From Spirochaetia bacterium (GTDB lineage Bacteria; Spirochaetota; Spirochaetia; SZUA-6; Bin103), in NCBI GenBank assembly GCA_965198005.1, contig CBDAOI010000003.1:416001-480000 (forward strand): 64,000 nt of DNA, written 5' to 3'. Below the pieces are notes generated by a model. The model had not been told where the DNA came from. It ran no database searches and saw nothing but the letters and a program-made list of their open reading frames with translations. Below are positions 1-64,000 of this stretch, one piece after another. Position 1 is the first letter of the stretch. Every line of letters begins with the position of its first letter. The translations under genes were made by a program, and so were the position numbers.

Positions 1-2
1 TC

Positions 3-272
3 CAGCTCAAGCGCGCGCGCGTGGTGCGCAGCTTCCGCGGCAGCCAAGGGGGCTACGCCCTGGCGCGGGACGCGTCCCGGATTACGGTGCTGGAGATCCT
101 GACCAGCCTGGACGGCCCGCTGGAGTTGGGCAGCGGGCCCTGGAACGACCCGGTGCTGGCGGCGCCGCTGCGCCGCGCCGAGGCGGATCTCAGCCGCTGC
201 CTGCAGGTGACCCTGGCCGACCTGATCTGGAACAAGCAGCGCTCCCAGCCGAGCCTGACCTATCAGATCTGA
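3..272 (+). CDS. Rrf2-family transcriptional regulator (CymR-like), 5'-truncated by window edge
   Basis: [22 protein letters not shown]...[12 protein letters not shown] is the Rrf2 wHTH signature; no Fe-S cysteine triad; heads a cys operon. Confidence 0.85.
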
Positions 273-304
273 GGAAAGACTGAGGAAGACTGAGGAGGGA
301 CTCG

Positions 305-1048
305 ATGAAGGACCGGATGGAACAGACAGCCGTCACCGTCGACGACGCGCAGGCGCAGTTCACCGCCGCCGCCGCGGATGGGCCCGAGGCGCTGCTGCGC
401 GCACTGGTGGCGCGCTACGGCCGCGCGCTGAAGCTGGCCTCGTCGCTCGGGGCCGAGGATCAGGTGTTGACCCACATGGTGCTCGGCATCGACCCGGGCG
501 CGACCATCTTCGTGCTCGATACCGGGCGCCTCCACCAGGAGACCTACGACCTGATGGCGCGCACCATGAGCCGCTACCGGATGCACTACGAGGTGCTGTT
601 TCCGGATGCCGCCGCGGTCCAGGAGATGGTCGGCGGCGGCGGCCCCAACCTGTTCTACGCCAGCGTCGCCGGCCGCCAGCGCTGCTGCGCGGTGCGCAAG
701 GTGGAGCCGCTGGGCCGGGCCCTGGCCGGGGCCGCGGCGTGGATTACCGGCCTGCGCCGCGCCCAGAGCCCGGAGCGCGCGCATACGCCGTTCGTGGAGT
801 GGGACGCGGCGCACGGCGCGCTCAAGGCCAATCCGCTGGCGGACTGGAGCGAGGCCCGGGTGTGGGACTACCTGCGCGCCCACGACGTGCCCTACAACAT
901 GCTGCACGACCGCGGCTTCGCCAGCATCGGCTGCGCCCCGTGCACGCGCGCCATCGAGCCGGGCGAGGATCCGCGCGCCGGGCGCTGGTGGTGGGAGCAG
1001 GGCACGGCCAAGGAGTGCGGGCTGCACCCGCCGGGGGGCGCCGCGTGA
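305..1048 (+). CDS. cysH: adenosine 5'-phosphosulfate (APS) reductase, CysH family
   Basis: [33 protein letters not shown]; the CC...CxxC set marks the [4Fe-4S] APS-reductase type. Confidence 0.93.
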
Positions 1049-1926
1049 CCGGCCTCGAGCGCCTGGAGGCGCAGAGCGTCTACATCCTGCGCGAGGCGTA
1101 CCGGGAGTTCCCGCGCCTGTGCATGCTGTGGTCGATCGGCAAGGACAGCACCGTCATGTTGTGGCTGACGCGCAAGGCGTTCTTCGGCGAGGTGCCGTTC
1201 CCGCTGGTGCACGTCGACACCTCGTTCAAGATCCCGGAGATGATCGCCTACCGCGACCGCCTGGTGCGCACCTGGCGGCTCAACCTCATCTACGGCGAGA
1301 ACCGGGCCGCGCTCGACGCGCGCCAGACCTTCCCGGCCGGCGCGCTGTCGCGCATCGCCTGCTGCAAGGCGCTCAAGACCGACGCGCTGGTGAACACCCT
1401 GTCCGGCGCCTGGCCGCGCTACCGGTTCGATCACGAGCAGGACCAGTACGTGGTCGACCCGAACCCCGAGCCCTACACCGGGGTGATCGTGGGCGCGCGC
1501 GCGGACGAAGAGGGCAGCCGGTCCAAGGAGCGCTACTTCTCGCCGCGCGACCATCACAGCGACTGGGACATCGGCGATCAGCCGCCCGAGCTGTGGAACC
1601 AGTTCAAGACCGACTTCGCGCCCGGCACCCACGTGCGCGTGCATCCGCTGCTGGACTGGACCGAGCTCAACATCTGGGAGTACATCGCGGCCGAGAACAT
1701 CCCCGTGGTCCCGCTCTACTTCGACCAGGGCGACGGCACCCGCTTCCGGTCGCTCGGCTGCTACCCGTGCACCAAGCCGGTCGCCTCCACCGCCTCCACG
1801 GTCGCCGAGATCGTCGAAGAGCTGCGCACCGGGAGGTTCTCGCACGTGGCCGAGCGTTCCGGGCGCGAGCAGGACAAGGAGGGCGACGGCACCCTCGAAG
1901 TGCTGCGCCGCGAGGGCTACATGTAG
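1045..1926 (+). CDS. cysD: sulfate adenylyltransferase subunit 2
   Basis: GTG start overlapping cysH stop (GTGA); [50 protein letters not shown]. Confidence 0.95.
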
Positions 1927-2010
1927 TGGGCGCCCCTGCGACTGCGCGCATCGGCGGCCCCGGCGGCCGCGCCCACCGCTACGCCCGCCGCCGCGCCCCC
2001 GTCCGCGGAA

Positions 2011-3816
2011 GTGGCGGCGATGAACATCGTCATCATCGGCCACGTCGACCACGGCAAGAGCACCGTGGTCGGGCGGTTGCTGCACGACACCGGGGTGTTG
2101 CCGCACGGCCGGATCGAGCAGGTGCGGCGCAACTGCGAACGCTCCGGCAAGCCGTTCGAGTACGCGTTCCTGATCGACGCGTTGCGCGACGAGCAGGCGC
2201 AGGGCATCACCATCGACGCGGCGCGCGTGTTCTTCCGCTCCGCCAAACGGCGCTACATCATCATCGACGCCCCCGGCCACATCGAATTCCTCAAGAACAT
2301 GATCACCGGCGCGGCCCGCGCCGAAGCGGCGATACTGGTGATCGACGCCCGCGAAGGCGTACGCGAGAACTCGCGCCGGCACGGGTTCATGGCCGCCATG
2401 CTCGGCATCCGGCAGCTCCTGGTGCTGGTGAACAAGATGGACCTGGTCGACTACGACGCGGCGGTCTATACCGCCATCCACCGGGAATACGCGGCGTTTC
2501 TCGAACAGATCCAGGTGGCGCCGGTGGGCTTCATTCCGGTGAGCGGGCGCCACGGCGACAACCTGGTGGCGCTTTCGCCGCGCACGCCGTGGTACGCCGG
2601 AGAGCCGCTTTTGGCGCAGATCGACGCCCTGGACAGCGCCGGTCCGGCCGCGGCGCAGGCGTTGCGGCTGCCGGTGCAGGACGTGTACAAGTTTCCGGTG
2701 CGCGGCGACGACGCGCGCATCATCGCCGGCACCATCGCCACCGGCCAGGTGGCGGTCGGCGATACGGTGGAGTTCCTGCCGTCGCGCAAGCGGGCGCGGG
2801 TGCACGGCATCGAGGGCTTCAACGTCCCGGCGGCGCGGGCGGCCGCGGCCGGCGCCGCCACCGGCATCACCCTCACCGAAGAGCTGTACGTGCGCCCCGG
2901 CGAGGTGATGTACCGGGTGGGCGAGGCGCCGCCCAAGGTGGGCACCACGTTTCGCGCCAACCTGTTCTGGCTGGGCCGCAACCCGCTGGTGCGCGGCAAG
3001 CGCTACCGGCTCAAGCTGGCCACCGCGCGGGTGCCGGTGCACCTGAAGGAGATCGTGCAGGTGCTGGATGCCGCCACCCTGGAGCGGACCAAGGCGAAGC
3101 AGCACGTCGGGCGGCACGACGTGGCCGAGTGCGTGCTGGAAACCCACAAGCCGATCGCGTTCGATCTCGGGGTGGACGCCGAGTTCGCGGCCACGGGACG
3201 GTTCGTGCTGGTCGATCAATACGAGATCGCCGGCGGCGGCATCATCACCGAGTACCGGTCCAGCCTGAAGAACGCGCTGCGCGAGCACGTCCGGCAGCGC
3301 GACTACGCCTGGGTGCACGGTACAATCACCAGCGAGCAGCGGGTCGAGCGCTACGGCCAGCGGCCGCGGCTGGTGGTGCTCACCGGACCGGAGCGCCGGC
3401 CGCTGGTGGAGATCGCGCGTCAAGTGGAGGGTGAGCTGTTTCGCGGCGGCCGCAGCGTGTACTACTTCGGCCTCTCCAATCTGGCGCGCGGCCTGGATGC
3501 CGACCTGTCCGGCGCGGAGCTGCCCGGCAGCGAGACCCGCGACGAGCAGATCCGCCATCTGGGCGAGGTGGCCCACATCCTGACCGACACCGGCCAGATC
3601 GTGATTACCACGGTGACCGACCTCGACGTGCATGAAGCGGAGACCCTGCGCATCCTCAATCAGCCCAACGACGTGCTGGTGATCCGCATCGGCCCCGACC
3701 GCTACGGCGTGAACGCCGATCTGGTGCTGCCGCAGCAGCAGGTGGCGCGGGCGGCGGTGGCGGCCGTGTGCCGCATGCTGCGCGAGCGCGAGGTGGTGCT
3801 CGAATATTACCTGTGA
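2011..3816 (+). CDS. cysN: sulfate adenylyltransferase subunit 1 (GTPase) with degenerate C-terminal APS-kinase-like domain
   Basis: [28 protein letters not shown]-terminal CysC-like region lacks the P-loop ([12 protein letters not shown]). Confidence 0.92.
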
Positions 3817-3845
3817 TCGGGTGGCTGTGATCGGGTGGTTGTGAC

Positions 3846-5270
3846 GTGGTGCCCGTGACCGGGTTCGTGAGCCTGATCGGCGCCGGGCCGGGAGATCCGG
3901 AGTTGATCACCGTGCGCGGGCAGCGCGCCCTGGCCGCGGCCGACGTGATCGTCCACGACGAGCTGGTGGACCGGCGCATCCTGGCGCCGTACGCCGGCCG
4001 CGTCCTGCACGGCCTGGGAGACCGGCGGGCGCCCGCCGCGCACCGGCAGCAGCGCCTGCACGCGCTGTTGGCCGCCGAGGCGGGGGCCGGCCGGCGCGTC
4101 GCGCACCTCAAGGGCGGCGATCCGTTGCTGTTCGCGCGCGGCACGGAGGAGATCGAGTTTCTGCGCGCGCGCGCCATTCCGTACGAAGTGATACCGGGCA
4201 TCACGGCGGCGGTAGCGGCCGCGGCGTACGCCGAGCTGCCCCTGACGCGGCGCCGGCTCGCCTCGTCGGTGGCGTTCTGCACCGGGCATGCGGCCGCGAT
4301 TACGGTGCCGCAGGCCGACACGCTGGTGTACTACATGGCGGCCGCCCGCCTGGCGGAGGTGGCGCAGCGGGTGCTGGCGGAAGGCTGGCCCGCGACCACC
4401 CCGCTGACCCTGGTGCGCCAGGCGACGCGCCCCGAACAGACGGTCTTGACCACCACCCTCGGCCGGGCCGCGGCCGGGTCGGTGCCGATGGCGCCGCCGC
4501 TGGTGGCGTTGATCGGGCCGGGCGGGAAGCCGCTCGCCGGCCGGGTCGACCGCTCCTGGTTCACGCGTGCGCGCAAGGTACTGGTGACCGGCACCAGCCT
4601 CGAGCCGTACCGCGGCCTGGGTGAGCTGGTGCACACGCCGCTGATCCGGATCGCCGAACCCGACGACGGCGCCCCGTTCGACGCCGCGCTGCGGCGCCTC
4701 GGCGGCTTCGACCTGATCGGCTTCACCAGCCGCTACGCGGTAGCGGCGCTGTTCGCCCGCCTGCTGCGCCTGGGCGCGGACAGCCGGCGGCTGGCGCACG
4801 CCACCATTGCGGCGGTGGGCAGGAGCACGGCCGCGGCCCTGCGCGCGCGCGCGGTGCTGGCCGACGTCACCGCCGCGCCGGAGAGCACGGCCGGGCTACT
4901 GGCCGCGCTACGCGCCGGACCGGCGCTGGCCGGCCGGCGGGTCCTGCTGCCGCGCTCGGAGATCGCCGATCCGGAGCTGCCGGCGGCGCTGCGCCGGGAG
5001 GGCGCCGCGGTCACCGCGGTCACCGCCTACCGCACCTTGCCGGTCGCCGACCCGCCGCGGGTCGACCTGAGCGCGTTCGGTGCGGTCCTGTTCACCTCGC
5101 CCTCCGCCGTGGACGCGTTCCGCCGGCTGTACGGCTCCGCCCCGCCGGCCGCGGTCGCGCTCTGGTGCCGCGGCCCCCTGACCCGGGCCGCGGCCCGCGC
5201 CGCCTTCGGCCGCGGCGAGCCACTGCCCGCCGTCCCAGCCCCGGACCCGCCGCCCGCCGGCAACGCTTAG
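3846..5270 (+). CDS. cobA: uroporphyrinogen-III C-methyltransferase / uroporphyrinogen-III synthase fusion (CobA-HemD)
   Basis: LIGAGPGDPELIT, LKGGDP, IPGITA; HemD half with FTSRYAV, AYRT, FTSPSAV. Confidence 0.9.
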   Translation: MVPVTGFVSLIGAGPGDPELITVRGQRALAAADVIVHDELVDRRILAPYAGRVLHGLGDRRAPAAHRQQRLHALLAAEAGAGRRVAHLKGGDPLLFARGTEEIEFLRARAIPYEVIPGITAAVAAAAYAELPLTRRRLASSVAFCTGHAAAITVPQADTLVYYMAAARLAEVAQRVLAEGWPATTPLTLVRQATRPEQTVLTTTLGRAAAGSVPMAPPLVALIGPGGKPLAGRVDRSWFTRARKVLVTGTSLEPYRGLGELVHTPLIRIAEPDDGAPFDAALRRLGGFDLIGFTSRYAVAALFARLLRLGADSRRLAHATIAAVGRSTAAALRARAVLADVTAAPESTAGLLAALRAGPALAGRRVLLPRSEIADPELPAALRREGAAVTAVTAYRTLPVADPPRVDLSAFGAVLFTSPSAVDAFRRLYGSAPPAAVALWCRGPLTRAAARAAFGRGEPLPAVPAPDPPPAGNA

Positions 5271-5775
5271 CTCCTGCACGAGCTCGTTCATCTGCTGCTG
5301 GGCATGACCGGTATCAGCGGCGACGCTCCTGGGAGCAAGGTAGAGGGGTTCTGCAGTTCTGCAATAACGTCGCGGCCAAGTGGATGCTGCCCGCACAGAC
5401 GCTGAACCAGATCGAGCTCGATGACGACCTTGCCGAGCAGCAACGGCACATCAGCAGGTTTGCTCAGCCACGGAACCTGAGCCACACGTTGGTTGCCTAC
5501 CGGCTATTTCGCGCCGAACGCATCGATCAGCGAACCTATGCCCGTCTCAGTGCCGTTTTCAGAGAACGGTGGCGGACGGAGCGCACGCTGCGCCGTGAGG
5601 AAGCGCGGGAAGCGGAAGGTGGTATCGACTACTACGTTGTACGCCGTCACCGGGTCGGCCAAGCATTGCTACAGTTCGCCGGTCGCATGGTGAAGTCCGA
5701 CGCGCTGTCCATTACCAAGGCGGCTAGAATCCTGGACGTCAAGCCCGGACAGGTAAGCAAGATGCTGCCTTCTCA
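5271..5775 (+). pseudogene. C-terminal remnant of an XRE-HTH/ImmA-IrrE family metallopeptidase
   Basis: LLHELVHLLLG (HExxH), then FCNNVAAKWMLP...YYVVRRHRVG in a shifted frame; frameshift caused by GTTCTGCA tandem duplication at 5348-5363; no start. Confidence 0.75.
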
Positions 5776-5820
5776 TGCGCGGGCGCGGGCGCATCCCGCC
5801 GGCAGGTGGGGCGGCCGTCA

Positions 5821-7524
5821 TCAACCGTCGGCCGGCGGCGGTTCCCACAACACGTCGAGCGCCGCCGCCAGGTCGAGCGACTCCCCGTACCACTCCGGCG
5901 TCGCCGTGTGCGGGCCGATCGTGATCCCCGCCTGCCGCAGCCGCGCCTCGGTCGGCTCCAGCGGCGCTCCCTCCCAACGCGGCGCCACCGGCACCGCCGG
6001 CAGCGGCGTACCATCCGGCCGCCGGAACACAAACTGCCCATCCGCGTCAGAGACCACCTGAAACCCCTCCTCGTGCACCGCCCGGTGGTGGTAGCGACAG
6101 CACAAAACGAGATTCTCGAGCCGCGTCGCCCCGCCGTCCGCCCAGTGAATGACGTGATGCGCGTCGCAGTGGCGGAGCTGACAGCCGGGGAACTGACACT
6201 GATGGTGGTCTCTGACCTCCAGCGCGCGGCGCAACGGAGTCGGCACCGTGCGCGTTCTGCGCCCGACCTCCAGGACTGCGCCGTCGGGAGCGTGGGTCAC
6301 CAGCACGCGGCCGGCGTCGCAGGCGATGCGGCGGGCTGCGGTCGCAGCGAGGTGAATGCCATTCGCCTGTTCGATGACCGCCGCGCCGGCGGCGCGGGTG
6401 GAGTCGGCCGCCGGCGCCGGCGCCACCGGTGCGGGGACCTGCGCGGCGGCGGCGGGCTGACGAGCGTCGGGGTGCTCAGGGGCGTCCGCGACGGGAGCGG
6501 TGACCGGCGGTGCGACCGGCTGGGCGGCAGTCTCACCGGCGGCGCACGGTGCTGCCGGCATCGCCGGTGGCGCAGTCCGGCCGGTGCCCCGCGTTTCCGC
6601 TGAAACTGCACCGGCGTCAGCGGCCGCGCAGCCGGCTGCCGACGCGGCCGGGGCGCTCGCTGCCGCGGCCGGAGCACCGGCGCACGTTTCCGCGGAAATC
6701 TCCGGCGCGTCGGAGGCAGTGTCGCGAGCAGTCTCGGGGGCAGTCTCACCGGCGGCCAACGCCGCCGCGTCCACGTGCACCGTCACCTGGTAGCGGTCAC
6801 CGGCCGCGCCCGGGTCCAGCTTGCCCGCCAGCGCGCTCTCCGCCACCACCCCCAGCGCATCCGCGCGCCGTTGCGAGGCAGTGCACTCCGTGCCGTCCGC
6901 CGCCGCCGCCGGCACCTGCTCCAGCGCCGCCTCCAGCGCCCGCAGCACCACCGCCCCCACCTCCGGCAGCAACCGCCCGCGCACCACCACCATCCCGTCT
7001 TCGTCCACCCGCAGGCTCAACCCGCGCCGCGCCAGGCGCACCTGCGCGCCATCGTCGCCGGCCGCCGCCTGCTCCCGGTCCACCCGCCGCCAGCCGCGCA
7101 CCAGCCGCTCCACCTGCTCGGCGGTCGCGCCGCACGCCACCGCCAGCAGCCGCGCCTCGGTGCGCGGGGTCGCCACCCGAGAAAGCGCCCGTACCTTCGA
7201 ATAGGACAGCACGCCGCAGGCCATGGCGGCGCTCACGTGGTTGAGGTCGGCCAGGGCGGCGGCCACGCGCAGCTTCTCGCGCGCGGCGCCGAGGTCGAGG
7301 CCGGTGCGCCAGTTGAGCCAGTGGGCGCAGGAGCGGAAGCCTTCCCAGCCGTGGCGGCGGTCGAACTCGAGCAGTTCACAGAGCAGGTCATAGGTGGCGG
7401 CCTGGATGCGGGCGGAGAGTTCGGCGATGCGGTCGCCGAGCTGATCCAGGTCGAGCGGGGCGGCCGGCGCCGGGGGCGGGGCCGGTGGCGTGCGGGATGC
7501 TGATTGTTCCATGGCGGTTTCCAT
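5821..7524 (-). CDS. DUF222 (13E12-repeat family) protein with C-terminal HNH endonuclease
   Basis: SCAHWLNWRTGL...AREKLRVA, LSYSKVRALSR, RRADAL, ARRIACDA, RDHHQCQFPGC...HHVIHWADGGATRLENLVLCCRYHH; start uncertain (7524 or 7512). Confidence 0.88.
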   Translation of the reverse strand: METAMEQSASRTPPAPPPAPAAPLDLDQLGDRIAELSARIQAATYDLLCELLEFDRRHGWEGFRSCAHWLNWRTGLDLGAAREKLRVAAALADLNHVSAAMACGVLSYSKVRALSRVATPRTEARLLAVACGATAEQVERLVRGWRRVDREQAAAGDDGAQVRLARRGLSLRVDEDGMVVVRGRLLPEVGAVVLRALEAALEQVPAAAADGTECTASQRRADALGVVAESALAGKLDPGAAGDRYQVTVHVDAAALAAGETAPETARDTASDAPEISAETCAGAPAAAASAPAASAAGCAAADAGAVSAETRGTGRTAPPAMPAAPCAAGETAAQPVAPPVTAPVADAPEHPDARQPAAAAQVPAPVAPAPAADSTRAAGAAVIEQANGIHLAATAARRIACDAGRVLVTHAPDGAVLEVGRRTRTVPTPLRRALEVRDHHQCQFPGCQLRHCDAHHVIHWADGGATRLENLVLCCRYHHRAVHEEGFQVVSDADGQFVFRRPDGTPLPAVPVAPRWEGAPLEPTEARLRQAGITIGPHTATPEWYGESLDLAAALDVLWEPPPADG

Positions 7525-8047
7525 GGCTGTATGGTACACCCGGTTTTGGACGGGGCCGTACGCGGCCGTGGCGGGCTTGGTTCGGCGATTTTGGAGTTTC
7601 GTGGCCAGATTGGGGTTGGCGGCCGCTCCAGCGCAGGCTACGGCCCGGGTGCGGGAGATTGTGGCGTGGGTTGGCGCGGGGCCGAGGCGGGCAGTGAAAA
7701 CCGTGTCAAGCTCCAAACGCCGCTCAACAGCGATTTTTTCGATTTTTTTGGGCGCTCGCACCGCCCTGCGTGACAGTTTGTCACGCCTGCGCTTCAATCT
7801 GTCCGCCAAACGCGATCCCGCCCCTCTGATTCACTCTCAATACGAGACCCACACCCTCAGGACGCCACCGGACAGCCATTCAGTTCCTCGAACGCTCATC
7901 CTGACTGTATGTTTCTTAAAAGGCCGCAGTTTCCCGGTTACATCGGTTACATCGCAGATGCCGTCAGCAGCAGTGAGCGGCCGAACGTGAGTGTGGGCGA
8001 CGACGTTCGTCGACGTGCCGTTCGGATGTTAAGCTACAGGCGGAACG

Positions 8048-8330
8048 ATGCCAGCAGTGAATCCCGAGATCCTCGTCTGGGCGCGTGAGACTGCGGGCCT
8101 GACACGTCAGGGCGCCGTCACGAAGATCGGCATCAGAGACGCGTATGGTGTAGCTGCCGTCGACCGCCTTGCAGCGCTGGAGCGCAGTGAGGAAGAGCCA
8201 ACGCGCCCTGTCCTGGTCAGGATGGCGCAGCACTATCGCCGGCCACTGCTCGCCCTCTACTTGGCCGCGCCACCACCACGGGGTGAGCGCGGCGCTGACT
8301 TCCGCAGATTGGTTCGAGCCATGCTGGACC
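8048..8330 (+). pseudogene. N-terminal XRE-HTH remnant of an ImmA/IrrE-family protein
   Basis: MPAVNPEILVWARETAGL...LERSEEEPTRPVLVRMAQHYRRPLLALYL...DFR; similarity ends after about 90 aa. Confidence 0.7.
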
Positions 8331-8478
8331 AAGCGACGCCGCTCCCGTTCGTGCGTAGCCTAAGCCGCAAAGGCGAGGGGTGTGGCGGGACTGGCCGACC
8401 GTTATTCCGGCGCCGGCGTGCCCTGGAACCGGATTCCCGACACGGTCGTCATTGCGTCGTCGACCCGCCGCATGAGGT

Positions 8479-11400
8479 GTGAACGGGAGCGTCATGACCG
8501 TTGACTCCAAGGGCCGCGAACTCTTCATCGTCGACAACAGTGTCTCCGGCTGGACCGGGCTCCGGTACTTGGAGGAGTGGTCCAGCATCGCGAACGCGTT
8601 CGACATCGCGACCGGATACTTCGAGATCGGCGCCCTGCTCACCCTCGACGGCAGATGGCAGGGGCTCGACAAGATCCGGATCCTGATGGGGGCGGACACC
8701 ACCCATCGGACTCGCAAGGCCATTCTCGAGGCGGTGCGGGCGCAAGCGCTCGACAGGCTCGATGAGAGCATCGAGGAGGACAAGGAGCCGAACCCCTTCC
8801 TGCACGGGGTCCCGGCGATCCTCGACGCGCTCCGCTCCGGGCAGATCGAGTGCCGTGTCTACGACAAGGACAAATTCCACGCCAAGGCCTACATCACCCA
8901 CGCAAAGCTTGAGGTCGTGGGCGCCCAAGCTCTCGTGGGCTCCAGCAACTTCACGCGGCCGGGTCTCACGAAGAACATCGAACTGAACGTCCAGGTCCAG
9001 AGCGCGCGCGAGGTCGCGCAACTCCAGGAGTGGTTCGAGACGCACTGGAACGAAGCGAACAAGGTCACCGAGGCCGTGTTCGATACGATCTCGCGCCATA
9101 CGCACCGGTATTCGCCATTCGACGTCTACACGAAGGCCCTGCAGCAGTTCTTCCGGGGGCACGAGCTGACCGCGACCGAGTGGGACGAGACACGCTCGCG
9201 CATGTTCTCGCACCTCGATCGCTATCAGAAGGAGGCGTACTGGGCGCTCATGAAGATCGCCCGGCAGCACGGCGGTGCGTTCCTCTGTGATGGCGTGGGT
9301 CTTGGCAAGACCTTCGTCGGTCTGATGCTGATCGAGCGGCTCATCCTTCACGAGGGCAAGCGTGTCGCACTGTTCGCACCGAAGGCGACCAAGGAGGGGG
9401 TATGGGAGCCCCACCTGCGTCGGTGGCTTCCGCACATCGGCGGCGTCGGCGGTGGCGCGGACTTCAGCAACCTGGCCGTCTTCAGCCACACCGACCTCGG
9501 ACGCAAGGGGACTTCCCGGATGCGTTTCCGGCGCATTGCGGAACTCGCCGACGTCGTCGTCATCGACGAGGCGCACCACTTCCGCAATCCGGGCCGCCGG
9601 GGTGACCCCGACAGGGGAATCGAACCCTCGCGCTACTACCGTCTGTTCGAGCTGCTCGACAACGCGGAACGCCCCAAGACCGTGTTCATGCTGACGGCCA
9701 CCCCCATCAACAACCGCCTGAGTGACTTCCGCCACATGACCGAGCTCTTCACGCGTCGCGACGAGGCCTACTTCGCGCGCACGATCGGCGTGAACAACCT
9801 GCGGGCGCACTTCAACCAGATGGAAAAGATGCTTCGCAGCCGTGTGGGGCACGACGAGGCGGATGCCGCGGAGCACATGACCGAAGCCCAGGAGATCCTC
9901 TTCACCGACGCTTTCTTCCGCCAGCTCGTCGTCCAGCGGAGCCGCGATTACGCCCGCGAGAGCCAGATTCGGGAGTACGGCAAAGCAGCCGCCTTTCCCG
10001 AGCGGAGGGACCCTCAGGTAGCGGCGTACTCGATCCGCAAGACCTACGGGGGGATGCTCAAGCTGTTCGAGAAGGCCTTCGCGAAGCAGAGCCCGCTCTT
10101 CACGCTCCCGATGTACTACCCCCTGCATTGGTACAGCGGGCCGGACAAGGACATCGACCCGTTCGAGGAGAACCGCCAGAGACAGGTGGTCGGCCTCATC
10201 CGGACCAACTTCCTCAAGCGCTTCGAGAGCTCCGTCGCCGCCTTCGAGATCTCCTGCGACCGCCTCCTCCAAAAACTGCTCGCCTTCCTTGAGGTTCACA
10301 GCGAGAGCGACGCCCAGAGGAAGCGCCTCGATCGCTGGAAGGCGCAGAACGCCGACGTGCTAGGCTACGCCGTCGAGCGCCAGCTCGAACTCTGGGGCGA
10401 AGAAGGCAAGGAGGCGGACGACGAAGATGTCGTTCCCCAGGAAATGCTCGACGCGGTCGAGCGCCTCGACCGGGCCGAGTACGACGTAGAGGAGATGATG
10501 GCCGAGACCTTCCTCGACCTCGACCAGATCGTGCAGTTCCTGGACGAGGCCCGGAAGTTCGAGCCGAAGCACGACGACAAGCTCCGGAAGCTCATCCGCC
10601 TGGTCACGTCCAAGGCGCTGGCCGACCAGAAGCTCCTGATTTTCACCGAGTTCGCCGATACGGCCCGCTACCTCAAGCGTCACCTGGACGAGACCGGTGT
10701 CGAGGGCGTCGAGCAGGTGGACAGTGCCACGAAGAAGAACCGTTCAGACGTCATCCAGGGCTTCGCGCCCTACTACAATGGCCTCTCGTCCCCGGAGCTC
10801 GCCGAGCAGGGCCGCGAGCAGATCCGCGTCCTGATCTCCACCGATGTCCTTTCCGAGGGTCTCAACCTCCAGGACGCCTCGCGGATGATCAACTACGACA
10901 TCCACTGGAACCCGGTCCGGCTCATGCAGCGCATCGGCCGGGTGGACCGGCGCATGAGTCCCGCGATCGAGCAGCGGCTTGTCGCCGACCATCCCGAGGC
11001 GACGACCGCGCGCGGCAAGGTCTGGTTCTGGAACTTTCTCCCGCCCGACGAGCTGAACGAGGTCCTTTCGCTATACACCAAGGTCACGCAGAAGACGCTC
11101 CTGATCTCCAAGACCCTCGGCATTGAGGGCCGGAAGCTTCTCACCCCGGAGGACGACTACGATGCGCTGAAGGAGTTCCACCACGCCTACGAGGGCACAC
11201 GCACGGCCGTGGAGGACATGCACCTCGAGTACCAGGCGCTGCTCCAGGTCGACCCGGAGCTGGAGGCGCGCCTCGCTCGCTTCCCCGGCGCGATCTTCAG
11301 CGGCCGCAAGCGCCCGGCCAGGGGGGTACGCGGTGTCTTTTTCTGCTACGCACTCCCCGCCCTCGACAAGGAGAAGAACGAGTTCACCGAGGAGGCCGGG

Positions 11401-11643
11401 ACCACGCGCTGGTACCTCTACGACCTCGACCGCGAAACCACCGTCGAGGAGCCGGGCGAGATCGTCGCGAGCATCCGCGCGAAGCCCGAGACGCCCCGGC
11501 GGTGCACGACGGAGGAGAAGACGCTCCTCGACATCCGCAAGCGGATCGAGAAGCACATCAGGAACACCTACCTGAAGCGCGTGGACGCCCCCGTCGGCGT
11601 CAAGCCGCGGCTGCGCTGCTGGATGGAGCTGAACGAGGGCTGA
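8479..11643 (+). CDS. PLD-nuclease-domain SNF2/SF2 helicase (restriction-associated)
   Basis: N-terminal PLD-like FHAKAY...VGSSNFT...NIELN; DGVGLGKT, DEAHH, LTATPINN, LIFTEFADT, STDVLSEGLNLQ, WNPVRLMQRIGRVDR. Confidence 0.9.
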   Translation: MNGSVMTVDSKGRELFIVDNSVSGWTGLRYLEEWSSIANAFDIATGYFEIGALLTLDGRWQGLDKIRILMGADTTHRTRKAILEAVRAQALDRLDESIEEDKEPNPFLHGVPAILDALRSGQIECRVYDKDKFHAKAYITHAKLEVVGAQALVGSSNFTRPGLTKNIELNVQVQSAREVAQLQEWFETHWNEANKVTEAVFDTISRHTHRYSPFDVYTKALQQFFRGHELTATEWDETRSRMFSHLDRYQKEAYWALMKIARQHGGAFLCDGVGLGKTFVGLMLIERLILHEGKRVALFAPKATKEGVWEPHLRRWLPHIGGVGGGADFSNLAVFSHTDLGRKGTSRMRFRRIAELADVVVIDEAHHFRNPGRRGDPDRGIEPSRYYRLFELLDNAERPKTVFMLTATPINNRLSDFRHMTELFTRRDEAYFARTIGVNNLRAHFNQMEKMLRSRVGHDEADAAEHMTEAQEILFTDAFFRQLVVQRSRDYARESQIREYGKAAAFPERRDPQVAAYSIRKTYGGMLKLFEKAFAKQSPLFTLPMYYPLHWYSGPDKDIDPFEENRQRQVVGLIRTNFLKRFESSVAAFEISCDRLLQKLLAFLEVHSESDAQRKRLDRWKAQNADVLGYAVERQLELWGEEGKEADDEDVVPQEMLDAVERLDRAEYDVEEMMAETFLDLDQIVQFLDEARKFEPKHDDKLRKLIRLVTSKALADQKLLIFTEFADTARYLKRHLDETGVEGVEQVDSATKKNRSDVIQGFAPYYNGLSSPELAEQGREQIRVLISTDVLSEGLNLQDASRMINYDIHWNPVRLMQRIGRVDRRMSPAIEQRLVADHPEATTARGKVWFWNFLPPDELNEVLSLYTKVTQKTLLISKTLGIEGRKLLTPEDDYDALKEFHHAYEGTRTAVEDMHLEYQALLQVDPELEARLARFPGAIFSGRKRPARGVRGVFFCYALPALDKEKNEFTEEAGTTRWYLYDLDRETTVEEPGEIVASIRAKPETPRRCTTEEKTLLDIRKRIEKHIRNTYLKRVDAPVGVKPRLRCWMELNEG

Positions 11644-11646
11644 CCG

Positions 11647-14600
11647 ATGCCGACCGACCACCGCGAGCGCCTCGCCGGCATCCGCCGCTTCGACCAGTTG
11701 GTCGCGTACCTGCGCGACGAGCTCGGCTGGCCGATCGACTCGGACGACTTCGAGGAGCTGACCTTCGAGTACACCCCGGCGGAGCTCGGGATCGACGCGA
11801 AGAACGCAGCCAAGATCCAGGAAATCAAGCGCCTGCGCCCGCTCGTGCCGAGCCAGCCCTGGGGCATCTTCTTCGTCAAGTTCGAGCCGAAACGTCTGCC
11901 CGTGGTGGCGCTGCGCCGCATCCTCGGCCAAGTGGCGCTCAAGAAGCGCGCCTCGGCGAACGATTCCGAGCGCCAAGCCTGGGCCGCCGATGACCTGCTC
12001 TTCGTGTCCAACTACGGTGAGGGGGAGGAGCGCCGCATTGCCTTCGCGCACTTCTCGAAGCCCCAGGACGGCCACGACCTGCCCACGCTCAAGGTGCTCG
12101 GCTGGGACAACCTCGACACGCCGCTCCACCTTGATGCCGTGGCCAGCGAGCTGGCCGACTACCTCACCTGGCCCGACGACGAGGACGATCCCGACGCTTG
12201 GCGCGAGCGCTGGCGCGGCGCGTTCAAGCTGCGTCACCGTGAGGTCATCACCACCTCGAAGCAGCTCTCCGAGCGCCTCGCCGAGCTGGCCCGCGCGATC
12301 CGCGACCGCACCCGAACGGCGCTGGCCATCGAGACCGAGAAGGGCCCGCTCACCAGGCTGATGAAGGCGTTCCAGACCGCGCTCGTCCACGACCTGGAAG
12401 AGGCCGGCTTCGCCGACATGTACGCCCAGACCATCACCTACGGCCTGCTCTCGGCCCGCATCACCGACCCCGCGCGGCGCACTGCCGACGACTTCGCCGC
12501 CCACGTGCGGACCAACCCGTTCCTGAAGGAGCTGATGCAGACCTTCCTGCGCGTGGGCGGACGCCGCGGCAAGGCCGGTGGCCCGGGCATCGACTTCGAC
12601 GAGCTGGGCGCCTCCGAGGTGGTGGAGCTGCTCGACCAGGCCAACATGGAGGCAGTGGTCCGCGACTTCGGCGACAGCAACCCCCAGGAAGATCCGGTCA
12701 TTCACTTCTACGAGCACTTCCTTGCCGCCTACGACAAGAACCAGAAGGTGAAGCGGGGCGTCTTCTACACCCCGCGCCCCGTGGTCTCCTACATCGTGCG
12801 CTCGGTGGACGAGCTACTGCGCACGGAGTTTGGCCTCACCGAGGGGCTCGCCGACACCACCACCTGGGGCGAGATGGTGAAGCGCCACAAGGAACTGAAG
12901 ATTCCGGAGGGCACTCCGCCCGGGCAGGCCTTCGTCCAGATCCTCGACCCGGCCACCGGCACCGGCACCTTCCTCGTCGAAGTGATCGATCTCATCCACA
13001 AGACGATGGCTGCGAAGTGGAAATGGCAGGGCCACACCGGCGACAAGATTCAGACACTCTGGAACGAGTACGTTCCGAAGCACCTCCTGCCACGCCTGTA
13101 CGGCTACGAGCTCTTGATGGCGCCCTATGCCATCGCGCATCTCAAGATCGGCCTCAAGCTCTATGAGACCGGCTACCGCTTCGAAAGCGACGAGCGGGCA
13201 CAGGTGTACCTCACGAATGCGCTGGAGCCAGCGGGAGGCGAGCAGCTCATGCTCGACCTACTGCCTGCGCTGGCGCACGAGGCCAAGGCGGTCAACGAGA
13301 TTAAGCGGAAGCAACAGTTCACGGTGGTGATCGGAAATCCACCATATTCGCTGATGTCGGCGAATCTAGAGCCACAGCACCGAAGCCTCGTTGATCCATA
13401 CCGCTTCGTGGACGGCGCAAAGGTCAAAGAGCGCGGCGCGCTTCAACTCGAAAAGAACCTTCAGGAGGACTACGTCAAGTTCATTCGGCTTGCTGAACTA
13501 GTAATTCGAGCAGCGGGTGAAGGCATTGTCGGGCTGATAACCAATCACGCCTATCTCGATAATCCGACTTTGCGCGGCCTTCGTCGATCGCTAACAAACA
13601 CATTGCCCAACCTGTGGCTTCTCGATCTTCACGGAAACACGAGACGGAAGGAAAGGTGCCCACTCCCCGAACCGGATAGAAACGTCTTTGACATTCAGCA
13701 AGGAGTCGCGATCCTTATCGGCGAGAGGCGTTCCAGCGCGTCTCAGATAGGTATCAATTGGGGCGAACTGTGGGGCTCGCGCGAAGCGAAGTACGACGCC
13801 TTGCTTTCGAGCCTCTACTCAAAGCTATCAGCTCCCATGGAGGACCCCGTCCCCCCAATCTTCATGTGGATCCCGCAAGACGGTAATGTCCGCGATGAGC
13901 TGCTAGCGATTGGCGTGTCCCTCGACGAGTTGTTCGAACTGTATTCGACCGGTGTGGCGACCGCGCGCGATCGGTTCATCGTTCACTTCTCGTGTGCGGA
14001 GCTTCATGAAGCTGTGACGGAGTTTGTTAGTTTGCCCATCGAAGATGCGCGGCAGCGCTTCGTGCTTGGGAAGGACACGAACGATTGGAAGGTCGCGCTG
14101 GCGCAAAAGGACCTTCGCCGAGTCTCTTCAGATACCTCGTGCGAGAAAGAGTACGCCTACCGCCCCTTTGATCTCCGTTGGACCTTCTACACCGGACAGC
14201 CAAGAGGCGTCCTTTGCAACCCTAGATGGCCGGTGATGAGCCAACTTCTTGCCGGACGTAACCTCGCCCTCTGTACCGTCAAGTCGGTGGAAACAGGGCA
14301 TGACTATGCCCATGTATTCGTGACCAATCGTGTGACGGACCATCACTGCGTTTCGATGAAGGAAGTGAACTACATGTTTCCTGCGTTCCGTTTTTCAGGA
14401 GCCGATGCAGCAATCGGCATCCAACGCAGTATGTTCAGCGGCTGTCAGGAAAATGTGGAAGGCAACATCAGCGCTCGTTTTTGGTCAGTTCTTGAAGAAA
14501 AGCTCGGCGGCGAGTTCACGGCCGAGTTACAGAAATCTGGGATCGGTGGGACCGAGGTTGTATTCGGCTACGTCTACGCAGTGCTGCACTCCCCTAGTTA

Positions 14601-15663
14601 CCGGGCGCGATACGGCGATCTGTTGAGGAGAGAGTTCGCTCGGATACCAGTTCCTACTAGTGATTCCGCGCTCTTCTACCAACTCGCGGCGTTCGGCAAA
14701 GAACTGGTCTCAATCCACCTTCCCAGGCTACCCGACGCAGATGGCGTCATCAGCACCTATGCCGGTCCGAAGAACCCCAAAGTCGACCGCGTCGGCTGGT
14801 CGGACGGCACCGTGTGGCTCGACGCGGGCAAAACCAACGCCCGCGAGCGCCACCGCGCGACGAAGCCCGGCACGATAGGTATAAAGGGCGTGCCCGAGCA
14901 GGTCTGGGACTTCCACATCGGCGGCTATCAGGTATGCCACAAGTGGCTCAAGGACCGGAAGGACCGCACACTCTCGGATGAGGACATCGCCCACTACCAG
15001 AAGATCGTCGTCGCCCTGAACGAAACCATCCGCATCATGGCCGAGATCGACGAGGTCATTGAAGCCCACGGCGGCTGGCCCGACGCATTCCAGACCGGCT
15101 CGGAGGCGGATGCGGCATCGGAGGGGACGGTGAATGTGGTCCCGTTCAGGCCGCCCACGGTCGAGCCCGCGCCCGAGGACCGCTACGTAACGTGCGTGCC
15201 GCTCGTCCCGCTTAGGGCGGCCGCCGGCGCCTTTAGCGATTCCCAGTACATCGAAGACGACGATTGCGAGTGGGTCGAAGTCGCCTCGCGCCATCGTCTG
15301 CGCAAGGGCATGTTCGTCGCCCAGGTCGTTGGCAAGTCCATGGAGCCCGCGATTCGCGACGGCTCCTGGTGCCTCTTCCGAGCTCCTGTCGAGGGCACGC
15401 GCCGGGGCAGAATCGTCCTCGTCCAGCTTCGCGACGCCACCGATCCCGAGACCGGTCAGCGCTACACGGTCAAGCGCTACAAGAGCGACAAGGCGGAGGA
15501 TGGCGACTCATGGCGCCACGTGAAGATCGCCCTTGAGCCGATCAACCCGGACTTCGAGCCGATCGTGCTCACCGGCGCGGACGAAGGCGAGCTCCAAGTA
15601 GTCGCAGAGCTGGTCGAGGTTCTGGAACGCAGGGCTTTTTCGGCGGAGACTAACTCCCGATGA
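11647..15663 (+). CDS. N6-adenine DNA methyltransferase with type ISP-like specificity domain and C-terminal S24 (LexA-type) peptidase domain
   Basis: [63 protein letters not shown]; tail PLRAAAG...VVGKSMEP...YTVKRY. Confidence 0.88.
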
Positions 15664-16139
15664 AGCTACTCGCTCTCTCGATACGCGGCTTCCGCGGCGT
15701 ACAGGAGGCCGACTTGCATTTCGGCCAGCACGATGTGCTGGTGGGTCCCAACGGCGCGGGCAAGAGCACGATCATCGACGCCCTGTCGCTCGTCTTCGGC
15801 CGCACCCGCCTTGTGTTACGCCATGTCCTGCCCAATATTGTGGCGACTGTCATCATCATCTTCAGCATCAACATCGGGGGGGTGATTATTTCCGAGGCCT
15901 CCCTGAGCTTCCTCGGATTCGGTCTGCCGGCCCAGATTCCCAGCTGGGGAGGGATGCTCAGCCGGGGAGGACGTGAGTACATGGAGATGGCGCCCTGGCT
16001 GGCGCTCTTTCCCGGTCTTGCCCTGACGATTACCGTCTACTCCTTCAAGATGTTTGGCAACGCCCTCAGGGACCTGCTCGACCCACGGCTGCGGGGTGGC
16101 GGTGGTGGTCTCGGTGCCGGAGCCGCCAGGTCGGCTTGA
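15660..16139 (+). pseudogene. chimeric ORF: N-terminus of an OLD/ABC-type ATP-dependent nuclease fused in frame to the C-terminus of a DppC-type ABC permease
   Basis: LSIRGFRG...LVGPNGAGKSTIIDAL to about 15815, then LRHVLPNI...SEASLSFLGFG...LRDLLDPRLRG, paralogous to 17205-18122. Confidence 0.8.
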
Positions 16140-16632
16140 GAGAGCCCGCCTGGGGGCCACGCGCCTGCGTGCGGGGCTGTGCACCCCACCCAGCAAGGCA
16201 AGGTGCGACGGGTCGGCCCCAGATGTCTTCCCGCTCGATCACCCCGGCGCCGGCCTCCTTCGGCTTCGCCACCGCTACGCCACCCGCTGCGTGCGCGGCC
16301 GACCGGCAACCCGCGGTCACACCGGATGAACGGTGACCTCCACCCGATGGCGCCCTTCCTGCCGCCACGGGTGGCATGTAGCTCCCGGCCCGCGACAGGG
16401 ACGTCGTGGGCCCGGGAGCGGTTGTTGCTGTTTTCCAGAGGCGCGCCCGGGAACGCGGCCGACCAGCTCGACGAGCGCCGGGCTGGGTATGGGCGTGACC
16501 TGGCCGGTCAGCCCGAAGCAGTGCACGTGGCGTTCGAGTTGGAGCCGAGTCGCCGCTGTGGACCGAGGGCTGGGTAACCACGACTGCACGCGAAGGGTGG
16601 GACAGGAAACTTTGATGTCGGCGGCCGCCGGC

Positions 16633-16719
16633 TGCATCCGCATCAACGATCAGTGGCGGATCTGCTTCCGGTGGAACCGGGGCGACGCGTTCGATGTGGA
16701 GATCACGGACTATCATTAA
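16633..16719 (+). pseudogene. higB: HigB/RelE-type toxin C-terminal remnant
   Basis: IRINDQWRICFRW...DVEITDYH* directly upstream of higA; N-terminus missing. Confidence 0.8.
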
Positions 16720-16729
16720 GGAGCGAGAC

Positions 16730-17071
16730 ATGGCAAGGAAGGCCCACCCCCCGATTCACCCTGGCGAGATCCTGCTACAGGAGTTTCTGGAGCCGATGGA
16801 ACTCAGCCAGTATCGGCTTGCGAAGGACATCAGCGTTCCCCCTCGGCGGATCAACGAGATCGTGCATGGCAAACGGGCGATCTCGGCTGATACAGCGCTC
16901 CGGCTTGCGCGCTATTTTGGCACGACCGAGCGCTTCTGGCTTAACCTGCAAACGCGCTACGTGCTCGAGGTGGAGAAAGGACGACTGAAGGGACGTCTCA
17001 GTAAGGAAGTGATGGTACTGCGAGAGGCGCCACCGACAGCACAGGCGCATTCCGGAAGCGGAACTTCCTGA
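16730..17071 (+). CDS. higA: HigA family antitoxin
   Basis: PIHPGEILLQEFLEPMELSQYRLAKDISVPPRRINEIVHGKRAISADTALRLARYFGT...FWLNLQ; AGGAG RBS. Confidence 0.92.
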   Translation: MARKAHPPIHPGEILLQEFLEPMELSQYRLAKDISVPPRRINEIVHGKRAISADTALRLARYFGTTERFWLNLQTRYVLEVEKGRLKGRLSKEVMVLREAPPTAQAHSGSGTS

Positions 17072-17204
17072 ACACCTGACGTGCAAGACGGACTACGCGC
17101 GACGGCCCACGTCACGACAAGGGGCCTTCGCGCTCGCAGTTTCCTTGAAACTGTCTCGATAGCCAAAAGAAGAGGTTCATTTACAGGGAGCGAAGGCGAC
17201 CCCC

Positions 17205-18122
17205 TTAATAGGCACCCATACGCCCGACGCCGCCCTTCAGCCTCGGATCAAGCAGGTCTCTCACGGCGTCGCCGAACATGTTTAGACTGAAGACTGTAAT
17301 AGTCAGCGCAAGGCCGGGCCAGAGAGCCAGCCACGGGGCCATCTCCATATACTGACGTCCTTCCCGGCTGAGCAAGCCTCCCCAGCTAGGAACCTCCACT
17401 GGCAATCCAAATCCCAGGAAGCTCAGAGAAGCCTCACTGATAATCACCCCCCCGATGTTGATGCTGAATATGATGATTACGATGGGCATAATATTGGGCA
17501 GGACATGTCGGATAAGTACTCTCCATTTTGAGTTGCCAATAGCATATGCCGCTGAAAAATATATATTCTCTTTAACGCCAATAACGGCGCTTCTGGTTAT
17601 TCTTGAGCCGCCGATGCCTCCTGATATCCCCAGGACCACTATTATCTGTGGCACTCCCCGCCCCACTATAGACATTATGGTCAACAAAAGGAGCAGCCCC
17701 GGGAAAGCCATCCAGGCATCGACAAATCTCTGCATAGTCAGGTCCAATTTACCACCAAGGAATCCGGAAGTGCCGCCTATCAGGAGAGCGACGACAACAT
17801 TGAGAGCGGTCGCGGACAGACCGACAAATATCGAAAGACGAGCACCGTAGATAATGCGGCTCAAGAAGTCTCGCCCCAACTGGTCGGTACCCACCAGATA
17901 CCGGACCGATGAGCCCTTCAGCCTGTCTACCGGGTGTATTTCCCAATATGGATAAGGAGCCAGAACATCGGCAAAGATAGCCACAAGAATCATTAGCAAT
18001 ACGATAATCCCGCAGGCAGTACCCAGTGGCTTCTCCCTCCACAACCTGATGAAGAAATCAGCAAGCGCGTTACGTCTCTTTGGCTCACTTACTGGTGATG
18101 GTATCTCTGTGGCGTTACTCAT
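17205..18122 (-). CDS. peptide/nickel ABC transporter permease (DppC/OppC-like)
   Basis: GTDQLGRDFLSRIIYGARLS, RHVLPNI, EASLSFLGFG, GDAVRDLLDPR. Confidence 0.92.
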   Translation of the reverse strand: MSNATEIPSPVSEPKRRNALADFFIRLWREKPLGTACGIIVLLMILVAIFADVLAPYPYWEIHPVDRLKGSSVRYLVGTDQLGRDFLSRIIYGARLSIFVGLSATALNVVVALLIGGTSGFLGGKLDLTMQRFVDAWMAFPGLLLLLTIMSIVGRGVPQIIVVLGISGGIGGSRITRSAVIGVKENIYFSAAYAIGNSKWRVLIRHVLPNIMPIVIIIFSINIGGVIISEASLSFLGFGLPVEVPSWGGLLSREGRQYMEMAPWLALWPGLALTITVFSLNMFGDAVRDLLDPRLKGGVGRMGAY

Positions 18123-19132
18123 ACTCGTTGTTTCCCCTTATAACGTACCCTGGGGTCTAAATAAGGATAAATCAGGTCGATAAATAGATTGGCCCCCACA
18201 ACCACGGTGGCGAAAAACAGGTTTACTCCGGAGACCACTGGGTAGTCTCTCTCATTGAGTGCATTCACCATGAGACGACCTAGCCCCGGCAGGGCAAATA
18301 AGTTCTCCATGATAACGGAGCCACCTACCAGGATAGGCAACTGCATGCCTATAAGGGTAACTATCGGGATGAAGGCATTTTTGAGGGCGTGTCTCATAAT
18401 AACTACCCTCTCCTTGAGACCCTTGGACCAGGCCGTCCTGATATAGTCCTGCCTGAGCACGTCCAGCATCGCGGTACGCGTCAGCCGCATCGTGCCTGCA
18501 GACATGGCCGTCCCCAGAATCACGCTGGGAATGATGAACATCCCGAGATTCCCCAGCGGATCTTCCGTGAAAGGAACCCACTCCATCGGTGGCGCCCAGC
18601 CCCACCAGATTGACGGGAAGAGCAGGACCATAATTCCCAGCCAGAAGTTAGGCGTTGCCATGCCGATGATGGCTATGGAGCGCCCCACGTAGTCGGCGAC
18701 CGTATCCTGACGAATCGCCGAGTAGATGCCGACTGGCAACGCTATCAACTGCCCGAGTACGAGTGCCATGAGGCCAAGCTCAATGGTTATCGGCAGGCTA
18801 GCTATTATTCTCTCCTCTACCGCAACACCCCAAAACAGTGAGTCGCCAAGGGTGCCCTGGAGGATACCTCTAAAGTGGGACTCACCGGTAATCCAGTCAG
18901 GGGTCGGCAACACTCCTATCCAGCGTCCATACTGCACGTAGGCAGGCACGTCCAATCCCAGCATACGCTCAAAAACTTCACGGTCTATCTCTTGACCTAC
19001 ATCTTGTAACCTTCCTTCTATTATGTCTATTACATCGCCCGGGATGAAGCGGACCAGGAGAAAGACGAGGATGGTCAGTATGAACAGAGTCGGGATTATC
19101 AGAAATAAGCGCCTGATGATATAGGCTCTCAT
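18119..19132 (-). CDS. peptide/nickel ABC transporter permease (DppB/OppB-like)
   Basis: MRAYIIRRL...IPGD, PNFWLG, QDYIRTAWSKGL, RHALKNA, RDYPVV, LDPRVRY. Confidence 0.92.
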   Translation of the reverse strand: MRAYIIRRLFLIIPTLFILTILVFLLVRFIPGDVIDIIEGRLQDVGQEIDREVFERMLGLDVPAYVQYGRWIGVLPTPDWITGESHFRGILQGTLGDSLFWGVAVEERIIASLPITIELGLMALVLGQLIALPVGIYSAIRQDTVADYVGRSIAIIGMATPNFWLGIMVLLFPSIWWGWAPPMEWVPFTEDPLGNLGMFIIPSVILGTAMSAGTMRLTRTAMLDVLRQDYIRTAWSKGLKERVVIMRHALKNAFIPIVTLIGMQLPILVGGSVIMENLFALPGLGRLMVNALNERDYPVVSGVNLFFATVVVGANLFIDLIYPYLDPRVRYKGKQRV

Positions 19133-19142
19133 GTTACACACC

Positions 19143-19402
19143 TCATTGCGATTTCACCCGTTATTGCGCTTTCCGCCGTCATTCCCGCGAAAGCGGGAAT
19201 CCACCTTCCACGTCTTTCCGGCCCCTTCCACTGAAGGGCTTGTCCTGAACGAAGTTGAATGGAGCGGCACTCTATAGGGTGCGAATGACCCCTGCCAAAA
19301 AACTCGCCTCTCACCGTTTTGGGAAGTCCAGGGTTCAAGGATCGCTCGAAAGAACACCTGTAGCCCATCGGAATGACAGCAAGAAAGCACGCCTCGCAAT
19401 GA
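19143..19402. repeat. cluster of REP/RPE-like palindromic elements
   Basis: GTCATTCCCGCGAAAGCGGGAATCC hairpin at 19178-19202; TCATTGCGA (19143) and TCGCAATGA (19394) flank it as inverted repeats. Confidence 0.6.
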
Positions 19403-19479
19403 CATGGTGTATGGGAGCCGGAAAGCCTCAGCCCCCCAGCTCCCTTTTTCCCTGAGCTCAGCTACAAGGGGTGCAACCC

Positions 19480-21373
19480 CTAATAACCCATTGCTGCCTT
19501 CATCTCATTATCAAACCAGAGGCGGCTGAAGACATCCTGAATTTTCCCTGCTCCAAAGCCGCCTTCGCCGTTATAACCCATCAGCCAAGGCCAATGCACG
19601 TTAAAGGCTGGGCCCAAAGGCCCCCATATAATCCAGTGCTGCTCTATACTGCGCATGTCCATCTCTTTAATCAGCCTCACCTGCTCCTCGGCGGTCTCAG
19701 CGGTCAAGGCAGCTTCATACAGGGCATCATATTCAGCGTCGCTGACTCCTCCGCTGTTCCAAGGATGGCCCGAGTAAAACCTAGGGAATTGAGTGAATGG
19801 ATCAGCCTTGACGCCCGAAACTGTTATTATCAAATCAAACTCTCCAGCTCTCACTTTGGCGTTATGTTCTGCAAGGTTAGGTGTCAGAATTTCCACACGA
19901 ACGCCAATCTCACGCCAATATGCAGCCTGCATTTCTGTCCAGCTCAAATCAAACCGCTCGAAGTGCAAGAACGTGGACTTGAATCTAAAGCCGTCGGCGC
20001 CACGAGGATATCCAGCCTCATCAAGCAGTTTCTCGGCACCTTCCGGATCATACGTGTAGTATCCCTTGAGCTCATCGGACCACTCTTCAAATAGGGTTGT
20101 ATAAGCCGTAAATTCCCTGCCTACGAACCCCCTAGGGGTCGTATCTGCCCTACCCTTAAAGTAGGTAGCGTTCATGGTCTCGAGGTCCAGTCCCATCTGC
20201 ATTGCGTGGCGCACCCTGATGTCGTCCCAGGGCGGCGCGCGGAAATTAGGCCAAGCAGAAGCATTCGACCGTTCTGACCACGGGATCACCACGAGTTCGG
20301 GGTTGGTCCGCATGAGGCTCTCTGCCTGGTCTACAGAGTTTATTTGAGAGGCGCCCTGATAACCTACGTAATCGACCTTACCCGCTCGCAGTGCCGCCAG
20401 AATTGTTGACACGTCCGGGGTAACAAGCAGCTTGTACTCGTCAAAATAGGGCAGGCGGTTCTCTGGGTATTTTTCGTCGTAGCCCCAGTAGTTGGGATTC
20501 TTGGTGTAGGTGACAGAGCTGCCCAGGATCCAGTCAGTTATCATAAAGGGACCGGTGCCCACCAGGTTCCTCCAATCGGAAATGTCGCCGTATTGCTCGA
20601 TTACCTCGGGGGGCTGTATAAACATACTGTTGCCGTCCAAGATAAGGTTCAGATACCCCAGAACACGTAATCGACCTTACCCGCTCGCAGTGCCGCCAGA
20701 ATTGTTGACACGTCCGGGGTAACAAGCAGCTTGTACTCGTCAAAATAGGGCAGGCGGTTCTCTGGGTATTTTTCGTCAGCTTCATGACAACCGTATATTT
20801 GTCGGTGGCCTCTATCGATTCCCAAGGCAGTTTTCCGAGCTCACTTGCAAGTGGGGAGGGTTCGGTGAAACCGCTGCCCAGACCCAAGAAACGGTGAAAG
20901 GAATGTTCTACATCCTTGGCAGTTAGCTCCCGACCGTTCATCGGCGCCTTATCCTGCCAGTGAACGCCTTTACGGATATTGAACACATAAGTTGTGCCGT
21001 CGGTTTGTTCCCAACTTTCCGCCAGCGCCCCCTTCAGGGCGAATAGAGGCGCCATGTAGCCGCCAACAAAAGGATATATGTCCCTATCTATGGCCCAGTC
21101 TATCGTGCCAAGTTTCTCTACAACGGGACTGGTCATCATTGCAGCTCTACCGTGTATATAGTTGTCAGAATAGCCATAATCGGCCTTCCTGGCATAGTGC
21201 ATTGTCCCACCATATTCTGGCGCAGTGTACACCTTGCCGGTGACGGGGTCGGTTACATACTTCTTGTCAGCGGCGGTCGCGTCTTCCTCTGCGCCAGCGG
21301 CCCAGAGGCCGGTCGCGGTCACAACCAGGACCAACGCTACTGCGAAGGTCATTCTAATTCTTACAATATTCAT
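19480..21373 (-). pseudogene. ABC transporter family-5 substrate-binding protein, frameshifted by an internal 113-bp duplicated segment
   Basis: Signal peptide, GALAESWEQ...FNIRKGVHW, VGTGPF, IRVRHAMQMGLD, YDPEGAEKLLDEAGYP; 20665-20777 duplicates 20366-20478. Confidence 0.85.
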
Positions 21374-21969
21374 ACGTTTCTCCGTATGTAGATTTTTCGA
21401 GAGTATTGCGTAGCGGAGTGCCGCTCCCTGGCTACTCTCATGCCCGCAACCGCGGGCGCGCCCGCCAACGCGGACGGCCAGTCTGAGTCAATTTGTGAAG
21501 CGCGCGGCGTGTGACTCATCCGGGTTCACCCCGGCTCACGCCGCGCGCCTACGGCTCTTTGAGTATCATTTTGCACCCCCTTTTTTGAGCTATTGGGTGC
21601 TCTGACAGGACCGTGGCTCGGCGATCGGGCGAGCCGCTGCCGCGGCTAGCGCGCATCTGTCGTCGACAACTCTGGTCGGGCACAGATGTGTCGGTTGTCT
21701 GTATAGAGGTGCCGGCAACGCCGGCTGGTGTGGACCGGTGGAGTTTGCGGCCGACCGGGTCGGCCGTTGGACGCACAGATGCGTGGCGGCTGTGCGCCAC
21801 ACGCATCAATGGTGCAGCGCTCAGCACCGGCGCCGCGCGAACGGCTGTCGCGCGGTTAGGTGAGCGGTGAGCGGTGAGCGGTGAGCCCACCGGCTGCGTC
21901 ACCGACCCGCGACTGCGCTGGCTGTCATCATGGCGCTTCATCGGCATCCGTCGAAACCCCAAGCGAGGC

Positions 21970-21999
21970 ACGCTAGCATAGGCGCGGCGCGCCTGTCAA
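21970..21999 (-). promoter_or_regulatory. sigma70-type promoter in repeat unit 1
   Basis: Minus strand TTGACA-N18-TAGCGT with TGn extension. Confidence 0.55.
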
Positions 22000-22093
22000 C
22001 GACTCGGAGGTGACCGAACGTCACCGCCGACCGGCGACTGCGCTGACTGTCATCATGGCGCTTCATCGGCATCCGTCGAACCCCAGGCGAGGC

Positions 22094-22123
22094 ACGCTAG
22101 CATAGGGGCCGCGCGCCTGTCAA
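22094..22123 (-). promoter_or_regulatory. sigma70-type promoter in repeat unit 2
   Basis: Minus strand TTGACA-N18-TAGCGT with TGn extension. Confidence 0.55.
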
Positions 22124-22308
22124 CGACTCGGACGTCACCGAACATCACCGGCCACCGGTCACTGCGCTGACTGTCATCATGGCGCTTGCTCGACGACCCG
22201 GGGTACAGAGCCCGATGGGAGAGGAAGCGTGCCGAGTACCTGGAGTGCGGAATCGGACGGCGTCCGCAACCAGGGTGTAGGTGAGGACCGCGCATCCTCC
22301 TGACGTCC

Positions 22309-23190
22309 CTATCCCTGGGCGCGCAGGCCGGCCAGCACGGCGTCGTCGTGCCGCCAGTTGGGGCGCACCTTGACGCGCAGGTCGAGCGTGACGCGGCGCC
22401 CGAAGATCTCGGTCAGCTCTGCCGCGGCGCCGACGCGGATGCGTGCAATGCCGCGGCCCCGGTGACCGACCACGATCCCGACCTGGCTTGGCCGTTCCAC
22501 CCAGATCGTGGCGCGCGCCCACAGCTCGCCGCCGTGCGGCTCCAGGTCCAGCACCTGGACGTACACGGCGTGCGGAACCTCGGCGCGGGTGCCGGTTATG
22601 GTCTGCTCGCGCACGATCTCGGCCACCCGGAACTCGGGACTCTGGTCGGTGTACATGTCGGCGGGGTAGAGCAGTTCGCCACGCGGACTCAGTTCCAGCA
22701 GCCGTTTGACGAGCTGCGCCACCCCCTGGCCGACGGCGGCGGAGATGCTCAGCGCCCGGCCCATGCCGGCGGCAAGCAGCGCGCTCTGCAACCCGGCGTC
22801 GGCCGCCGGCAGATCCGCCTTGTTGCGCAGCGCTACCAGCGGGCCCTGGAATCCGCCGCCGGCGTCGATTACCGCCTGATCTTCGGGCCCGAAGCGGCGC
22901 CCGGCGTCGAACACCAGCAGCAGCACGTCCACTTCCGGGACCACCCGCAGCGCGGCGTCCCGCAGCACGCGATTCAGCTTGCGCGTGCTGTCATGCAGGC
23001 CGGGCGTATCGAGAAAGATGAGCTGGTCGTCGCCGCGCGTGAGAATGCCGCGCACCCGCGTGCGGGTCGTCTGCGGCACCGGCGATACGATCGAGACCTT
23101 GTGTCCGCAGATCCGGTTGACCAGGGTGGACTTGCCGGTAGACGGGCGGCCGATCACCCCGACCGTGCCGACCCGACCGGGACCGGTCAC
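22309..23190 (-). CDS. era: GTPase Era
   Basis: GRPSTGKSTL, SIVSPVPQTTR, DTPG, NKAD, EIVRE, VPHAV, KH domain; GTG start overlaps TetR stop. Confidence 0.93.
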   Translation of the reverse strand: MTGPGRVGTVGVIGRPSTGKSTLVNRICGHKVSIVSPVPQTTRTRVRGILTRGDDQLIFLDTPGLHDSTRKLNRVLRDAALRVVPEVDVLLLVFDAGRRFGPEDQAVIDAGGGFQGPLVALRNKADLPAADAGLQSALLAAGMGRALSISAAVGQGVAQLVKRLLELSPRGELLYPADMYTDQSPEFRVAEIVREQTITGTRAEVPHAVYVQVLDLEPHGGELWARATIWVERPSQVGIVVGHRGRGIARIRVGAAAELTEIFGRRVTLDLRVKVRPNWRHDDAVLAGLRAQG

Positions 23191-23897
23191 GGAGAACCGG
23201 AGCGGCGTTCGGTCCCGCCCCGCGCCCGGCGCCGATCGAGGCGCCGCTCCAGACGTTCGGCACGGTTGCGCAGCGTCAGGCGGCGGCGCAATCCGTGCTC
23301 CACCAGAGTCAGGACGTCCTCGATCAGATCGTCGTTCCCCTCCGTCCCGAAGTTCACGAGCAACGCCGTGTACAGCGCCACCAGCATGCGCCGCACGTTG
23401 CGATAGCGGCCGATGCGGAACGTGCGCCGCCGATTGCCGGACTGGAGGATGTCGTCGATCAGGCCGCCGATCCGGTCCAGCACCCACTCCGCCCGCTGGC
23501 GCGGCACCACGCCTGGACAAGAGAAGCGGCGATCCCCCATCAGCATGCCACGCAGGATGGGACTGCGGCGCAGCCCCAGGGTGATGAACCGGTAGAGCGC
23601 CTTGAGTTGATTCATGGGTGACTCGAAGCGCGCAATCACGCGCCGCGCCTCGCCGATCGCGCGCCGTTCGATCAGGTCGAGGATGCGCGCGTAGAATTCT
23701 TCTTTGCTGCGGAAGTAGTTGTAGAAGCTGCCCGTGGCCAGGCCGGCATTGCCGGTGATCTGAGCGATGCTGACCGCCCGGTAGCCGTGCTCGGCGAACA
23801 GCCGTTCGCCGACCTCCAGCAACGCCGCCCGCCGCCGCCGACCCGGTTCGCCGACCGTCCCGGCGGTACCGTCCGGTATCAGTAGTTGCTCTGCCAT
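23187..23897 (-). CDS. TetR/AcrR family transcriptional regulator
   Basis: LFAEHGYRAVSIAQIT...GLATGSFYNYFRSKEE HTH; divergent from the cysteate synthase gene. Confidence 0.9.
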   Translation of the reverse strand: MAEQLLIPDGTAGTVGEPGRRRRAALLEVGERLFAEHGYRAVSIAQITGNAGLATGSFYNYFRSKEEFYARILDLIERRAIGEARRVIARFESPMNQLKALYRFITLGLRRSPILRGMLMGDRRFSCPGVVPRQRAEWVLDRIGGLIDDILQSGNRRRTFRIGRYRNVRRMLVALYTALLVNFGTEGNDDLIEDVLTLVEHGLRRRLTLRNRAERLERRLDRRRARGGTERRSGSP

Positions 23898-24010
23898 ACC
23901 CGCTCCCGACCGCCGCGAACCGAAGAAACGAATATTCGGTTCAGATATTCACCTTGCCTCGAAGCCCCTCAGCGCCTAACGGAACGGCTGTAGCAGGCTC
24001 TTTATGGGAC

Positions 24011-24039
24011 ACGCTAGCATTTTTCGCCGTCCGGAACAA
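24011..24039 (-). promoter_or_regulatory. candidate promoter of tetR-era
   Basis: Minus strand TTGTTC-N17-TAGCGT with TGn; same -10 box as the 125-bp repeat promoters. Confidence 0.4.
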
Positions 24040-24146
24040 CCCGAGCCTGCCCGGTGCGTGTCGCAGCAAGTACACTACTGGCGATCGCTAGGTCACCGTT
24101 CAGGATAGCGGGCGGACCTGACCCGGAGCCGCTCTCGGGAGGGAAA

Positions 24147-25484
24147 TTGAGTACCGAGCACTACCAACTGCGGTGCATGGCCTGCGGCACGCTCCACGCC
24201 GACAGCGACCACGGGTTCCTGCTGGGCTGCCCGTGCAGCCGGCCGGCCGCGGGGCTGCTGCGCACCGAATATGCCGGCACCCGGTTCGCGCCCGGCGCGG
24301 CCGGCGGCCTGTTCCGCTACGCGCAGTGGCTGCCGGTACGCGCCCACCACCCGCTGGACCTCCTGCGGGGCGGCCGTCCCCCCGCCGGCGCGGTGGCCTA
24401 TCGCAGCGGCCGTCTGGCGCGTCGGCTCGGGCTGAACGACCTGGTCGTGCTGTTCAGCGGCTACTGGCCGGAGCGCGGCGCCCATCTGGAGACCTGCGTG
24501 TTCAAGGAGCTGGAGGCGCTGGCGGTGACCGCCCGCCTGCCGGCGGCGGAACGGCGGCCGCTGGTGGTGGCGTCGGCGGGCAACACCGGGCGCGCCTTCC
24601 ACGCAGTGTGCTCGCGCTACGACATCCCGGCGGTGGTCGTGGTGCCGGAAGCGGCGCTGCCGGCCCTGTGGACCACCGGCGCGGTGTCGCCCGAGGTCGC
24701 CCTGGTCGCGGTCGGCGGCAACGCCGACTACGCCGATGCGATTCGCGTCGCCGGCATGCTCGCCGAATCGCCCGCCTATCTGGCCGAGGGCGGCGCCCTC
24801 AACGTCGCGCGCCGCGACGGCATGGGTTCGGTGCTGCTGGCCGGGGTCGAGTGTGCGGGCCGGCTGCCGCGCCATTATTTCCAGGCGGTCGGCAGCGGAA
24901 CCGGCGCGATCGCGGCCTGGGAGATGGCGCAACGGCTGGTGCGCGACGGCCGCTTCGGGGCGCGCGTGCCGCGCCTGCAGCTCGCCCAGAACGCGCCGTT
25001 CACGATCATGGCCGACGCCTGGGAGGCAGGCAGCCGCTCCCTGCTGCCGCTCGCGCCGGCCACCGCCAAGCGGCGGATCGCGGCGATGAGCGCCGGCGTG
25101 CTGAGCAACCGGACGCCGCCCTACGCCCTGGCCGGCGGTCTGTTCGACGCCCTCACCGCCAGCGCCGGCGCCATGTACCGGGTCAGCAACCGGGAGGCCG
25201 CCGGCGCCGCGGCGCTGTTCGCCGCCAGCGAGGGCTGCGAGCTCGATCCGGCCGCGGCGGTGGCGGTCGCCGCGTTGCGGCAGGCGGTGGCTGGCGGCCG
25301 GGTGGCGCCGGACGACCCGGTGTTCCTCAACGTGACCGGCGGCGGCCTGCAGCGGCTGCGCGCGGCCGGGCGGGTGCGCGCGCTGCCGCCCGACCTCGTG
25401 GTCGACCACCGGGACGCGACCCCGGCGGCCCTGGAGGCGGCGCTGGTACGGGCGCCGGCGCAGCGCGAGCGGGCAATCGCATGA
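24147..25484 (+). CDS. cysteate synthase (PLP-dependent, CapA-like)
   Basis: FSGYWPERGA...TCVFKELEA, ASAGNTGRAF, EGGALNVARRDGMG, YFQAVGSGTGAIAAWE, VLSNRTPPY, LNVTGGG; TTG start after GGAGGG. Confidence 0.88.
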   Translation: MSTEHYQLRCMACGTLHADSDHGFLLGCPCSRPAAGLLRTEYAGTRFAPGAAGGLFRYAQWLPVRAHHPLDLLRGGRPPAGAVAYRSGRLARRLGLNDLVVLFSGYWPERGAHLETCVFKELEALAVTARLPAAERRPLVVASAGNTGRAFHAVCSRYDIPAVVVVPEAALPALWTTGAVSPEVALVAVGGNADYADAIRVAGMLAESPAYLAEGGALNVARRDGMGSVLLAGVECAGRLPRHYFQAVGSGTGAIAAWEMAQRLVRDGRFGARVPRLQLAQNAPFTIMADAWEAGSRSLLPLAPATAKRRIAAMSAGVLSNRTPPYALAGGLFDALTASAGAMYRVSNREAAGAAALFAASEGCELDPAAAVAVAALRQAVAGGRVAPDDPVFLNVTGGGLQRLRAAGRVRALPPDLVVDHRDATPAALEAALVRAPAQRERAIA

Positions 25485-26803
25485 GCCGGCACGGTCACTC
25501 CGTGACACGGAAGACGATGAACACCGATACCCAGGCATCGCCTGCTGGCCGACACGTGCGCACCGGCGACCTGTTCGAGAAGTGCTCCGGCGACGGCGGC
25601 TACTTCGGCCGGTACCGCGCCGCCGGCGACAAGTTCGTGGTGCAGCCGATCCTGGATACCCTGCCGGGACCGCACATGGAGTCGAACGGCCGTCCGGTGA
25701 TCATGTGGGGCATCAACAGCTATCTCGGGCTCACCGGCAATCCCCGGATCAAGGCCGCGGCGCTGGCGTCGCTGGAGCAGTACTCCACCTCGGCGCCGAT
25801 GGGCTCCCGGCTGCTGACCGGCAACACCTCCAGGCACGAGGCGCTGGAGGCGCGGCTGGCGGAGTACTGCGAAAAGCCGGCGGCGGTGCTGTTCAACTAC
25901 GGCTACCTCGGCGTCATGGGCACCATCTCGGCCCTGATCGGCCCCAGCGACGAGGTGATCATCGACAAGCTGTCGCACGCGTCGATGATCGACGGCACCA
26001 TTCTGGCGATGGCGGGGCGCCGGTTCCGGCCCTTCCGCCACAACAGCATGGAGAGCCTGGAGCAGCAGTTGCAGGCGGCCCGGCGCAAGCGCGGCGGCGG
26101 CATTCTGATCGTGGTCGAGGGGGTCTACGGCATGCGCGGCGACCTGGCCAACCTGCCGGAAATCGCGGCCCTGGCGCGCCGCTACGAGGCCCGCATCTTC
26201 GTCGACGATGCCCACGGCTTCGCCGTGATGGGGCCGAGCGGGCGCGGCACCGCGGAGCACTTCGGCGTGCAGGATGAGATCGACCTCTACTTCGGCACCT
26301 TCGCCAAGGCGTTCGCGGCGATCGGCGGCGTGACCGCGGGCGAACGCGACGTGATCGAGTACATCCGCTTCAACGCGCGTACCAACGTGTTCGCCAAGGC
26401 GCTGCCGATGGTCTACGTCGACGCGCTGAACGCCACGCTGGATGAGATCCTGGCCCATCCCGAATATCGCGCACGGATGTGGCGCAACGCCCACAAGCTG
26501 CAACGCGGCCTGGTGGAGCTCGGATACAGCATCGGCGATACCGAATCACCGATCACGCCGGTGTACGTGCCGTCGGGCGAAGAAACCGGCCGAGCGATCA
26601 TGGTGATGCTGCGCGAGGAGTATGGGGTGTTTCTCTCGGGCGTCACCTATCCGGTGGTGCCGCGCGGCATCAACCTGTTTCGCATGATCCCGACCGCGTT
26701 GCACACCGACCAGGACATCGAGGTCACGCTGCGCGCGTTTGCCGAGATCCGTGACCGCCTGCACCTCGAGCTCGACCGCGTCCCCCAGCTCGCCACCGCC
26801 TGA
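25481..26803 (+). CDS. alpha-oxoamine synthase family enzyme, probable cysteate C-fatty acyltransferase (CapB/SulA-like)
   Basis: GPHM, NSYLGL, APMGSR, FNYGY, HASMIDG, DDAHG, GTFAK, VFAKALPM, IPTALHT; coupled to cysteate synthase (ATGA overlap). Confidence 0.8.
   Translation: MSRHGHSVTRKTMNTDTQASPAGRHVRTGDLFEKCSGDGGYFGRYRAAGDKFVVQPILDTLPGPHMESNGRPVIMWGINSYLGLTGNPRIKAAALASLEQYSTSAPMGSRLLTGNTSRHEALEARLAEYCEKPAAVLFNYGYLGVMGTISALIGPSDEVIIDKLSHASMIDGTILAMAGRRFRPFRHNSMESLEQQLQAARRKRGGGILIVVEGVYGMRGDLANLPEIAALARRYEARIFVDDAHGFAVMGPSGRGTAEHFGVQDEIDLYFGTFAKAFAAIGGVTAGERDVIEYIRFNARTNVFAKALPMVYVDALNATLDEILAHPEYRARMWRNAHKLQRGLVELGYSIGDTESPITPVYVPSGEETGRAIMVMLREEYGVFLSGVTYPVVPRGINLFRMIPTALHTDQDIEVTLRAFAEIRDRLHLELDRVPQLATA
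25488..25542 (+). repeat. 55-bp dispersed repeat, copy 1
   Basis: 46/55 identical to 28632-28686; CACGG-N5-CCGTG hairpin then AAGACNATGAA. Confidence 0.7.
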
Positions 26804-27857
26804 CGTTCGGGGCTGGCGCCGCTTCCTGCGCCGGCGCGCGGCGTCCCGCCGGCGGGGTCCGGGCCGGTGCGGGCCGGCGCTCGCCGCGGCGCTCGCCGTG
26901 GCCGGGGTGCTGCCGGGCTTGACCGGGTGCGGCGTGCGCGCCCACCAGCACCAGTTCACCGCGATGTCCACCGTCGTCCGCGTCACCGTCTACCACCGGC
27001 GCGCTCCCGACTGGGCGGCGCTGGAGCAGACGGTCCACGACTGGGCCGCGCGCTACGACCACCGCCTGGCCGCGAGTCCGGTGGCGCAGCTCAACCGCAC
27101 CGGCCAGGCGCAGCTCGACCCCGCGCTGGCGGCGACCCTGGCCGCGGCCGTGCGGCTGGCGCAGCTCAGCGGCGGCGCGTTCGATCCCACCGTCCTGCCG
27201 CTCACCCGGCTGTGGGACTTCGATCACGGCGGCACGCTGCCGCCGGCGGAGGCGCGGGCGCGGGCGCGGGCGCGGGTCGACTACCGCCGGCTGCGGGTCG
27301 TGGCCGACCGGGCAACGGTGGACGACGCGGAGCTCGATCTGGGCGCGATCGCCAAGGGGGCGGTGCTGGATCACCTGGGCGACTGGCTGGAGGCGGGCGG
27401 CCACGACCGGTTCCTGCTGGAGGCGGGCGGCGACGTGCTGGTGGCGGGGCTCAAGCCCGACGCCGTGCCCTGGCGGATCTGGATCCGCCATCCCCGGCAG
27501 ACCGATCTGCCGCTGGCCATCGCCACCATCGGCGTGGCGGACGGCCGGGTGGCGCTGGCAACCTCCGGCGACTACGAGCGGTTCTTTGAGCAGGACGGCG
27601 TGCGCTACCATCACATCCTCAACCCGGCCACGGGACTGCCCGACAGCGACGCGGTGGCGGTGACGGTGATCGCCGGCAGCGCACTTGAAGCAGACGCGCT
27701 CGCGACCGCGTTGTTCGTATTGGGCAGCGCGGGCGCGGAGCTGTTCACGACCGTGCCGGGGCTGGAGGGCGTGATCGTGTACCGGTCCGGCGCCGGCCTG
27801 GCGGCGGCGGTGAGCGACGGCTTTCCGGCGCTGCACGGCCAGCTCAACGTCGAATGA
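26751..27857 (+). CDS. apbE: FAD:protein FMN transferase lipoprotein
   Basis: Lipobox LTGC, SGGAFDPTV, LDLGAIAKG, ATSGDYERFF, YHHILNPATG, ADALATA; start uncertain. Confidence 0.9.
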   Translation: MTACTSSSTASPSSPPPDVRGWRRFLRRRAASRRRGPGRCGPALAAALAVAGVLPGLTGCGVRAHQHQFTAMSTVVRVTVYHRRAPDWAALEQTVHDWAARYDHRLAASPVAQLNRTGQAQLDPALAATLAAAVRLAQLSGGAFDPTVLPLTRLWDFDHGGTLPPAEARARARARVDYRRLRVVADRATVDDAELDLGAIAKGAVLDHLGDWLEAGGHDRFLLEAGGDVLVAGLKPDAVPWRIWIRHPRQTDLPLAIATIGVADGRVALATSGDYERFFEQDGVRYHHILNPATGLPDSDAVAVTVIAGSALEADALATALFVLGSAGAELFTTVPGLEGVIVYRSGAGLAAAVSDGFPALHGQLNVE

Positions 27858-27993
27858 ATCGGCCGCCGGCGGCCGCGATCGGCTGTCGTCGGCTGCCCCG
27901 CGCAATTGGCGGAGCGGTACGCGGTGAGTATATTCCGGCCCGAAGGCGCGCGGTGCCCACCGGCGCGGCGCAGCCGCACAATCTGGAGGCAAG

Positions 27994-28626
27994 GTGCGAC
28001 CACACTGGGACGCGGACGAGCAAGAGGAAGCTGAGGAGGAACAGGAGGAACAGGAGGAACGGGAGGAGCAGGAGGAGCCGGCGGGCGATCCGGCCATGCT
28101 GCGCCAGTTCCTCAAGACCCGCACGGTGCTCCTGACCGGCGAGATCAACAAGACTCTGGCGGAGCGCGTGGTGCGCCAGGTGTTGCTGCTGGAGCAGGGT
28201 GGCGACGAGCCGATCAAGGTGTTCATCGACAGCCCCGGCGGCGACGCCGACGCCGGGTTCGCGATTCTCGACATGATGCGGTTCGTGCGCCCGCAGATAA
28301 AGATGATCGGGATGGGGCTGGTGGCGAGCGCGGGGGCGATCGTGCTGCTGGCGGCGCCCCGCGAGCAGCGCTTTGCGTTGCCCAACTCCCGCTACCTGAT
28401 CCACCAGCCGATGGCCGGCTTTCGCGGGGTCGGCACCGAAATCGAGATCCACGCCAAGGAGATCGACCTCATGCGGCGCAAGATGAACGAGCTGATCTCC
28501 CAGGAGACCGACAAGCCGGTATCCGAGGTGGAGCAGGACACCGACCGCGACTACTGGATGGGAGCCGAGGAAGCCCTGACCTACGGTCTGGTGGGCAAGA
28601 TCATCCGCACCCAGGACGAACTCTGA
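27994..28626 (+). CDS. clpP: ATP-dependent Clp protease proteolytic subunit
   Basis: FIDSPGG, GLVASAG (catalytic Ser), LIHQP, DTDRDYWM, YGLV. Confidence 0.92.
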   Translation: MRPHWDADEQEEAEEEQEEQEEREEQEEPAGDPAMLRQFLKTRTVLLTGEINKTLAERVVRQVLLLEQGGDEPIKVFIDSPGGDADAGFAILDMMRFVRPQIKMIGMGLVASAGAIVLLAAPREQRFALPNSRYLIHQPMAGFRGVGTEIEIHAKEIDLMRRKMNELISQETDKPVSEVEQDTDRDYWMGAEEALTYGLVGKIIRTQDEL

Positions 28627-28631
28627 CCAGT

Positions 28632-28686
28632 GGCACGGGCACTCCGTGACCCGCAAGACAATGAAATCCGATGCACGGGCATCGCC
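28632..28686 (+). repeat. 55-bp dispersed repeat, copy 2
   Basis: Matches 25488-25542; overlaps the purC start. Confidence 0.7.
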
Positions 28687-29659
28687 GAAGCACCATGCCA
28701 CGGCGCGGCGGACGCCCGCCCCCGCGGTGTTCGAACGCCTCGACCGGGAACATCTGCGGCGGCTCGCCGGCACCCGGCCGCGGGTCCACTCCGGCAAGGT
28801 GCGCGACCGCATCGACCTCGGCGACCGCATCCTGATCGTAACCACCGATCGGGTGTCCGCCTTCGACCGCGTCCTGACCACGATTCCGTACAAGGGCCAG
28901 GTGCTGAACCAGCTCTCGGTGTTCTGGTTCAAGCTGACCTGCGACCTGATCTCCAACCACCTGATCCGGGAGGTGACGCCGCGCAGCGCCCTGGTTCGGC
29001 GCTGTACGGTGGTCCCGGTCGAGGTGGTGGTGCGCGGCTACCTGACCGGCTCCGCCTGGCGCGCCTACGAGCGTGACGGCGCCCTGGCCGGCATCCCGCT
29101 GGCGCTCGGCCTGCGGCGCGATCAGCAGTTCGAGCGGCCCCTGCTCACGCCCACCACCAAGGCGGCGCCGGGCGAGCACGACCGGCCGCTGTCCCGCGCC
29201 GAGGTGCTGGCGTCCGGCGCCGTGCCGCCGGCGCTGTGGGAGCGGATCGAGCGCGTGGCGTTGCGGCTCTACCGGCGCGGGGTCGAGCACGCCGCCCGCC
29301 GCGGGCTGATCCTGGTGGACACCAAGTACGAGTTCGGCACCATCGACGGCGAGCTGGTGCTGGCGGACGAGGTGCACACGCCCGACAGCAGCCGCTACTG
29401 GTACCGCGACACCTATGCCGAGCGGTTCGCGCGCGGGCTGGAGCAGCGCCTGCTCGACAAGGAGTTCCTGCGCGGCTGGCTGCTGGAGCGCGGCTTCCAG
29501 GGCGACGGCGCGCCCCCGCCGATCCCGGAGACGGTGCGCGCCGAGCTGGCGCAGCGCTACCGGGAGGTGTATCGGATCCTGACCGGCGCCGAGCTGGCCG
29601 GCGCGCCGCTCAGCGTCGAGGAGGAGCTCGCGCGGTACGCGGAGGTGGTGCGCGGATGA
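28661..29659 (+). CDS. purC: phosphoribosylaminoimidazole-succinocarboxamide synthase
   Basis: SGKVRD, TDRVSAFD, EVVVRGYLTGS, TPTTKA, LVDTKYEFG, DEVHTPDSSRYW, DKEFLR. Confidence 0.95.
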   Translation: MKSDARASPKHHATARRTPAPAVFERLDREHLRRLAGTRPRVHSGKVRDRIDLGDRILIVTTDRVSAFDRVLTTIPYKGQVLNQLSVFWFKLTCDLISNHLIREVTPRSALVRRCTVVPVEVVVRGYLTGSAWRAYERDGALAGIPLALGLRRDQQFERPLLTPTTKAAPGEHDRPLSRAEVLASGAVPPALWERIERVALRLYRRGVEHAARRGLILVDTKYEFGTIDGELVLADEVHTPDSSRYWYRDTYAERFARGLEQRLLDKEFLRGWLLERGFQGDGAPPPIPETVRAELAQRYREVYRILTGAELAGAPLSVEEELARYAEVVRG

Positions 29660-30774
29660 GCGGCGGCCGGCGGCGCGGCGGGTGGCTGGCCGCCCTGGCG
29701 CTGGGCGCGCTCCTGCCACTGCTGGCCTCCTGCGGGCCGGGGCAGGCCGGCACCATCACCGTGGTCAGCTACAACGTCCAGAACCTGTTCGACGCCACCG
29801 AAGACGGCGGCGAGTACCGCGATTACACCGCCGGCGGCGGCTGGACGCCGGGCCTGTACACCGCCAAGCTGCGGGCAATCGCCACCGCGCTACGGGCCGC
29901 GGCGCCGCGCGGGGCCGACCTGGTGGCGCTGCAGGAGGTGGAGCACGCCGGCCCCGCGCGCCGGCTGGTGGAGCTGGAGCTGGCGCGCGCGGGGTACCGC
30001 CACGTGGTGTGGCTGCCCGACCCGCTCAACGCCACCGGACCGGTGGTGCTGTCCAAGCTGCCGGTGCGCCGGGTCGGCGCGCTGTGGGTGGACCACCCGC
30101 ACGAGCAGCCGCTACGCCCGATTCTCGAGGTGGAGGTGGCCCTGGGCACCACCCCGGACGCGCCCTCGCTGTTCCTGTTCAACAACCATTGGAAGTCGAA
30201 ACGGGGCGGTGCGGCCGAGACCGAGCAGCACCGGCGCCGCGCCGCCGCCGTGCTGGCCGCCCGCCTGCGCCAGATCCACGCCGCCGACCCCGCCGCCGAC
30301 GTGATCGTGGTGGGCGACCTGAACGAATCGATCGACGAGTATGAGCGCCAGGACCGGCGCTATCCCACCGCGCTGATGCCCGCGGCAGCCGCGCCGCCGG
30401 GTGGCGGTGGCGCACCCGCCGCCCCGGCCCCGCTGTACGTCACCGCAGCGGCCGCGTCCGCCGCCCGGCCCGCGGCCGGCGCCCCAGTGGTGCTGTTCAG
30501 CCCCTGGCTGGCCGCCCCCGACGCCGTCGCGCCGCCCGGCAGCTACCACTACCAGGAGCAGTGGGAAACCATCGACCACGTCCTGCTCGGCCCCGGCCTG
30601 TTCGACACGGCCGGCGTCAGCTACCCGGACGCGGACGGCTTCGCGGTCATCAGCGACGGCCTGCTGGACGGTAGCGGCGCCCCGTTCCGGTTCCTGCGCG
30701 GCCCCCCGCCGGCCGGCTACTCCGACCACCTCCCCCTGCGCCTGACCCTGATCCTGCACCACGCCCCCCGCTGA
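29656..30774 (+). CDS. endonuclease/exonuclease/phosphatase family lipoprotein
   Basis: Lipobox LASC, SYNVQNLFD, LQEVE, NHWKSK, GDLNE, IDHVL, YSDHLP. Confidence 0.88.
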   Translation: MSGGRRRGGWLAALALGALLPLLASCGPGQAGTITVVSYNVQNLFDATEDGGEYRDYTAGGGWTPGLYTAKLRAIATALRAAAPRGADLVALQEVEHAGPARRLVELELARAGYRHVVWLPDPLNATGPVVLSKLPVRRVGALWVDHPHEQPLRPILEVEVALGTTPDAPSLFLFNNHWKSKRGGAAETEQHRRRAAAVLAARLRQIHAADPAADVIVVGDLNESIDEYERQDRRYPTALMPAAAAPPGGGGAPAAPAPLYVTAAAASAARPAAGAPVVLFSPWLAAPDAVAPPGSYHYQEQWETIDHVLLGPGLFDTAGVSYPDADGFAVISDGLLDGSGAPFRFLRGPPPAGYSDHLPLRLTLILHHAPR

Positions 30775-31093
30775 CGGGCCAACTCATCCGTCAGGGCAGT
30801 CATGAAGTCGGGGATCGTCCTATTCTCCGATTTCCGGAACCGTGCGCCCTATGTCGTCGGCAAATGCTCCCACGGCGGCCTTCGCTCGATCGCGTTGCTG
30901 GTTAGGGAATGAAGCGTATCGCGGTGGCTTGGAGTGGCGGCTGTACTCGACATCCCGTTTCTTGGGGGCCTCTGACGGTGCAATTCAGAGCGTCATTCCG
31001 GGCGGTGTGCCTGAAGATGGAACGAAGATCGGCGTTGAGATACTCTCCGATTCGCTGGCGGACCACTGGAGGTCGATGGGCCAGCGCCGCTCA

Positions 31094-31257
31094 CCGTAGT
31101 TCTGCCGCGGGTTGGTCTCCTGCATGCGGCGGTCGGCGGCCCGCGCCTGCCGCTCGAGCAGTTGATCGGTCTCCTGCTGCGCTGCGGAGACCTTGCGGAG
31201 AATCTCCCAGATCTCCTGCGGGGTCGCGGGTTCGTGCTGTCCGTTGACTTCGGCCAT
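31094..31257 (-). pseudogene. N-terminal remnant of a coiled-coil (DUF3782-like, PD-(D/E)XK-associated) protein
   Basis: MAEVNGQHEPATPQEIWEILRKVSAAQQETD...RRMQET; a differently deleted copy lies at 58785-58892. Confidence 0.5.
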
Positions 31258-31409
31258 GGGTACGCTCGCTGATCCGATGGTAGCGAACTTCGCGCGTTCC
31301 GGCAAAGCACATGATCTCGTATCGCGTAACAAGAATCGCCACGACGAGGACGAACTGGAAGGGACAAGAGTACGCCATCGTGAATCGGTGTGGTGATGCA
31401 ATTTGCAGC

Positions 31410-31901
31410 AGGGTGGACGTTGGCGGATACTTTCGGGACCCGGACCACGACCGACTGACGTATGCGGCGGTATCCAGCCGCACGGATACCGTGGTGGCGA
31501 GCGCGACGGGCAGCACGGTGAGCCTGACGCCGGTGTCGGCTGGGACTGCGACGGTCACCGTCAGCGCCAGCGACGGCAGCCTGACCGCCACACAGACCAT
31601 CGCCGTAACGGTGCGAGAGCCCGATCTGCCGCTGACAGGCGTGAGTGTCGAGTTGTATGGCTCGCTGGCTCGGAAGACGAGCGTACTCATTTCACCGGTA
31701 CCGGCGGGCGCCCAGTTCCAGCAAGTAGGGATCAGCCACGTCCCGATGGATGCGGGAAGAGCGTGCTGCGGTTTTCTCGGGGCGTCGGCCCACTTCGAGT
31801 TCGTGTGCGCCGAAAGCTACGTCGGCGACGTCACGCTCACGGCCATTGTCGACGGGAGCAATCGCACCTTCGAAGCGTCTGTAATCTCCACGTGTCAGTG
31901 A
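31410..31901 (+). pseudogene. 5'-truncated copy of the Ig/cadherin-like protein at 59149-59940
   Basis: Sequence matches 59449-59940; signal region deleted. Confidence 0.8.
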
Positions 31902-32013
31902 CCCCGGCCGTGCTGCGCTCGAAGCGCAACTCCAACGCTTCCCGGATACTGTCCAGGAGCCCGCGCTGCCTTCCTGACCGTGCCGACTCGTCGCGTAGAG
32001 GTTAAGATACGCC

Positions 32014-33420
32014 ATGGTCAGGGGCCGGCTGCCGATCGGGATACAGACCTTCCGCAAGCTCCGGGAGCGGAACTGCTACTACGTCGACAAGACGGCTTAC
32101 ATAGACCGGCTGCTCCACGAGGGCACGCACTACTTTCTGTCGCGGCCGCGGCGGTTCGGCAAGAGCCTGTTCCTGGACACGCTGAAGGAGCTGTTCGAGG
32201 GCAACGAGGAACTGTTCGCGGGGCTCTACATCCACCAGCGCCACAACTGGACGGAGCGCCATCCGGTGGTGCGGCTGAGCTTCGGCGGCGGCAACTTCAA
32301 GGAGCCGGGGGAACTGCACGAGGACGTGATGCTCCAACTGGAGGATCTGGAGGAAGAGGCTGAGATCGCGGTCCGCCGAGTGAGCGCCCCGGCGCGCCTG
32401 CGCCGCTTGCTGCAGGCGCTGCATCGCAAGACCCGGCGGCGGGTGGCGGTGCTGGTGGACGAGTACGACAAGCCGATCCTGGACGCGCTGGTGGAGAAGC
32501 CGGAGGTGGCGCGCGCCAACCGCGACTACCTGCGCGGATTGTACGGGGTGATCAAGGACAGCGACGCGCACGTGGAGTTCACGTTCGTGACCGGCATCAG
32601 CAAGTTCTCGAAGGTGAACCTGTTCTCGCAATTGAACAACCTCACCGACCTGACGCTGGATCCGGTCTATTCGGCGATCTGCGGATACACGGAGCGGGAT
32701 CTGGACACGGTGTTCGCGCCGGAGCTGGGCGGGCTGGACCGGGAGCAGGTGCGGGAGTGGTACAACGGCTACCTGCTGCTAGCTGGCGCGAGGGACTGGT
32801 TCGGAGAAGGTGTACAACCCGTACGACCTGCTGCTGCGGAGGCGCTGCTGTTCCAGACCGGCTACCTGACCATCACGGGGGAAGAGGAGCTGGGCGGCAT
32901 GGCGCTGTACCGGCTGGGCTATCCGAACCGGGAAGTGCGGCAGAGCCTGAACCGGGTCCTGCTGAGCCATCTGGTGCAGGACACGGCGCGGCAGACGGTG
33001 AACAGCATGCGCCTGGCGCGGCTGCTGGACGCGGTCGATTGCGAAGGCCTGCGAGGTCTGTTCCATGCCTTCTTCGCGAGCATCCCGTACGAATGGCACA
33101 CCAACAACGACATCGCCGACTACGAAGGCTTTTGCGCGAGCGTGTTCTACTCGTACTTCGCGGCGCTGGGGTACGAGATCGTGGTGGAGGAGTCGAGCAG
33201 CCACGGGCGGCTCGACATGGCGGTGCGCGCCGGCGGGCAGGTGTACCTGTTCGAGTTCAAGGTGGCGGAGCTGGCGCCGCCGGGGTCTGCGCTGGCGCAG
33301 TTGCGGGAGCGGGACTACGCGGCCAAGTACCGGGGCGGAGGCGAGCCGATCCACCTCATCGGCGTGGAGTTCAGCCGCGACACGCGCAACGTGACCGCGT
33401 TCGAGGTGGCTGCCGGCTGA
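32014..33420 (+). pseudogene. AAA-ATPase-like + PD-(D/E)XK (PDDEXK_9) protein, copy 1, with internal scramble/deletion
   Basis: LPIGIQTF, YYVDKT, SRPRRFGKSL, LVDEYDKP, GRLD...YLFEFK; segment around 32770-32840 scrambled and about 50 aa missing relative to 54218 copy, frame kept. Confidence 0.85.
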
Positions 33421-33571
33421 CGATCTGTCGGCATGACGCGTCATTGTACCAATCCTGCTCACATTTGTCGTTTTGACGAACACAGCCCAGGCGCGCCTGC
33501 CGGTCTTCGAAGCGGCGCGTCGCGTCCTCCAGGAAACGATCGATCGTCCGCTCCACCTGTCCGGCGCCCCG

Positions 33572-33617
33572 AGACATAATATAATTATGTAATAGGAATA
33601 ATTGTATTATGTCAAAG
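33572..33617. promoter_or_regulatory. AT-rich double palindrome, candidate recombinase/regulator binding site
   Basis: ACATAAT-ATA-ATTATGT palindrome; GACATAATATAATTAT...ATAATTGTATTATGTC inverted repeat with one mismatch. Confidence 0.4.
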
Positions 33618-33878
33618 GACTTGCTGGCTCATCCTCTTGACATGACTGCGCAATGTCCAGTTCCATTTCGCCCAAGACGGCCGTAGCGCAACCGTGTGTG
33701 GACAGGCCATCGGAAGCGGGCAAACCCGCTCGCGGCCCGGAGCCTGGCAAGCGGGAGTGCGTCGTCGGACCGCGGGGGAGATTGCACGATGGGCTCTACT
33801 GGTGACTGTAGTTCGTTCGAGGCCATGACTGCGCTCCGGGCGCGGGAGCAACGCCGCGTAAGCACCGGCCTTATACAT

Positions 33879-35340
33879 ATGCCGCATCCGCCGCTGACCG
33901 GGCGGCGGGCCCCGCGCGGCGGGCGGCCCGGCCTCCGCCGCTTCGCCCGGGCGTTCGCCGCCGCGGCATTGCTCGCGCTCTTCGGCGCCCTCGCTCCGCC
34001 GGCGCAGGCCCAGACCTGCACCGACAACGACATCGACCTCGTGCGGGGAAAGAACGAGTCGGAAGGCAGCGTCCAGATCTGCCACGACAACTAGTGGCGC
34101 TCGGTCTGCGACGACGAACTAAAGGTTGCTTCCGAGCTTCCGACAACATTACTGCCAACGGCTGGGCGTTCGCCGGGGTCGTGTGCCGCCAGCTCGGCCA
34201 TGCCACCGGGACCCCGACAACCTCGTCGCAGTTCGGCGCGATCTTTCCCGTGAGTTTCTGGCTTGACGACGTGGTGTGCGACGGCACGGAGGCCAATCTC
34301 GGCGCCTGCGCGCACGCCGGCTGGGGAACGAACAACTGTTCCTTCAGCGAGCGGGCGGGCGTGCAGTGCACGGTGGCCGCGTCGGGGCTGACGGCGACGG
34401 GCGGAGACAACGCCTCGAGCTACACCGCGACCAAGCATGTCAACCTGATCGATTACGTGTTCCAGGTGCGCGCGGTGAATGCCGGGGGCGGGAGCGGGCC
34501 GTCGAACGAGGCGGCGGCGACGCCGCTGCACCCGGACGCGCCGCCGGCGCCGACGGTGAGCGCGCCCGCGGGCACGGCGGGGCTGCTGGAGGTGAGCTGG
34601 ACGGAGCCGACCGCTGGAGCTTACGTGGTGCGGTACTGGCCGGCCGATGAAGACGGCAGCACGCGGCGGACCAGGTCGGCGTCGGACCAGAACGCGCTGG
34701 TGGCTCTGGTCGCCGGCGTCAGTGACTGCGCCGATGTCACCACCGCCCATCTCGCCGCCATCACCGGCGAGTTGGACCTGGGAAATCAGGACCCCAAGAT
34801 CACCGCCCTCGCGGCCGGGGATTTCGACGGGCTGAACTCGCTGACGACACTGGGTCTGTCGGGAAACGCTTTAACCACGCTGCCCGCCGGGGTGTTCGAC
34901 GACCTGACCGCACTGAACAGGCTGGATCCTAGCCACAACACTCTGACCGAGCTTCCCGCCGGGGTGTTCAAGAAACTGACCGCGCTGAGGTTTCTACTGT
35001 TGCGGTACAACGATCTGACCGAGCTTCCCGACGGGGTGTTCGACGGGCTGACCGCGCTGAGCCAGCTCTGGCTGGACCGGACCGCGCTGACCGAGCTTCC
35101 CGAAGGGATGTTCGTCGAGCTGACCTCGCTGAACTTGGGTGATCGGTCGGCAAACGGTCATCAGGATCGAAGCGGACTCCCGCTCGGTGGTGGACGAAGG
35201 CGCACCGTTGCGCTTCACGCTGTCGCGCGACCAACCCCACGGCAGCCTCCGATCGCGAAACCGGCGGAACACGAAGTCGCCGCAAGCGCCGCGGTGAACG
35301 TGACGGCGGTGAACGACCCGGCCACGGGCGCGCCGATGGC
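33879..35340 (+). pseudogene. degraded secreted protein: signal peptide, SRCR domain, FN3-like pieces, LRRs
   Basis: AQA|QTC signal; EGSVQICHDN*WRSVCDD...VVCRQLG...WLDDVVCDGTEANLGAC...GWGTNNC...AGVQC; TAG at 34092 and 8-bp duplication at 34128-34143; LRR cap shared with 35630-35800. Confidence 0.8.
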
Positions 35341-35480
35341 CGGCCGTGTGCGGCACCTCCTCCCCCTGTGGGCAGTACGAGTTGACGACAAGTGGTCTTG
35401 CTATTGGTCTCGGGATGACTACTAGAGAGCCGAGTGTCGGGATGTGCAGTGGCCGTCGAGGACGCGGCGCGGGTCTTCCC

Positions 35481-38400
35481 ATGACCTCCGCCGTCGACCC
35501 CGGTCCGGTGCGTGCCCGCGCAGGTCGGGCCTGGCCCGCAGTGGCTGGACTGCTGCTGCTCGCGACGCTGGCCCCGGAGCCGGCCCATGCGCAGACCGGC
35601 ATCTGCGGGCGGACAGAGGTGGTGCGCGACGCGCTGGTGGCTCTGGTCGCCGGCGTCAGTGACTGCGCCCTTGTCACCGACACCCATCTTGCCGCCATCA
35701 CCGGCGAGCTGGACCTGGAAGGCGAGCTGGATCCGGAAACGGGAAATTATGTCCCCAAGATCACCGCCCTCGCGGCCGGAGATTTCGACGGGCTGACCTC
35801 GCTGACCACGCTGGATCTCTCCTTCAACGATCTGACCACGCTGCCCGACGGGGTGTTCGACGAGCTGACCTCGCTGACCACGCTGGAACTGCTCCACAAC
35901 AACGATCTGACGCTGACCGACGGGGTGTTCGACGAACTGACCTCGCTAACGGGTCTGTATCTCTTCAACAACGGGCTGACCACGCTTCCCGACGGGGTGT
36001 TCGACGAGCTGACCTCGCTGACCCATCTGCAACTGCACCACAACAACGATCTGACGCTGCCCGACGGGGTGTTCGACGGGCTGACCTCGCTGACCGTTCT
36101 GCAACTGCATGTCAACGGGCTGACCTCGCTGCCCGACGGGGTGTTCGACGAGCTGACCTCGCTACTGAGTCTATTTCTGAACCATAACGAGCTGACCTCG
36201 CTGCCCGACGGGGTGTTCGACGAGCTGACCTCGCTAACGGGTCTATTTCTGAACGATAACAAGTTGACCACGCTGCCCGACGGGGTGTTCAACGAGCTGA
36301 CCTCGTTGACCACGCTGAACCTGCAGGAGAATCCCGGGGCGCCCTTTGCGCCCACCGCCGTGGCCCTGCCCGATGACGGAACGATTCCCCTCGCCGGAGG
36401 CACGGTGACGCTCGACGGCAGCGCTAGCGGCGGGGCGTGGGGCACGAATGTCACCTATTCCTGGGCGCTGACCAATCCGGCGAACGGGGTGACGGTGACG
36501 TTTGACGATAACGCGAGCGCCAAGCCGGTGGTGACGATCCCGGCGCTGGCGGAGAACACCGAGCTTACCTTCACCCTCACCGTGACCGGTCAAGGCGGCA
36601 CACACGGCATTTCCCCCGCCACCGCCACCGCCACCGTGACGGCGAGGGCAAACACCGCCCCGGACGCGACGGACGCGACGGTCAGCACCGACGAGGACAC
36701 GGCCTACGACTTCGATGCCAGCGACTTTAACTTCACCGACGACGACTCCGGCGACACGCTGGCGAGCGTGAAGATTACGTCCCTGCTTGGGTCCGGCAAA
36801 GGCAGCCTGACGCTTGACGGGTCGGCTGTGACGGCAGACCAGGTGGTTTCCGGGGCCGACATCGATGCGGACAAGCTCGTCTACAACCCGCCGGCGAACG
36901 CCAACGGCGATGACTACGCCAGCTTCGGCTTCAAGGTGAGCGACGGCACGGATGAGAGCGTCTCGGCCTACACCATGACGATCGACGTCACGGCGGTGAA
37001 CGACGCCGCGACGGGTGAGCCGGCGATATCGGGCACGGCCCGGGTGGGGAGTGAGTTGACCGCGGCCAAGGGCACCATTGCCGACGTCGAGGGGTTGACG
37101 AGCGTCAGCTACAGCTACCAGTGGATACGTGTCGACGGCACGGAAGAGACGGACATCACCGGGGCGACGTCAAGCACCTACACCCTGGTGGCCGCCGACC
37201 AGGGCAAGAAGGTCAAGGTGAGGCTCGGCTTCACCGATGACGGCGGCACCGGCGAGGCGCGGACCAGCGCGGCCTATCCGGACGGTGCGACGGTGCTTCC
37301 GCCCCCGGCGGTGCTCATCAGCGGCGCCGACGACCTCAAGACCGGTGAAGATGGCACGACCGCCACTTTCCAGGTGCGGCTCGCCGCCGCGCCGGTGAAC
37401 GAAGTCACCGTGACGCCTTCGAGCAGCGACACGGGCGAGGGCACGGTGTCCGGGGCGCTGACCTTCACCACGACCAACTGGAACACCGCCAGGACGGTGA
37501 CCGTGACCGGCGTGGACGATGCGGACGTGGACGGTGAGCAGTCTTTCAGTATCACTTTCAGGGTTGAAAGCACGGACCCGGGTTACGCCGGCATCAGCGT
37601 CCCCGCGGTGTCCGTGACCAACGCCGATGACGAACCGCTGGCGCTGATCCTCGACGCGATCGCCACCGACAACACGGTGAACATCGCCGAGAAGGCGGCG
37701 GGGTTTGCGATCTCGGGCGCCACCGGCTCGCAGGGGGGTGTGAGTGTCACCGTGACGGTGGGCACGACGGAGCTGACGGCGACCTCCGTCGCCGCCGACC
37801 CGGCGACCTGGTCGGTGGCCGTGCCGGCGAACGCGGCCTACCTCACCGGCACGAGCGTGGCGGTGGCGGTGAGCGCGAGCAAGACCGGGTACACGGCGCC
37901 GGGCGACGTGACGCGCACTCTCGCGGTGGACCTGGCGGCGCCTTCGGCGACCTACACGGCGCCCTCTTCGCTGCAGGTGGGGGTGGCCATCGGCGCCATG
38001 ACGCCGAGCACCACGGACCCCGACATCGCCTCCTACGGCGCCACGGGTCTGCCGTCGGGGCTGGGCATCGACACCGGCACCGGGGTCATCGACGGCACGC
38101 CGGCCACGGCCGACGCCAACACCGCCGACGCCACGGTGACGGTGACCGACACCGCCGGCAACACCGCCACGGTCGACATCACCTTCCCGGCGGTGGCCAA
38201 GGGGGACCAGACGCTGACGGGGTTCGCCTACAGCCCCGCCACGGTGACCTATGGCGACACCGCCCCGACGGTGACGGCGCCGGGCGGGGTGCAGACCACC
38301 CTGTTGTACTCGGCCACGCCGGCCACGGTGTGCACGGTGGACGCGTCCACCGGCGCCCTGATCCTGGCGGGGGTGGGCGACTGCGTGATTACCGCCACCG

Positions 38401-41400
38401 CGGCAGGCGCCGCCGACTACAACGAGGCCACCGCGGCGTTCACCGTCACGGTGGCGGCGGCCGGCGCGCTGGCGCTGACCCTCGACGCCATCGCCACCGA
38501 CAACACGGTGAACATCGCCGAGAAGGCGGCCGGGTTTGCGATCTCGGGCGCCACCGGCTCGGAGGGGGGTGTGAGTGTCACCGTGACGGTGGGCACGACG
38601 GAGCTGACGGCGACCTCCGCCGCCGCCGACCCGGCGACCTGGTCGGTGGCCGTGCCGGCGAACGCGGCGTACCTCACCGGCACCAGCGTCACGGTGACGG
38701 TGAGCGCGAGCAAGACCGGGTACACGGCGCCGGGCGACGTGACGCGCACCGTCGCGGTGGACCTGGCGGCGCCTTCGGCGACCTACACGGCGCCCTCGTC
38801 GCTGCAGGTGGGGGTGGCCGTCGGCGCCATGACGCCGAGCACCACGGACCCCGACATCGCCTCCTACGGCGCCACGGGTCTGCCGTCGGGGCTCGGCATC
38901 GACACCGGCACCGGGGTCATCGACGGCACGCCGGACACGGCCGACGCCAACGCCGCCGAGGCCACGGTGACGGTGACCGACACCGCCGGCAACACCGTGG
39001 ACGTCCCGATCACTTTCCCGGCGGTGGCCAAGGGGGACCAGACGCTGACGGGGTTCGCCTACAGCCCCGCCACGGCATGGCGACACCGCTCCGGCGGTGA
39101 CGGCGCCGGGCGGGGTGCAGACGACCCTGTCGTACTCGGCCACGCCGGCCACGGTGTGCACGGTGGACGCGTCCAGCGGCGCCCTGACCCTGGCGGGGGT
39201 GGGCGAGTGCGTGATCACCGCCACCGCGGCGCCGAGCGACGACTACAACCAGGGGACGGCCACCTACACGGTCACGGTGGCGGCGGCGGGCACGCTGGCG
39301 CTGACCCTCGACGCCATCGCCACCGACAACACGGTGAACATCGCCGAGAAGGCGGCCGGGTTTGCGATCTCGGGCGCCACCGGCTCGCAGGGGGGTGTGA
39401 GTGTCACCGTGACGGTGGGCACGACGGAGCTGACGGCGACCTCCGCCGCCGCCGACCCGGCGACCTGGTCGGTGGCCGTGCCGGCGAACGCGGCGTACCT
39501 CACCGGCACCAGCGTCACGGTGACGGTGAGCGCGAGCAAGACCGGGTACACGGCGCCGGGCGACGTGACGCGCACCGTCGCGGTGGACCTGACGGCGCCT
39601 TCGGCGACCTACACGGCGCCCTCGTCGCTGCAGGTGGGGGCGGCCATCGGCGCCATGACGCCGAGCACCACGGACCCCGACATCGCCTCCTACGGCGCCA
39701 CGGGCCTGCCGTCGGGGCTCGGCATCGACACCGGCACCGGGGTCATCGACGGCACGCCGGCCACGGCCGACGCCAACACCGCCGAGGCCACGGTGACGGT
39801 GACCGACACCGCCGGCAACACCGCCACGGTCGACATCACTTTCCCGGCGGTGGCCAAGGGGGACCAGACGCTGACGGGGTTCGCCTACAGCCCCGCCTCG
39901 GTGACCTATGGCGACACCGCTCCGGCGGTGACGGCGCCGGGCGGGGTGCAGACGACCCTGTCGTACTCGGCCACGCCGGCCACGGTGTGCACGGTGGACG
40001 CGTCCAGCGGCGCCCTGACCCTGGCGGGGGTGGGCGAGTGCGTGATCACCGCCACCGCGGCGCCGAGCGACGACTACAACCAGGGGACGGCCACCTACAC
40101 GGTCACGGTGGCGGCGGCGGGCACGCTGGCGCTGACCCTCGACGCCATCGCCACCGACAACACGGTGAACATCGCCGAGAAGGCGGCCGGGTTTGCGATC
40201 TCGGGCGCCACCGGCTCGCAGGGGGGTGTGAGTGTCACCGTGACGGTGGGCACGACGGAGCTGACGGCGACGTCCGTCGCCGCCGACCCGGCGACCTGGT
40301 CGGTGGCCGTGCCGGCGAACGCGGCGTACCTCACCGGCACCAGCGTCACGGTGACGGTGAGCGCGAGCAAGACCGGGTACACGGCGCCGGGCGACGTGAC
40401 GCGCGCCCTCGCGGTGGACCTGGCGGCGCCTTCGGCGACCTACACGGCGCCCTCGTCGCTGCAGGTGGGGGCGGCCATCGGCGCCATGACGCCGAGCACC
40501 ACGGACCCCGACATCGCCTCCTACGGCGCCACGGGTCTGCCGCCGGGGCTCGGCATCGACACCGGCACCGGGGTCATCGACGGCACGCCGGACACGGCCG
40601 ACGCCAACGCCGCCGACGCCACGGTGACGGTGACCGACACCGCCGGCAACACCGTGGACGTCCCGATCACTTTCCCGGCGGTGGCCAAGGGGGACCAGAC
40701 CCTGACGGGGTTCGCCTACAGCCCCGCCACGGTGACCTATGGCGACACCGCTCCGACCGTCACCCCCCCTACCGGGGCTCAGACCACCCTGTCGTACTCG
40801 GCCACGCCGGCCACGGTGTGCACGGTGGACGCGTCCAGCGGCGCCCTGACCCTGGCGGGGGTGGGCGAGTGCGTGATCACCGCCACCGCCGCGCCGAGCG
40901 ACGACTACAACCAGGGGACGGCCACCTACACGGTCACGGTGGCGGCGGCGGGCACGCTGGCGCTGACCCTCGACGCCATCGCCACCGACAACACGGTGAA
41001 CATCGCCGAGAAGGCGGCCGGGTTTGCGATCTCGGGCGCCACCGGCTCGCAGGGGGGTGTGAGTGTCACCGTGACGGTGGGCACGACGGAGCTGACGGCG
41101 ACCTCCGTCGCCGCCGACCCGGCGACCTGGTCGGTGGCCGTGCCGGCGAACGCGGCCTACCTCACCGGCACGAGCGTGGCGGTGGCGGTGAGCGCGAGCA
41201 AGACCGGGTACACGGCGCCGGGCGACGTGACGCGCACCGTCGCGGTGGACCTGGCGGCGCCTTCGGCGACCTACACGGCGCCCTCGTCGCTGCAGGTGGG
41301 GGCGGCCGTCGGCGCCATGACGCCGAGCACCACGGACCCCGACATCGCCTCCTACGGCGCCACGGGTCTGCCGCCGGGGCTGGGCATCGACACCGGCACC

Positions 41401-44400
41401 GGGGTCATCGACGGCACGCCGGCCACGGCCGACGCCAACACCGCCGCCGCCACGGTGACGGTGACCGACACCGCCGGCAACACCGCCACGGTCGACATCA
41501 CCTTCCCGGCGGTGGCCAAGGGGGACCAGACGCTGACGGGGTTCGCCTACAGCCCCGCCTCGGTGACCTATGGCGACACCGCTCCGGCGGTGACGGCGCC
41601 GGGCGGGGTGCAGACGACCCTGTCGTACTCGGCCACGCCGGCCACGGTGTGCACGGTGGACGCGTCCAGCGGCGCCCTGACCCTGGCGGGGGTGGGCGAG
41701 TGCGTGATTACCGCCACGGCCGCAGGCGCCGCCAACTACAACGAGGCCACCGCGGCGTTCACCGTCACGGTGGCGGCGGCGGGCACGCTGGCGCTGACCC
41801 TCGACGCCATCGCCACCGACAACACGGTGAACATCGCCGAGAAGGCGGCCGGGTTTGCGATCTCGGGCGCCACCGGCTCGCAGGGGGGTGTGAGTGTCAC
41901 CGTGACGGTGGGCACGACGGAGCTGACGGCGACGTCCGTCGCCGCCGACCCGGCGACCTGGTCGGTGGCCGTGCCGGCGAACGCGGCGTACCTCACCGGC
42001 ACCAGCGTGGCGGTGACGGTGAGCGCGAGCAAGACCGGGTACACGGCGCCGGGCGACGTGACGCGCACCGTCGCGGTGGACCTGACGGCGCCTTCGGCGA
42101 CCTACACGGCGCCCTCGTCGCTGCAGGTGGGGGTGGCCGTCGGCGCCATGACGCCGAGCACCACGGACCCCGACATCGCCTCCTACGGCGCCACGGGTCT
42201 GCCGCCGGGGCTCGGCATCGACACCGGCACCGGGGTCATCGACGGCACGCCGGCCACGGCCGACGCCAACACCGCCGAGGCCACGGTGACGGTGACCGAC
42301 ACCGCCGGCAACACCGCCACGGTCGACATCACCTTCCCGGCGGTGGCCAAGGGGGACCAGACGCTGACGGGGTTCGCCTACAGCCCCGCCACGGTGACCT
42401 ATGGCGACACCGCTCCGGCGGTGACGGCGCCGGGCGGGGTGCAGACGACCCTGTCGTACTCGGCCACGCCGGCCACGGTGTGCACGGTGGACGCGTCCAG
42501 CGGCGCCCTGACCCTGGCGGGGGTGGGCGAGTGCGTGATCACCGCCACCGCGGCAGGCGCCGCCGACTACAACGAGGCCACCGCGGCGTTCACCGTCACG
42601 GTGGCGGCGGCCGGCGCGCTGGCGCTGACCCTCGACGCCATCGCCACCGACAACACGGTGAACATCGCCGAGAAGGCGGCCGGGTTTGCGATCTCGGGCG
42701 CCACCGGCTCGGAGGGGGGTGTGAGCGTCACCGTGACGGTGGGCACGACGGAGCTGACGGCGACGTCCGTCGCCGCCGACCCGGCGACCTGGTCGGTGGC
42801 CGTGCCGGCGAACGCGGCGTACCTCACCGGCACCAGCGTGGCGGTGACGGTGAGCGCGAGCAAGACCGGGTACACGGCGCCGAGCGACGTGACGCGCACC
42901 GTCGCGGTGGACCTGGCGGCGCCTTCGGCGACCTACACGGCGCCCTCGTCGCTGCAGGTGGGGGTGGCCGTCGGCGCCATGACGCCGAGCACCACGGACC
43001 CCGACATCGCCTCCTACGGCGCCACGGGTCTGCCGTCGGGGCTCGGCATCGACACCGGCACCGGGGTCATCGACGGCACGCCGGACACGGCCGACGCCAA
43101 CACCGCCGACGCCACGGTGACGGTGACCGACACCGCCGGCAACACCGTGGACGTCCCGATCACCTTCCCGGCGGTGGCCAAGGGGGACCAGACGCTGACG
43201 GGGTTCGCCTACAGCCCCGCCACGGTGACCTATGGCGACACCGCTCCGGCGGTGACGGCGCCGGGCGGGGTGCAGACGACCCTGTCGTACTCGGCCACGC
43301 CGGCCACGGTGTGCACGGTGGACGCGTCCAGCGGCGCCCTGACCCTGGCGGGGGTGGGCGAGTGCGTGATCACCGCCACCGCGGCGCCGAGCGACGACTA
43401 CAACCAGGGGACGGCCACCTACACGGTCACGGTGGCGGCGGCGGGCACGCTGGCGCTGACCCTCGACGCCATCGCCACCGACAACACGGTGAACATCGCC
43501 GAGAAGGCGGCCGGGTTTGCGATCTCGGGCGCCACCGGCTCGCAGGGGGGTGTGAGTGTCACCGTGACGGTGGGCGGGACGGACCTGACGGCGACCTCCG
43601 CCGCCGCCGACCCGGCGACCTGGTCGGTGGCCGTGCCGGCGAACGCGGCGTACCTCACCGGCACCAGCGTCACGGTGACGGTGAGCGCGAGCAAGACCGG
43701 GTACACGGCGCCGGGCGACGTGACGCGCACCGTCGCGGTGGACCTGGCGGCGCCTTCGGCGACCTACACGGCGCCCTCGTCGCTGCAGGTGGGGGCGGCC
43801 GTCGGCGCCATGACGCCGAGCACCACGGACCCCGACATCGCCTCCTACGGCGCCACGGGTCTGCCGTCGGGGCTCGGCATCGACACCGGCACCGGGGTCA
43901 TCGACGGCACGCCGGACACGGCCGACGCCAACGCCGCCGAGGCCACGGTGACGGTGACCGACACCGCCGGCAACACCGTGGACGTCCCGATCACTTTCCC
44001 GGCGGTGGCCAAGGGGGACCAGACGCTGACGGGGTTCGCCTACAGCCCCGCCACGGTGACCTATGGCGACACCGCTCCGGCGGTGACGGCGCCGGGCGGG
44101 GTGCAGACGACCCTGTCGTACTCGGCCACGCCGGCCACGGTGTGCACGGTGGACGCGTCCAGCGGCGCCCTGACCCTGGCGGGGGTGGGCGAGTGCGTGA
44201 TCACCGCCACCGCCGCACCGAGCGACGACTACAACCAGGGGACGGCCACCTACACGGTCACGGTGGCGGCGGCGGGCACGCTGGCGCTGACCCTCGACGC
44301 CATCGCCACCGACAACACGGTGAACATCGCCGAGAAGGCGGCCGGGTTTGCGATCTCGGGCGCCACCGGCTCGCAGGGGGGTGTGAGCGTCACCGTGACG

Positions 44401-47400
44401 GTGGGCACGACGGAGCTGACGGCGACCTCCGCCGCCGCCGACCCGGCGACCTGGTCGGTGGCCGTGCCGGCGAACGCGGCGTACCTCACCGGCACCAGCG
44501 TCACGGTGACGGTGAGCGCGAGCAAGACCGGGTACACGGCGCCGAGCGACGTGACGCGCACACTCGCGGTGGACCTGGCGGCGCCTTCGGCGACCTACAC
44601 GGCGCCCTCGTCGCTGCAGGTGGGGGTGGCCGTCGGCGCCATGACGCCGAGCACCACGGACGCCGACATCGCCTCCTACGGCGCCACGGGCCTGCCGCCG
44701 GGGCTCGGCATCGACACCGGCACCGGGGTCATCGACGGCACGCCGGACACGGCCGATGCGAACACCGCCGAGGCCACGGTGACGGTGACCGACACCGCCG
44801 GCAACACCGACACCGTGTCGATCACTTTCCCGGCGGTGGCCAAGGGGGACCAGACCCTGACGGGGTTCGCCTACAGCCCCGCCACGGTGACCTATGGCGA
44901 CACCGCTCCGACCGTCACCCCCCCTACCGGGGTACAGACAACCTTGAGCTACTCGGCGGCGCCCGAGGGTGTGTGCACGGTTGACCCGTCCACGGGTGCC
45001 CTGACGCTCGCGGGAGTGGGCGAGTGCGTGATTACCGCCACCGCGGCGTCGAGCGCCGACTACAACCAGGGGACGGCCATCTACACGGTCACGGTGCCGG
45101 AGCTGACTTTGGTGAGCGTGTGGGACGCGCAGGCCGGGGAGGGCGAGGACATGACCTTCACGGTGTGGCTCTCGAAGACGACCGGGACGGACGTGACGGC
45201 GGACTGGACGGCCTCGATCGAGCGCGGCGACACGGCGGCGGCGGCGGATCTCGGGTCGACCACGAGAGGGACGGTGACGGTCGCGGCGGGGTCGAGGACA
45301 GGGACGTTCAGCGTCGCGACGGCCGACGATGCCACCGACGAGGAGAACGAGACCTTCACGGTGCGGCTGTCGAACCTGTCGTCGAACTCGCAGATTGGAG
45401 ACCCGGGGGCGACGGGCACGATCATCGACGACGACGTCTCGCCGTTCGAGCCGGCAACCATCCGCAGCGTGACGGTGGTGAGCGGCCCGGGCGCGGAAGG
45501 GGTATGGAGCACCGGGGAGCGTGTCGAGGTCGAGGTGCGCTACGACAAGCCGGTGGTGGTGGAGCGGCCGGATTGCTGGACCTACAACGCCGACGGAAGC
45601 TGCCGGCCGCCGGGTCCGTACGTGCTGGTGGCATTCCGCTCCGACGCGCGCCCGGGGTACGGCGAAGTGCTGTCGGACCCGCCGGCGCCGTACGAGAGCG
45701 GCTCGGGGACGGACCGGCTGAGGTTCGCCTACACGGTGGGCGCGGACGAGGACGGCGCGCGGGGCGTGTGGCCCTTTAGCGACGGCATGTTGCTGCGGGG
45801 CGCGACGATCCGCACGCTGGAGGGCGGGGAGGGCGCCTCGAGGTACACGCGCACGGGGGTGTTGCAGGTCACGGTGGAGCCGCGGTCCGGCGCGTGGACG
45901 GCGGGCGACCGGGTGCGGGTGAAGGTCAGGTTCGCGGGTTCGGTGCAGTATACGCCGCCCGCGGAGCCGCAGAACCTGGACCGGGTGGAGGTGACCGGGG
46001 GCACGCCGACGATCGGTCTGCTGGTGGGGGACCCGGAGCAGCGCAGGCTGGCGCGCACGGCGTCGTACGAGAGGGGTTCGGGGACGGACACGCTCACGCT
46101 CACGTTCGAGTACGCGGTGACGGGCGGCGACGGGCGGGTGAGCGCGGTGGAGGTGGTGGCCGACAGCCTGGCGCGCAACGGGGCGACGATCCGCAACGAG
46201 CATGGCTACGACGCGGAGCTGGATCACCTGGGTACGCTGTGGCACTCGTCGCTGGCGGATCGGCCGGGTTCGACGACGGAGCCGGTGACTATGTCGGTGG
46301 CGGACGCGCGGGTGCGCGAGGCGCCGGGTGCGACGCTGGACTTCGCGGTGACGCTGAGCCGTGCGGCAGCGGGTGCGGTGACGGTGGCCTATCGCACGGT
46401 GGACGGCAGCGCGCGGGCGGGGTCGGACTACACGGCGCGGCAGGGCACGCTGAGCTTCGCTGCGGGCGAGACGGCGAAGACGGTGCGGGTAGCGGTGCTG
46501 GACGACGCCCATGACGAGGGCGAGGAGAAGATGGGGCTGGTGCTGTACCGGGCGTCGGGGGCGATCCGGGATGACTACGTGGCCGTGGGGACGATCGAGA
46601 ACGCGGACCCGCTGCCGGCGGCGTGGCTGGCGCGGTTCGGGCGCACGGCGGCCGGGCAGGTGCTGGCGGCGGTGGGCGAGCGGCTGCGCGGCGGCGGGCA
46701 GACGCAGGCGACGGTGGCCGGCCAGCGGCTGCAGGCGGCGGACGCTGAGGCGGTGGCCGCGGCGCAGGCCGCCTACGAGCGGGCGTGGGCACAGCGGCTG
46801 CAGGAGGGCCGCCTGCAGGAGCGGCCGCGGGCGCCGGCGCTGCGCGACCTGGTGGCGGGCAGCTCGTTCAGCGTGACCGCTACGGCGGACGCCGGCGCGG
46901 AGCAGGCGCCGTCCGCGGAGCCGGGCGGGCGCTGGACGGTGTGGGGGCGCGGGGCGTGGTCGCACTTCGCCGGCAGCGCCGACGGCGGCGAGCTGCAGGT
47001 GGACGGCGACGTGATCGGCGCCACCGCCGGCGCCGACTACGAGCGGGGGGCGCTGCTGGCCGGTCTGGCGCTGGCCTACAGCACCGGCAGCGGCACCTAC
47101 GACCATGACTCGGAGCGCTCCGGAACCGTGGCGAGCACCCTGCTGAGCGTGCACCCGTACGCGCGGCTGGCGCTGCACGAGCGGCTGGCGGTGTGGGGGC
47201 TGTTCGGCTACGGGCTGGTCGGGCACCTGGAGCTGGACGATGCGGCGGCGGACGCGGTGGAGACCGGCACCGGGCTGCTGCTGGGAGCGTTCGGCGTGGA
47301 CGGGCTGCTGCTGGCGGCGGCGCACAGCGGCGGGCTGGAGCTGGCGGCGCGGGCGGACGGACTGCTGCTGCGCATGAGCTCGGCGGCGGCCACGGGGCTG

Positions 47401-48042
47401 GCGGCGAGCGCGGCGGACCTGAGCCGCTGGCGGCTGCTGCTGGAGGCCAGCTACGCCGGGCTGCCGCTGCTCGGCGGCGAGCTGAGGCCGGCGGTCGCGG
47501 TGGGCGGCCGCTACGACGCCGGCGCGGCGGAGACCGGCGCGGGCCTGGTGCTGAGCGGGCGGCTGAGCTACGCGCTGCCGGCGTTGGGGCTGACGCTGAG
47601 CGCCGGCGGCGAAGGGCTGCTGGTGCACGAGGAGGAAGGCTTCCGCGAGTGGGGAGCCGGCGGCTCGCTGCACTTCGATCCTGGAGCGCCGGGCCGCGGG
47701 CTGGCGCTGAAGGTGGAGCCCTCCTGGGGCGTGGCCGGCAGCGGCGCCGGCCGCCTGTGGGCGCTGCCGGACGCCGCCACCCTGGCGCCGGCGGCGGCGC
47801 AGCCGTCCCCCGGCGCGCGCCTGGCCGCCGAGCTGAGCTACGGCCTGGACGCGCCCGGCGCGGCCGGTGCGCTCACCCCCTACGCCGGCGTGGCGCTGGC
47901 CGCCGACGGCGCGCGCACCTGGCGCCTGGGCACCCGCCTGCGCCTCGCCTCCGGCCTCGCCGTCAGCCTGGAGGGCACCCGCGCCGAGCTCGTCTCCGCC
48001 GCCGAGCACACCCTCGCCCTCATCGCATCGCTGCGCTGGTAG
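35481..48042 (+). CDS. giant repetitive autotransporter-like adhesin (LRR, cadherin/Ig-like, 9 x 277-aa Ig repeats, Calx-beta, C-terminal beta-barrel), frameshifted at about 39076
   Basis: Signal AHA|Q; LTTLPDGVFDELTSL LRRs; GLPSGLGIDTGTGVIDGTP He_PIG-like motif; AWLARFGRT linker and terminal LRW; net 5-bp deletion at 39076 splits ORFs 35346 and 39097; about 4188 aa if repaired. Confidence 0.85.
37638..45096 (+). repeat. intragenic tandem array, 9 x 831 bp
   Basis: CTCGACGC.ATCGCCACCGAC at 37650, 38481, 39307, 40138, 40969, 41800, 42631, 43462, 44293 (one 826-bp interval). Confidence 0.95.
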
Positions 48043-48099
48043 TTCTCATGCTTCGTGGCGTGGGATCACGGAGTGACGTGCGGACCCGTCGGGTTTAAG

Positions 48100-48917
48100 C
48101 AGGTGCGGGAGTGGTACAACGGCTATAGCTGGATGGGCGACGAGAAGGTGTACAACCCGTACGACGTGCTGCTGCTGCTGCGCCGCCGAAAGTTCGCCGC
48201 GCACTGGTTCGAGACGGGGACGCCGGCGTTCCTGGTGGACACGCTGTTCGAGCGGCGGGTGTCGTCGGTGGCGTTGGACGAGATGGTGAGCACCGCGGAG
48301 CTGCTGTCGACCTTCGACGTGGAGGCGATCGGCACGGAGGCGCTGCTGTTCCAGACCGGCTACCTGACCATCACGGGGGAAGAGGAGCTGGGCGGCATGG
48401 CGCTGTACCGGCTGGGCTATCCGAACCGTGAGGTACGGCAGAGCTGAACGAATACTTGCTGAGCCATCTGGTGCAGGACCCGGCGCGGCAGACGGCGAAC
48501 AGCATGCGCCTGGCGCGGCTGCTGGAGGCGGTCGATTGCGAAGGCCTGAGAGGTCTGTTCCACGCCTTTTTCGCGAGCATCCCGTACCAGTGGTACACCA
48601 ACAACGACATCGCGAACTACGAAGGGTACTACGCGAGCGTGTTCTACTCGTACTTCGCGGCGCTGGGGTACGAGATCGTGGTGGAGGAGTCGAGCAGCCA
48701 CGGGCGGCTGGACCTGGCGGTGCGTGCCGGCGGGCAGGTGTACCTGTTCGAGTTCAAGGTGGTGGAGCTGGCGCCTGCCGGGTCTGCCCTCAAGCAGTTG
48801 CAGGAGCGGGACTACGCGGCAAAGTACCGGGGCGAGGGTCAACCGATCCACCTCGTCGGGGTGGAGTTCAGCCGCGACACCCGCAACGTGACCGCGTTCG
48901 AGGTGGCCGCCGGCTGA
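48100..48917 (+). pseudogene. AAA-ATPase/PD-(D/E)XK copy 2, 5' half deleted and frameshifted
   Basis: Leader GTCGGGTTTAAG joined directly to CAGGTGCGGGAG; 1-bp loss at about 48444 (CAGAGCTGAAC vs CAGAGCCTGAAC). Confidence 0.85.
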
Positions 48918-49141
48918 CGATCCCCCGACCGGCGGCGTGGGCGACGGCGAAGGTCCGCGCTAGCGACGGCTCGGTGCCGTGCTTCGGGGACCGAACGTGC
49001 GCGGCGCGAACTCTTCCGTGATCTCGAATCGCGTAAATCGCGTAACAAGAATCCACGGCTTGTCATACCGTGTAAAGGTAAATTACACTTTGCGCATGAT
49101 CGGGCGCCTCTGCGGATAATGGGTGCCCCCGGAGGATGATG

Positions 49142-49378
49142 ATGCCCCTACCCAAGCGACCGAGAGACGGCAGCGAGCTGGCCAAGCTGGTGGTGGACAT
49201 GGCGACGGGGAGCGTTCCCAACGACAAGGAACAGGTACTCGCCGAGCTTGAGCGCCAGGCCGCACCGCCCACCGGGCGCGCCAAGAGCGCCAAAGCCCGC
49301 GCCGCCAGTCAGACGCCGGAGCGCCGCCGCACGGTGGCCGAGAAGGCCGCCGCCGCACGCTGGGGGGCACCGGCATGA
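49142..49378 (+). CDS. small basic protein of IS-associated type
   Basis: PKRPRDGSELAKLVVDMATG...ARAASQTPERRRTVAEKAAAARW; GGAGG RBS. Confidence 0.65.
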   Translation: MPLPKRPRDGSELAKLVVDMATGSVPNDKEQVLAELERQAAPPTGRAKSAKARAASQTPERRRTVAEKAAAARWGAPA

Positions 49379-49632
49379 CCGAGCAAGAACGAGACCAGCT
49401 TCTAAAGCGGCTGGAAGCGAGTGCGCAGCGCATCGAGCGCGACCACGGCGAGCGGCTGGAGCGCATCGAGTGCATCCAGCGCGACCACGGCGAGCGGCTG
49501 GAGCGCATCGAGCGCGACCACGGCGAGAAGCTGAAGCAGTTGAAAGAGAGCGTTGACGGCATCGAGAACCGGCTCGATGAATGGCTGGTGGAGCTTCAAG
49601 ACAAGCAGTTGCTGGACCCGGCAACCCGCTGA
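49375..49632 (+). CDS. hypothetical coiled-coil protein with internal RIERDHGE repeats
   Basis: ATGA overlap with preceding ORF; three RDHGE repeats. Confidence 0.55.
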   Translation: MTEQERDQLLKRLEASAQRIERDHGERLERIECIQRDHGERLERIERDHGEKLKQLKESVDGIENRLDEWLVELQDKQLLDPATR

Positions 49633-49944
49633 CCCCTGGGGACACCTGCGGCCGCACGGTCGGAAGGGGCCGACAAAGTGGGTGGGGTGTTGCGTGACGG
49701 GGGCTTCCAGGGCAGCGTCTGCAACGGAATGAGCGCGCTCCATCGATACCGCCGTCCCCTTTATGCGCGACCTGGCCGGCCGGCTGCGGAACCGCGTGCA
49801 GTTGACCACGGACGGCCACCGCGCCTACCTCTCGGCTGTGCGTGGCGCTGCTGAACAGCCCCGGCCAGTACAACGGCTCCGAGCGGACGGTAGTCAGCGC
49901 GCTCAGGCAGCGTACCCGCCTGCGCGCTCTGCTCCACTTGCCCG

Positions 49945-50060
49945 AGGCGCCGGCGCAACTCGTCGGTGATCTCTTCGGTGGGGCTTTCGCGCAGGGTGGC
50001 GAAGTCGAGCGTTGCGGCCCACCCGGCGGGGCGTCGCGGGGCGAGGAAGCCGCAGCGCAC
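49945..50060 (-). pseudogene. fragment resembling the Rpn/YhgA N-terminal region
   Basis: GWAATLDFATLRESPTEEITDELRRRLG resembles LDWSTL...SYVDEEL in the Rpn gene at 55913-57000. Confidence 0.4.
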
Positions 50061-50250
50061 GTGAGCGACAATCGCATCTCTTTCCGTGCGCGTCGGCGAA
50101 CAGGTGACTTCGGAGTGAACTTAGAAATAAAAACAGTATTCAAAAGCCACAACAAAACGCTCATGTCAAGAATCCGGCCCCGGCGGCCCCGGCCCGGCCG
50201 GCCTGATCCGCCCCACGCGGCGTGAACCTCCGTGCGGGCGCGGTGACGCC

Positions 50251-53200
50251 ATGGGCCGAGATTCCCACCGCAGGCGCCGCACCGGCCGTGCCGCCGTGGC
50301 GGGCGCGCTGCTGGCGTTGATCGCTCTGACAGTTCCGGACGGGGCGCAGGCTCAGACCGAGCAGACGCTGGTCAGCAATCTCGACACATCCACTACCTCC
50401 GGCCTGACAATCGAGAACAGGGAGCTGGCTCAACAGTTCGGCATCGGCAGCGAAGCAGCCCAGTTGACGAAAGTCGAATTGTATACGCGATTCTCAAACG
50501 AATAAGACGGGGACGGTGACGTTCGCGCCCGGGGACACGGAGCAGGACTTCCGGATCCGGGTGATCAACGACGACCGGGTGGAAGACACCGAGAAGTTCC
50601 TGGTCACCCTGCGCCCGGCGGACCCCACGCTGGTGACGGTCGCCATGTCCGAGCGCGAGTACACGATCGTCGACCTCGACGGTCTGAAGCTGTCGCTCGA
50701 CGTGGAGACGGTCGTGGACGAGGACGCGGGGGCGGCCACGATCACGGTCTACGCCGACGCGGCGCCCGTGGACTTCGAGTTCCGGTTCGACTACGAGACC
50801 CAGCCCGGCATCGTGGTCCCGGAGGCGCTGCAGGGTGACGCGGATTACACGGCCTACGTGGCGGAGGCGGCGGCGCTGACGTACGCGGCGGCGACCGAGG
50901 GTGCGGACTACCGGCGCACCACGGGGACGCTGACGTTCAGGCCGGGGGCGCAGCAGCGCACGATCACGGTGCCGCTCGTCGACGACGGCGCGGAAGAGGA
51001 GCGCGAGCTCTTCCAGGTCTGGCTGGTGCGGCGGAAGGAGACGGACAGGCGGATCCAGGATCCGGGGCGCCCGGGCCGGGTCGTGATCGAGGCCAGCGAC
51101 CTGCCGGTGGTGAGCGTCGGGCACGCGCAGGCCACCGAGGGCGATCCGGTGGAGTTCACGGTGCGGCTCGATCCCGCGAGCGGCAAGCAGGTGACGGTGG
51201 ACTGGGCGGCGTCGGCGGAGCCCGGCGACAGCGCCGGCGCGGGCGACTTCACGGCGGCGAACGGCGCGCTGACCTTCACCGCCGGCCAGAGGTCGAAGAC
51301 GGTCACGGTGGCGACGACCGGGGACAGCGCCGCCGAGGACGACGAGACCTTCACGCTGCGGCTGTCGAACGCGACCAACGCGACGCTGGCGAACCCGACC
51401 GCGACCGGCACGATCAGGGACGACGACGCGCCGCCGCCGGTGGCGCCGCAGGCGGAGGCGGTGGCGGGCTCGTACACCAGCCTGGAGGTGCGCTGGGGGG
51501 CGCCGCCGCCGGCCGGCGGCCTGGTGCTCACCGGCTACGAGCTGCGCTACCGCGAGCATCCGGGCGGCGCCTGGACCGACTGGGCGCACGCCGGCCTCGC
51601 GACCGCGGCGACCATCACCGGGCTGCAGGTCGACACCGCCTACGACATCGAGGTGCGGGCGGTGTACGGCGAGCTGCGCAGCGTGTGGGTGCGGGTGCCG
51701 GGGAGCGTGCGCACCGCTGCGCCGGAGCCGGCGGTGATCCGCAGCGTGACGGTGGTCAACGGTCCGGGCTCCGACGGGGTGTGGAGCGCCGGCGAGCGGG
51801 TCGAGGTCGAGGTGCGCTATGACAAGCCGGTGGTGGTGGAGCGGTCGGAGTGCTGGACATACAACGCCGACGGAAGCTGCCGGCCGCCGGGTCCGTACGT
51901 GCTGGTGGCGCGCGGGGCGTGTGGGCCTTTAGCGACGGCATGTTGCTGCGGGGCGCGACGATCCGCACGCTGGAGGGCGGGGAGGGCGCCTCGAGGTACA
52001 CGCGTACGGGGGTGTTGCAGGTCACGGTGGAGCCGCGGTCTGGCGCGTGGACGGCGGGCGACCGGGTGCGGGTGAAGGTCAGGTTCGCGGGTTCGGTGCA
52101 GTATACGCCCCCCGACAAGCCGCAGAACCTGGACCAGGTGGAGGTGACCGGGGGCACGCCGTCGATCGGTCTGCTGCTGGGGGACCCGGAGCACCGCGGG
52201 CTGGCGCGCACGGCGTCGTACGAGAGGGGTTCGGGGACGGACACGCTCACGTTCGAGTACCAGGTGACGGGCGGCGACGGGCGGGTGAGCGCGGTGGAGG
52301 TGGTGGCCGACAGCCTGGCGCGCAACGGGGCGACGATCCGCAACGAGCGGGGCTACGACGCGGAGCTGGATCACCTGGGTACGCTGTGGTACTCGTCGCT
52401 GGCGGATCGGCCGGGTTCGACGACGGAGCCGGTGACGGTGTCGGTGGCGGACGCGCGGGTGCGCGAGGCGCCGGGGGCGACGCTGGACTTCGCGGTGACG
52501 CTGAGCCGTGCGGCAGCGGGTGCGGTGACGGTGGCCTATCGCACGGTGGACGGCAGCGCGCGTGCGGGGTCGGACTACACGGCGCGGCAGGGCACGCTGA
52601 GCTTCGCTGCGGGCGAGACGGAGCAGACGGTGCGGGTAGCGGTGCTGGACGACGCCCATGACGAGGGTGACGAGAAGATGGGGCTGGTGCTGTACCGGGC
52701 GTCGGGGGCGATCCGGGATGACTACGTGGCCGTGGGGACGATCGAGAACGCGGACCCGCTGCCGGCGGCGTGGCTGGCGCGGTTCGGGCGCACGGCGGCC
52801 GGGCAGGTGCTGGCGGCGGTGGGCGAGCGGCTGCGCGGCGGCGGGCAGACGCAGGCGACGGCGGCCGGCCAGCGGCTGCAGGGCGCGGACGCGGCGGCGG
52901 TGGCCGCGGCGCAGGCCGCCTACGAGCGGGCGTGGGCAGAGCGGCTGCAGGAGGGCCGCCTGCAGGAGCGGCCGCGGGCGCTGGCGCTGCGCGACTTGGT
53001 GGCGGGCAGCTCGTTCAGCGTGGCGGCGGACGCCGGCGCGGCACAGGCGCCGTCCGCGGAGCCGGACGGGCGCTGGACGGTGTGGGGCCGCGGGGCGTGG
53101 TCGCACTTCGCCGGCAGCGCCGACGGCGGCGAACTGCAGGTGGACGGCGACGTGGTCACCGCCACCGCCGGCGCCGACTACGAGCAGGGGGCGCTGCTGG

Positions 53201-54186
53201 CCGGACTGGCGCTGGCGTACAGCACCGGCAGCGGCGCCTACGACCATGACTCGGAGCGCTCCGGAACCGTGGCGAGCACCCTGCTCAGCGTGCACCCGTA
53301 CGCGCGGCTGGCGCTGCACGAGCGGCTGTCTGTGTGGGGGCTGTTCGGCTACGGGCTGGTCGGGCACCTGGAGCTGGACGATGCGGCGGCGGACGCGATC
53401 GAGACCGGCACCGGGCTGCTGCTCGGAGCGTTCGGGGTGGACGGGCTGCTGCTGGCGGCGGCGCAGAGCGGCGGGCTGGAGCTGGCGGCGCGGGCGGACG
53501 GACTGCTGCTGCGCATGAGCTCGGCGGCGACCACCGGGCTGGCGGCGAGCGCGGCGGACCTGAGCCGCTGGCGGCTGCTGCTGGAAGCCAGCTACGCCGG
53601 GCTGCCGCTGCTCGGGGGCGCGCTGAGGCCGGCGCTGGCGGTGGGCGGCCGCTACGACGCCGGCGCGGCGGAGACCGGCGCCGGGCTGGTGCTGAGCGGG
53701 CGGCTGAGCTACGCGCTGCCGGCGTGGGGGCTGACGCTGAGCGCCGGCGGCGAAGGGCTGCTGGTGCACCAGGAGGAAGGCTTCCGCGAATGGGGCGCCG
53801 GCGGCTCGCTGCGCTTCGATCCTGGCGCGCCGGGCCGCGGGCTGGCGCTGAGCGTGGCGCCCACCTGGGGCGTCGCCGGCAGTGGCGCGGGCCGCCTGTG
53901 GGCGCTGCCGGACGCCGCCACCCTGGCGCCGGCGGCGGCGCAGCCTTCCCCCGGCGCGCGCCTGGCCGCCGAGCTCAGCTACGGCCTGGACGCGCCCGGC
54001 GCAGCCGGCGCGCTCACCCCCTACGCCGGCCTGGGGCTGGCCGCCGACGGCGCGCGCACCTGGCGCCTGGGCACCCGCCTGCGCCTGGAGTCCTCCCTCG
54101 ACCTGAGCCTTGAAGCCACCCGCGCCGAGCCCGTTTCGGCCGCCGCCCGGCACACGCTCACCCTCGCCGCCACCCTGCGCTGGTGA
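50251..54186 (+). pseudogene. second autotransporter-like surface protein (signal peptide, Calx-beta, FN3, shared C-terminal trunk), disrupted
   Basis: AQA|QTEQTLVSNL then stop at 50505; Calx-beta and FN3 in 50516-51720; 51725-54186 duplicates 45448-48042 with a 124-bp frameshifting deletion at about 51910. Confidence 0.85.
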
Positions 54187-54217
54187 CCGTGCGGAGCCGT
54201 CGGGTTTAAGATACGCC

Positions 54218-55768
54218 ATGATCAGGCGCCGGCTGCCGATCGGGATGCAGACCTTTCGCGAGCTGCGCGAGCTGGATTGCTACTACGTGGACAAGACCGC
54301 CTACGTGAAGCGGCTGCGCGACGAGGGCAAGCACTACTTCCTGTCGCGGCCGCGGCGGTTCGGCAAGAGCCTGTTCCTGGACACGCTGAAGGAGTTCTTC
54401 GAAGGCAACGAGGCACTGTTTGAGGGGCTCTACATCCACCACCGCCACGACTGGACGGAGCGCCATCCGGTGGTGCGGCTGAGCTTCGGCGGCGGCAACT
54501 TCAAGGAGCCGGGATACCTGGATACCAACGTGATGGCGCAGTTGGACGGCATCGAAGTCGCGGCCGGCGTGAGTCCCCGGTACGCGACCGCGCCGGAGCG
54601 GTTCGGGTATCTGATCAGGTCGCTGCACGAGCAGACCGGGCAGCGGGTGGTGGTGCTGGTGGACGAGTACGACAAGCCGATCCTGGACGCGCTGGTGGAG
54701 AAGCCGGAGGTGGCGCGCGCCAACCGCGACTACCTGCGCGGGCTGTACGGGGTGATCAAGGACTCGGACGCGCACGTGCGGTTCACGTTCCTGACCGGCA
54801 TCAGCAAGTTCTCGAAGGTGAACCTCTTTTCGCAATTGAACAACCTCACCGACCTGACCCTGGATCGGCGCTACTCGGCGATCTGCGGGTACACGGAGGG
54901 CGACCTGGAGACGGTGTTCGCGCCGGAGCTGGACGGGCTGGACCGGGAGCAGGTGCGGGAGTGGTACAACGGCTATAGCTGGCGCGGGACGGAGAAGGTG
55001 TACAACCCGTACGACCTGCTGCTGCTGTTCGACAGCGGCGAGTTCGCGGCGCACTGGTTCGAGACGGGGACGCCGGCGTTCCTGGTGGACACGCTGTTCG
55101 AGCGGCGGGTGTCCTCGGTGGCGTTGGACGAGATGGTGAGCACGGCGAAGCTGCTGTCGGCGTTCGACGTGGGGGCGATCGGCACGGAGGCGCTGCTGTT
55201 CCAGACCGGCTACCTGACGATCACCGGAGAGGAGACGCTGGGCGGCATGGCGCTGTATCGGCTGGGCTATCCCAACCGGGAGGTGCGGCAGAGCCTGAAC
55301 GAATACTTGCTGAGCCACCTGGTGCAGGACCCGGCGCGGCAGACGGCGAACAGCATGCGCCTGGCGCGGCTGCTGGCGGCGGTCGATTGCGCAGGCCTGC
55401 GGGAGCTGTTCCATGCCTTCTTCGCGAGCATCCCGTACCAATGGTACACCAACAATGACATCGCGAACTACGAGGGCTTCTACGCGAGCGTGTTCTACTC
55501 GTACTTCGCGGCGCTGGGATACGAGATGGTGGTGGAAGAGTCGAGCAGCCACGGGCGGCTGGACTTGGCGGTGCGTGCCGGCGGGCAGGTATACCTGTTC
55601 GAGTTCAAGGTGGTGGAGCTGGCGCCGCCGGGCTCTGCGCTGGCGCAGCTGCAGGAGCGGGACTACGCGGCCAAGTACCGGGGCGGGGGCGAGCCGATCC
55701 ACTTGGTCGGGGTGGAGTTCAGCCGCGACACCCGCAACCTGACCGCGTTCGAGGTGGCGCCCGGCTGA
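54218..55768 (+). CDS. AAA-ATPase-like + PD-(D/E)XK (PDDEXK_9) protein, copy 3, intact (516 aa)
   Basis: SRPRRFGKSL, LVDEYDKP, WYNGY, YNPY, WFETGTP, FQTGYLTI, YPNREV, GRLDL...YLFEFK...ALAQL. Confidence 0.92.
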   Translation: MIRRRLPIGMQTFRELRELDCYYVDKTAYVKRLRDEGKHYFLSRPRRFGKSLFLDTLKEFFEGNEALFEGLYIHHRHDWTERHPVVRLSFGGGNFKEPGYLDTNVMAQLDGIEVAAGVSPRYATAPERFGYLIRSLHEQTGQRVVVLVDEYDKPILDALVEKPEVARANRDYLRGLYGVIKDSDAHVRFTFLTGISKFSKVNLFSQLNNLTDLTLDRRYSAICGYTEGDLETVFAPELDGLDREQVREWYNGYSWRGTEKVYNPYDLLLLFDSGEFAAHWFETGTPAFLVDTLFERRVSSVALDEMVSTAKLLSAFDVGAIGTEALLFQTGYLTITGEETLGGMALYRLGYPNREVRQSLNEYLLSHLVQDPARQTANSMRLARLLAAVDCAGLRELFHAFFASIPYQWYTNNDIANYEGFYASVFYSYFAALGYEMVVEESSSHGRLDLAVRAGGQVYLFEFKVVELAPPGSALAQLQERDYAAKYRGGGEPIHLVGVEFSRDTRNLTAFEVAPG

Positions 55769-55912
55769 CGGCACCCGTACCGAGCCCGTCTCGGCCGCCC
55801 CCGACCACCCTCGCCTTCGCCGGCACAACGTGCACGCGGCGGCATTGGCCGCCCCGTGAGACAGCCTCCGAGACTGCCCCCGCCGCGCCGGAGCTTGCCG
55901 CGGGAATTCAGG

Positions 55913-57000
55913 TTACTCGGTCGTCCGATCCGACTCTTCGAGCCGTCGGCGGAGTGCCTGGAAGGCTTCCTGGTCGATACCGGTAGCCTCCTTGATGACC
56001 GACCACTCGATTCCAGCCCGCAAGAAGCTCTCGATCGTGCCAAGTTGGCCTTCCTGGCGGCCTTCCTGGCGGCCTTCCTGGCGTGGCGGCCCTCGTGGCG
56101 GCCCTCGTGGCGGCCCTCGTGGCGTCCCTTCCGGAGCCCCTCCTGGAGCCCCTCCTGGAGCAACTCCTCTGCGTAGGTCTTCATGTCTCCTCCCGGTCCT
56201 GGTACGTGCCGCCCCAACGCCTCGCCGAACTCCCTCACGTTCTGCTTGTCCTGCGTCGTAATGACATACCTCACGATGGCTCTGAACAGTTCGATCCGAC
56301 CGCTCCTGGCCAACTCGCCCATGTACTGCGCCGCCATCAGCAGCGCCGCGCGCACCTGACTCACCCGCCGCCGCGCCGCCGCCATCAGCGCAAGCTGCGC
56401 CACCCGCCCCAGCGCTTCCCCGCGCACCTCGCCCACCGCCGCCTGCGACTGGTCCACCAGCAGGTGCTCGAAGCGTGGCGTCCACGGCCACTCCCGTACC
56501 GCCTCCGCAAACAACTCCCCGAACTCCCGCGCGTGCCGCCAGCGCCGCTTACCCTGGTAGAACACGACCGGCACGATCGGCGGCAACTCCCGCCGCTTCT
56601 TGTCGGCCCGCAGGGCATCCGCCCAGACACGGCAACAGTACTCCAACAACCGGAAGCTCATCCAGCGGTTCGGCGTCGATTGATGCTCGAACAGCACGTA
56701 CAGCAACAGCCGCTGCGGCTCGCTCCCCGCCTCGCCGGCCCCCGCCTCGCCGGCCCCCGCTTGCCCAGCGCCCGCTTGGCCGTCACCCGCTTGCCACTGC
56801 ACCTCGAACAGCAGGTCGGACTGGCTGGCCTCCAGCTCTTCGTCCACGTAACTGCGATCCTGCAGGGTCAACGTCGACCAGTCCAGCCTGGTGCTCAGCC
56901 ACGCCGGCAGATTCGGGCGCAGCAAGCCGGCCGCCTCGGGCGCATTGGAGAACACTTTGCGGAACAGGTTGTCGTGCGGCTGATACAACTCGCGCGCCAT
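55913..57000 (-). pseudogene. Rpn family recombination-promoting nuclease / YhgA-like putative transposase, frameshifted in the C-terminal repeat tract
   Basis: PHDNLFRKVF, SDLLFEV, LFEHQSTP, PIVPVVFYQG; EGxxEG 12-bp repeats with a CGCCA duplication near 56080; native tail ...IEWSVIKEATG ends at 55913. Confidence 0.85.
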
Positions 57001-57149
57001 GCCGTGCGCCCGCCACCGTATTGGCGCCACGAATCGCTGTCAAACGCAATCGATGCTGCGATGCTGCGGGGTGCGAGTCGTTGTCGGTGCCGCGCTCTGC
57101 AAGCCACGTCAGCCCCTTCAGAATCGCTCAATATGAGACCTACACCCAA

Positions 57150-57350
57150 CGGATAAAGGATAGGACTGTCCTGGTTGCTCCCGTGTCAACCATGAATGTG
57201 ATCGGGCCGTATTTGCGGAGCCGCGGGAGCCTGACTCCAACGGTTAGATTCCCTCTCTCGGTGGTGGATTCAAAGGTAGGTCCGGCGCCTGCTGCGCCAG
57301 TCAGGACAGAGCGAATATCCACGGGAAAAGCATCATCGGTAGGCACACCG
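57150..57350 (-). pseudogene. retropepsin-like aspartic protease fragment
   Basis: ITFMVDTGATRTVLS motif; AT-richer patch; truncated. Confidence 0.5.
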
Positions 57351-57414
57351 TGCAACATCGGCGGAATCGGCGCAACTGGGTCTGGAAGCAAGCAAGACGG
57401 CATCGTCGAATCGG

Positions 57415-58580
57415 CGCGCGGCGCTGGACGAGGCGGACGAGACCTTCACGGTGACGCTGTCGGGCGTGTCGTCGAACGCGGAGCTGGGGAGCGGCGCGAC
57501 GGCGAAGGGCACCATCCGCGACGACGACGACCCGCCGGCGGTGTCGTTCGGGGCGGCGTCGTATGCGGTGGACGAGGGCGGCTCGGTGGAGCGGCCGGAG
57601 TGCTGGACATACCACGCCGACGGAAGCTGCCGGCCGCCGGGTCCGTACGTGCTGGTGGCATTCCGCTCCGACGCGCGCCCGGGGTACGGCGAAGTGCTGT
57701 CGGACCCGCCGGCGCCGTACGTGGGCGGCTCGGGGACGGACCGGCTGAGGTTCGCCTACCCGGTAGGCGCCGCCGAGGACGGCGCGCGGGGCGTGTGGGC
57801 CTTTAGCGACGGCATGCTGCTGCGGGGCGCAACGATCCGCACGCTGGAGGGCGGTGAGGGCGCCTCGAGGTACACGCGCACGGGGGTGTTGCAGGTCACG
57901 GTGGAGCCGCGGTCCGGCGCGTGGACGGCGGGCGACAGGGTGCGGGTGAAGGTCAGGTTCGCGGGTTCGGTGCAGTATACGCCGCCCGCGGAGCCGCAGA
58001 ACCTGGACCAGGTGGAGGTGACCGGGGGCACGCCGACGATCGGTCTGCTGCTGGGGGACCCAGCGCGGGCTGGCGCGCACGGCGTCGTACGAGAGGGGTT
58101 CGGGGACGGACACGCTCACGTTCGAGTACGCGGTGACGGGCGGCGACGGGCGGGTGAGCGCGGTGGAGGTGGTGGCCGACAGCTGGCGCGCAACGGGGCG
58201 ACGATCCGCAACGAGCGGGGCTACGACGCGGAGCTGGGTCACCTGGGTACGCTGTGGTACTCGTCGCTGGCGGATCGGCCGGGTTCGACGACGGAGCCGG
58301 TGACTATGTCGGTGGCGGACGCGCGGGTGCGCGAGGCGCCGGGTGCGACGCCGGACTTCGCGGTGACGCTGAGCCGTGCGGCAGCGGGTGCGGTGACGGT
58401 GGCCTATCGCACGGTGGACGGCAGCGCGCGTGCGGGGTCGGACTACACGGCGCGGCAGGGCACGCTGAGCTTCGCTGCGGGCGAGACGGAGCAGACGGTG
58501 CGGGTAGCGGTGCTGGACGACGCCCATGACGAGGGCGAGGAGAAGATGGGGCTGGTGCTGTACCGGGCGTCGGGCGCGAT
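57415..58580 (+). pseudogene. third, truncated copy of the adhesin trunk (Calx-beta end plus trunk, no barrel)
   Basis: 57585-58580 matches about 45557-46565 with small frameshifting deletions at about 58060 and 58183. Confidence 0.85.
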
Positions 58581-58700
58581 CTATCTGGGACGAAGAGAGC
58601 AAGGTCTTCATATCCCAAAGCAACATCTTGGGTTTGCACTTGGAAGCTGAAACCCTGGAAGAGTTTCAAGCCGCTGTGTTGGAACTAGCTCCACCAGTAT
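58580..58700 (+). pseudogene. DUF1902/HicB-like fragment
   Basis: IWDEESKVFISQSNILGLHLEAETLEEF; fused to trunk remnant at an ATCTATCT junction. Confidence 0.5.
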
Positions 58701-59148
58701 TTCACTTTCTCGCCCTCCTATCTATAGCCGGGTGTCATCGGTGGCGTTGGAGTCGGACGTGCGTGCCGAGCGGCTGGGCCTGTTCCGTAGTTCTGCCGCG
58801 GGTTGGTTACCGTGTGTTGCACCGCGATGCCGCGCTGCTGGAGGATCTCCTGCGGGGTCGCGGGTTCGTGCTGCCCGTTGACTTCGGCCATGGGTACGCT
58901 CGCTGATCCGATGGTAGCGAACTTCGCGCGTTCCGGCAAAGCACATGATCTCGTATCGCGTAACAAGAATCGCCACGACGAGGACGAACTGGAGTACGCC
59001 ATCGTGAATCGGTGTAGTGATGCAATTTGCAGCACCCTCCGCGCGCTTCAGTGCCGAAAGTGTATCGAGAAAACCGAACGATAGACTTGCAAAATGAACT
59101 GATTGTCTGCGAAACTATGTTGCTCGGAACTCGGAATAAGGATCAGGC

Positions 59149-59940
59149 ATGAGAAGAAGAACTGTTGTCAGGTGGTCAGGTGAAGACGTGACCGCCGAGA
59201 GCCCACGCGTACGCGTGTCAGGGTGTTGCTTGATAGTGGCGGCCGTGGCCGGGCTGTTGACGGTATCGTCTTGCCGCGGCTCCTCTTTCCTGGGAAACGG
59301 TGCGTCCGCGACCGTACAGGCGTCCGCGGACCTGACCGCCACACAGACCATCGCCGTGACGGTGCAAGAGCCGGAGGTGGAGAACCGAGCGCCGCAGGCG
59401 GTAGGAAGCATTGCGGCGCAGACGCTGACGGTGGGCGCGGACACGACAAGGGTGGACGTTGGCGGATACTTTCGGGACCCGGACCACGACCGACTGACGT
59501 ATGCGGCGGTATCCAGCCGCACGGATACCGTGGTGGCGAGCGCGACGGGCAGCACGGTGAGCCTGACGCCGGTGTCGGCTGGGACTGCGACGGTCACCGT
59601 CAGCGCCAGCGACGGCAGCCTGACCGCCACACAGACCATCGCCGTAACGGTGCGAGAGCCCGATCTGCCGCTGACAGGCGTGAGTGTCGAGTTGTATGGC
59701 TCGCTGGCTCGGAAGACGAGCGTACTCATTTCACCGGTACCGGCGGGCGCCCAGTTCCAGCAAGTAGGGATCAGCCACGTCCCGATGGATGCGGGAAGAG
59801 CGTGCTGCGGTTTTCTCGGGGCGTCGGCCCACTTCGAGTTCGTGTGCGCCGAAAGCTACGTCGGCGACGTCACGCTCACGGCCATTGTCGACGGGAGCAA
59901 TCGCACCTTCGAAGCGTCTGTAATCTCCACGTGTCAGTGA
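59149..59940 (+). CDS. secreted/lipoprotein with Ig/cadherin-like domain
   Basis: Hydrophobic N-terminus ending VSSC; NRAPQAVGSIAAQTL...YFRDPDHDRLTY...ATVTVSASDG; internal LTATQTIAVTV repeat. Confidence 0.7.
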   Translation: MRRRTVVRWSGEDVTAESPRVRVSGCCLIVAAVAGLLTVSSCRGSSFLGNGASATVQASADLTATQTIAVTVQEPEVENRAPQAVGSIAAQTLTVGADTTRVDVGGYFRDPDHDRLTYAAVSSRTDTVVASATGSTVSLTPVSAGTATVTVSASDGSLTATQTIAVTVREPDLPLTGVSVELYGSLARKTSVLISPVPAGAQFQQVGISHVPMDAGRACCGFLGASAHFEFVCAESYVGDVTLTAIVDGSNRTFEASVISTCQ

Positions 59941-60052
59941 CCCCGGCCGTGCTGCGCTCGAAGCGCAACTCCAACGCTTCCCGGATACTGTCCAGGAGCC
60001 CGCGCTGCCTTCCTGACCGTGCCGACTCGTCGCGTAGAGGTTAAGATACGCC

Positions 60053-61664
60053 ATGGTCAGGGGCCGGCTGCCGATCGGGATACAGACCTTCCGCAAGCTC
60101 CGGGAGCGGAACTGCTACTACGTCGACAAGACGGCTTACATAGACCGGCTGCTCCACGAGGGCACGCACTACTTTCTGTCGCGGCCGCGGCGGTTCGGCA
60201 AGAGCCTGTTCCTGGACACGCTGAAGGAGCTGTTCGAGGGCAACGAGGATACTGTTCGCGGGGCTCTACATCCACCAGCGCCACAACTGGACGGAGCGCC
60301 ATCCGGTGGTGCGGCTGAGCTTCGGCGGTGGCAACTTCAAGGAGCCGGGGGAACTGCACGAGGACGTGATGCTCCAACTGGAGGATCTGGAGGAAGAGGC
60401 TGAGATCGCGGTCCGCCGAGTGAGCGCCCCGGCGCGCCTGCGCCGCTTGCTGCAGGCGCTGCATCGCAAGACCCGGCGGCGGGTGGCGGTGCTGGTGGAC
60501 GAGTACGACAAGCCGATCCTGGACGCGCTGGTGGAGAAGCCGGAGGTGGCGCGCGCCAACCGCGACTACCTGCTCGGATTGTACGGGGTGATCAAGGACT
60601 CAGACGCGCACGTGGAGTTCACGTTCCTGACCGGCATCACCAAGTTCTCGAAGGTGAACCTGTTCTCGCAATTGAACAACCTCACCGACCTGACGCTGGA
60701 TCCGGTCTATTCGGCGATCTGCGGCTACACGGAGCGGGATCTGGACACGGTGTTCGCGCCGGAGTTGGGCGGCCTGGACCGGGAGCAGGTGCGGGAGTGG
60801 TACAACGGCTACCGCTGGCGCGGGGAGGAGAAGGTGTACAACCCGTACGACGTGCTGCTGCTGTTCGACAGCCGCGAGTTCGCGGCGCACTGGTTCGAGA
60901 CCGGGACGCCGGCGTTCCTGGTGGAGACGCTGTTCGAGCGGCGGGTGTCCACGGTTTCGCTGGACGAGATGGTGAGCACCGCGGAGCTGCTGTCGACCTT
61001 CGACGTGGAGGCGATCGGCACGGAGGCGCTGCTGTTCCAGACCGGCTACCTGACCATCACGGGGGAAGAGGAGCTGGGCGGCATGGCGCTGTACCGGCTG
61101 GGCTATCCGAACCGGGAGGTGCGGCAGAGCCTGAACCGGGTGCTGTTGCGCCGGCTGGTGCAGGACCCGGCGCGGCAGACGGCGAACAGCATCCGCCTGG
61201 CGCGTCTGCTGGACGCGGTCGATTGCGAAGGCCTGCGAGGTCTGTTCCATGCCTTCTTCGCGAGCATCCCGTACGAATGGCACACGAACAACGACATCGC
61301 CGACTACGAAGGCTTTTGCGCGAGCGTGTTCTACTCGTACTTCGCGGCGCTGGGGTACGAGATCGTGGTGGAGGAGTCGAGCAGCCACGGGCGGCTGGAC
61401 CTGGCGGTGCGTGCCGGCGGGCAGGTATACCTGTTCGAGTTCAAGGTGGTGGAGCTGGCGCCGCCGGGGTCTGCGCTGGCGCAGTTGCAGGAGCGGGACT
61501 ACGCGGCCAAGTACCGGGGCGGGGGCGAGCCGGTCCGGATGGGAGGCAACCGCCCCCGCTCGGAGCCAGCCGGTCTCGGCGAGGGGCAACCGATCCACCT
61601 GATCGGGGTGGAGTTCAGCCGCGACACCCGCAACGTGACCGCGTTCGAGGTGACCGCCGGCTGA
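60053..61664 (+). pseudogene. AAA-ATPase/PD-(D/E)XK copy 4, +1 frameshift at about 60250 and 60-bp in-frame insertion near the C-terminus
   Basis: GAGGATACTG vs GAGGAACTG in copy 1; extra VRMGGNRPRSEPAGLGEGQP. Confidence 0.85.
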
Positions 61665-61689
61665 CGGCACCCGCGCGCCGCCGCGCTAC

Positions 61690-61910
61690 CGCACCTTCGC
61701 CGTCAGATGACCCACGTGCTCAAGGTATGGCATGTCGACCCCCTTCCTGGAGACCTTCATCAACCAAGAAACGCGAAGGCGTCGCGCTCGCAAGGCGTCC
61801 TTGGCGATCCGGCGGCGCTGCTCCGGCGTGAGTGCCGCAGCGCGGGCGGCGCCTCCCGCCTTGCCGCCGGCCTGCTTGGCCGTGTCGACGTACTTGCCCG
61901 AGCACGACTT
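61690..61910 (-). pseudogene. remnant of an IS-associated small basic protein
   Basis: AGGKAGGAARAAALTPEQRRRIAK, same family as 49142-49378. Confidence 0.5.
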
Positions 61911-62010
61911 CCGGCTGACCGGCACCGTGCGCTGGTAGCGCCGTCCTGGGGCCGCGCCCCCGACCGGTGAACCGGGAACGCGGCCGGGAGCGGACTTGGC
62001 GCCGCGCCGA

Positions 62011-63219
62011 TCAATCGCTCCCATCGTTTATGGTGACCGTTCTCGTAACGCTGGATACCGCGTAGGAATCATCGAAAGCGTATAGCGAGATCGTGAGGGA
62101 CCTCGACGGCACGTCGACGCCGTCCGCCTGCACAGTGAAGAACGCTTGATCGGTCGTTTCCCCGCTGGCGAACGAGAAGGCGTACCTATCAGAGCCAGCG
62201 GCATACGAGTCGGCGAAGATCACGCTCCCTTCGATCTTCTCGGTCGGCGCCGGGCTGGCGCTCAACGTGACAAAAATGGTATCACCTTCCGGTACCGCGC
62301 TTGCCGAAACGTTTGTGATGCTCACGGTCGGCCTGCCGCCCGGCGGAGGATCGTCCGGATCATCGTCCGGCGGTGTCACAGTCTCGTCGTTGTCGGTAAC
62401 GGTTACCCTGGCCGGGTTGGGGCGGGCGACCGTGTAGCCGATGCCGCGGTTCACCGTTGCGGTCACCGTGCTGTCGCGCTCGTCCGTAGTGTCGTCGACG
62501 GTGTCCACCGTCCACGTCTGCGAGGTCTCCCCGGGTCCGATGATCCAGAACATGGGCAGCTCCGCGGAGGACGACAGCGTGTCGCCGGTTTCCGTGACCG
62601 TCACGCTCACCTCCAGATTCTCCGCCGGCGCCGGATTGGCTGTGATGGTGAACGACACCGCGTCGCCCTCGGTCACGCGACCATCGACGGCCGCGATCGT
62701 CACGTGCGGCAACTCCGGCGTCGCCGGCGGCAGCGTCGGCCTCGGCGTCGGCCTCGGCCCCGGCGTCGGCGTGGACGTCCCGTCATTGTCTGCCACCGTC
62801 ACCTCGGCCGAGTTGGAGGAGCCGATCCTGTAGCCGGTGCCGGGGTTCACCGTTGCGGTCACCCTGACGTTGGACTCGTCCGCTTCATCGTTGTCGGTGT
62901 CGAGCCGCAGCGTCGCGGTGGTCTGCCCGGCGGCGATCGTGACGTTCTGCGGCAGCTCGGCCGCGGCCAGCGCGGCTCCGATCTCCGTGACCGTCACCCT
63001 CACCACCAGGTCGGTAATCGGCGCCGGCCTGGCGGTAACCGTGAACGATACGCTCTCGCCCTCGATCACCCGAGGCTGGTCGGCCGTGATCGTCACCTGA
63101 GGACGAGTCTGGTCCGAAACCGAGCATGCGGCCACCATCAGCATGGTGAGCAGCAGCGCTGTGCCGTATGCCCGCGAGCGGAACGCGCGGGGCTTCCTGC
63201 CGACGTACTGAAGCGTCAT
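62011..63219 (-). CDS. Calx-beta/Ig-like domain lipoprotein
   Basis: Lipobox VAAC; three VTI...V.EG..V.FT repeats (TVDDTTDERDSTVTATV) with Pro-rich linkers; GGAAGGAG RBS. Confidence 0.8.
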   Translation of the reverse strand: MTLQYVGRKPRAFRSRAYGTALLLTMLMVAACSVSDQTRPQVTITADQPRVIEGESVSFTVTARPAPITDLVVRVTVTEIGAALAAAELPQNVTIAAGQTTATLRLDTDNDEADESNVRVTATVNPGTGYRIGSSNSAEVTVADNDGTSTPTPGPRPTPRPTLPPATPELPHVTIAAVDGRVTEGDAVSFTITANPAPAENLEVSVTVTETGDTLSSSAELPMFWIIGPGETSQTWTVDTVDDTTDERDSTVTATVNRGIGYTVARPNPARVTVTDNDETVTPPDDDPDDPPPGGRPTVSITNVSASAVPEGDTIFVTLSASPAPTEKIEGSVIFADSYAAGSDRYAFSFASGETTDQAFFTVQADGVDVPSRSLTISLYAFDDSYAVSSVTRTVTINDGSD

Positions 63220-63299
63220 GGTTCTTGCTCCTTCCCTATTTATTTACCGGAGGATTTACTGGAACAAAACCGTGAACGAAGTTCAGAGAAAAGCAGACA

Positions 63300-63369
63300 C
63301 ACCGGTGCTGCAAAATGCAGCACCGGTGATGCAAAATGCAGCAGCCAAGTGCTGCAAATTGCATCACCT
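63300..63369. promoter_or_regulatory. triple palindromic operator-like site GTG(C/A)TGCA-N3-TGCA(G/T)CAC
   Basis: CACCGGTGCTGCA-AAA-TGCAGCACCGGTG perfect inverted repeat plus two more copies; single copies at 31392-31410 and 59016-59036. Confidence 0.6.
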
Positions 63370-63604
63370 GATTCACGGGAATGTCGTTGTGAAGAACTGG
63401 CGTTCGTTCGATTGCAATAGACCATGTTCTTCCCCCCCAATGAGAATCGGTATCCGATCGTTTGTACCTTAGTAACATGCTGCTTTTCCACGCGGTATCA
63501 GGAGCTACAGGAGCTGTTCCCGGAGATCATCCTGAAGCCAATTGTGTCCAATTGACTGTTGTGATTTCCTCCCATGATGGCCTGTGAGGCGGCGGCGCAA
63601 TCTC

Positions 63605-64000
63605 GTGGCCGATTGGATTCCCCGCTTGGTTGAGCGACAGATCGAGGCGGCCCTGCAGCGGGCGCCGGCGGTGCTGCTGGCTGGTCCTCGAAAGGTGGGG
63701 AAGTCGGCCCTGGCACGGCGCCTGGTGGCGCAGCGTGGCGCCGGTGGCGATCGCTGCCCGCACTATCTGTTGCTCGGATCGGCGGCCGGCGAGCTGTTGC
63801 CGCGGCGGGAGGCTCTCGGCGGCCGGGGCACGCAGGTGGAGATGACGCCGCTGCTGCAGGAAGAGGCCGCCCGCGCGCAGGTGCCGCTCGGTGAGCTGTG
63901 GCTGCGCGGAGGGTTTCCCGGCAGCGTTACCGCGCCCGCGGCCGGCGCCAGCCTGCGCCGGCGGCAGGAACTGATCCGTTCGTACCTCGACGGGGAAGTG
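63605..64000 (+). CDS. AAA_14/DUF4143-type ATP-binding protein, 3'-truncated by window, Walker B segment apparently deleted
   Basis: Translated by hand: PAVLLAGPRKVGKSALAR...YLLLGSA...LWLRGGFPGS...YL; no hhhhDE between Walker A and LLLGS. Confidence 0.7.
   Translation, partial: MADWIPRLVERQIEAALQRAPAVLLAGPRKVGKSALARRLVAQRGAGGDRCPHYLLLGSAAGELLPRREALGGRGTQVEMTPLLQEEAARAQVPLGELWLRGGFPGSVTAPAAGASLRRRQELIRSYLDGEV

Follow-up and report, generated by a model that had tools for sequence, protein, structure and literature searches.

A cysteate synthase gene overlapping a cysteate fatty acyltransferase-like gene in a spirochaete: a likely operon for the head group of capnine-type sulfonolipids

Sulfonolipids are sulfur analogues of sphingolipids and act as membrane and signalling lipids. 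They affect animal cells through TLR4 signalling and antagonism of the von Willebrand factor receptor, and one sulfonolipid, RIF-1, triggers the rosettes, i.e., the multicellularity, of choanoflagellates. Papers and surveys assign sulfonolipids to Bacteroidota (PMC9304779), and 9632 of the 9633 genomes prioritised in a gut survey were in this phylum (PMC11525784). The solved condensing enzymes are the cysteate-C-fatty acyltransferase (CFAT, also CapB or SulA) of Capnocytophaga ochracea (COCFAT, PDB 28eh) and SulA of Alistipes finegoldii (7u7h), and the structural work on CFAT and SulA leaves open how cysteate is selected. Here, genes for the two enzymes of the first sulfonolipid steps were found side by side in a spirochaete; the lipids have so far been credited to Bacteroidota. 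In a literature search, no paper reporting a pair of cysteate synthase and CFAT-like genes in spirochaetes was found, nor was a lipid or enzyme measurement for any spirochaete.

The window, i.e., the whole stretch of 64,000 nucleotides that was analysed, contains a TetR gene on the minus strand followed by genes of a cysteate synthase and an alpha-oxoamine synthase (AOS) at 23187-26803. Every feature reported for this gene set in the original prediction, which had been made from the sequence without database searches, was recovered at its coordinates. The features are as follows.

23187-23897, minus strand: TetR-family regulator of 236 aa, divergent from the pair (PF00440, 50.9 bits)
23917-23951, no strand: conserved block with an operator-like inverted repeat, located 20 nt before the tetR start codon
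24013-24078, plus strand: leader- or promoter-like blocks TAnCAnnTTT, CGGAAnA, and GTACACT (invariant columns in an alignment of 7 loci)
24147-25484, plus strand: cysteate synthase, ORF open from GTG 24054 (TIGR03844, PDB 9k3c)
25481-25484, plus strand: ATGA, in which the stop codon of cysteate synthase (TGA 25482-25484) overlaps the acyltransferase start (ATG 25481)
25481-26803, plus strand: CFAT/SulA/CapB-type AOS, conserved core from Asp-Leu-Phe at 25565 (PF00155, PDB matches, tree)
25487-25564, plus strand: copy of a dispersed repeat, 78 nt, in frame behind acyltransferase codon 2 (comparison with relatives)

The host had been predicted to lie outside Bacteroidota, and it proved to be a spirochaete. 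The genes era, clpP, and purC stand in the same order across the seven closest loci, all of which belong to Spirochaetia or Spirochaetales MAGs. The cysteate synthase and acyltransferase genes lie next to each other in the window, in four of these seven loci, and also in G193, G196, G241, and G276. Three otherwise syntenic close relatives are missing the cysteate synthase gene.

Cysteate synthase was recognized by the model TIGR03844 with 464.8 bits, above its equivalog cut-off of 324.9, whereas the best threonine synthase model gave 64.7 against a cut-off of 303. In the PDB, the best solved relative was 9k3c, labelled 'Cysteate synthase', with 339 bits, compared with 51.8 bits for the best threonine synthase. 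The 9k3c alignment spans residues 36-449 with the lysine motif FKE aligned. The window gene thus shares FKE with the archaeal-type CapA/Cys and also passes the equivalog cut-off, but it is spirochaetal and is placed in a putative operon with an acyltransferase. Its translation probably starts at TTG 24147 to give 445 aa. A GGGAGGG ribosome-binding site lies 3 nt before this codon, and the 445-aa form is covered to 99-100% by relatives of 441-443 aa.

Among 401 searched Spirochaetota genomes, the CFAT-like gene (a strong match being 47% identity or more) was found in 24 and cysteate synthase in 25, and all of the 24 are among the 25; these counts are inflated by kinship, as 17 of the 24 genomes come from one family. 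In that family, f19, the pair is present in 17/17 genomes. The distribution bears on the reading that cysteate synthase supplies pathways for coenzyme M, taurine, or osmolyte-type sulfonates, as in methanogens, its adjacency to the AOS gene being incidental. Such a role would suit the model TIGR03844, which was defined on the methanogen coenzyme M route, and homologues of cysteate synthase are also present in Chloroflexota and other phyla. However, ComA was not found in the genome of the window, the stop/start overlap with the AOS gene is conserved, and only one of the 25 genomes bearing cysteate synthase is without a CFAT-like gene. This reading is therefore regarded as highly improbable, and the favoured assignment of cysteate synthase is to the same pathway as its neighbour.

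The acyltransferase, whose reading frame is open from ATG 25481, matched PF00155 with 159.1 bits. Its two best solved relatives were 28eh (381.5 bits) and 7u7h (356.5 bits), ahead of SPT (267), Kbl (about 195), and BioF (162 or less), so that the solved CFATs exceed the best SPT by about 90-115 bits. Overall, the enzyme stands nearer to the characterised CFATs than to SPT, Kbl, BioF, or ALAS. The fold is the same as in these CFATs and the alignment is near full length, covering residues 18-418 of 428. Identity to the Bacteroidota homologues is about 42-48%, and the Bacteroidota rows of the CFAT-like clade themselves score 580-608 bits on both solved CFATs. From family and residues, the predicted reaction would also be shared, i.e., cysteate and acyl-ACP or acyl-CoA to 3-ketocapnine and CO2. 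Two differences from the Bacteroidota enzymes are found in gene arrangement and N-terminus. The window gene overlaps that of cysteate synthase, whereas 0/73 Bacteroidota loci have cysteate synthase within approximately 10 kb, and the window copy has a repeat-derived insert of 26 residues behind residue 2.

Assignments to other AOS types were tried and rejected. For BioF and Kbl, the scores were 291.8 against a cut-off of 426.45 and 292.5 against 460, respectively. Two further SPT models gave 291.1 against 500 (NF047599) and 225 against 670 (NF047603), and the third, NF047600, is discussed below. The only other AOS of the genome, at C4:1640954-1642027, has BioD-like and AMP-ligase genes as neighbours and is therefore biotin-type. 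The acyltransferase gene is under purifying selection (dN/dS 0.07-0.24 across 28 pairs). In four RNA libraries of one study, contig pieces matched both genes at 0-1 mismatches, which is weak support, as DNA carry-over is possible. This spirochaete, or a near-identical strain, occurs in RNA libraries that bear the label sponge metagenome.

In the translation, the motifs FAKALPM, PMGSR, NYGY, and TFAK were all found. The PLP-binding lysine and PLP residues are present as K264, H154, D230, H233, and T261 in the 428-aa numbering, corresponding to Lys250, His139, Asp216, His219, and Thr247 of COCFAT. Asn52 (COCFAT numbering) is present as well, but all six of these residues are conserved in SPT too. 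The lysine of FAKALPM is K294, at position 281 of SulA and 280 of COCFAT, where SPT has Ala. This lysine occurred in 63/63 CFAT-like rows of our alignment; the 10 rows of SPT, BioF, and Kbl have Ala, Thr, or Asn there. It has been proposed that Lys281 may tell sulfonolipid from sphingolipid condensing enzymes (PMC9304779). The suggestion that the motif lysine binds the sulfonate did not hold, since SulA K281A still binds cysteate and the lysine walls off the active site (PMC9304779). Its role is structural.

Positions 113-115, 187, 245, and 249 are reported to differ between CFAT and SPT (PMC13692747). At these positions, the window enzyme has Tyr-Gly-Tyr, Glu, Phe, and Ala, whereas the residues in SPT rows are Thr-Gly-Phe/Tyr, Asp, Met/Val, and Ser. 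The window enzyme thus carries Lys280/281, Tyr115, Glu187, Phe245, Ala249, and the aromatic residue at 113, and among the CFAT-like rows Ala249, Glu187, and Tyr115 were each found in 63/63, Phe245 in 61/63, and Tyr/Phe113 in 62/63. Ala82 and Cys141 of the two solved CFATs are absent from the window enzyme, which has Ser at both positions, like SPT. In the Bacteroidota CFAT-like rows, Ser82 was found in 4/32 and Ser141 in 0/32, and a C141A mutant retains 19-48% activity (PMC13692747). Neither position is among the residues proposed to define CFATs.

The tree was built from 73 rows, i.e., 63 CFAT-like and 10 SPT, SPT-like, BioF, and Kbl, by a quick search with SH-aLRT as support. A branch of 2.08 changes per column (support 99) separated the CFAT-like clade, which includes the window enzyme, from the other 10 rows. 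Together with the TIGR03844 result, this bears out the predicted pairing of CapA with a CapB-like enzyme. Bacterial SPT (NF047600; PDB 3a2b/8guh, 2jg2) shares the AOS fold and PLP chemistry but forms a separate clade. Within the CFAT-like clade of this quick search, the Bacteroidota rows were monophyletic (support 100, branch 1.19) and the spirochaete groups branched outside. Since every characterised CFAT falls in the Bacteroidota clade, the specificity of the spirochaete enzymes is extrapolated. Among cultured relatives, Salinispira pacifica and others carry the acyltransferase. On a Legionella lytica plasmid, a CFAT-like gene (49% identity) is followed by phosphosulfolactate synthase and phosphatase genes, which is another sulfonate route.

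The close relatives without cysteate synthase (L003, L006, and L007) keep the acyltransferase at 84-85% identity, and two of their genomes are labelled complete chromosomes. Neither cysteate synthase (E <= 1e-20) nor ComA was found in these three genomes, so either another source of cysteate exists there or another substrate can be used. The condensing enzyme might accordingly be an AOS of the sphingolipid or another type, with serine, glycine, or alanine as its substrate, and cysteate synthase would serve an unrelated sulfonate need. Besides the three relatives, the two SPT-like serines at 82 and 141 would fit, and the top-scoring NCBIfam model is indeed an SPT model, NF047600, with 315.6 bits. 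This score is half of the 640-bit cut-off, however, while true Bacteroidales SPTs used as controls scored 684-700 (L134, 700.5; L135, 683.8) and spirochaete SPT-like proteins 573-591. Swaps of pocket residues in COCFAT never yielded serine activity (PMC13692747). The ATGA coupling is conserved, and each of the 24 enzyme-bearing genomes among the 401 also has cysteate synthase. The use of serine, glycine, or alanine is considered quite unlikely, and cysteate is kept as the predicted substrate.

Sulfite for cysteate synthesis could come from a sulfate activation and reduction block, 305-5270, in the same window, which comprises the following genes.

305-1048, plus strand: cysH (Pfam PAPS_reduct)
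739-1926, plus strand: cysD ORF
2011-3816, plus strand: cysN/cysC fusion (Pfam GTP_EFTU plus APS_kinase)
3846-5270, plus strand: cobA/hemD (Pfam TP_methylase plus HEM4)

In relatives, this block directly adjoins the era-tetR-CFAT genes. Two further spirochaete families have the pair enclosed by cysD-cysNC and cysH within a single operon, an association that sets them apart from the archaeal-type CapA/Cys. The order in G196 and G276 is cysD-cysNC-CYS-CFAT-cysH, all on one strand.

The pair is likely to form an operon of two genes that provides the head group for a sulfonolipid of the capnine type. In the proposed route, CysD, CysN/C, and CysH would activate sulfate and reduce it to sulfite. Cysteate synthase would make L-cysteate from sulfite and O-phosphoserine, the substrate being taken from the known chemistry of the family. 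The downstream PLP enzyme would form an external aldimine with cysteate and then carry out a decarboxylative condensation with a long-chain acyl group on ACP or CoA, which would yield a 2-amino-3-keto-alkane-1-sulfonate of the 3-ketocapnine type. Family and marker residues of this step were found as above, and substrates and chain length are those the family would predict. The last steps, to capnine and the N-acyl sulfonolipid, would require a reductase and an N-acyltransferase from other parts of the genome, and the cell would then produce a sulfonolipid.

For the reductase step, the statement that the window holds no CapC was borne out, as 0/56 adh_short (PF00106) matches of the genome fall inside it; none of the 56 could be assigned to the ketocapnine reductase step, and no N-acyltransferase for the pathway was identified either. 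An ApbA-type reductase gene that adjoins the acyltransferase gene in family f19 has no homologue in the genome of the window. In Bacteroidota, ketocapnine is reduced by several redundant SDRs whose genes are not neighbours of cfat or Cys (PMC11211663), so the absence of CapC nearby means little.

The condensing enzyme could also turn cysteate into a short-chain or non-membrane sulfonated aminoketone, i.e., a soluble metabolite, signal, or natural-product precursor. Acyl chain length is not readable from sequence, and autoinducers are made by AOS enzymes of the CqsA/LqsA type. A soluble product would also agree with the lack of a reductase or N-acyltransferase linked to the pair, the position of the enzyme outside the characterised CFAT clade, and the frequent control of small-molecule pathways by TetR regulators. 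But the similarity to long-chain CFATs extends over the full length, the NCBIfam autoinducer synthase model gave 188.5 bits, far below its cut-off of 428, and the pair is stable across whole spirochaete families, as is expected of a membrane component. A soluble product is thus judged unlikely, and a membrane sulfonolipid is the preferred product.

If spirochaetes make sulfonolipids, a wider range of producers than assumed would live in sediments, in mats, and in animal hosts, and it would no longer be valid to take sulfonolipid biomarkers as a sign of Bacteroidota. A new lipid class would be added to spirochaete outer membranes, and the spirochaete branch would offer a second, divergent enzyme set for studying cysteate selection. 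A broader reading can be given only tentatively, and we hold it possible but doubtful as a whole. It states that sulfonolipid synthesis is no invention of Bacteroidota, and that several spirochaete lineages have their own old CFAT branch, linked with cysteate synthase and in some cases with a private operon from sulfate to sulfite. The spirochaete of the sponge libraries would make capnine-type lipids of the RIF-1 class, which could be host-directed signals in an animal symbiosis, and the same kind of lipid would account for the 'unidentified aminolipid' of Salinispira pacifica.

The two genes would be translationally coupled through the ATGA overlap. Part of this earlier claim stood, as the overlap is present and ancestral: ATGA after a GGAGG-type site was found in 4/4 close relatives with both genes (L001, L002, L004, and L005). 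What it had not included is the 78-base in-frame repeat behind codon 2 of the copy here, where relatives read ATG-(ACC/AGC/AAC)-GAC-CTG-TTC directly. The repeat adds its 26 residues if translation still begins at 25481, and the alternative starts are ATG 25517 and GTG 25556. The insertion could affect expression or the N-terminus of the acyltransferase. With up to 5 mismatches allowed, the genome contains 21 copies of the 34-nt core of the repeat, one of them before purC. Many RNA-library contigs match 25490-25521 only. The repeat at 25487-25564 had no Rfam match, and its fold z-score was -0.75.

The TetR protein, whose gene overlaps the start region of era (ORF 22309-23520) with its 3' end, reached no NCBIfam equivalog cut-off. 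By tblastn, tetR matches of 74-78% identity were found just upstream of the pair in six of the seven close loci, and the locus L001 is cut before it. The predicted inverted repeats were located near 23917: two arms of 8 nt, 23917-23924 and 23935-23942, match perfectly, and 23925-23942 forms an inner 90% palindrome. Even with up to 3 mismatches allowed, the palindrome 18-mer has no second copy in the genome. The window and six related loci all share the block GAAnnAnnGAATn6TTCAnnTATTCA, and it is this conservation, not statistics, that supports the inverted repeat. The layout of a TetR operator is present, i.e., an N-terminal HTH domain (PF00440), divergent genes, and an intervening palindromic site. 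Judged by its divergent position and the conserved palindromic block, TetR would probably repress the pair, perhaps by sensing an acyl or lipid ligand. An Rfam search of 23700-24300 gave no family match. The blocks at 24013-24078 may function as leader or promoter elements, and they are present upstream of the first biosynthetic gene whether or not that gene is cysteate synthase.

Three genes were found at 23187-26803, i.e., one minus-strand regulator and two plus-strand genes divergent from it:

23187-23897, minus strand, TetR-family regulator (PF00440, 50.9 bits)
24054-25484, plus strand, cysteate synthase, first ORF of the pair (NCBIfam equivalog TIGR03844, 464.8 bits against a cut-off of 324.9)
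25481-26803, plus strand, acyltransferase, a fold-type I alpha-oxoamine synthase (AOS), open from the ATG at 25481 (PF00155, 159.1 bits)

The best threonine synthase model of NCBIfam reached only 64.7 bits on the first ORF. Its top solved relative was 9k3c, 'Cysteate synthase' (339 bits, residues 36-449), and the best threonine synthase structure gave 51.8 bits. For the acyltransferase, no NCBIfam equivalog scored above its cut-off, the top model being the Bacteroidota serine palmitoyltransferase (SPT; 315.6 bits vs 640). Its two top matches among all solved structures were both cysteate fatty acyltransferases (CFATs), i.e., 28eh, CFAT/CapB of Capnocytophaga ochracea (381.5 bits), and 7u7h, SulA of Alistipes finegoldii (356.5 bits), with 267 bits for solved SPTs, approximately 195 for Kbl and at most 162 for BioF. 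In spirochaete MAGs, the NCBI name of the first gene is already 'cysteate synthase', and the second carries a generic name only. The original prediction of a cysteate synthase coupled to an AOS agreed with these scores and with an ATGA overlap of the two genes, and was supported at the sequence level, with corrections. Both predicted activities, i.e., cysteate synthase and cysteate acyltransferase, are considered probable.

The condensing enzyme was placed in a tree of 73 AOS proteins. The spirochaete rows were the window, the seven close loci, 22 other loci, five SPT-like genes, and the second AOS of the window's genome. The 31 Bacteroidota loci consisted of 12 named ones and a random draw from the 73 available, and the remaining rows were one Aureibacter gene, one Legionella plasmid gene, E. 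coli BioF and Kbl, and two Bacteroidales SPTs scoring above the SPT cut-off. In a quick IQ-TREE search without bootstraps, for which the program warned of long branches, a branch with a length of 2.08 changes per column (SH-aLRT 99) separated the 63 CFAT-like rows from the rest. The window's enzyme fell in this clade, apart from SPT, BioF, and Kbl, as had been proposed. Two Bacteroidota rows run against PDB scored 580-608 bits on both solved CFATs; therefore, that part of the clade holds characterized enzymes.

The FAKALPM, APMG, and NYGY motifs named in the original prediction proved to be the same sites as the CFAT marker positions. In the alignment, Lys occupied the CFAT-vs-SPT marker position in 63/63 CFAT-like rows; the 10 other rows had Ala, Thr, or Asn there. 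This Lys had been taken for the sulfonate binder, which was not upheld: a passage of PMC9304779 describes that SulA K281A retains cysteate binding and that the Lys side chain shuts the active site. The positions which differ between CFAT and SPT include 113-115, 187, 245, and 249, according to an excerpt of the 2026 report on the cysteate-bound structure of CFAT from C. ochracea (PMC13692747). The window's acyltransferase is CFAT-like at Tyr-Gly-Tyr (113-115), Glu187, Phe245, and Ala249, and SPT-like at two sites, Ser82 and Ser141, where solved CFATs have Ala82 and Cys141 and SPTs have Ser. In other spirochaete genomes, the AOS proteins of loci L105-L109 reached 573-591 bits with the Bacteroidota SPT model, below its cut-off of 640, and grouped with the true Bacteroidales SPTs; therefore, some spirochaetes may make sphingolipid-type bases.

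The best 120 database relatives of the acyltransferase were 63-100% identical, and the named ones were Spirochaetaceae bacterium, Spirochaetes bacterium, or Salinispira pacifica. A locus search covering contigs of one genome per species gave, as its top seven loci, only MAGs of Spirochaetia or Spirochaetales (84-86% identity for the acyltransferase). Of the 73 further loci kept, at 42-48% identity, one was labelled Chlorobiota and the others were Bacteroidota. Downstream, apbE-clpP-purC was found in all seven close loci, with era and tetR upstream in most and ClpP at 80-93% identity. The G+C content of the window's genome was 65-75%. A search for FlaA (PF04620) as a spirochaete marker was uninformative, with no match in this genome and likewise none in 14/14 control genomes. 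The host was therefore assigned, from database relatives, locus relatives, and the shared era/clpP/purC neighbourhood, to the spirochaetes; the original prediction had supposed a host outside Bacteroidota.

In full-text searches of the literature (main articles), no report of a sulfonolipid pathway or lipid in spirochaetes was found; the wider CFAT tree of PMC13692747 (Figure S1) may include sequences from outside Bacteroidota. The word 'spirochaet' was absent from the CFAT papers, and capnine in PMC11129491 was from Bacteroidota isolates only. Among the major lipids of Salinispira pacifica, its published description includes an unidentified aminolipid (PMC4511686). The acyltransferase homolog of this species (P0089, 64% identical, with FAKSLPM) carries the CFAT motifs; together these are a lead, short of evidence. 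The chemistry is already known; new are the lineage, the tie to sulfate activation, and the operon of coupled genes together with its regulator.

The cysteate synthase stop overlaps the acyltransferase ATG at 25481 as ATGA. The same ATGA, after a GGAGG-type site, was found in 4/4 close relatives with both genes, so the coupling is ancestral. The acyltransferases of those four relatives begin with Met-(Thr/Ser/Asn)-Asp-Leu-Phe, and in the window's gene 78 bases (25487-25564), in frame and stop-free, are inserted between codon 2 and Asp-Leu-Phe. Either the enzyme carries 26 extra residues, or it starts at ATG 25517, the form found in the protein database (P0001), or at GTG 25556. The insertion belongs to a repeat of the window's genome:

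25483-25564 and 28632-28700, dispersed repeat of approximately 80-100 nt with hairpin-forming parts, with 19 more copies in the genome

The core of the repeat, GGCACGGTCACTCCGTGACACGGAAGACGATGAA (34 bases), had 21 copies in the genome at five or fewer mismatches, one of them at 28632 before purC. The copies often lie directly after a stop codon, ahead of the next gene, and the two window copies read in frame as N-termini of the acyltransferase and PurC. Only 25490-25521 was matched by many RNA-library contigs from elsewhere. The insertion had no Rfam family at E ≤ 1, and its fold did not exceed that of shuffled sequence in stability (z -0.75). For the cysteate synthase, a start at TTG 24147 after GGGAGGG fits the relatives (441-443 aa, 99-100% coverage) better than GTG 24054.

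L003, L006, and L007 (genomes G401-G403), three of the seven close loci, have no cysteate synthase in this place, and their tetR is immediately upstream of the acyltransferase. Their acyltransferases are 84-85% identical, and the conserved leader now leads directly into this gene. At E ≤ 1e-20, cysteate synthase was not found in the whole genomes of these three and was found in the controls L002 and L004; according to their record labels, L003 and L006 are whole chromosomes. The ComA route as their source of cysteate was rejected, as ComA was not found in the genomes. The acyltransferase dN/dS was 0.07-0.24 across all 28 pairs and 0.14-0.19 among these three; purifying selection acts on their enzymes as it does on the rest. 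Either cysteate reaches the enzyme by another route, or the enzyme accepts another substrate. These loci are evidence against strict coupling of the acyltransferase to cysteate synthase.

The pairing of the two genes was surveyed across 401 sampled Spirochaetota genomes, counting any AOS at E ≤ 1e-60 and, as a strong match, at least 47% identity. Some AOS was present in 117/401 genomes, a strong CFAT-like match in 24/401 (the next best match being 41%), and cysteate synthase in 25/401. Each of the 24 strong-match genomes also had cysteate synthase, and the sole genome with cysteate synthase but no strong match was G070, 89% complete in 590 contigs. One spirochaete family, f19, had both genes, unlinked, in 17/17 genomes; since it supplies 17 of the paired genomes, the counts are not independent events. 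Cysteate synthase followed by an adjacent CFAT-like gene was seen in G193, G196, G241, G276, and the window's own lineage. Within the fetched flanks, 0/73 Bacteroidota loci had cysteate synthase.

In G196 and G276, cysD, cysN/cysC, cysteate synthase, acyltransferase, and cysH lie in this order on one strand, and this operon is the whole predicted route from sulfate via sulfite and cysteate to the lipid base. The gene order of L003 is MnmA-Rrf2-cysH-cysD-cysNC-cobA/hemD-era-tetR-CFAT, i.e., sulfate genes lie directly beyond era in the window's lineage, with a gap of only 5 nt from cobA/hemD to era. In the window, the sulfate genes are at 305-5270, moved approximately 17 kb off by an island:

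5271-22308, island of approximately 17 kb between cobA/hemD and era, G+C 0.53-0.65

The island carries a DUF222 protein, a PLD-helicase, AAA fragments, and an oligopeptide-type ABC system with the binding protein split in two (19480-20640, 20534-21373), as well as a restriction-modification enzyme of Type ISP to which an S24 peptidase domain is fused. A sulfate pathway reserved for sulfonate alone was ruled out for this genome by a NIR_SIR sulfite-reductase-like gene at C3:252182-253474.

On the Legionella lytica plasmid pLlyPCM2298_1 (L133, 8986-13857), directly after a CFAT-like gene (49% identity, marker Lys present) come genes for a phosphosulfolactate synthase of 970 aa and a 2-phosphosulfolactate phosphatase, an alternative way to a sulfonate. 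This gene order suggests that a gammaproteobacterium makes a sulfonated lipid base from sulfonate supplied by another route.

The ketocapnine reductase CapC, a later step, was missing from the window as had been remarked: of 56 adh_short matches in the genome, 0 were there, and there was no basis for singling out one as CapC. Part of PMC11211663 describes the Bacteroidota ketocapnine reductases as several SDRs non-adjacent to cfat or Cys; therefore, the absence of CapC near the pair is expected. Two SDRs near the only other AOS of the genome were rejected as CapC, being part of a biotin-type cluster with BioD-like and AMP-ligase genes. In 10 f19 loci (L111-L120; e.g., L118, 7935-8975, minus strand), an ApbA/PanE-family NAD(P)H reductase is divergent to the acyltransferase and followed by a Glt_symporter-like transporter. 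It is a candidate non-SDR ketocapnine reductase, for f19 only; as the missing reductase of the window's genome this type was rejected, since tblastn gave no homolog there at E ≤ 1e-5. The scans of other spirochaete loci left out L110 and one L113 ORF.

The inverted repeat noticed earlier between tetR and the pair was confirmed. Its 8-nt arms (23917-23924, 23935-23942) are perfect, and there is also an inner palindrome. Key positions of the surrounding block were invariant in 7/7 loci, and more conserved blocks lie closer to the first gene, kept with or without cysteate synthase downstream. These blocks fit a putative TetR operator and promoter. The intergenic region had no Rfam match at E ≤ 1. 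The TetR is confined to the window's lineage, and none was seen beside the pair in G193, G196, and G276.

Contig pieces of approximately 150-340 bases with 0-1 mismatches in 22300-27900, on era, tetR, cysteate synthase, acyltransferase, and apbE, came from four RNA libraries, all from a single study and labelled sponge metagenome. The organism or a near-identical strain was therefore present in the libraries, short of proof of transcription, as DNA carry-over is possible and uncovered parts carry no meaning. The libraries are kept as contigs and are therefore silent on transcript ends, strand, and level. One piece on 25865-26319 had 16 differences, which suggests a second strain.

Elsewhere in the window, an ORF at 34094-35425 combines an SRCR (scavenger-receptor cysteine-rich) domain with leucine-rich repeats, a eukaryote-like mix. 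A 2981-aa ORF of near-identical repeats, with third-position G+C of 0.96, and after it several Calx-beta, fn3, and Big_9 surface-protein genes occupy 39097-48042 and 50516-58650. Amid the surface-protein genes, AAA-ATPase_like plus PDDEXK_9 genes occur in four copies or fragments (32014-33420, 48456-48917, 54110-55768, and 60306-61664), and a YhgA-like transposase lies at 55663-57030.
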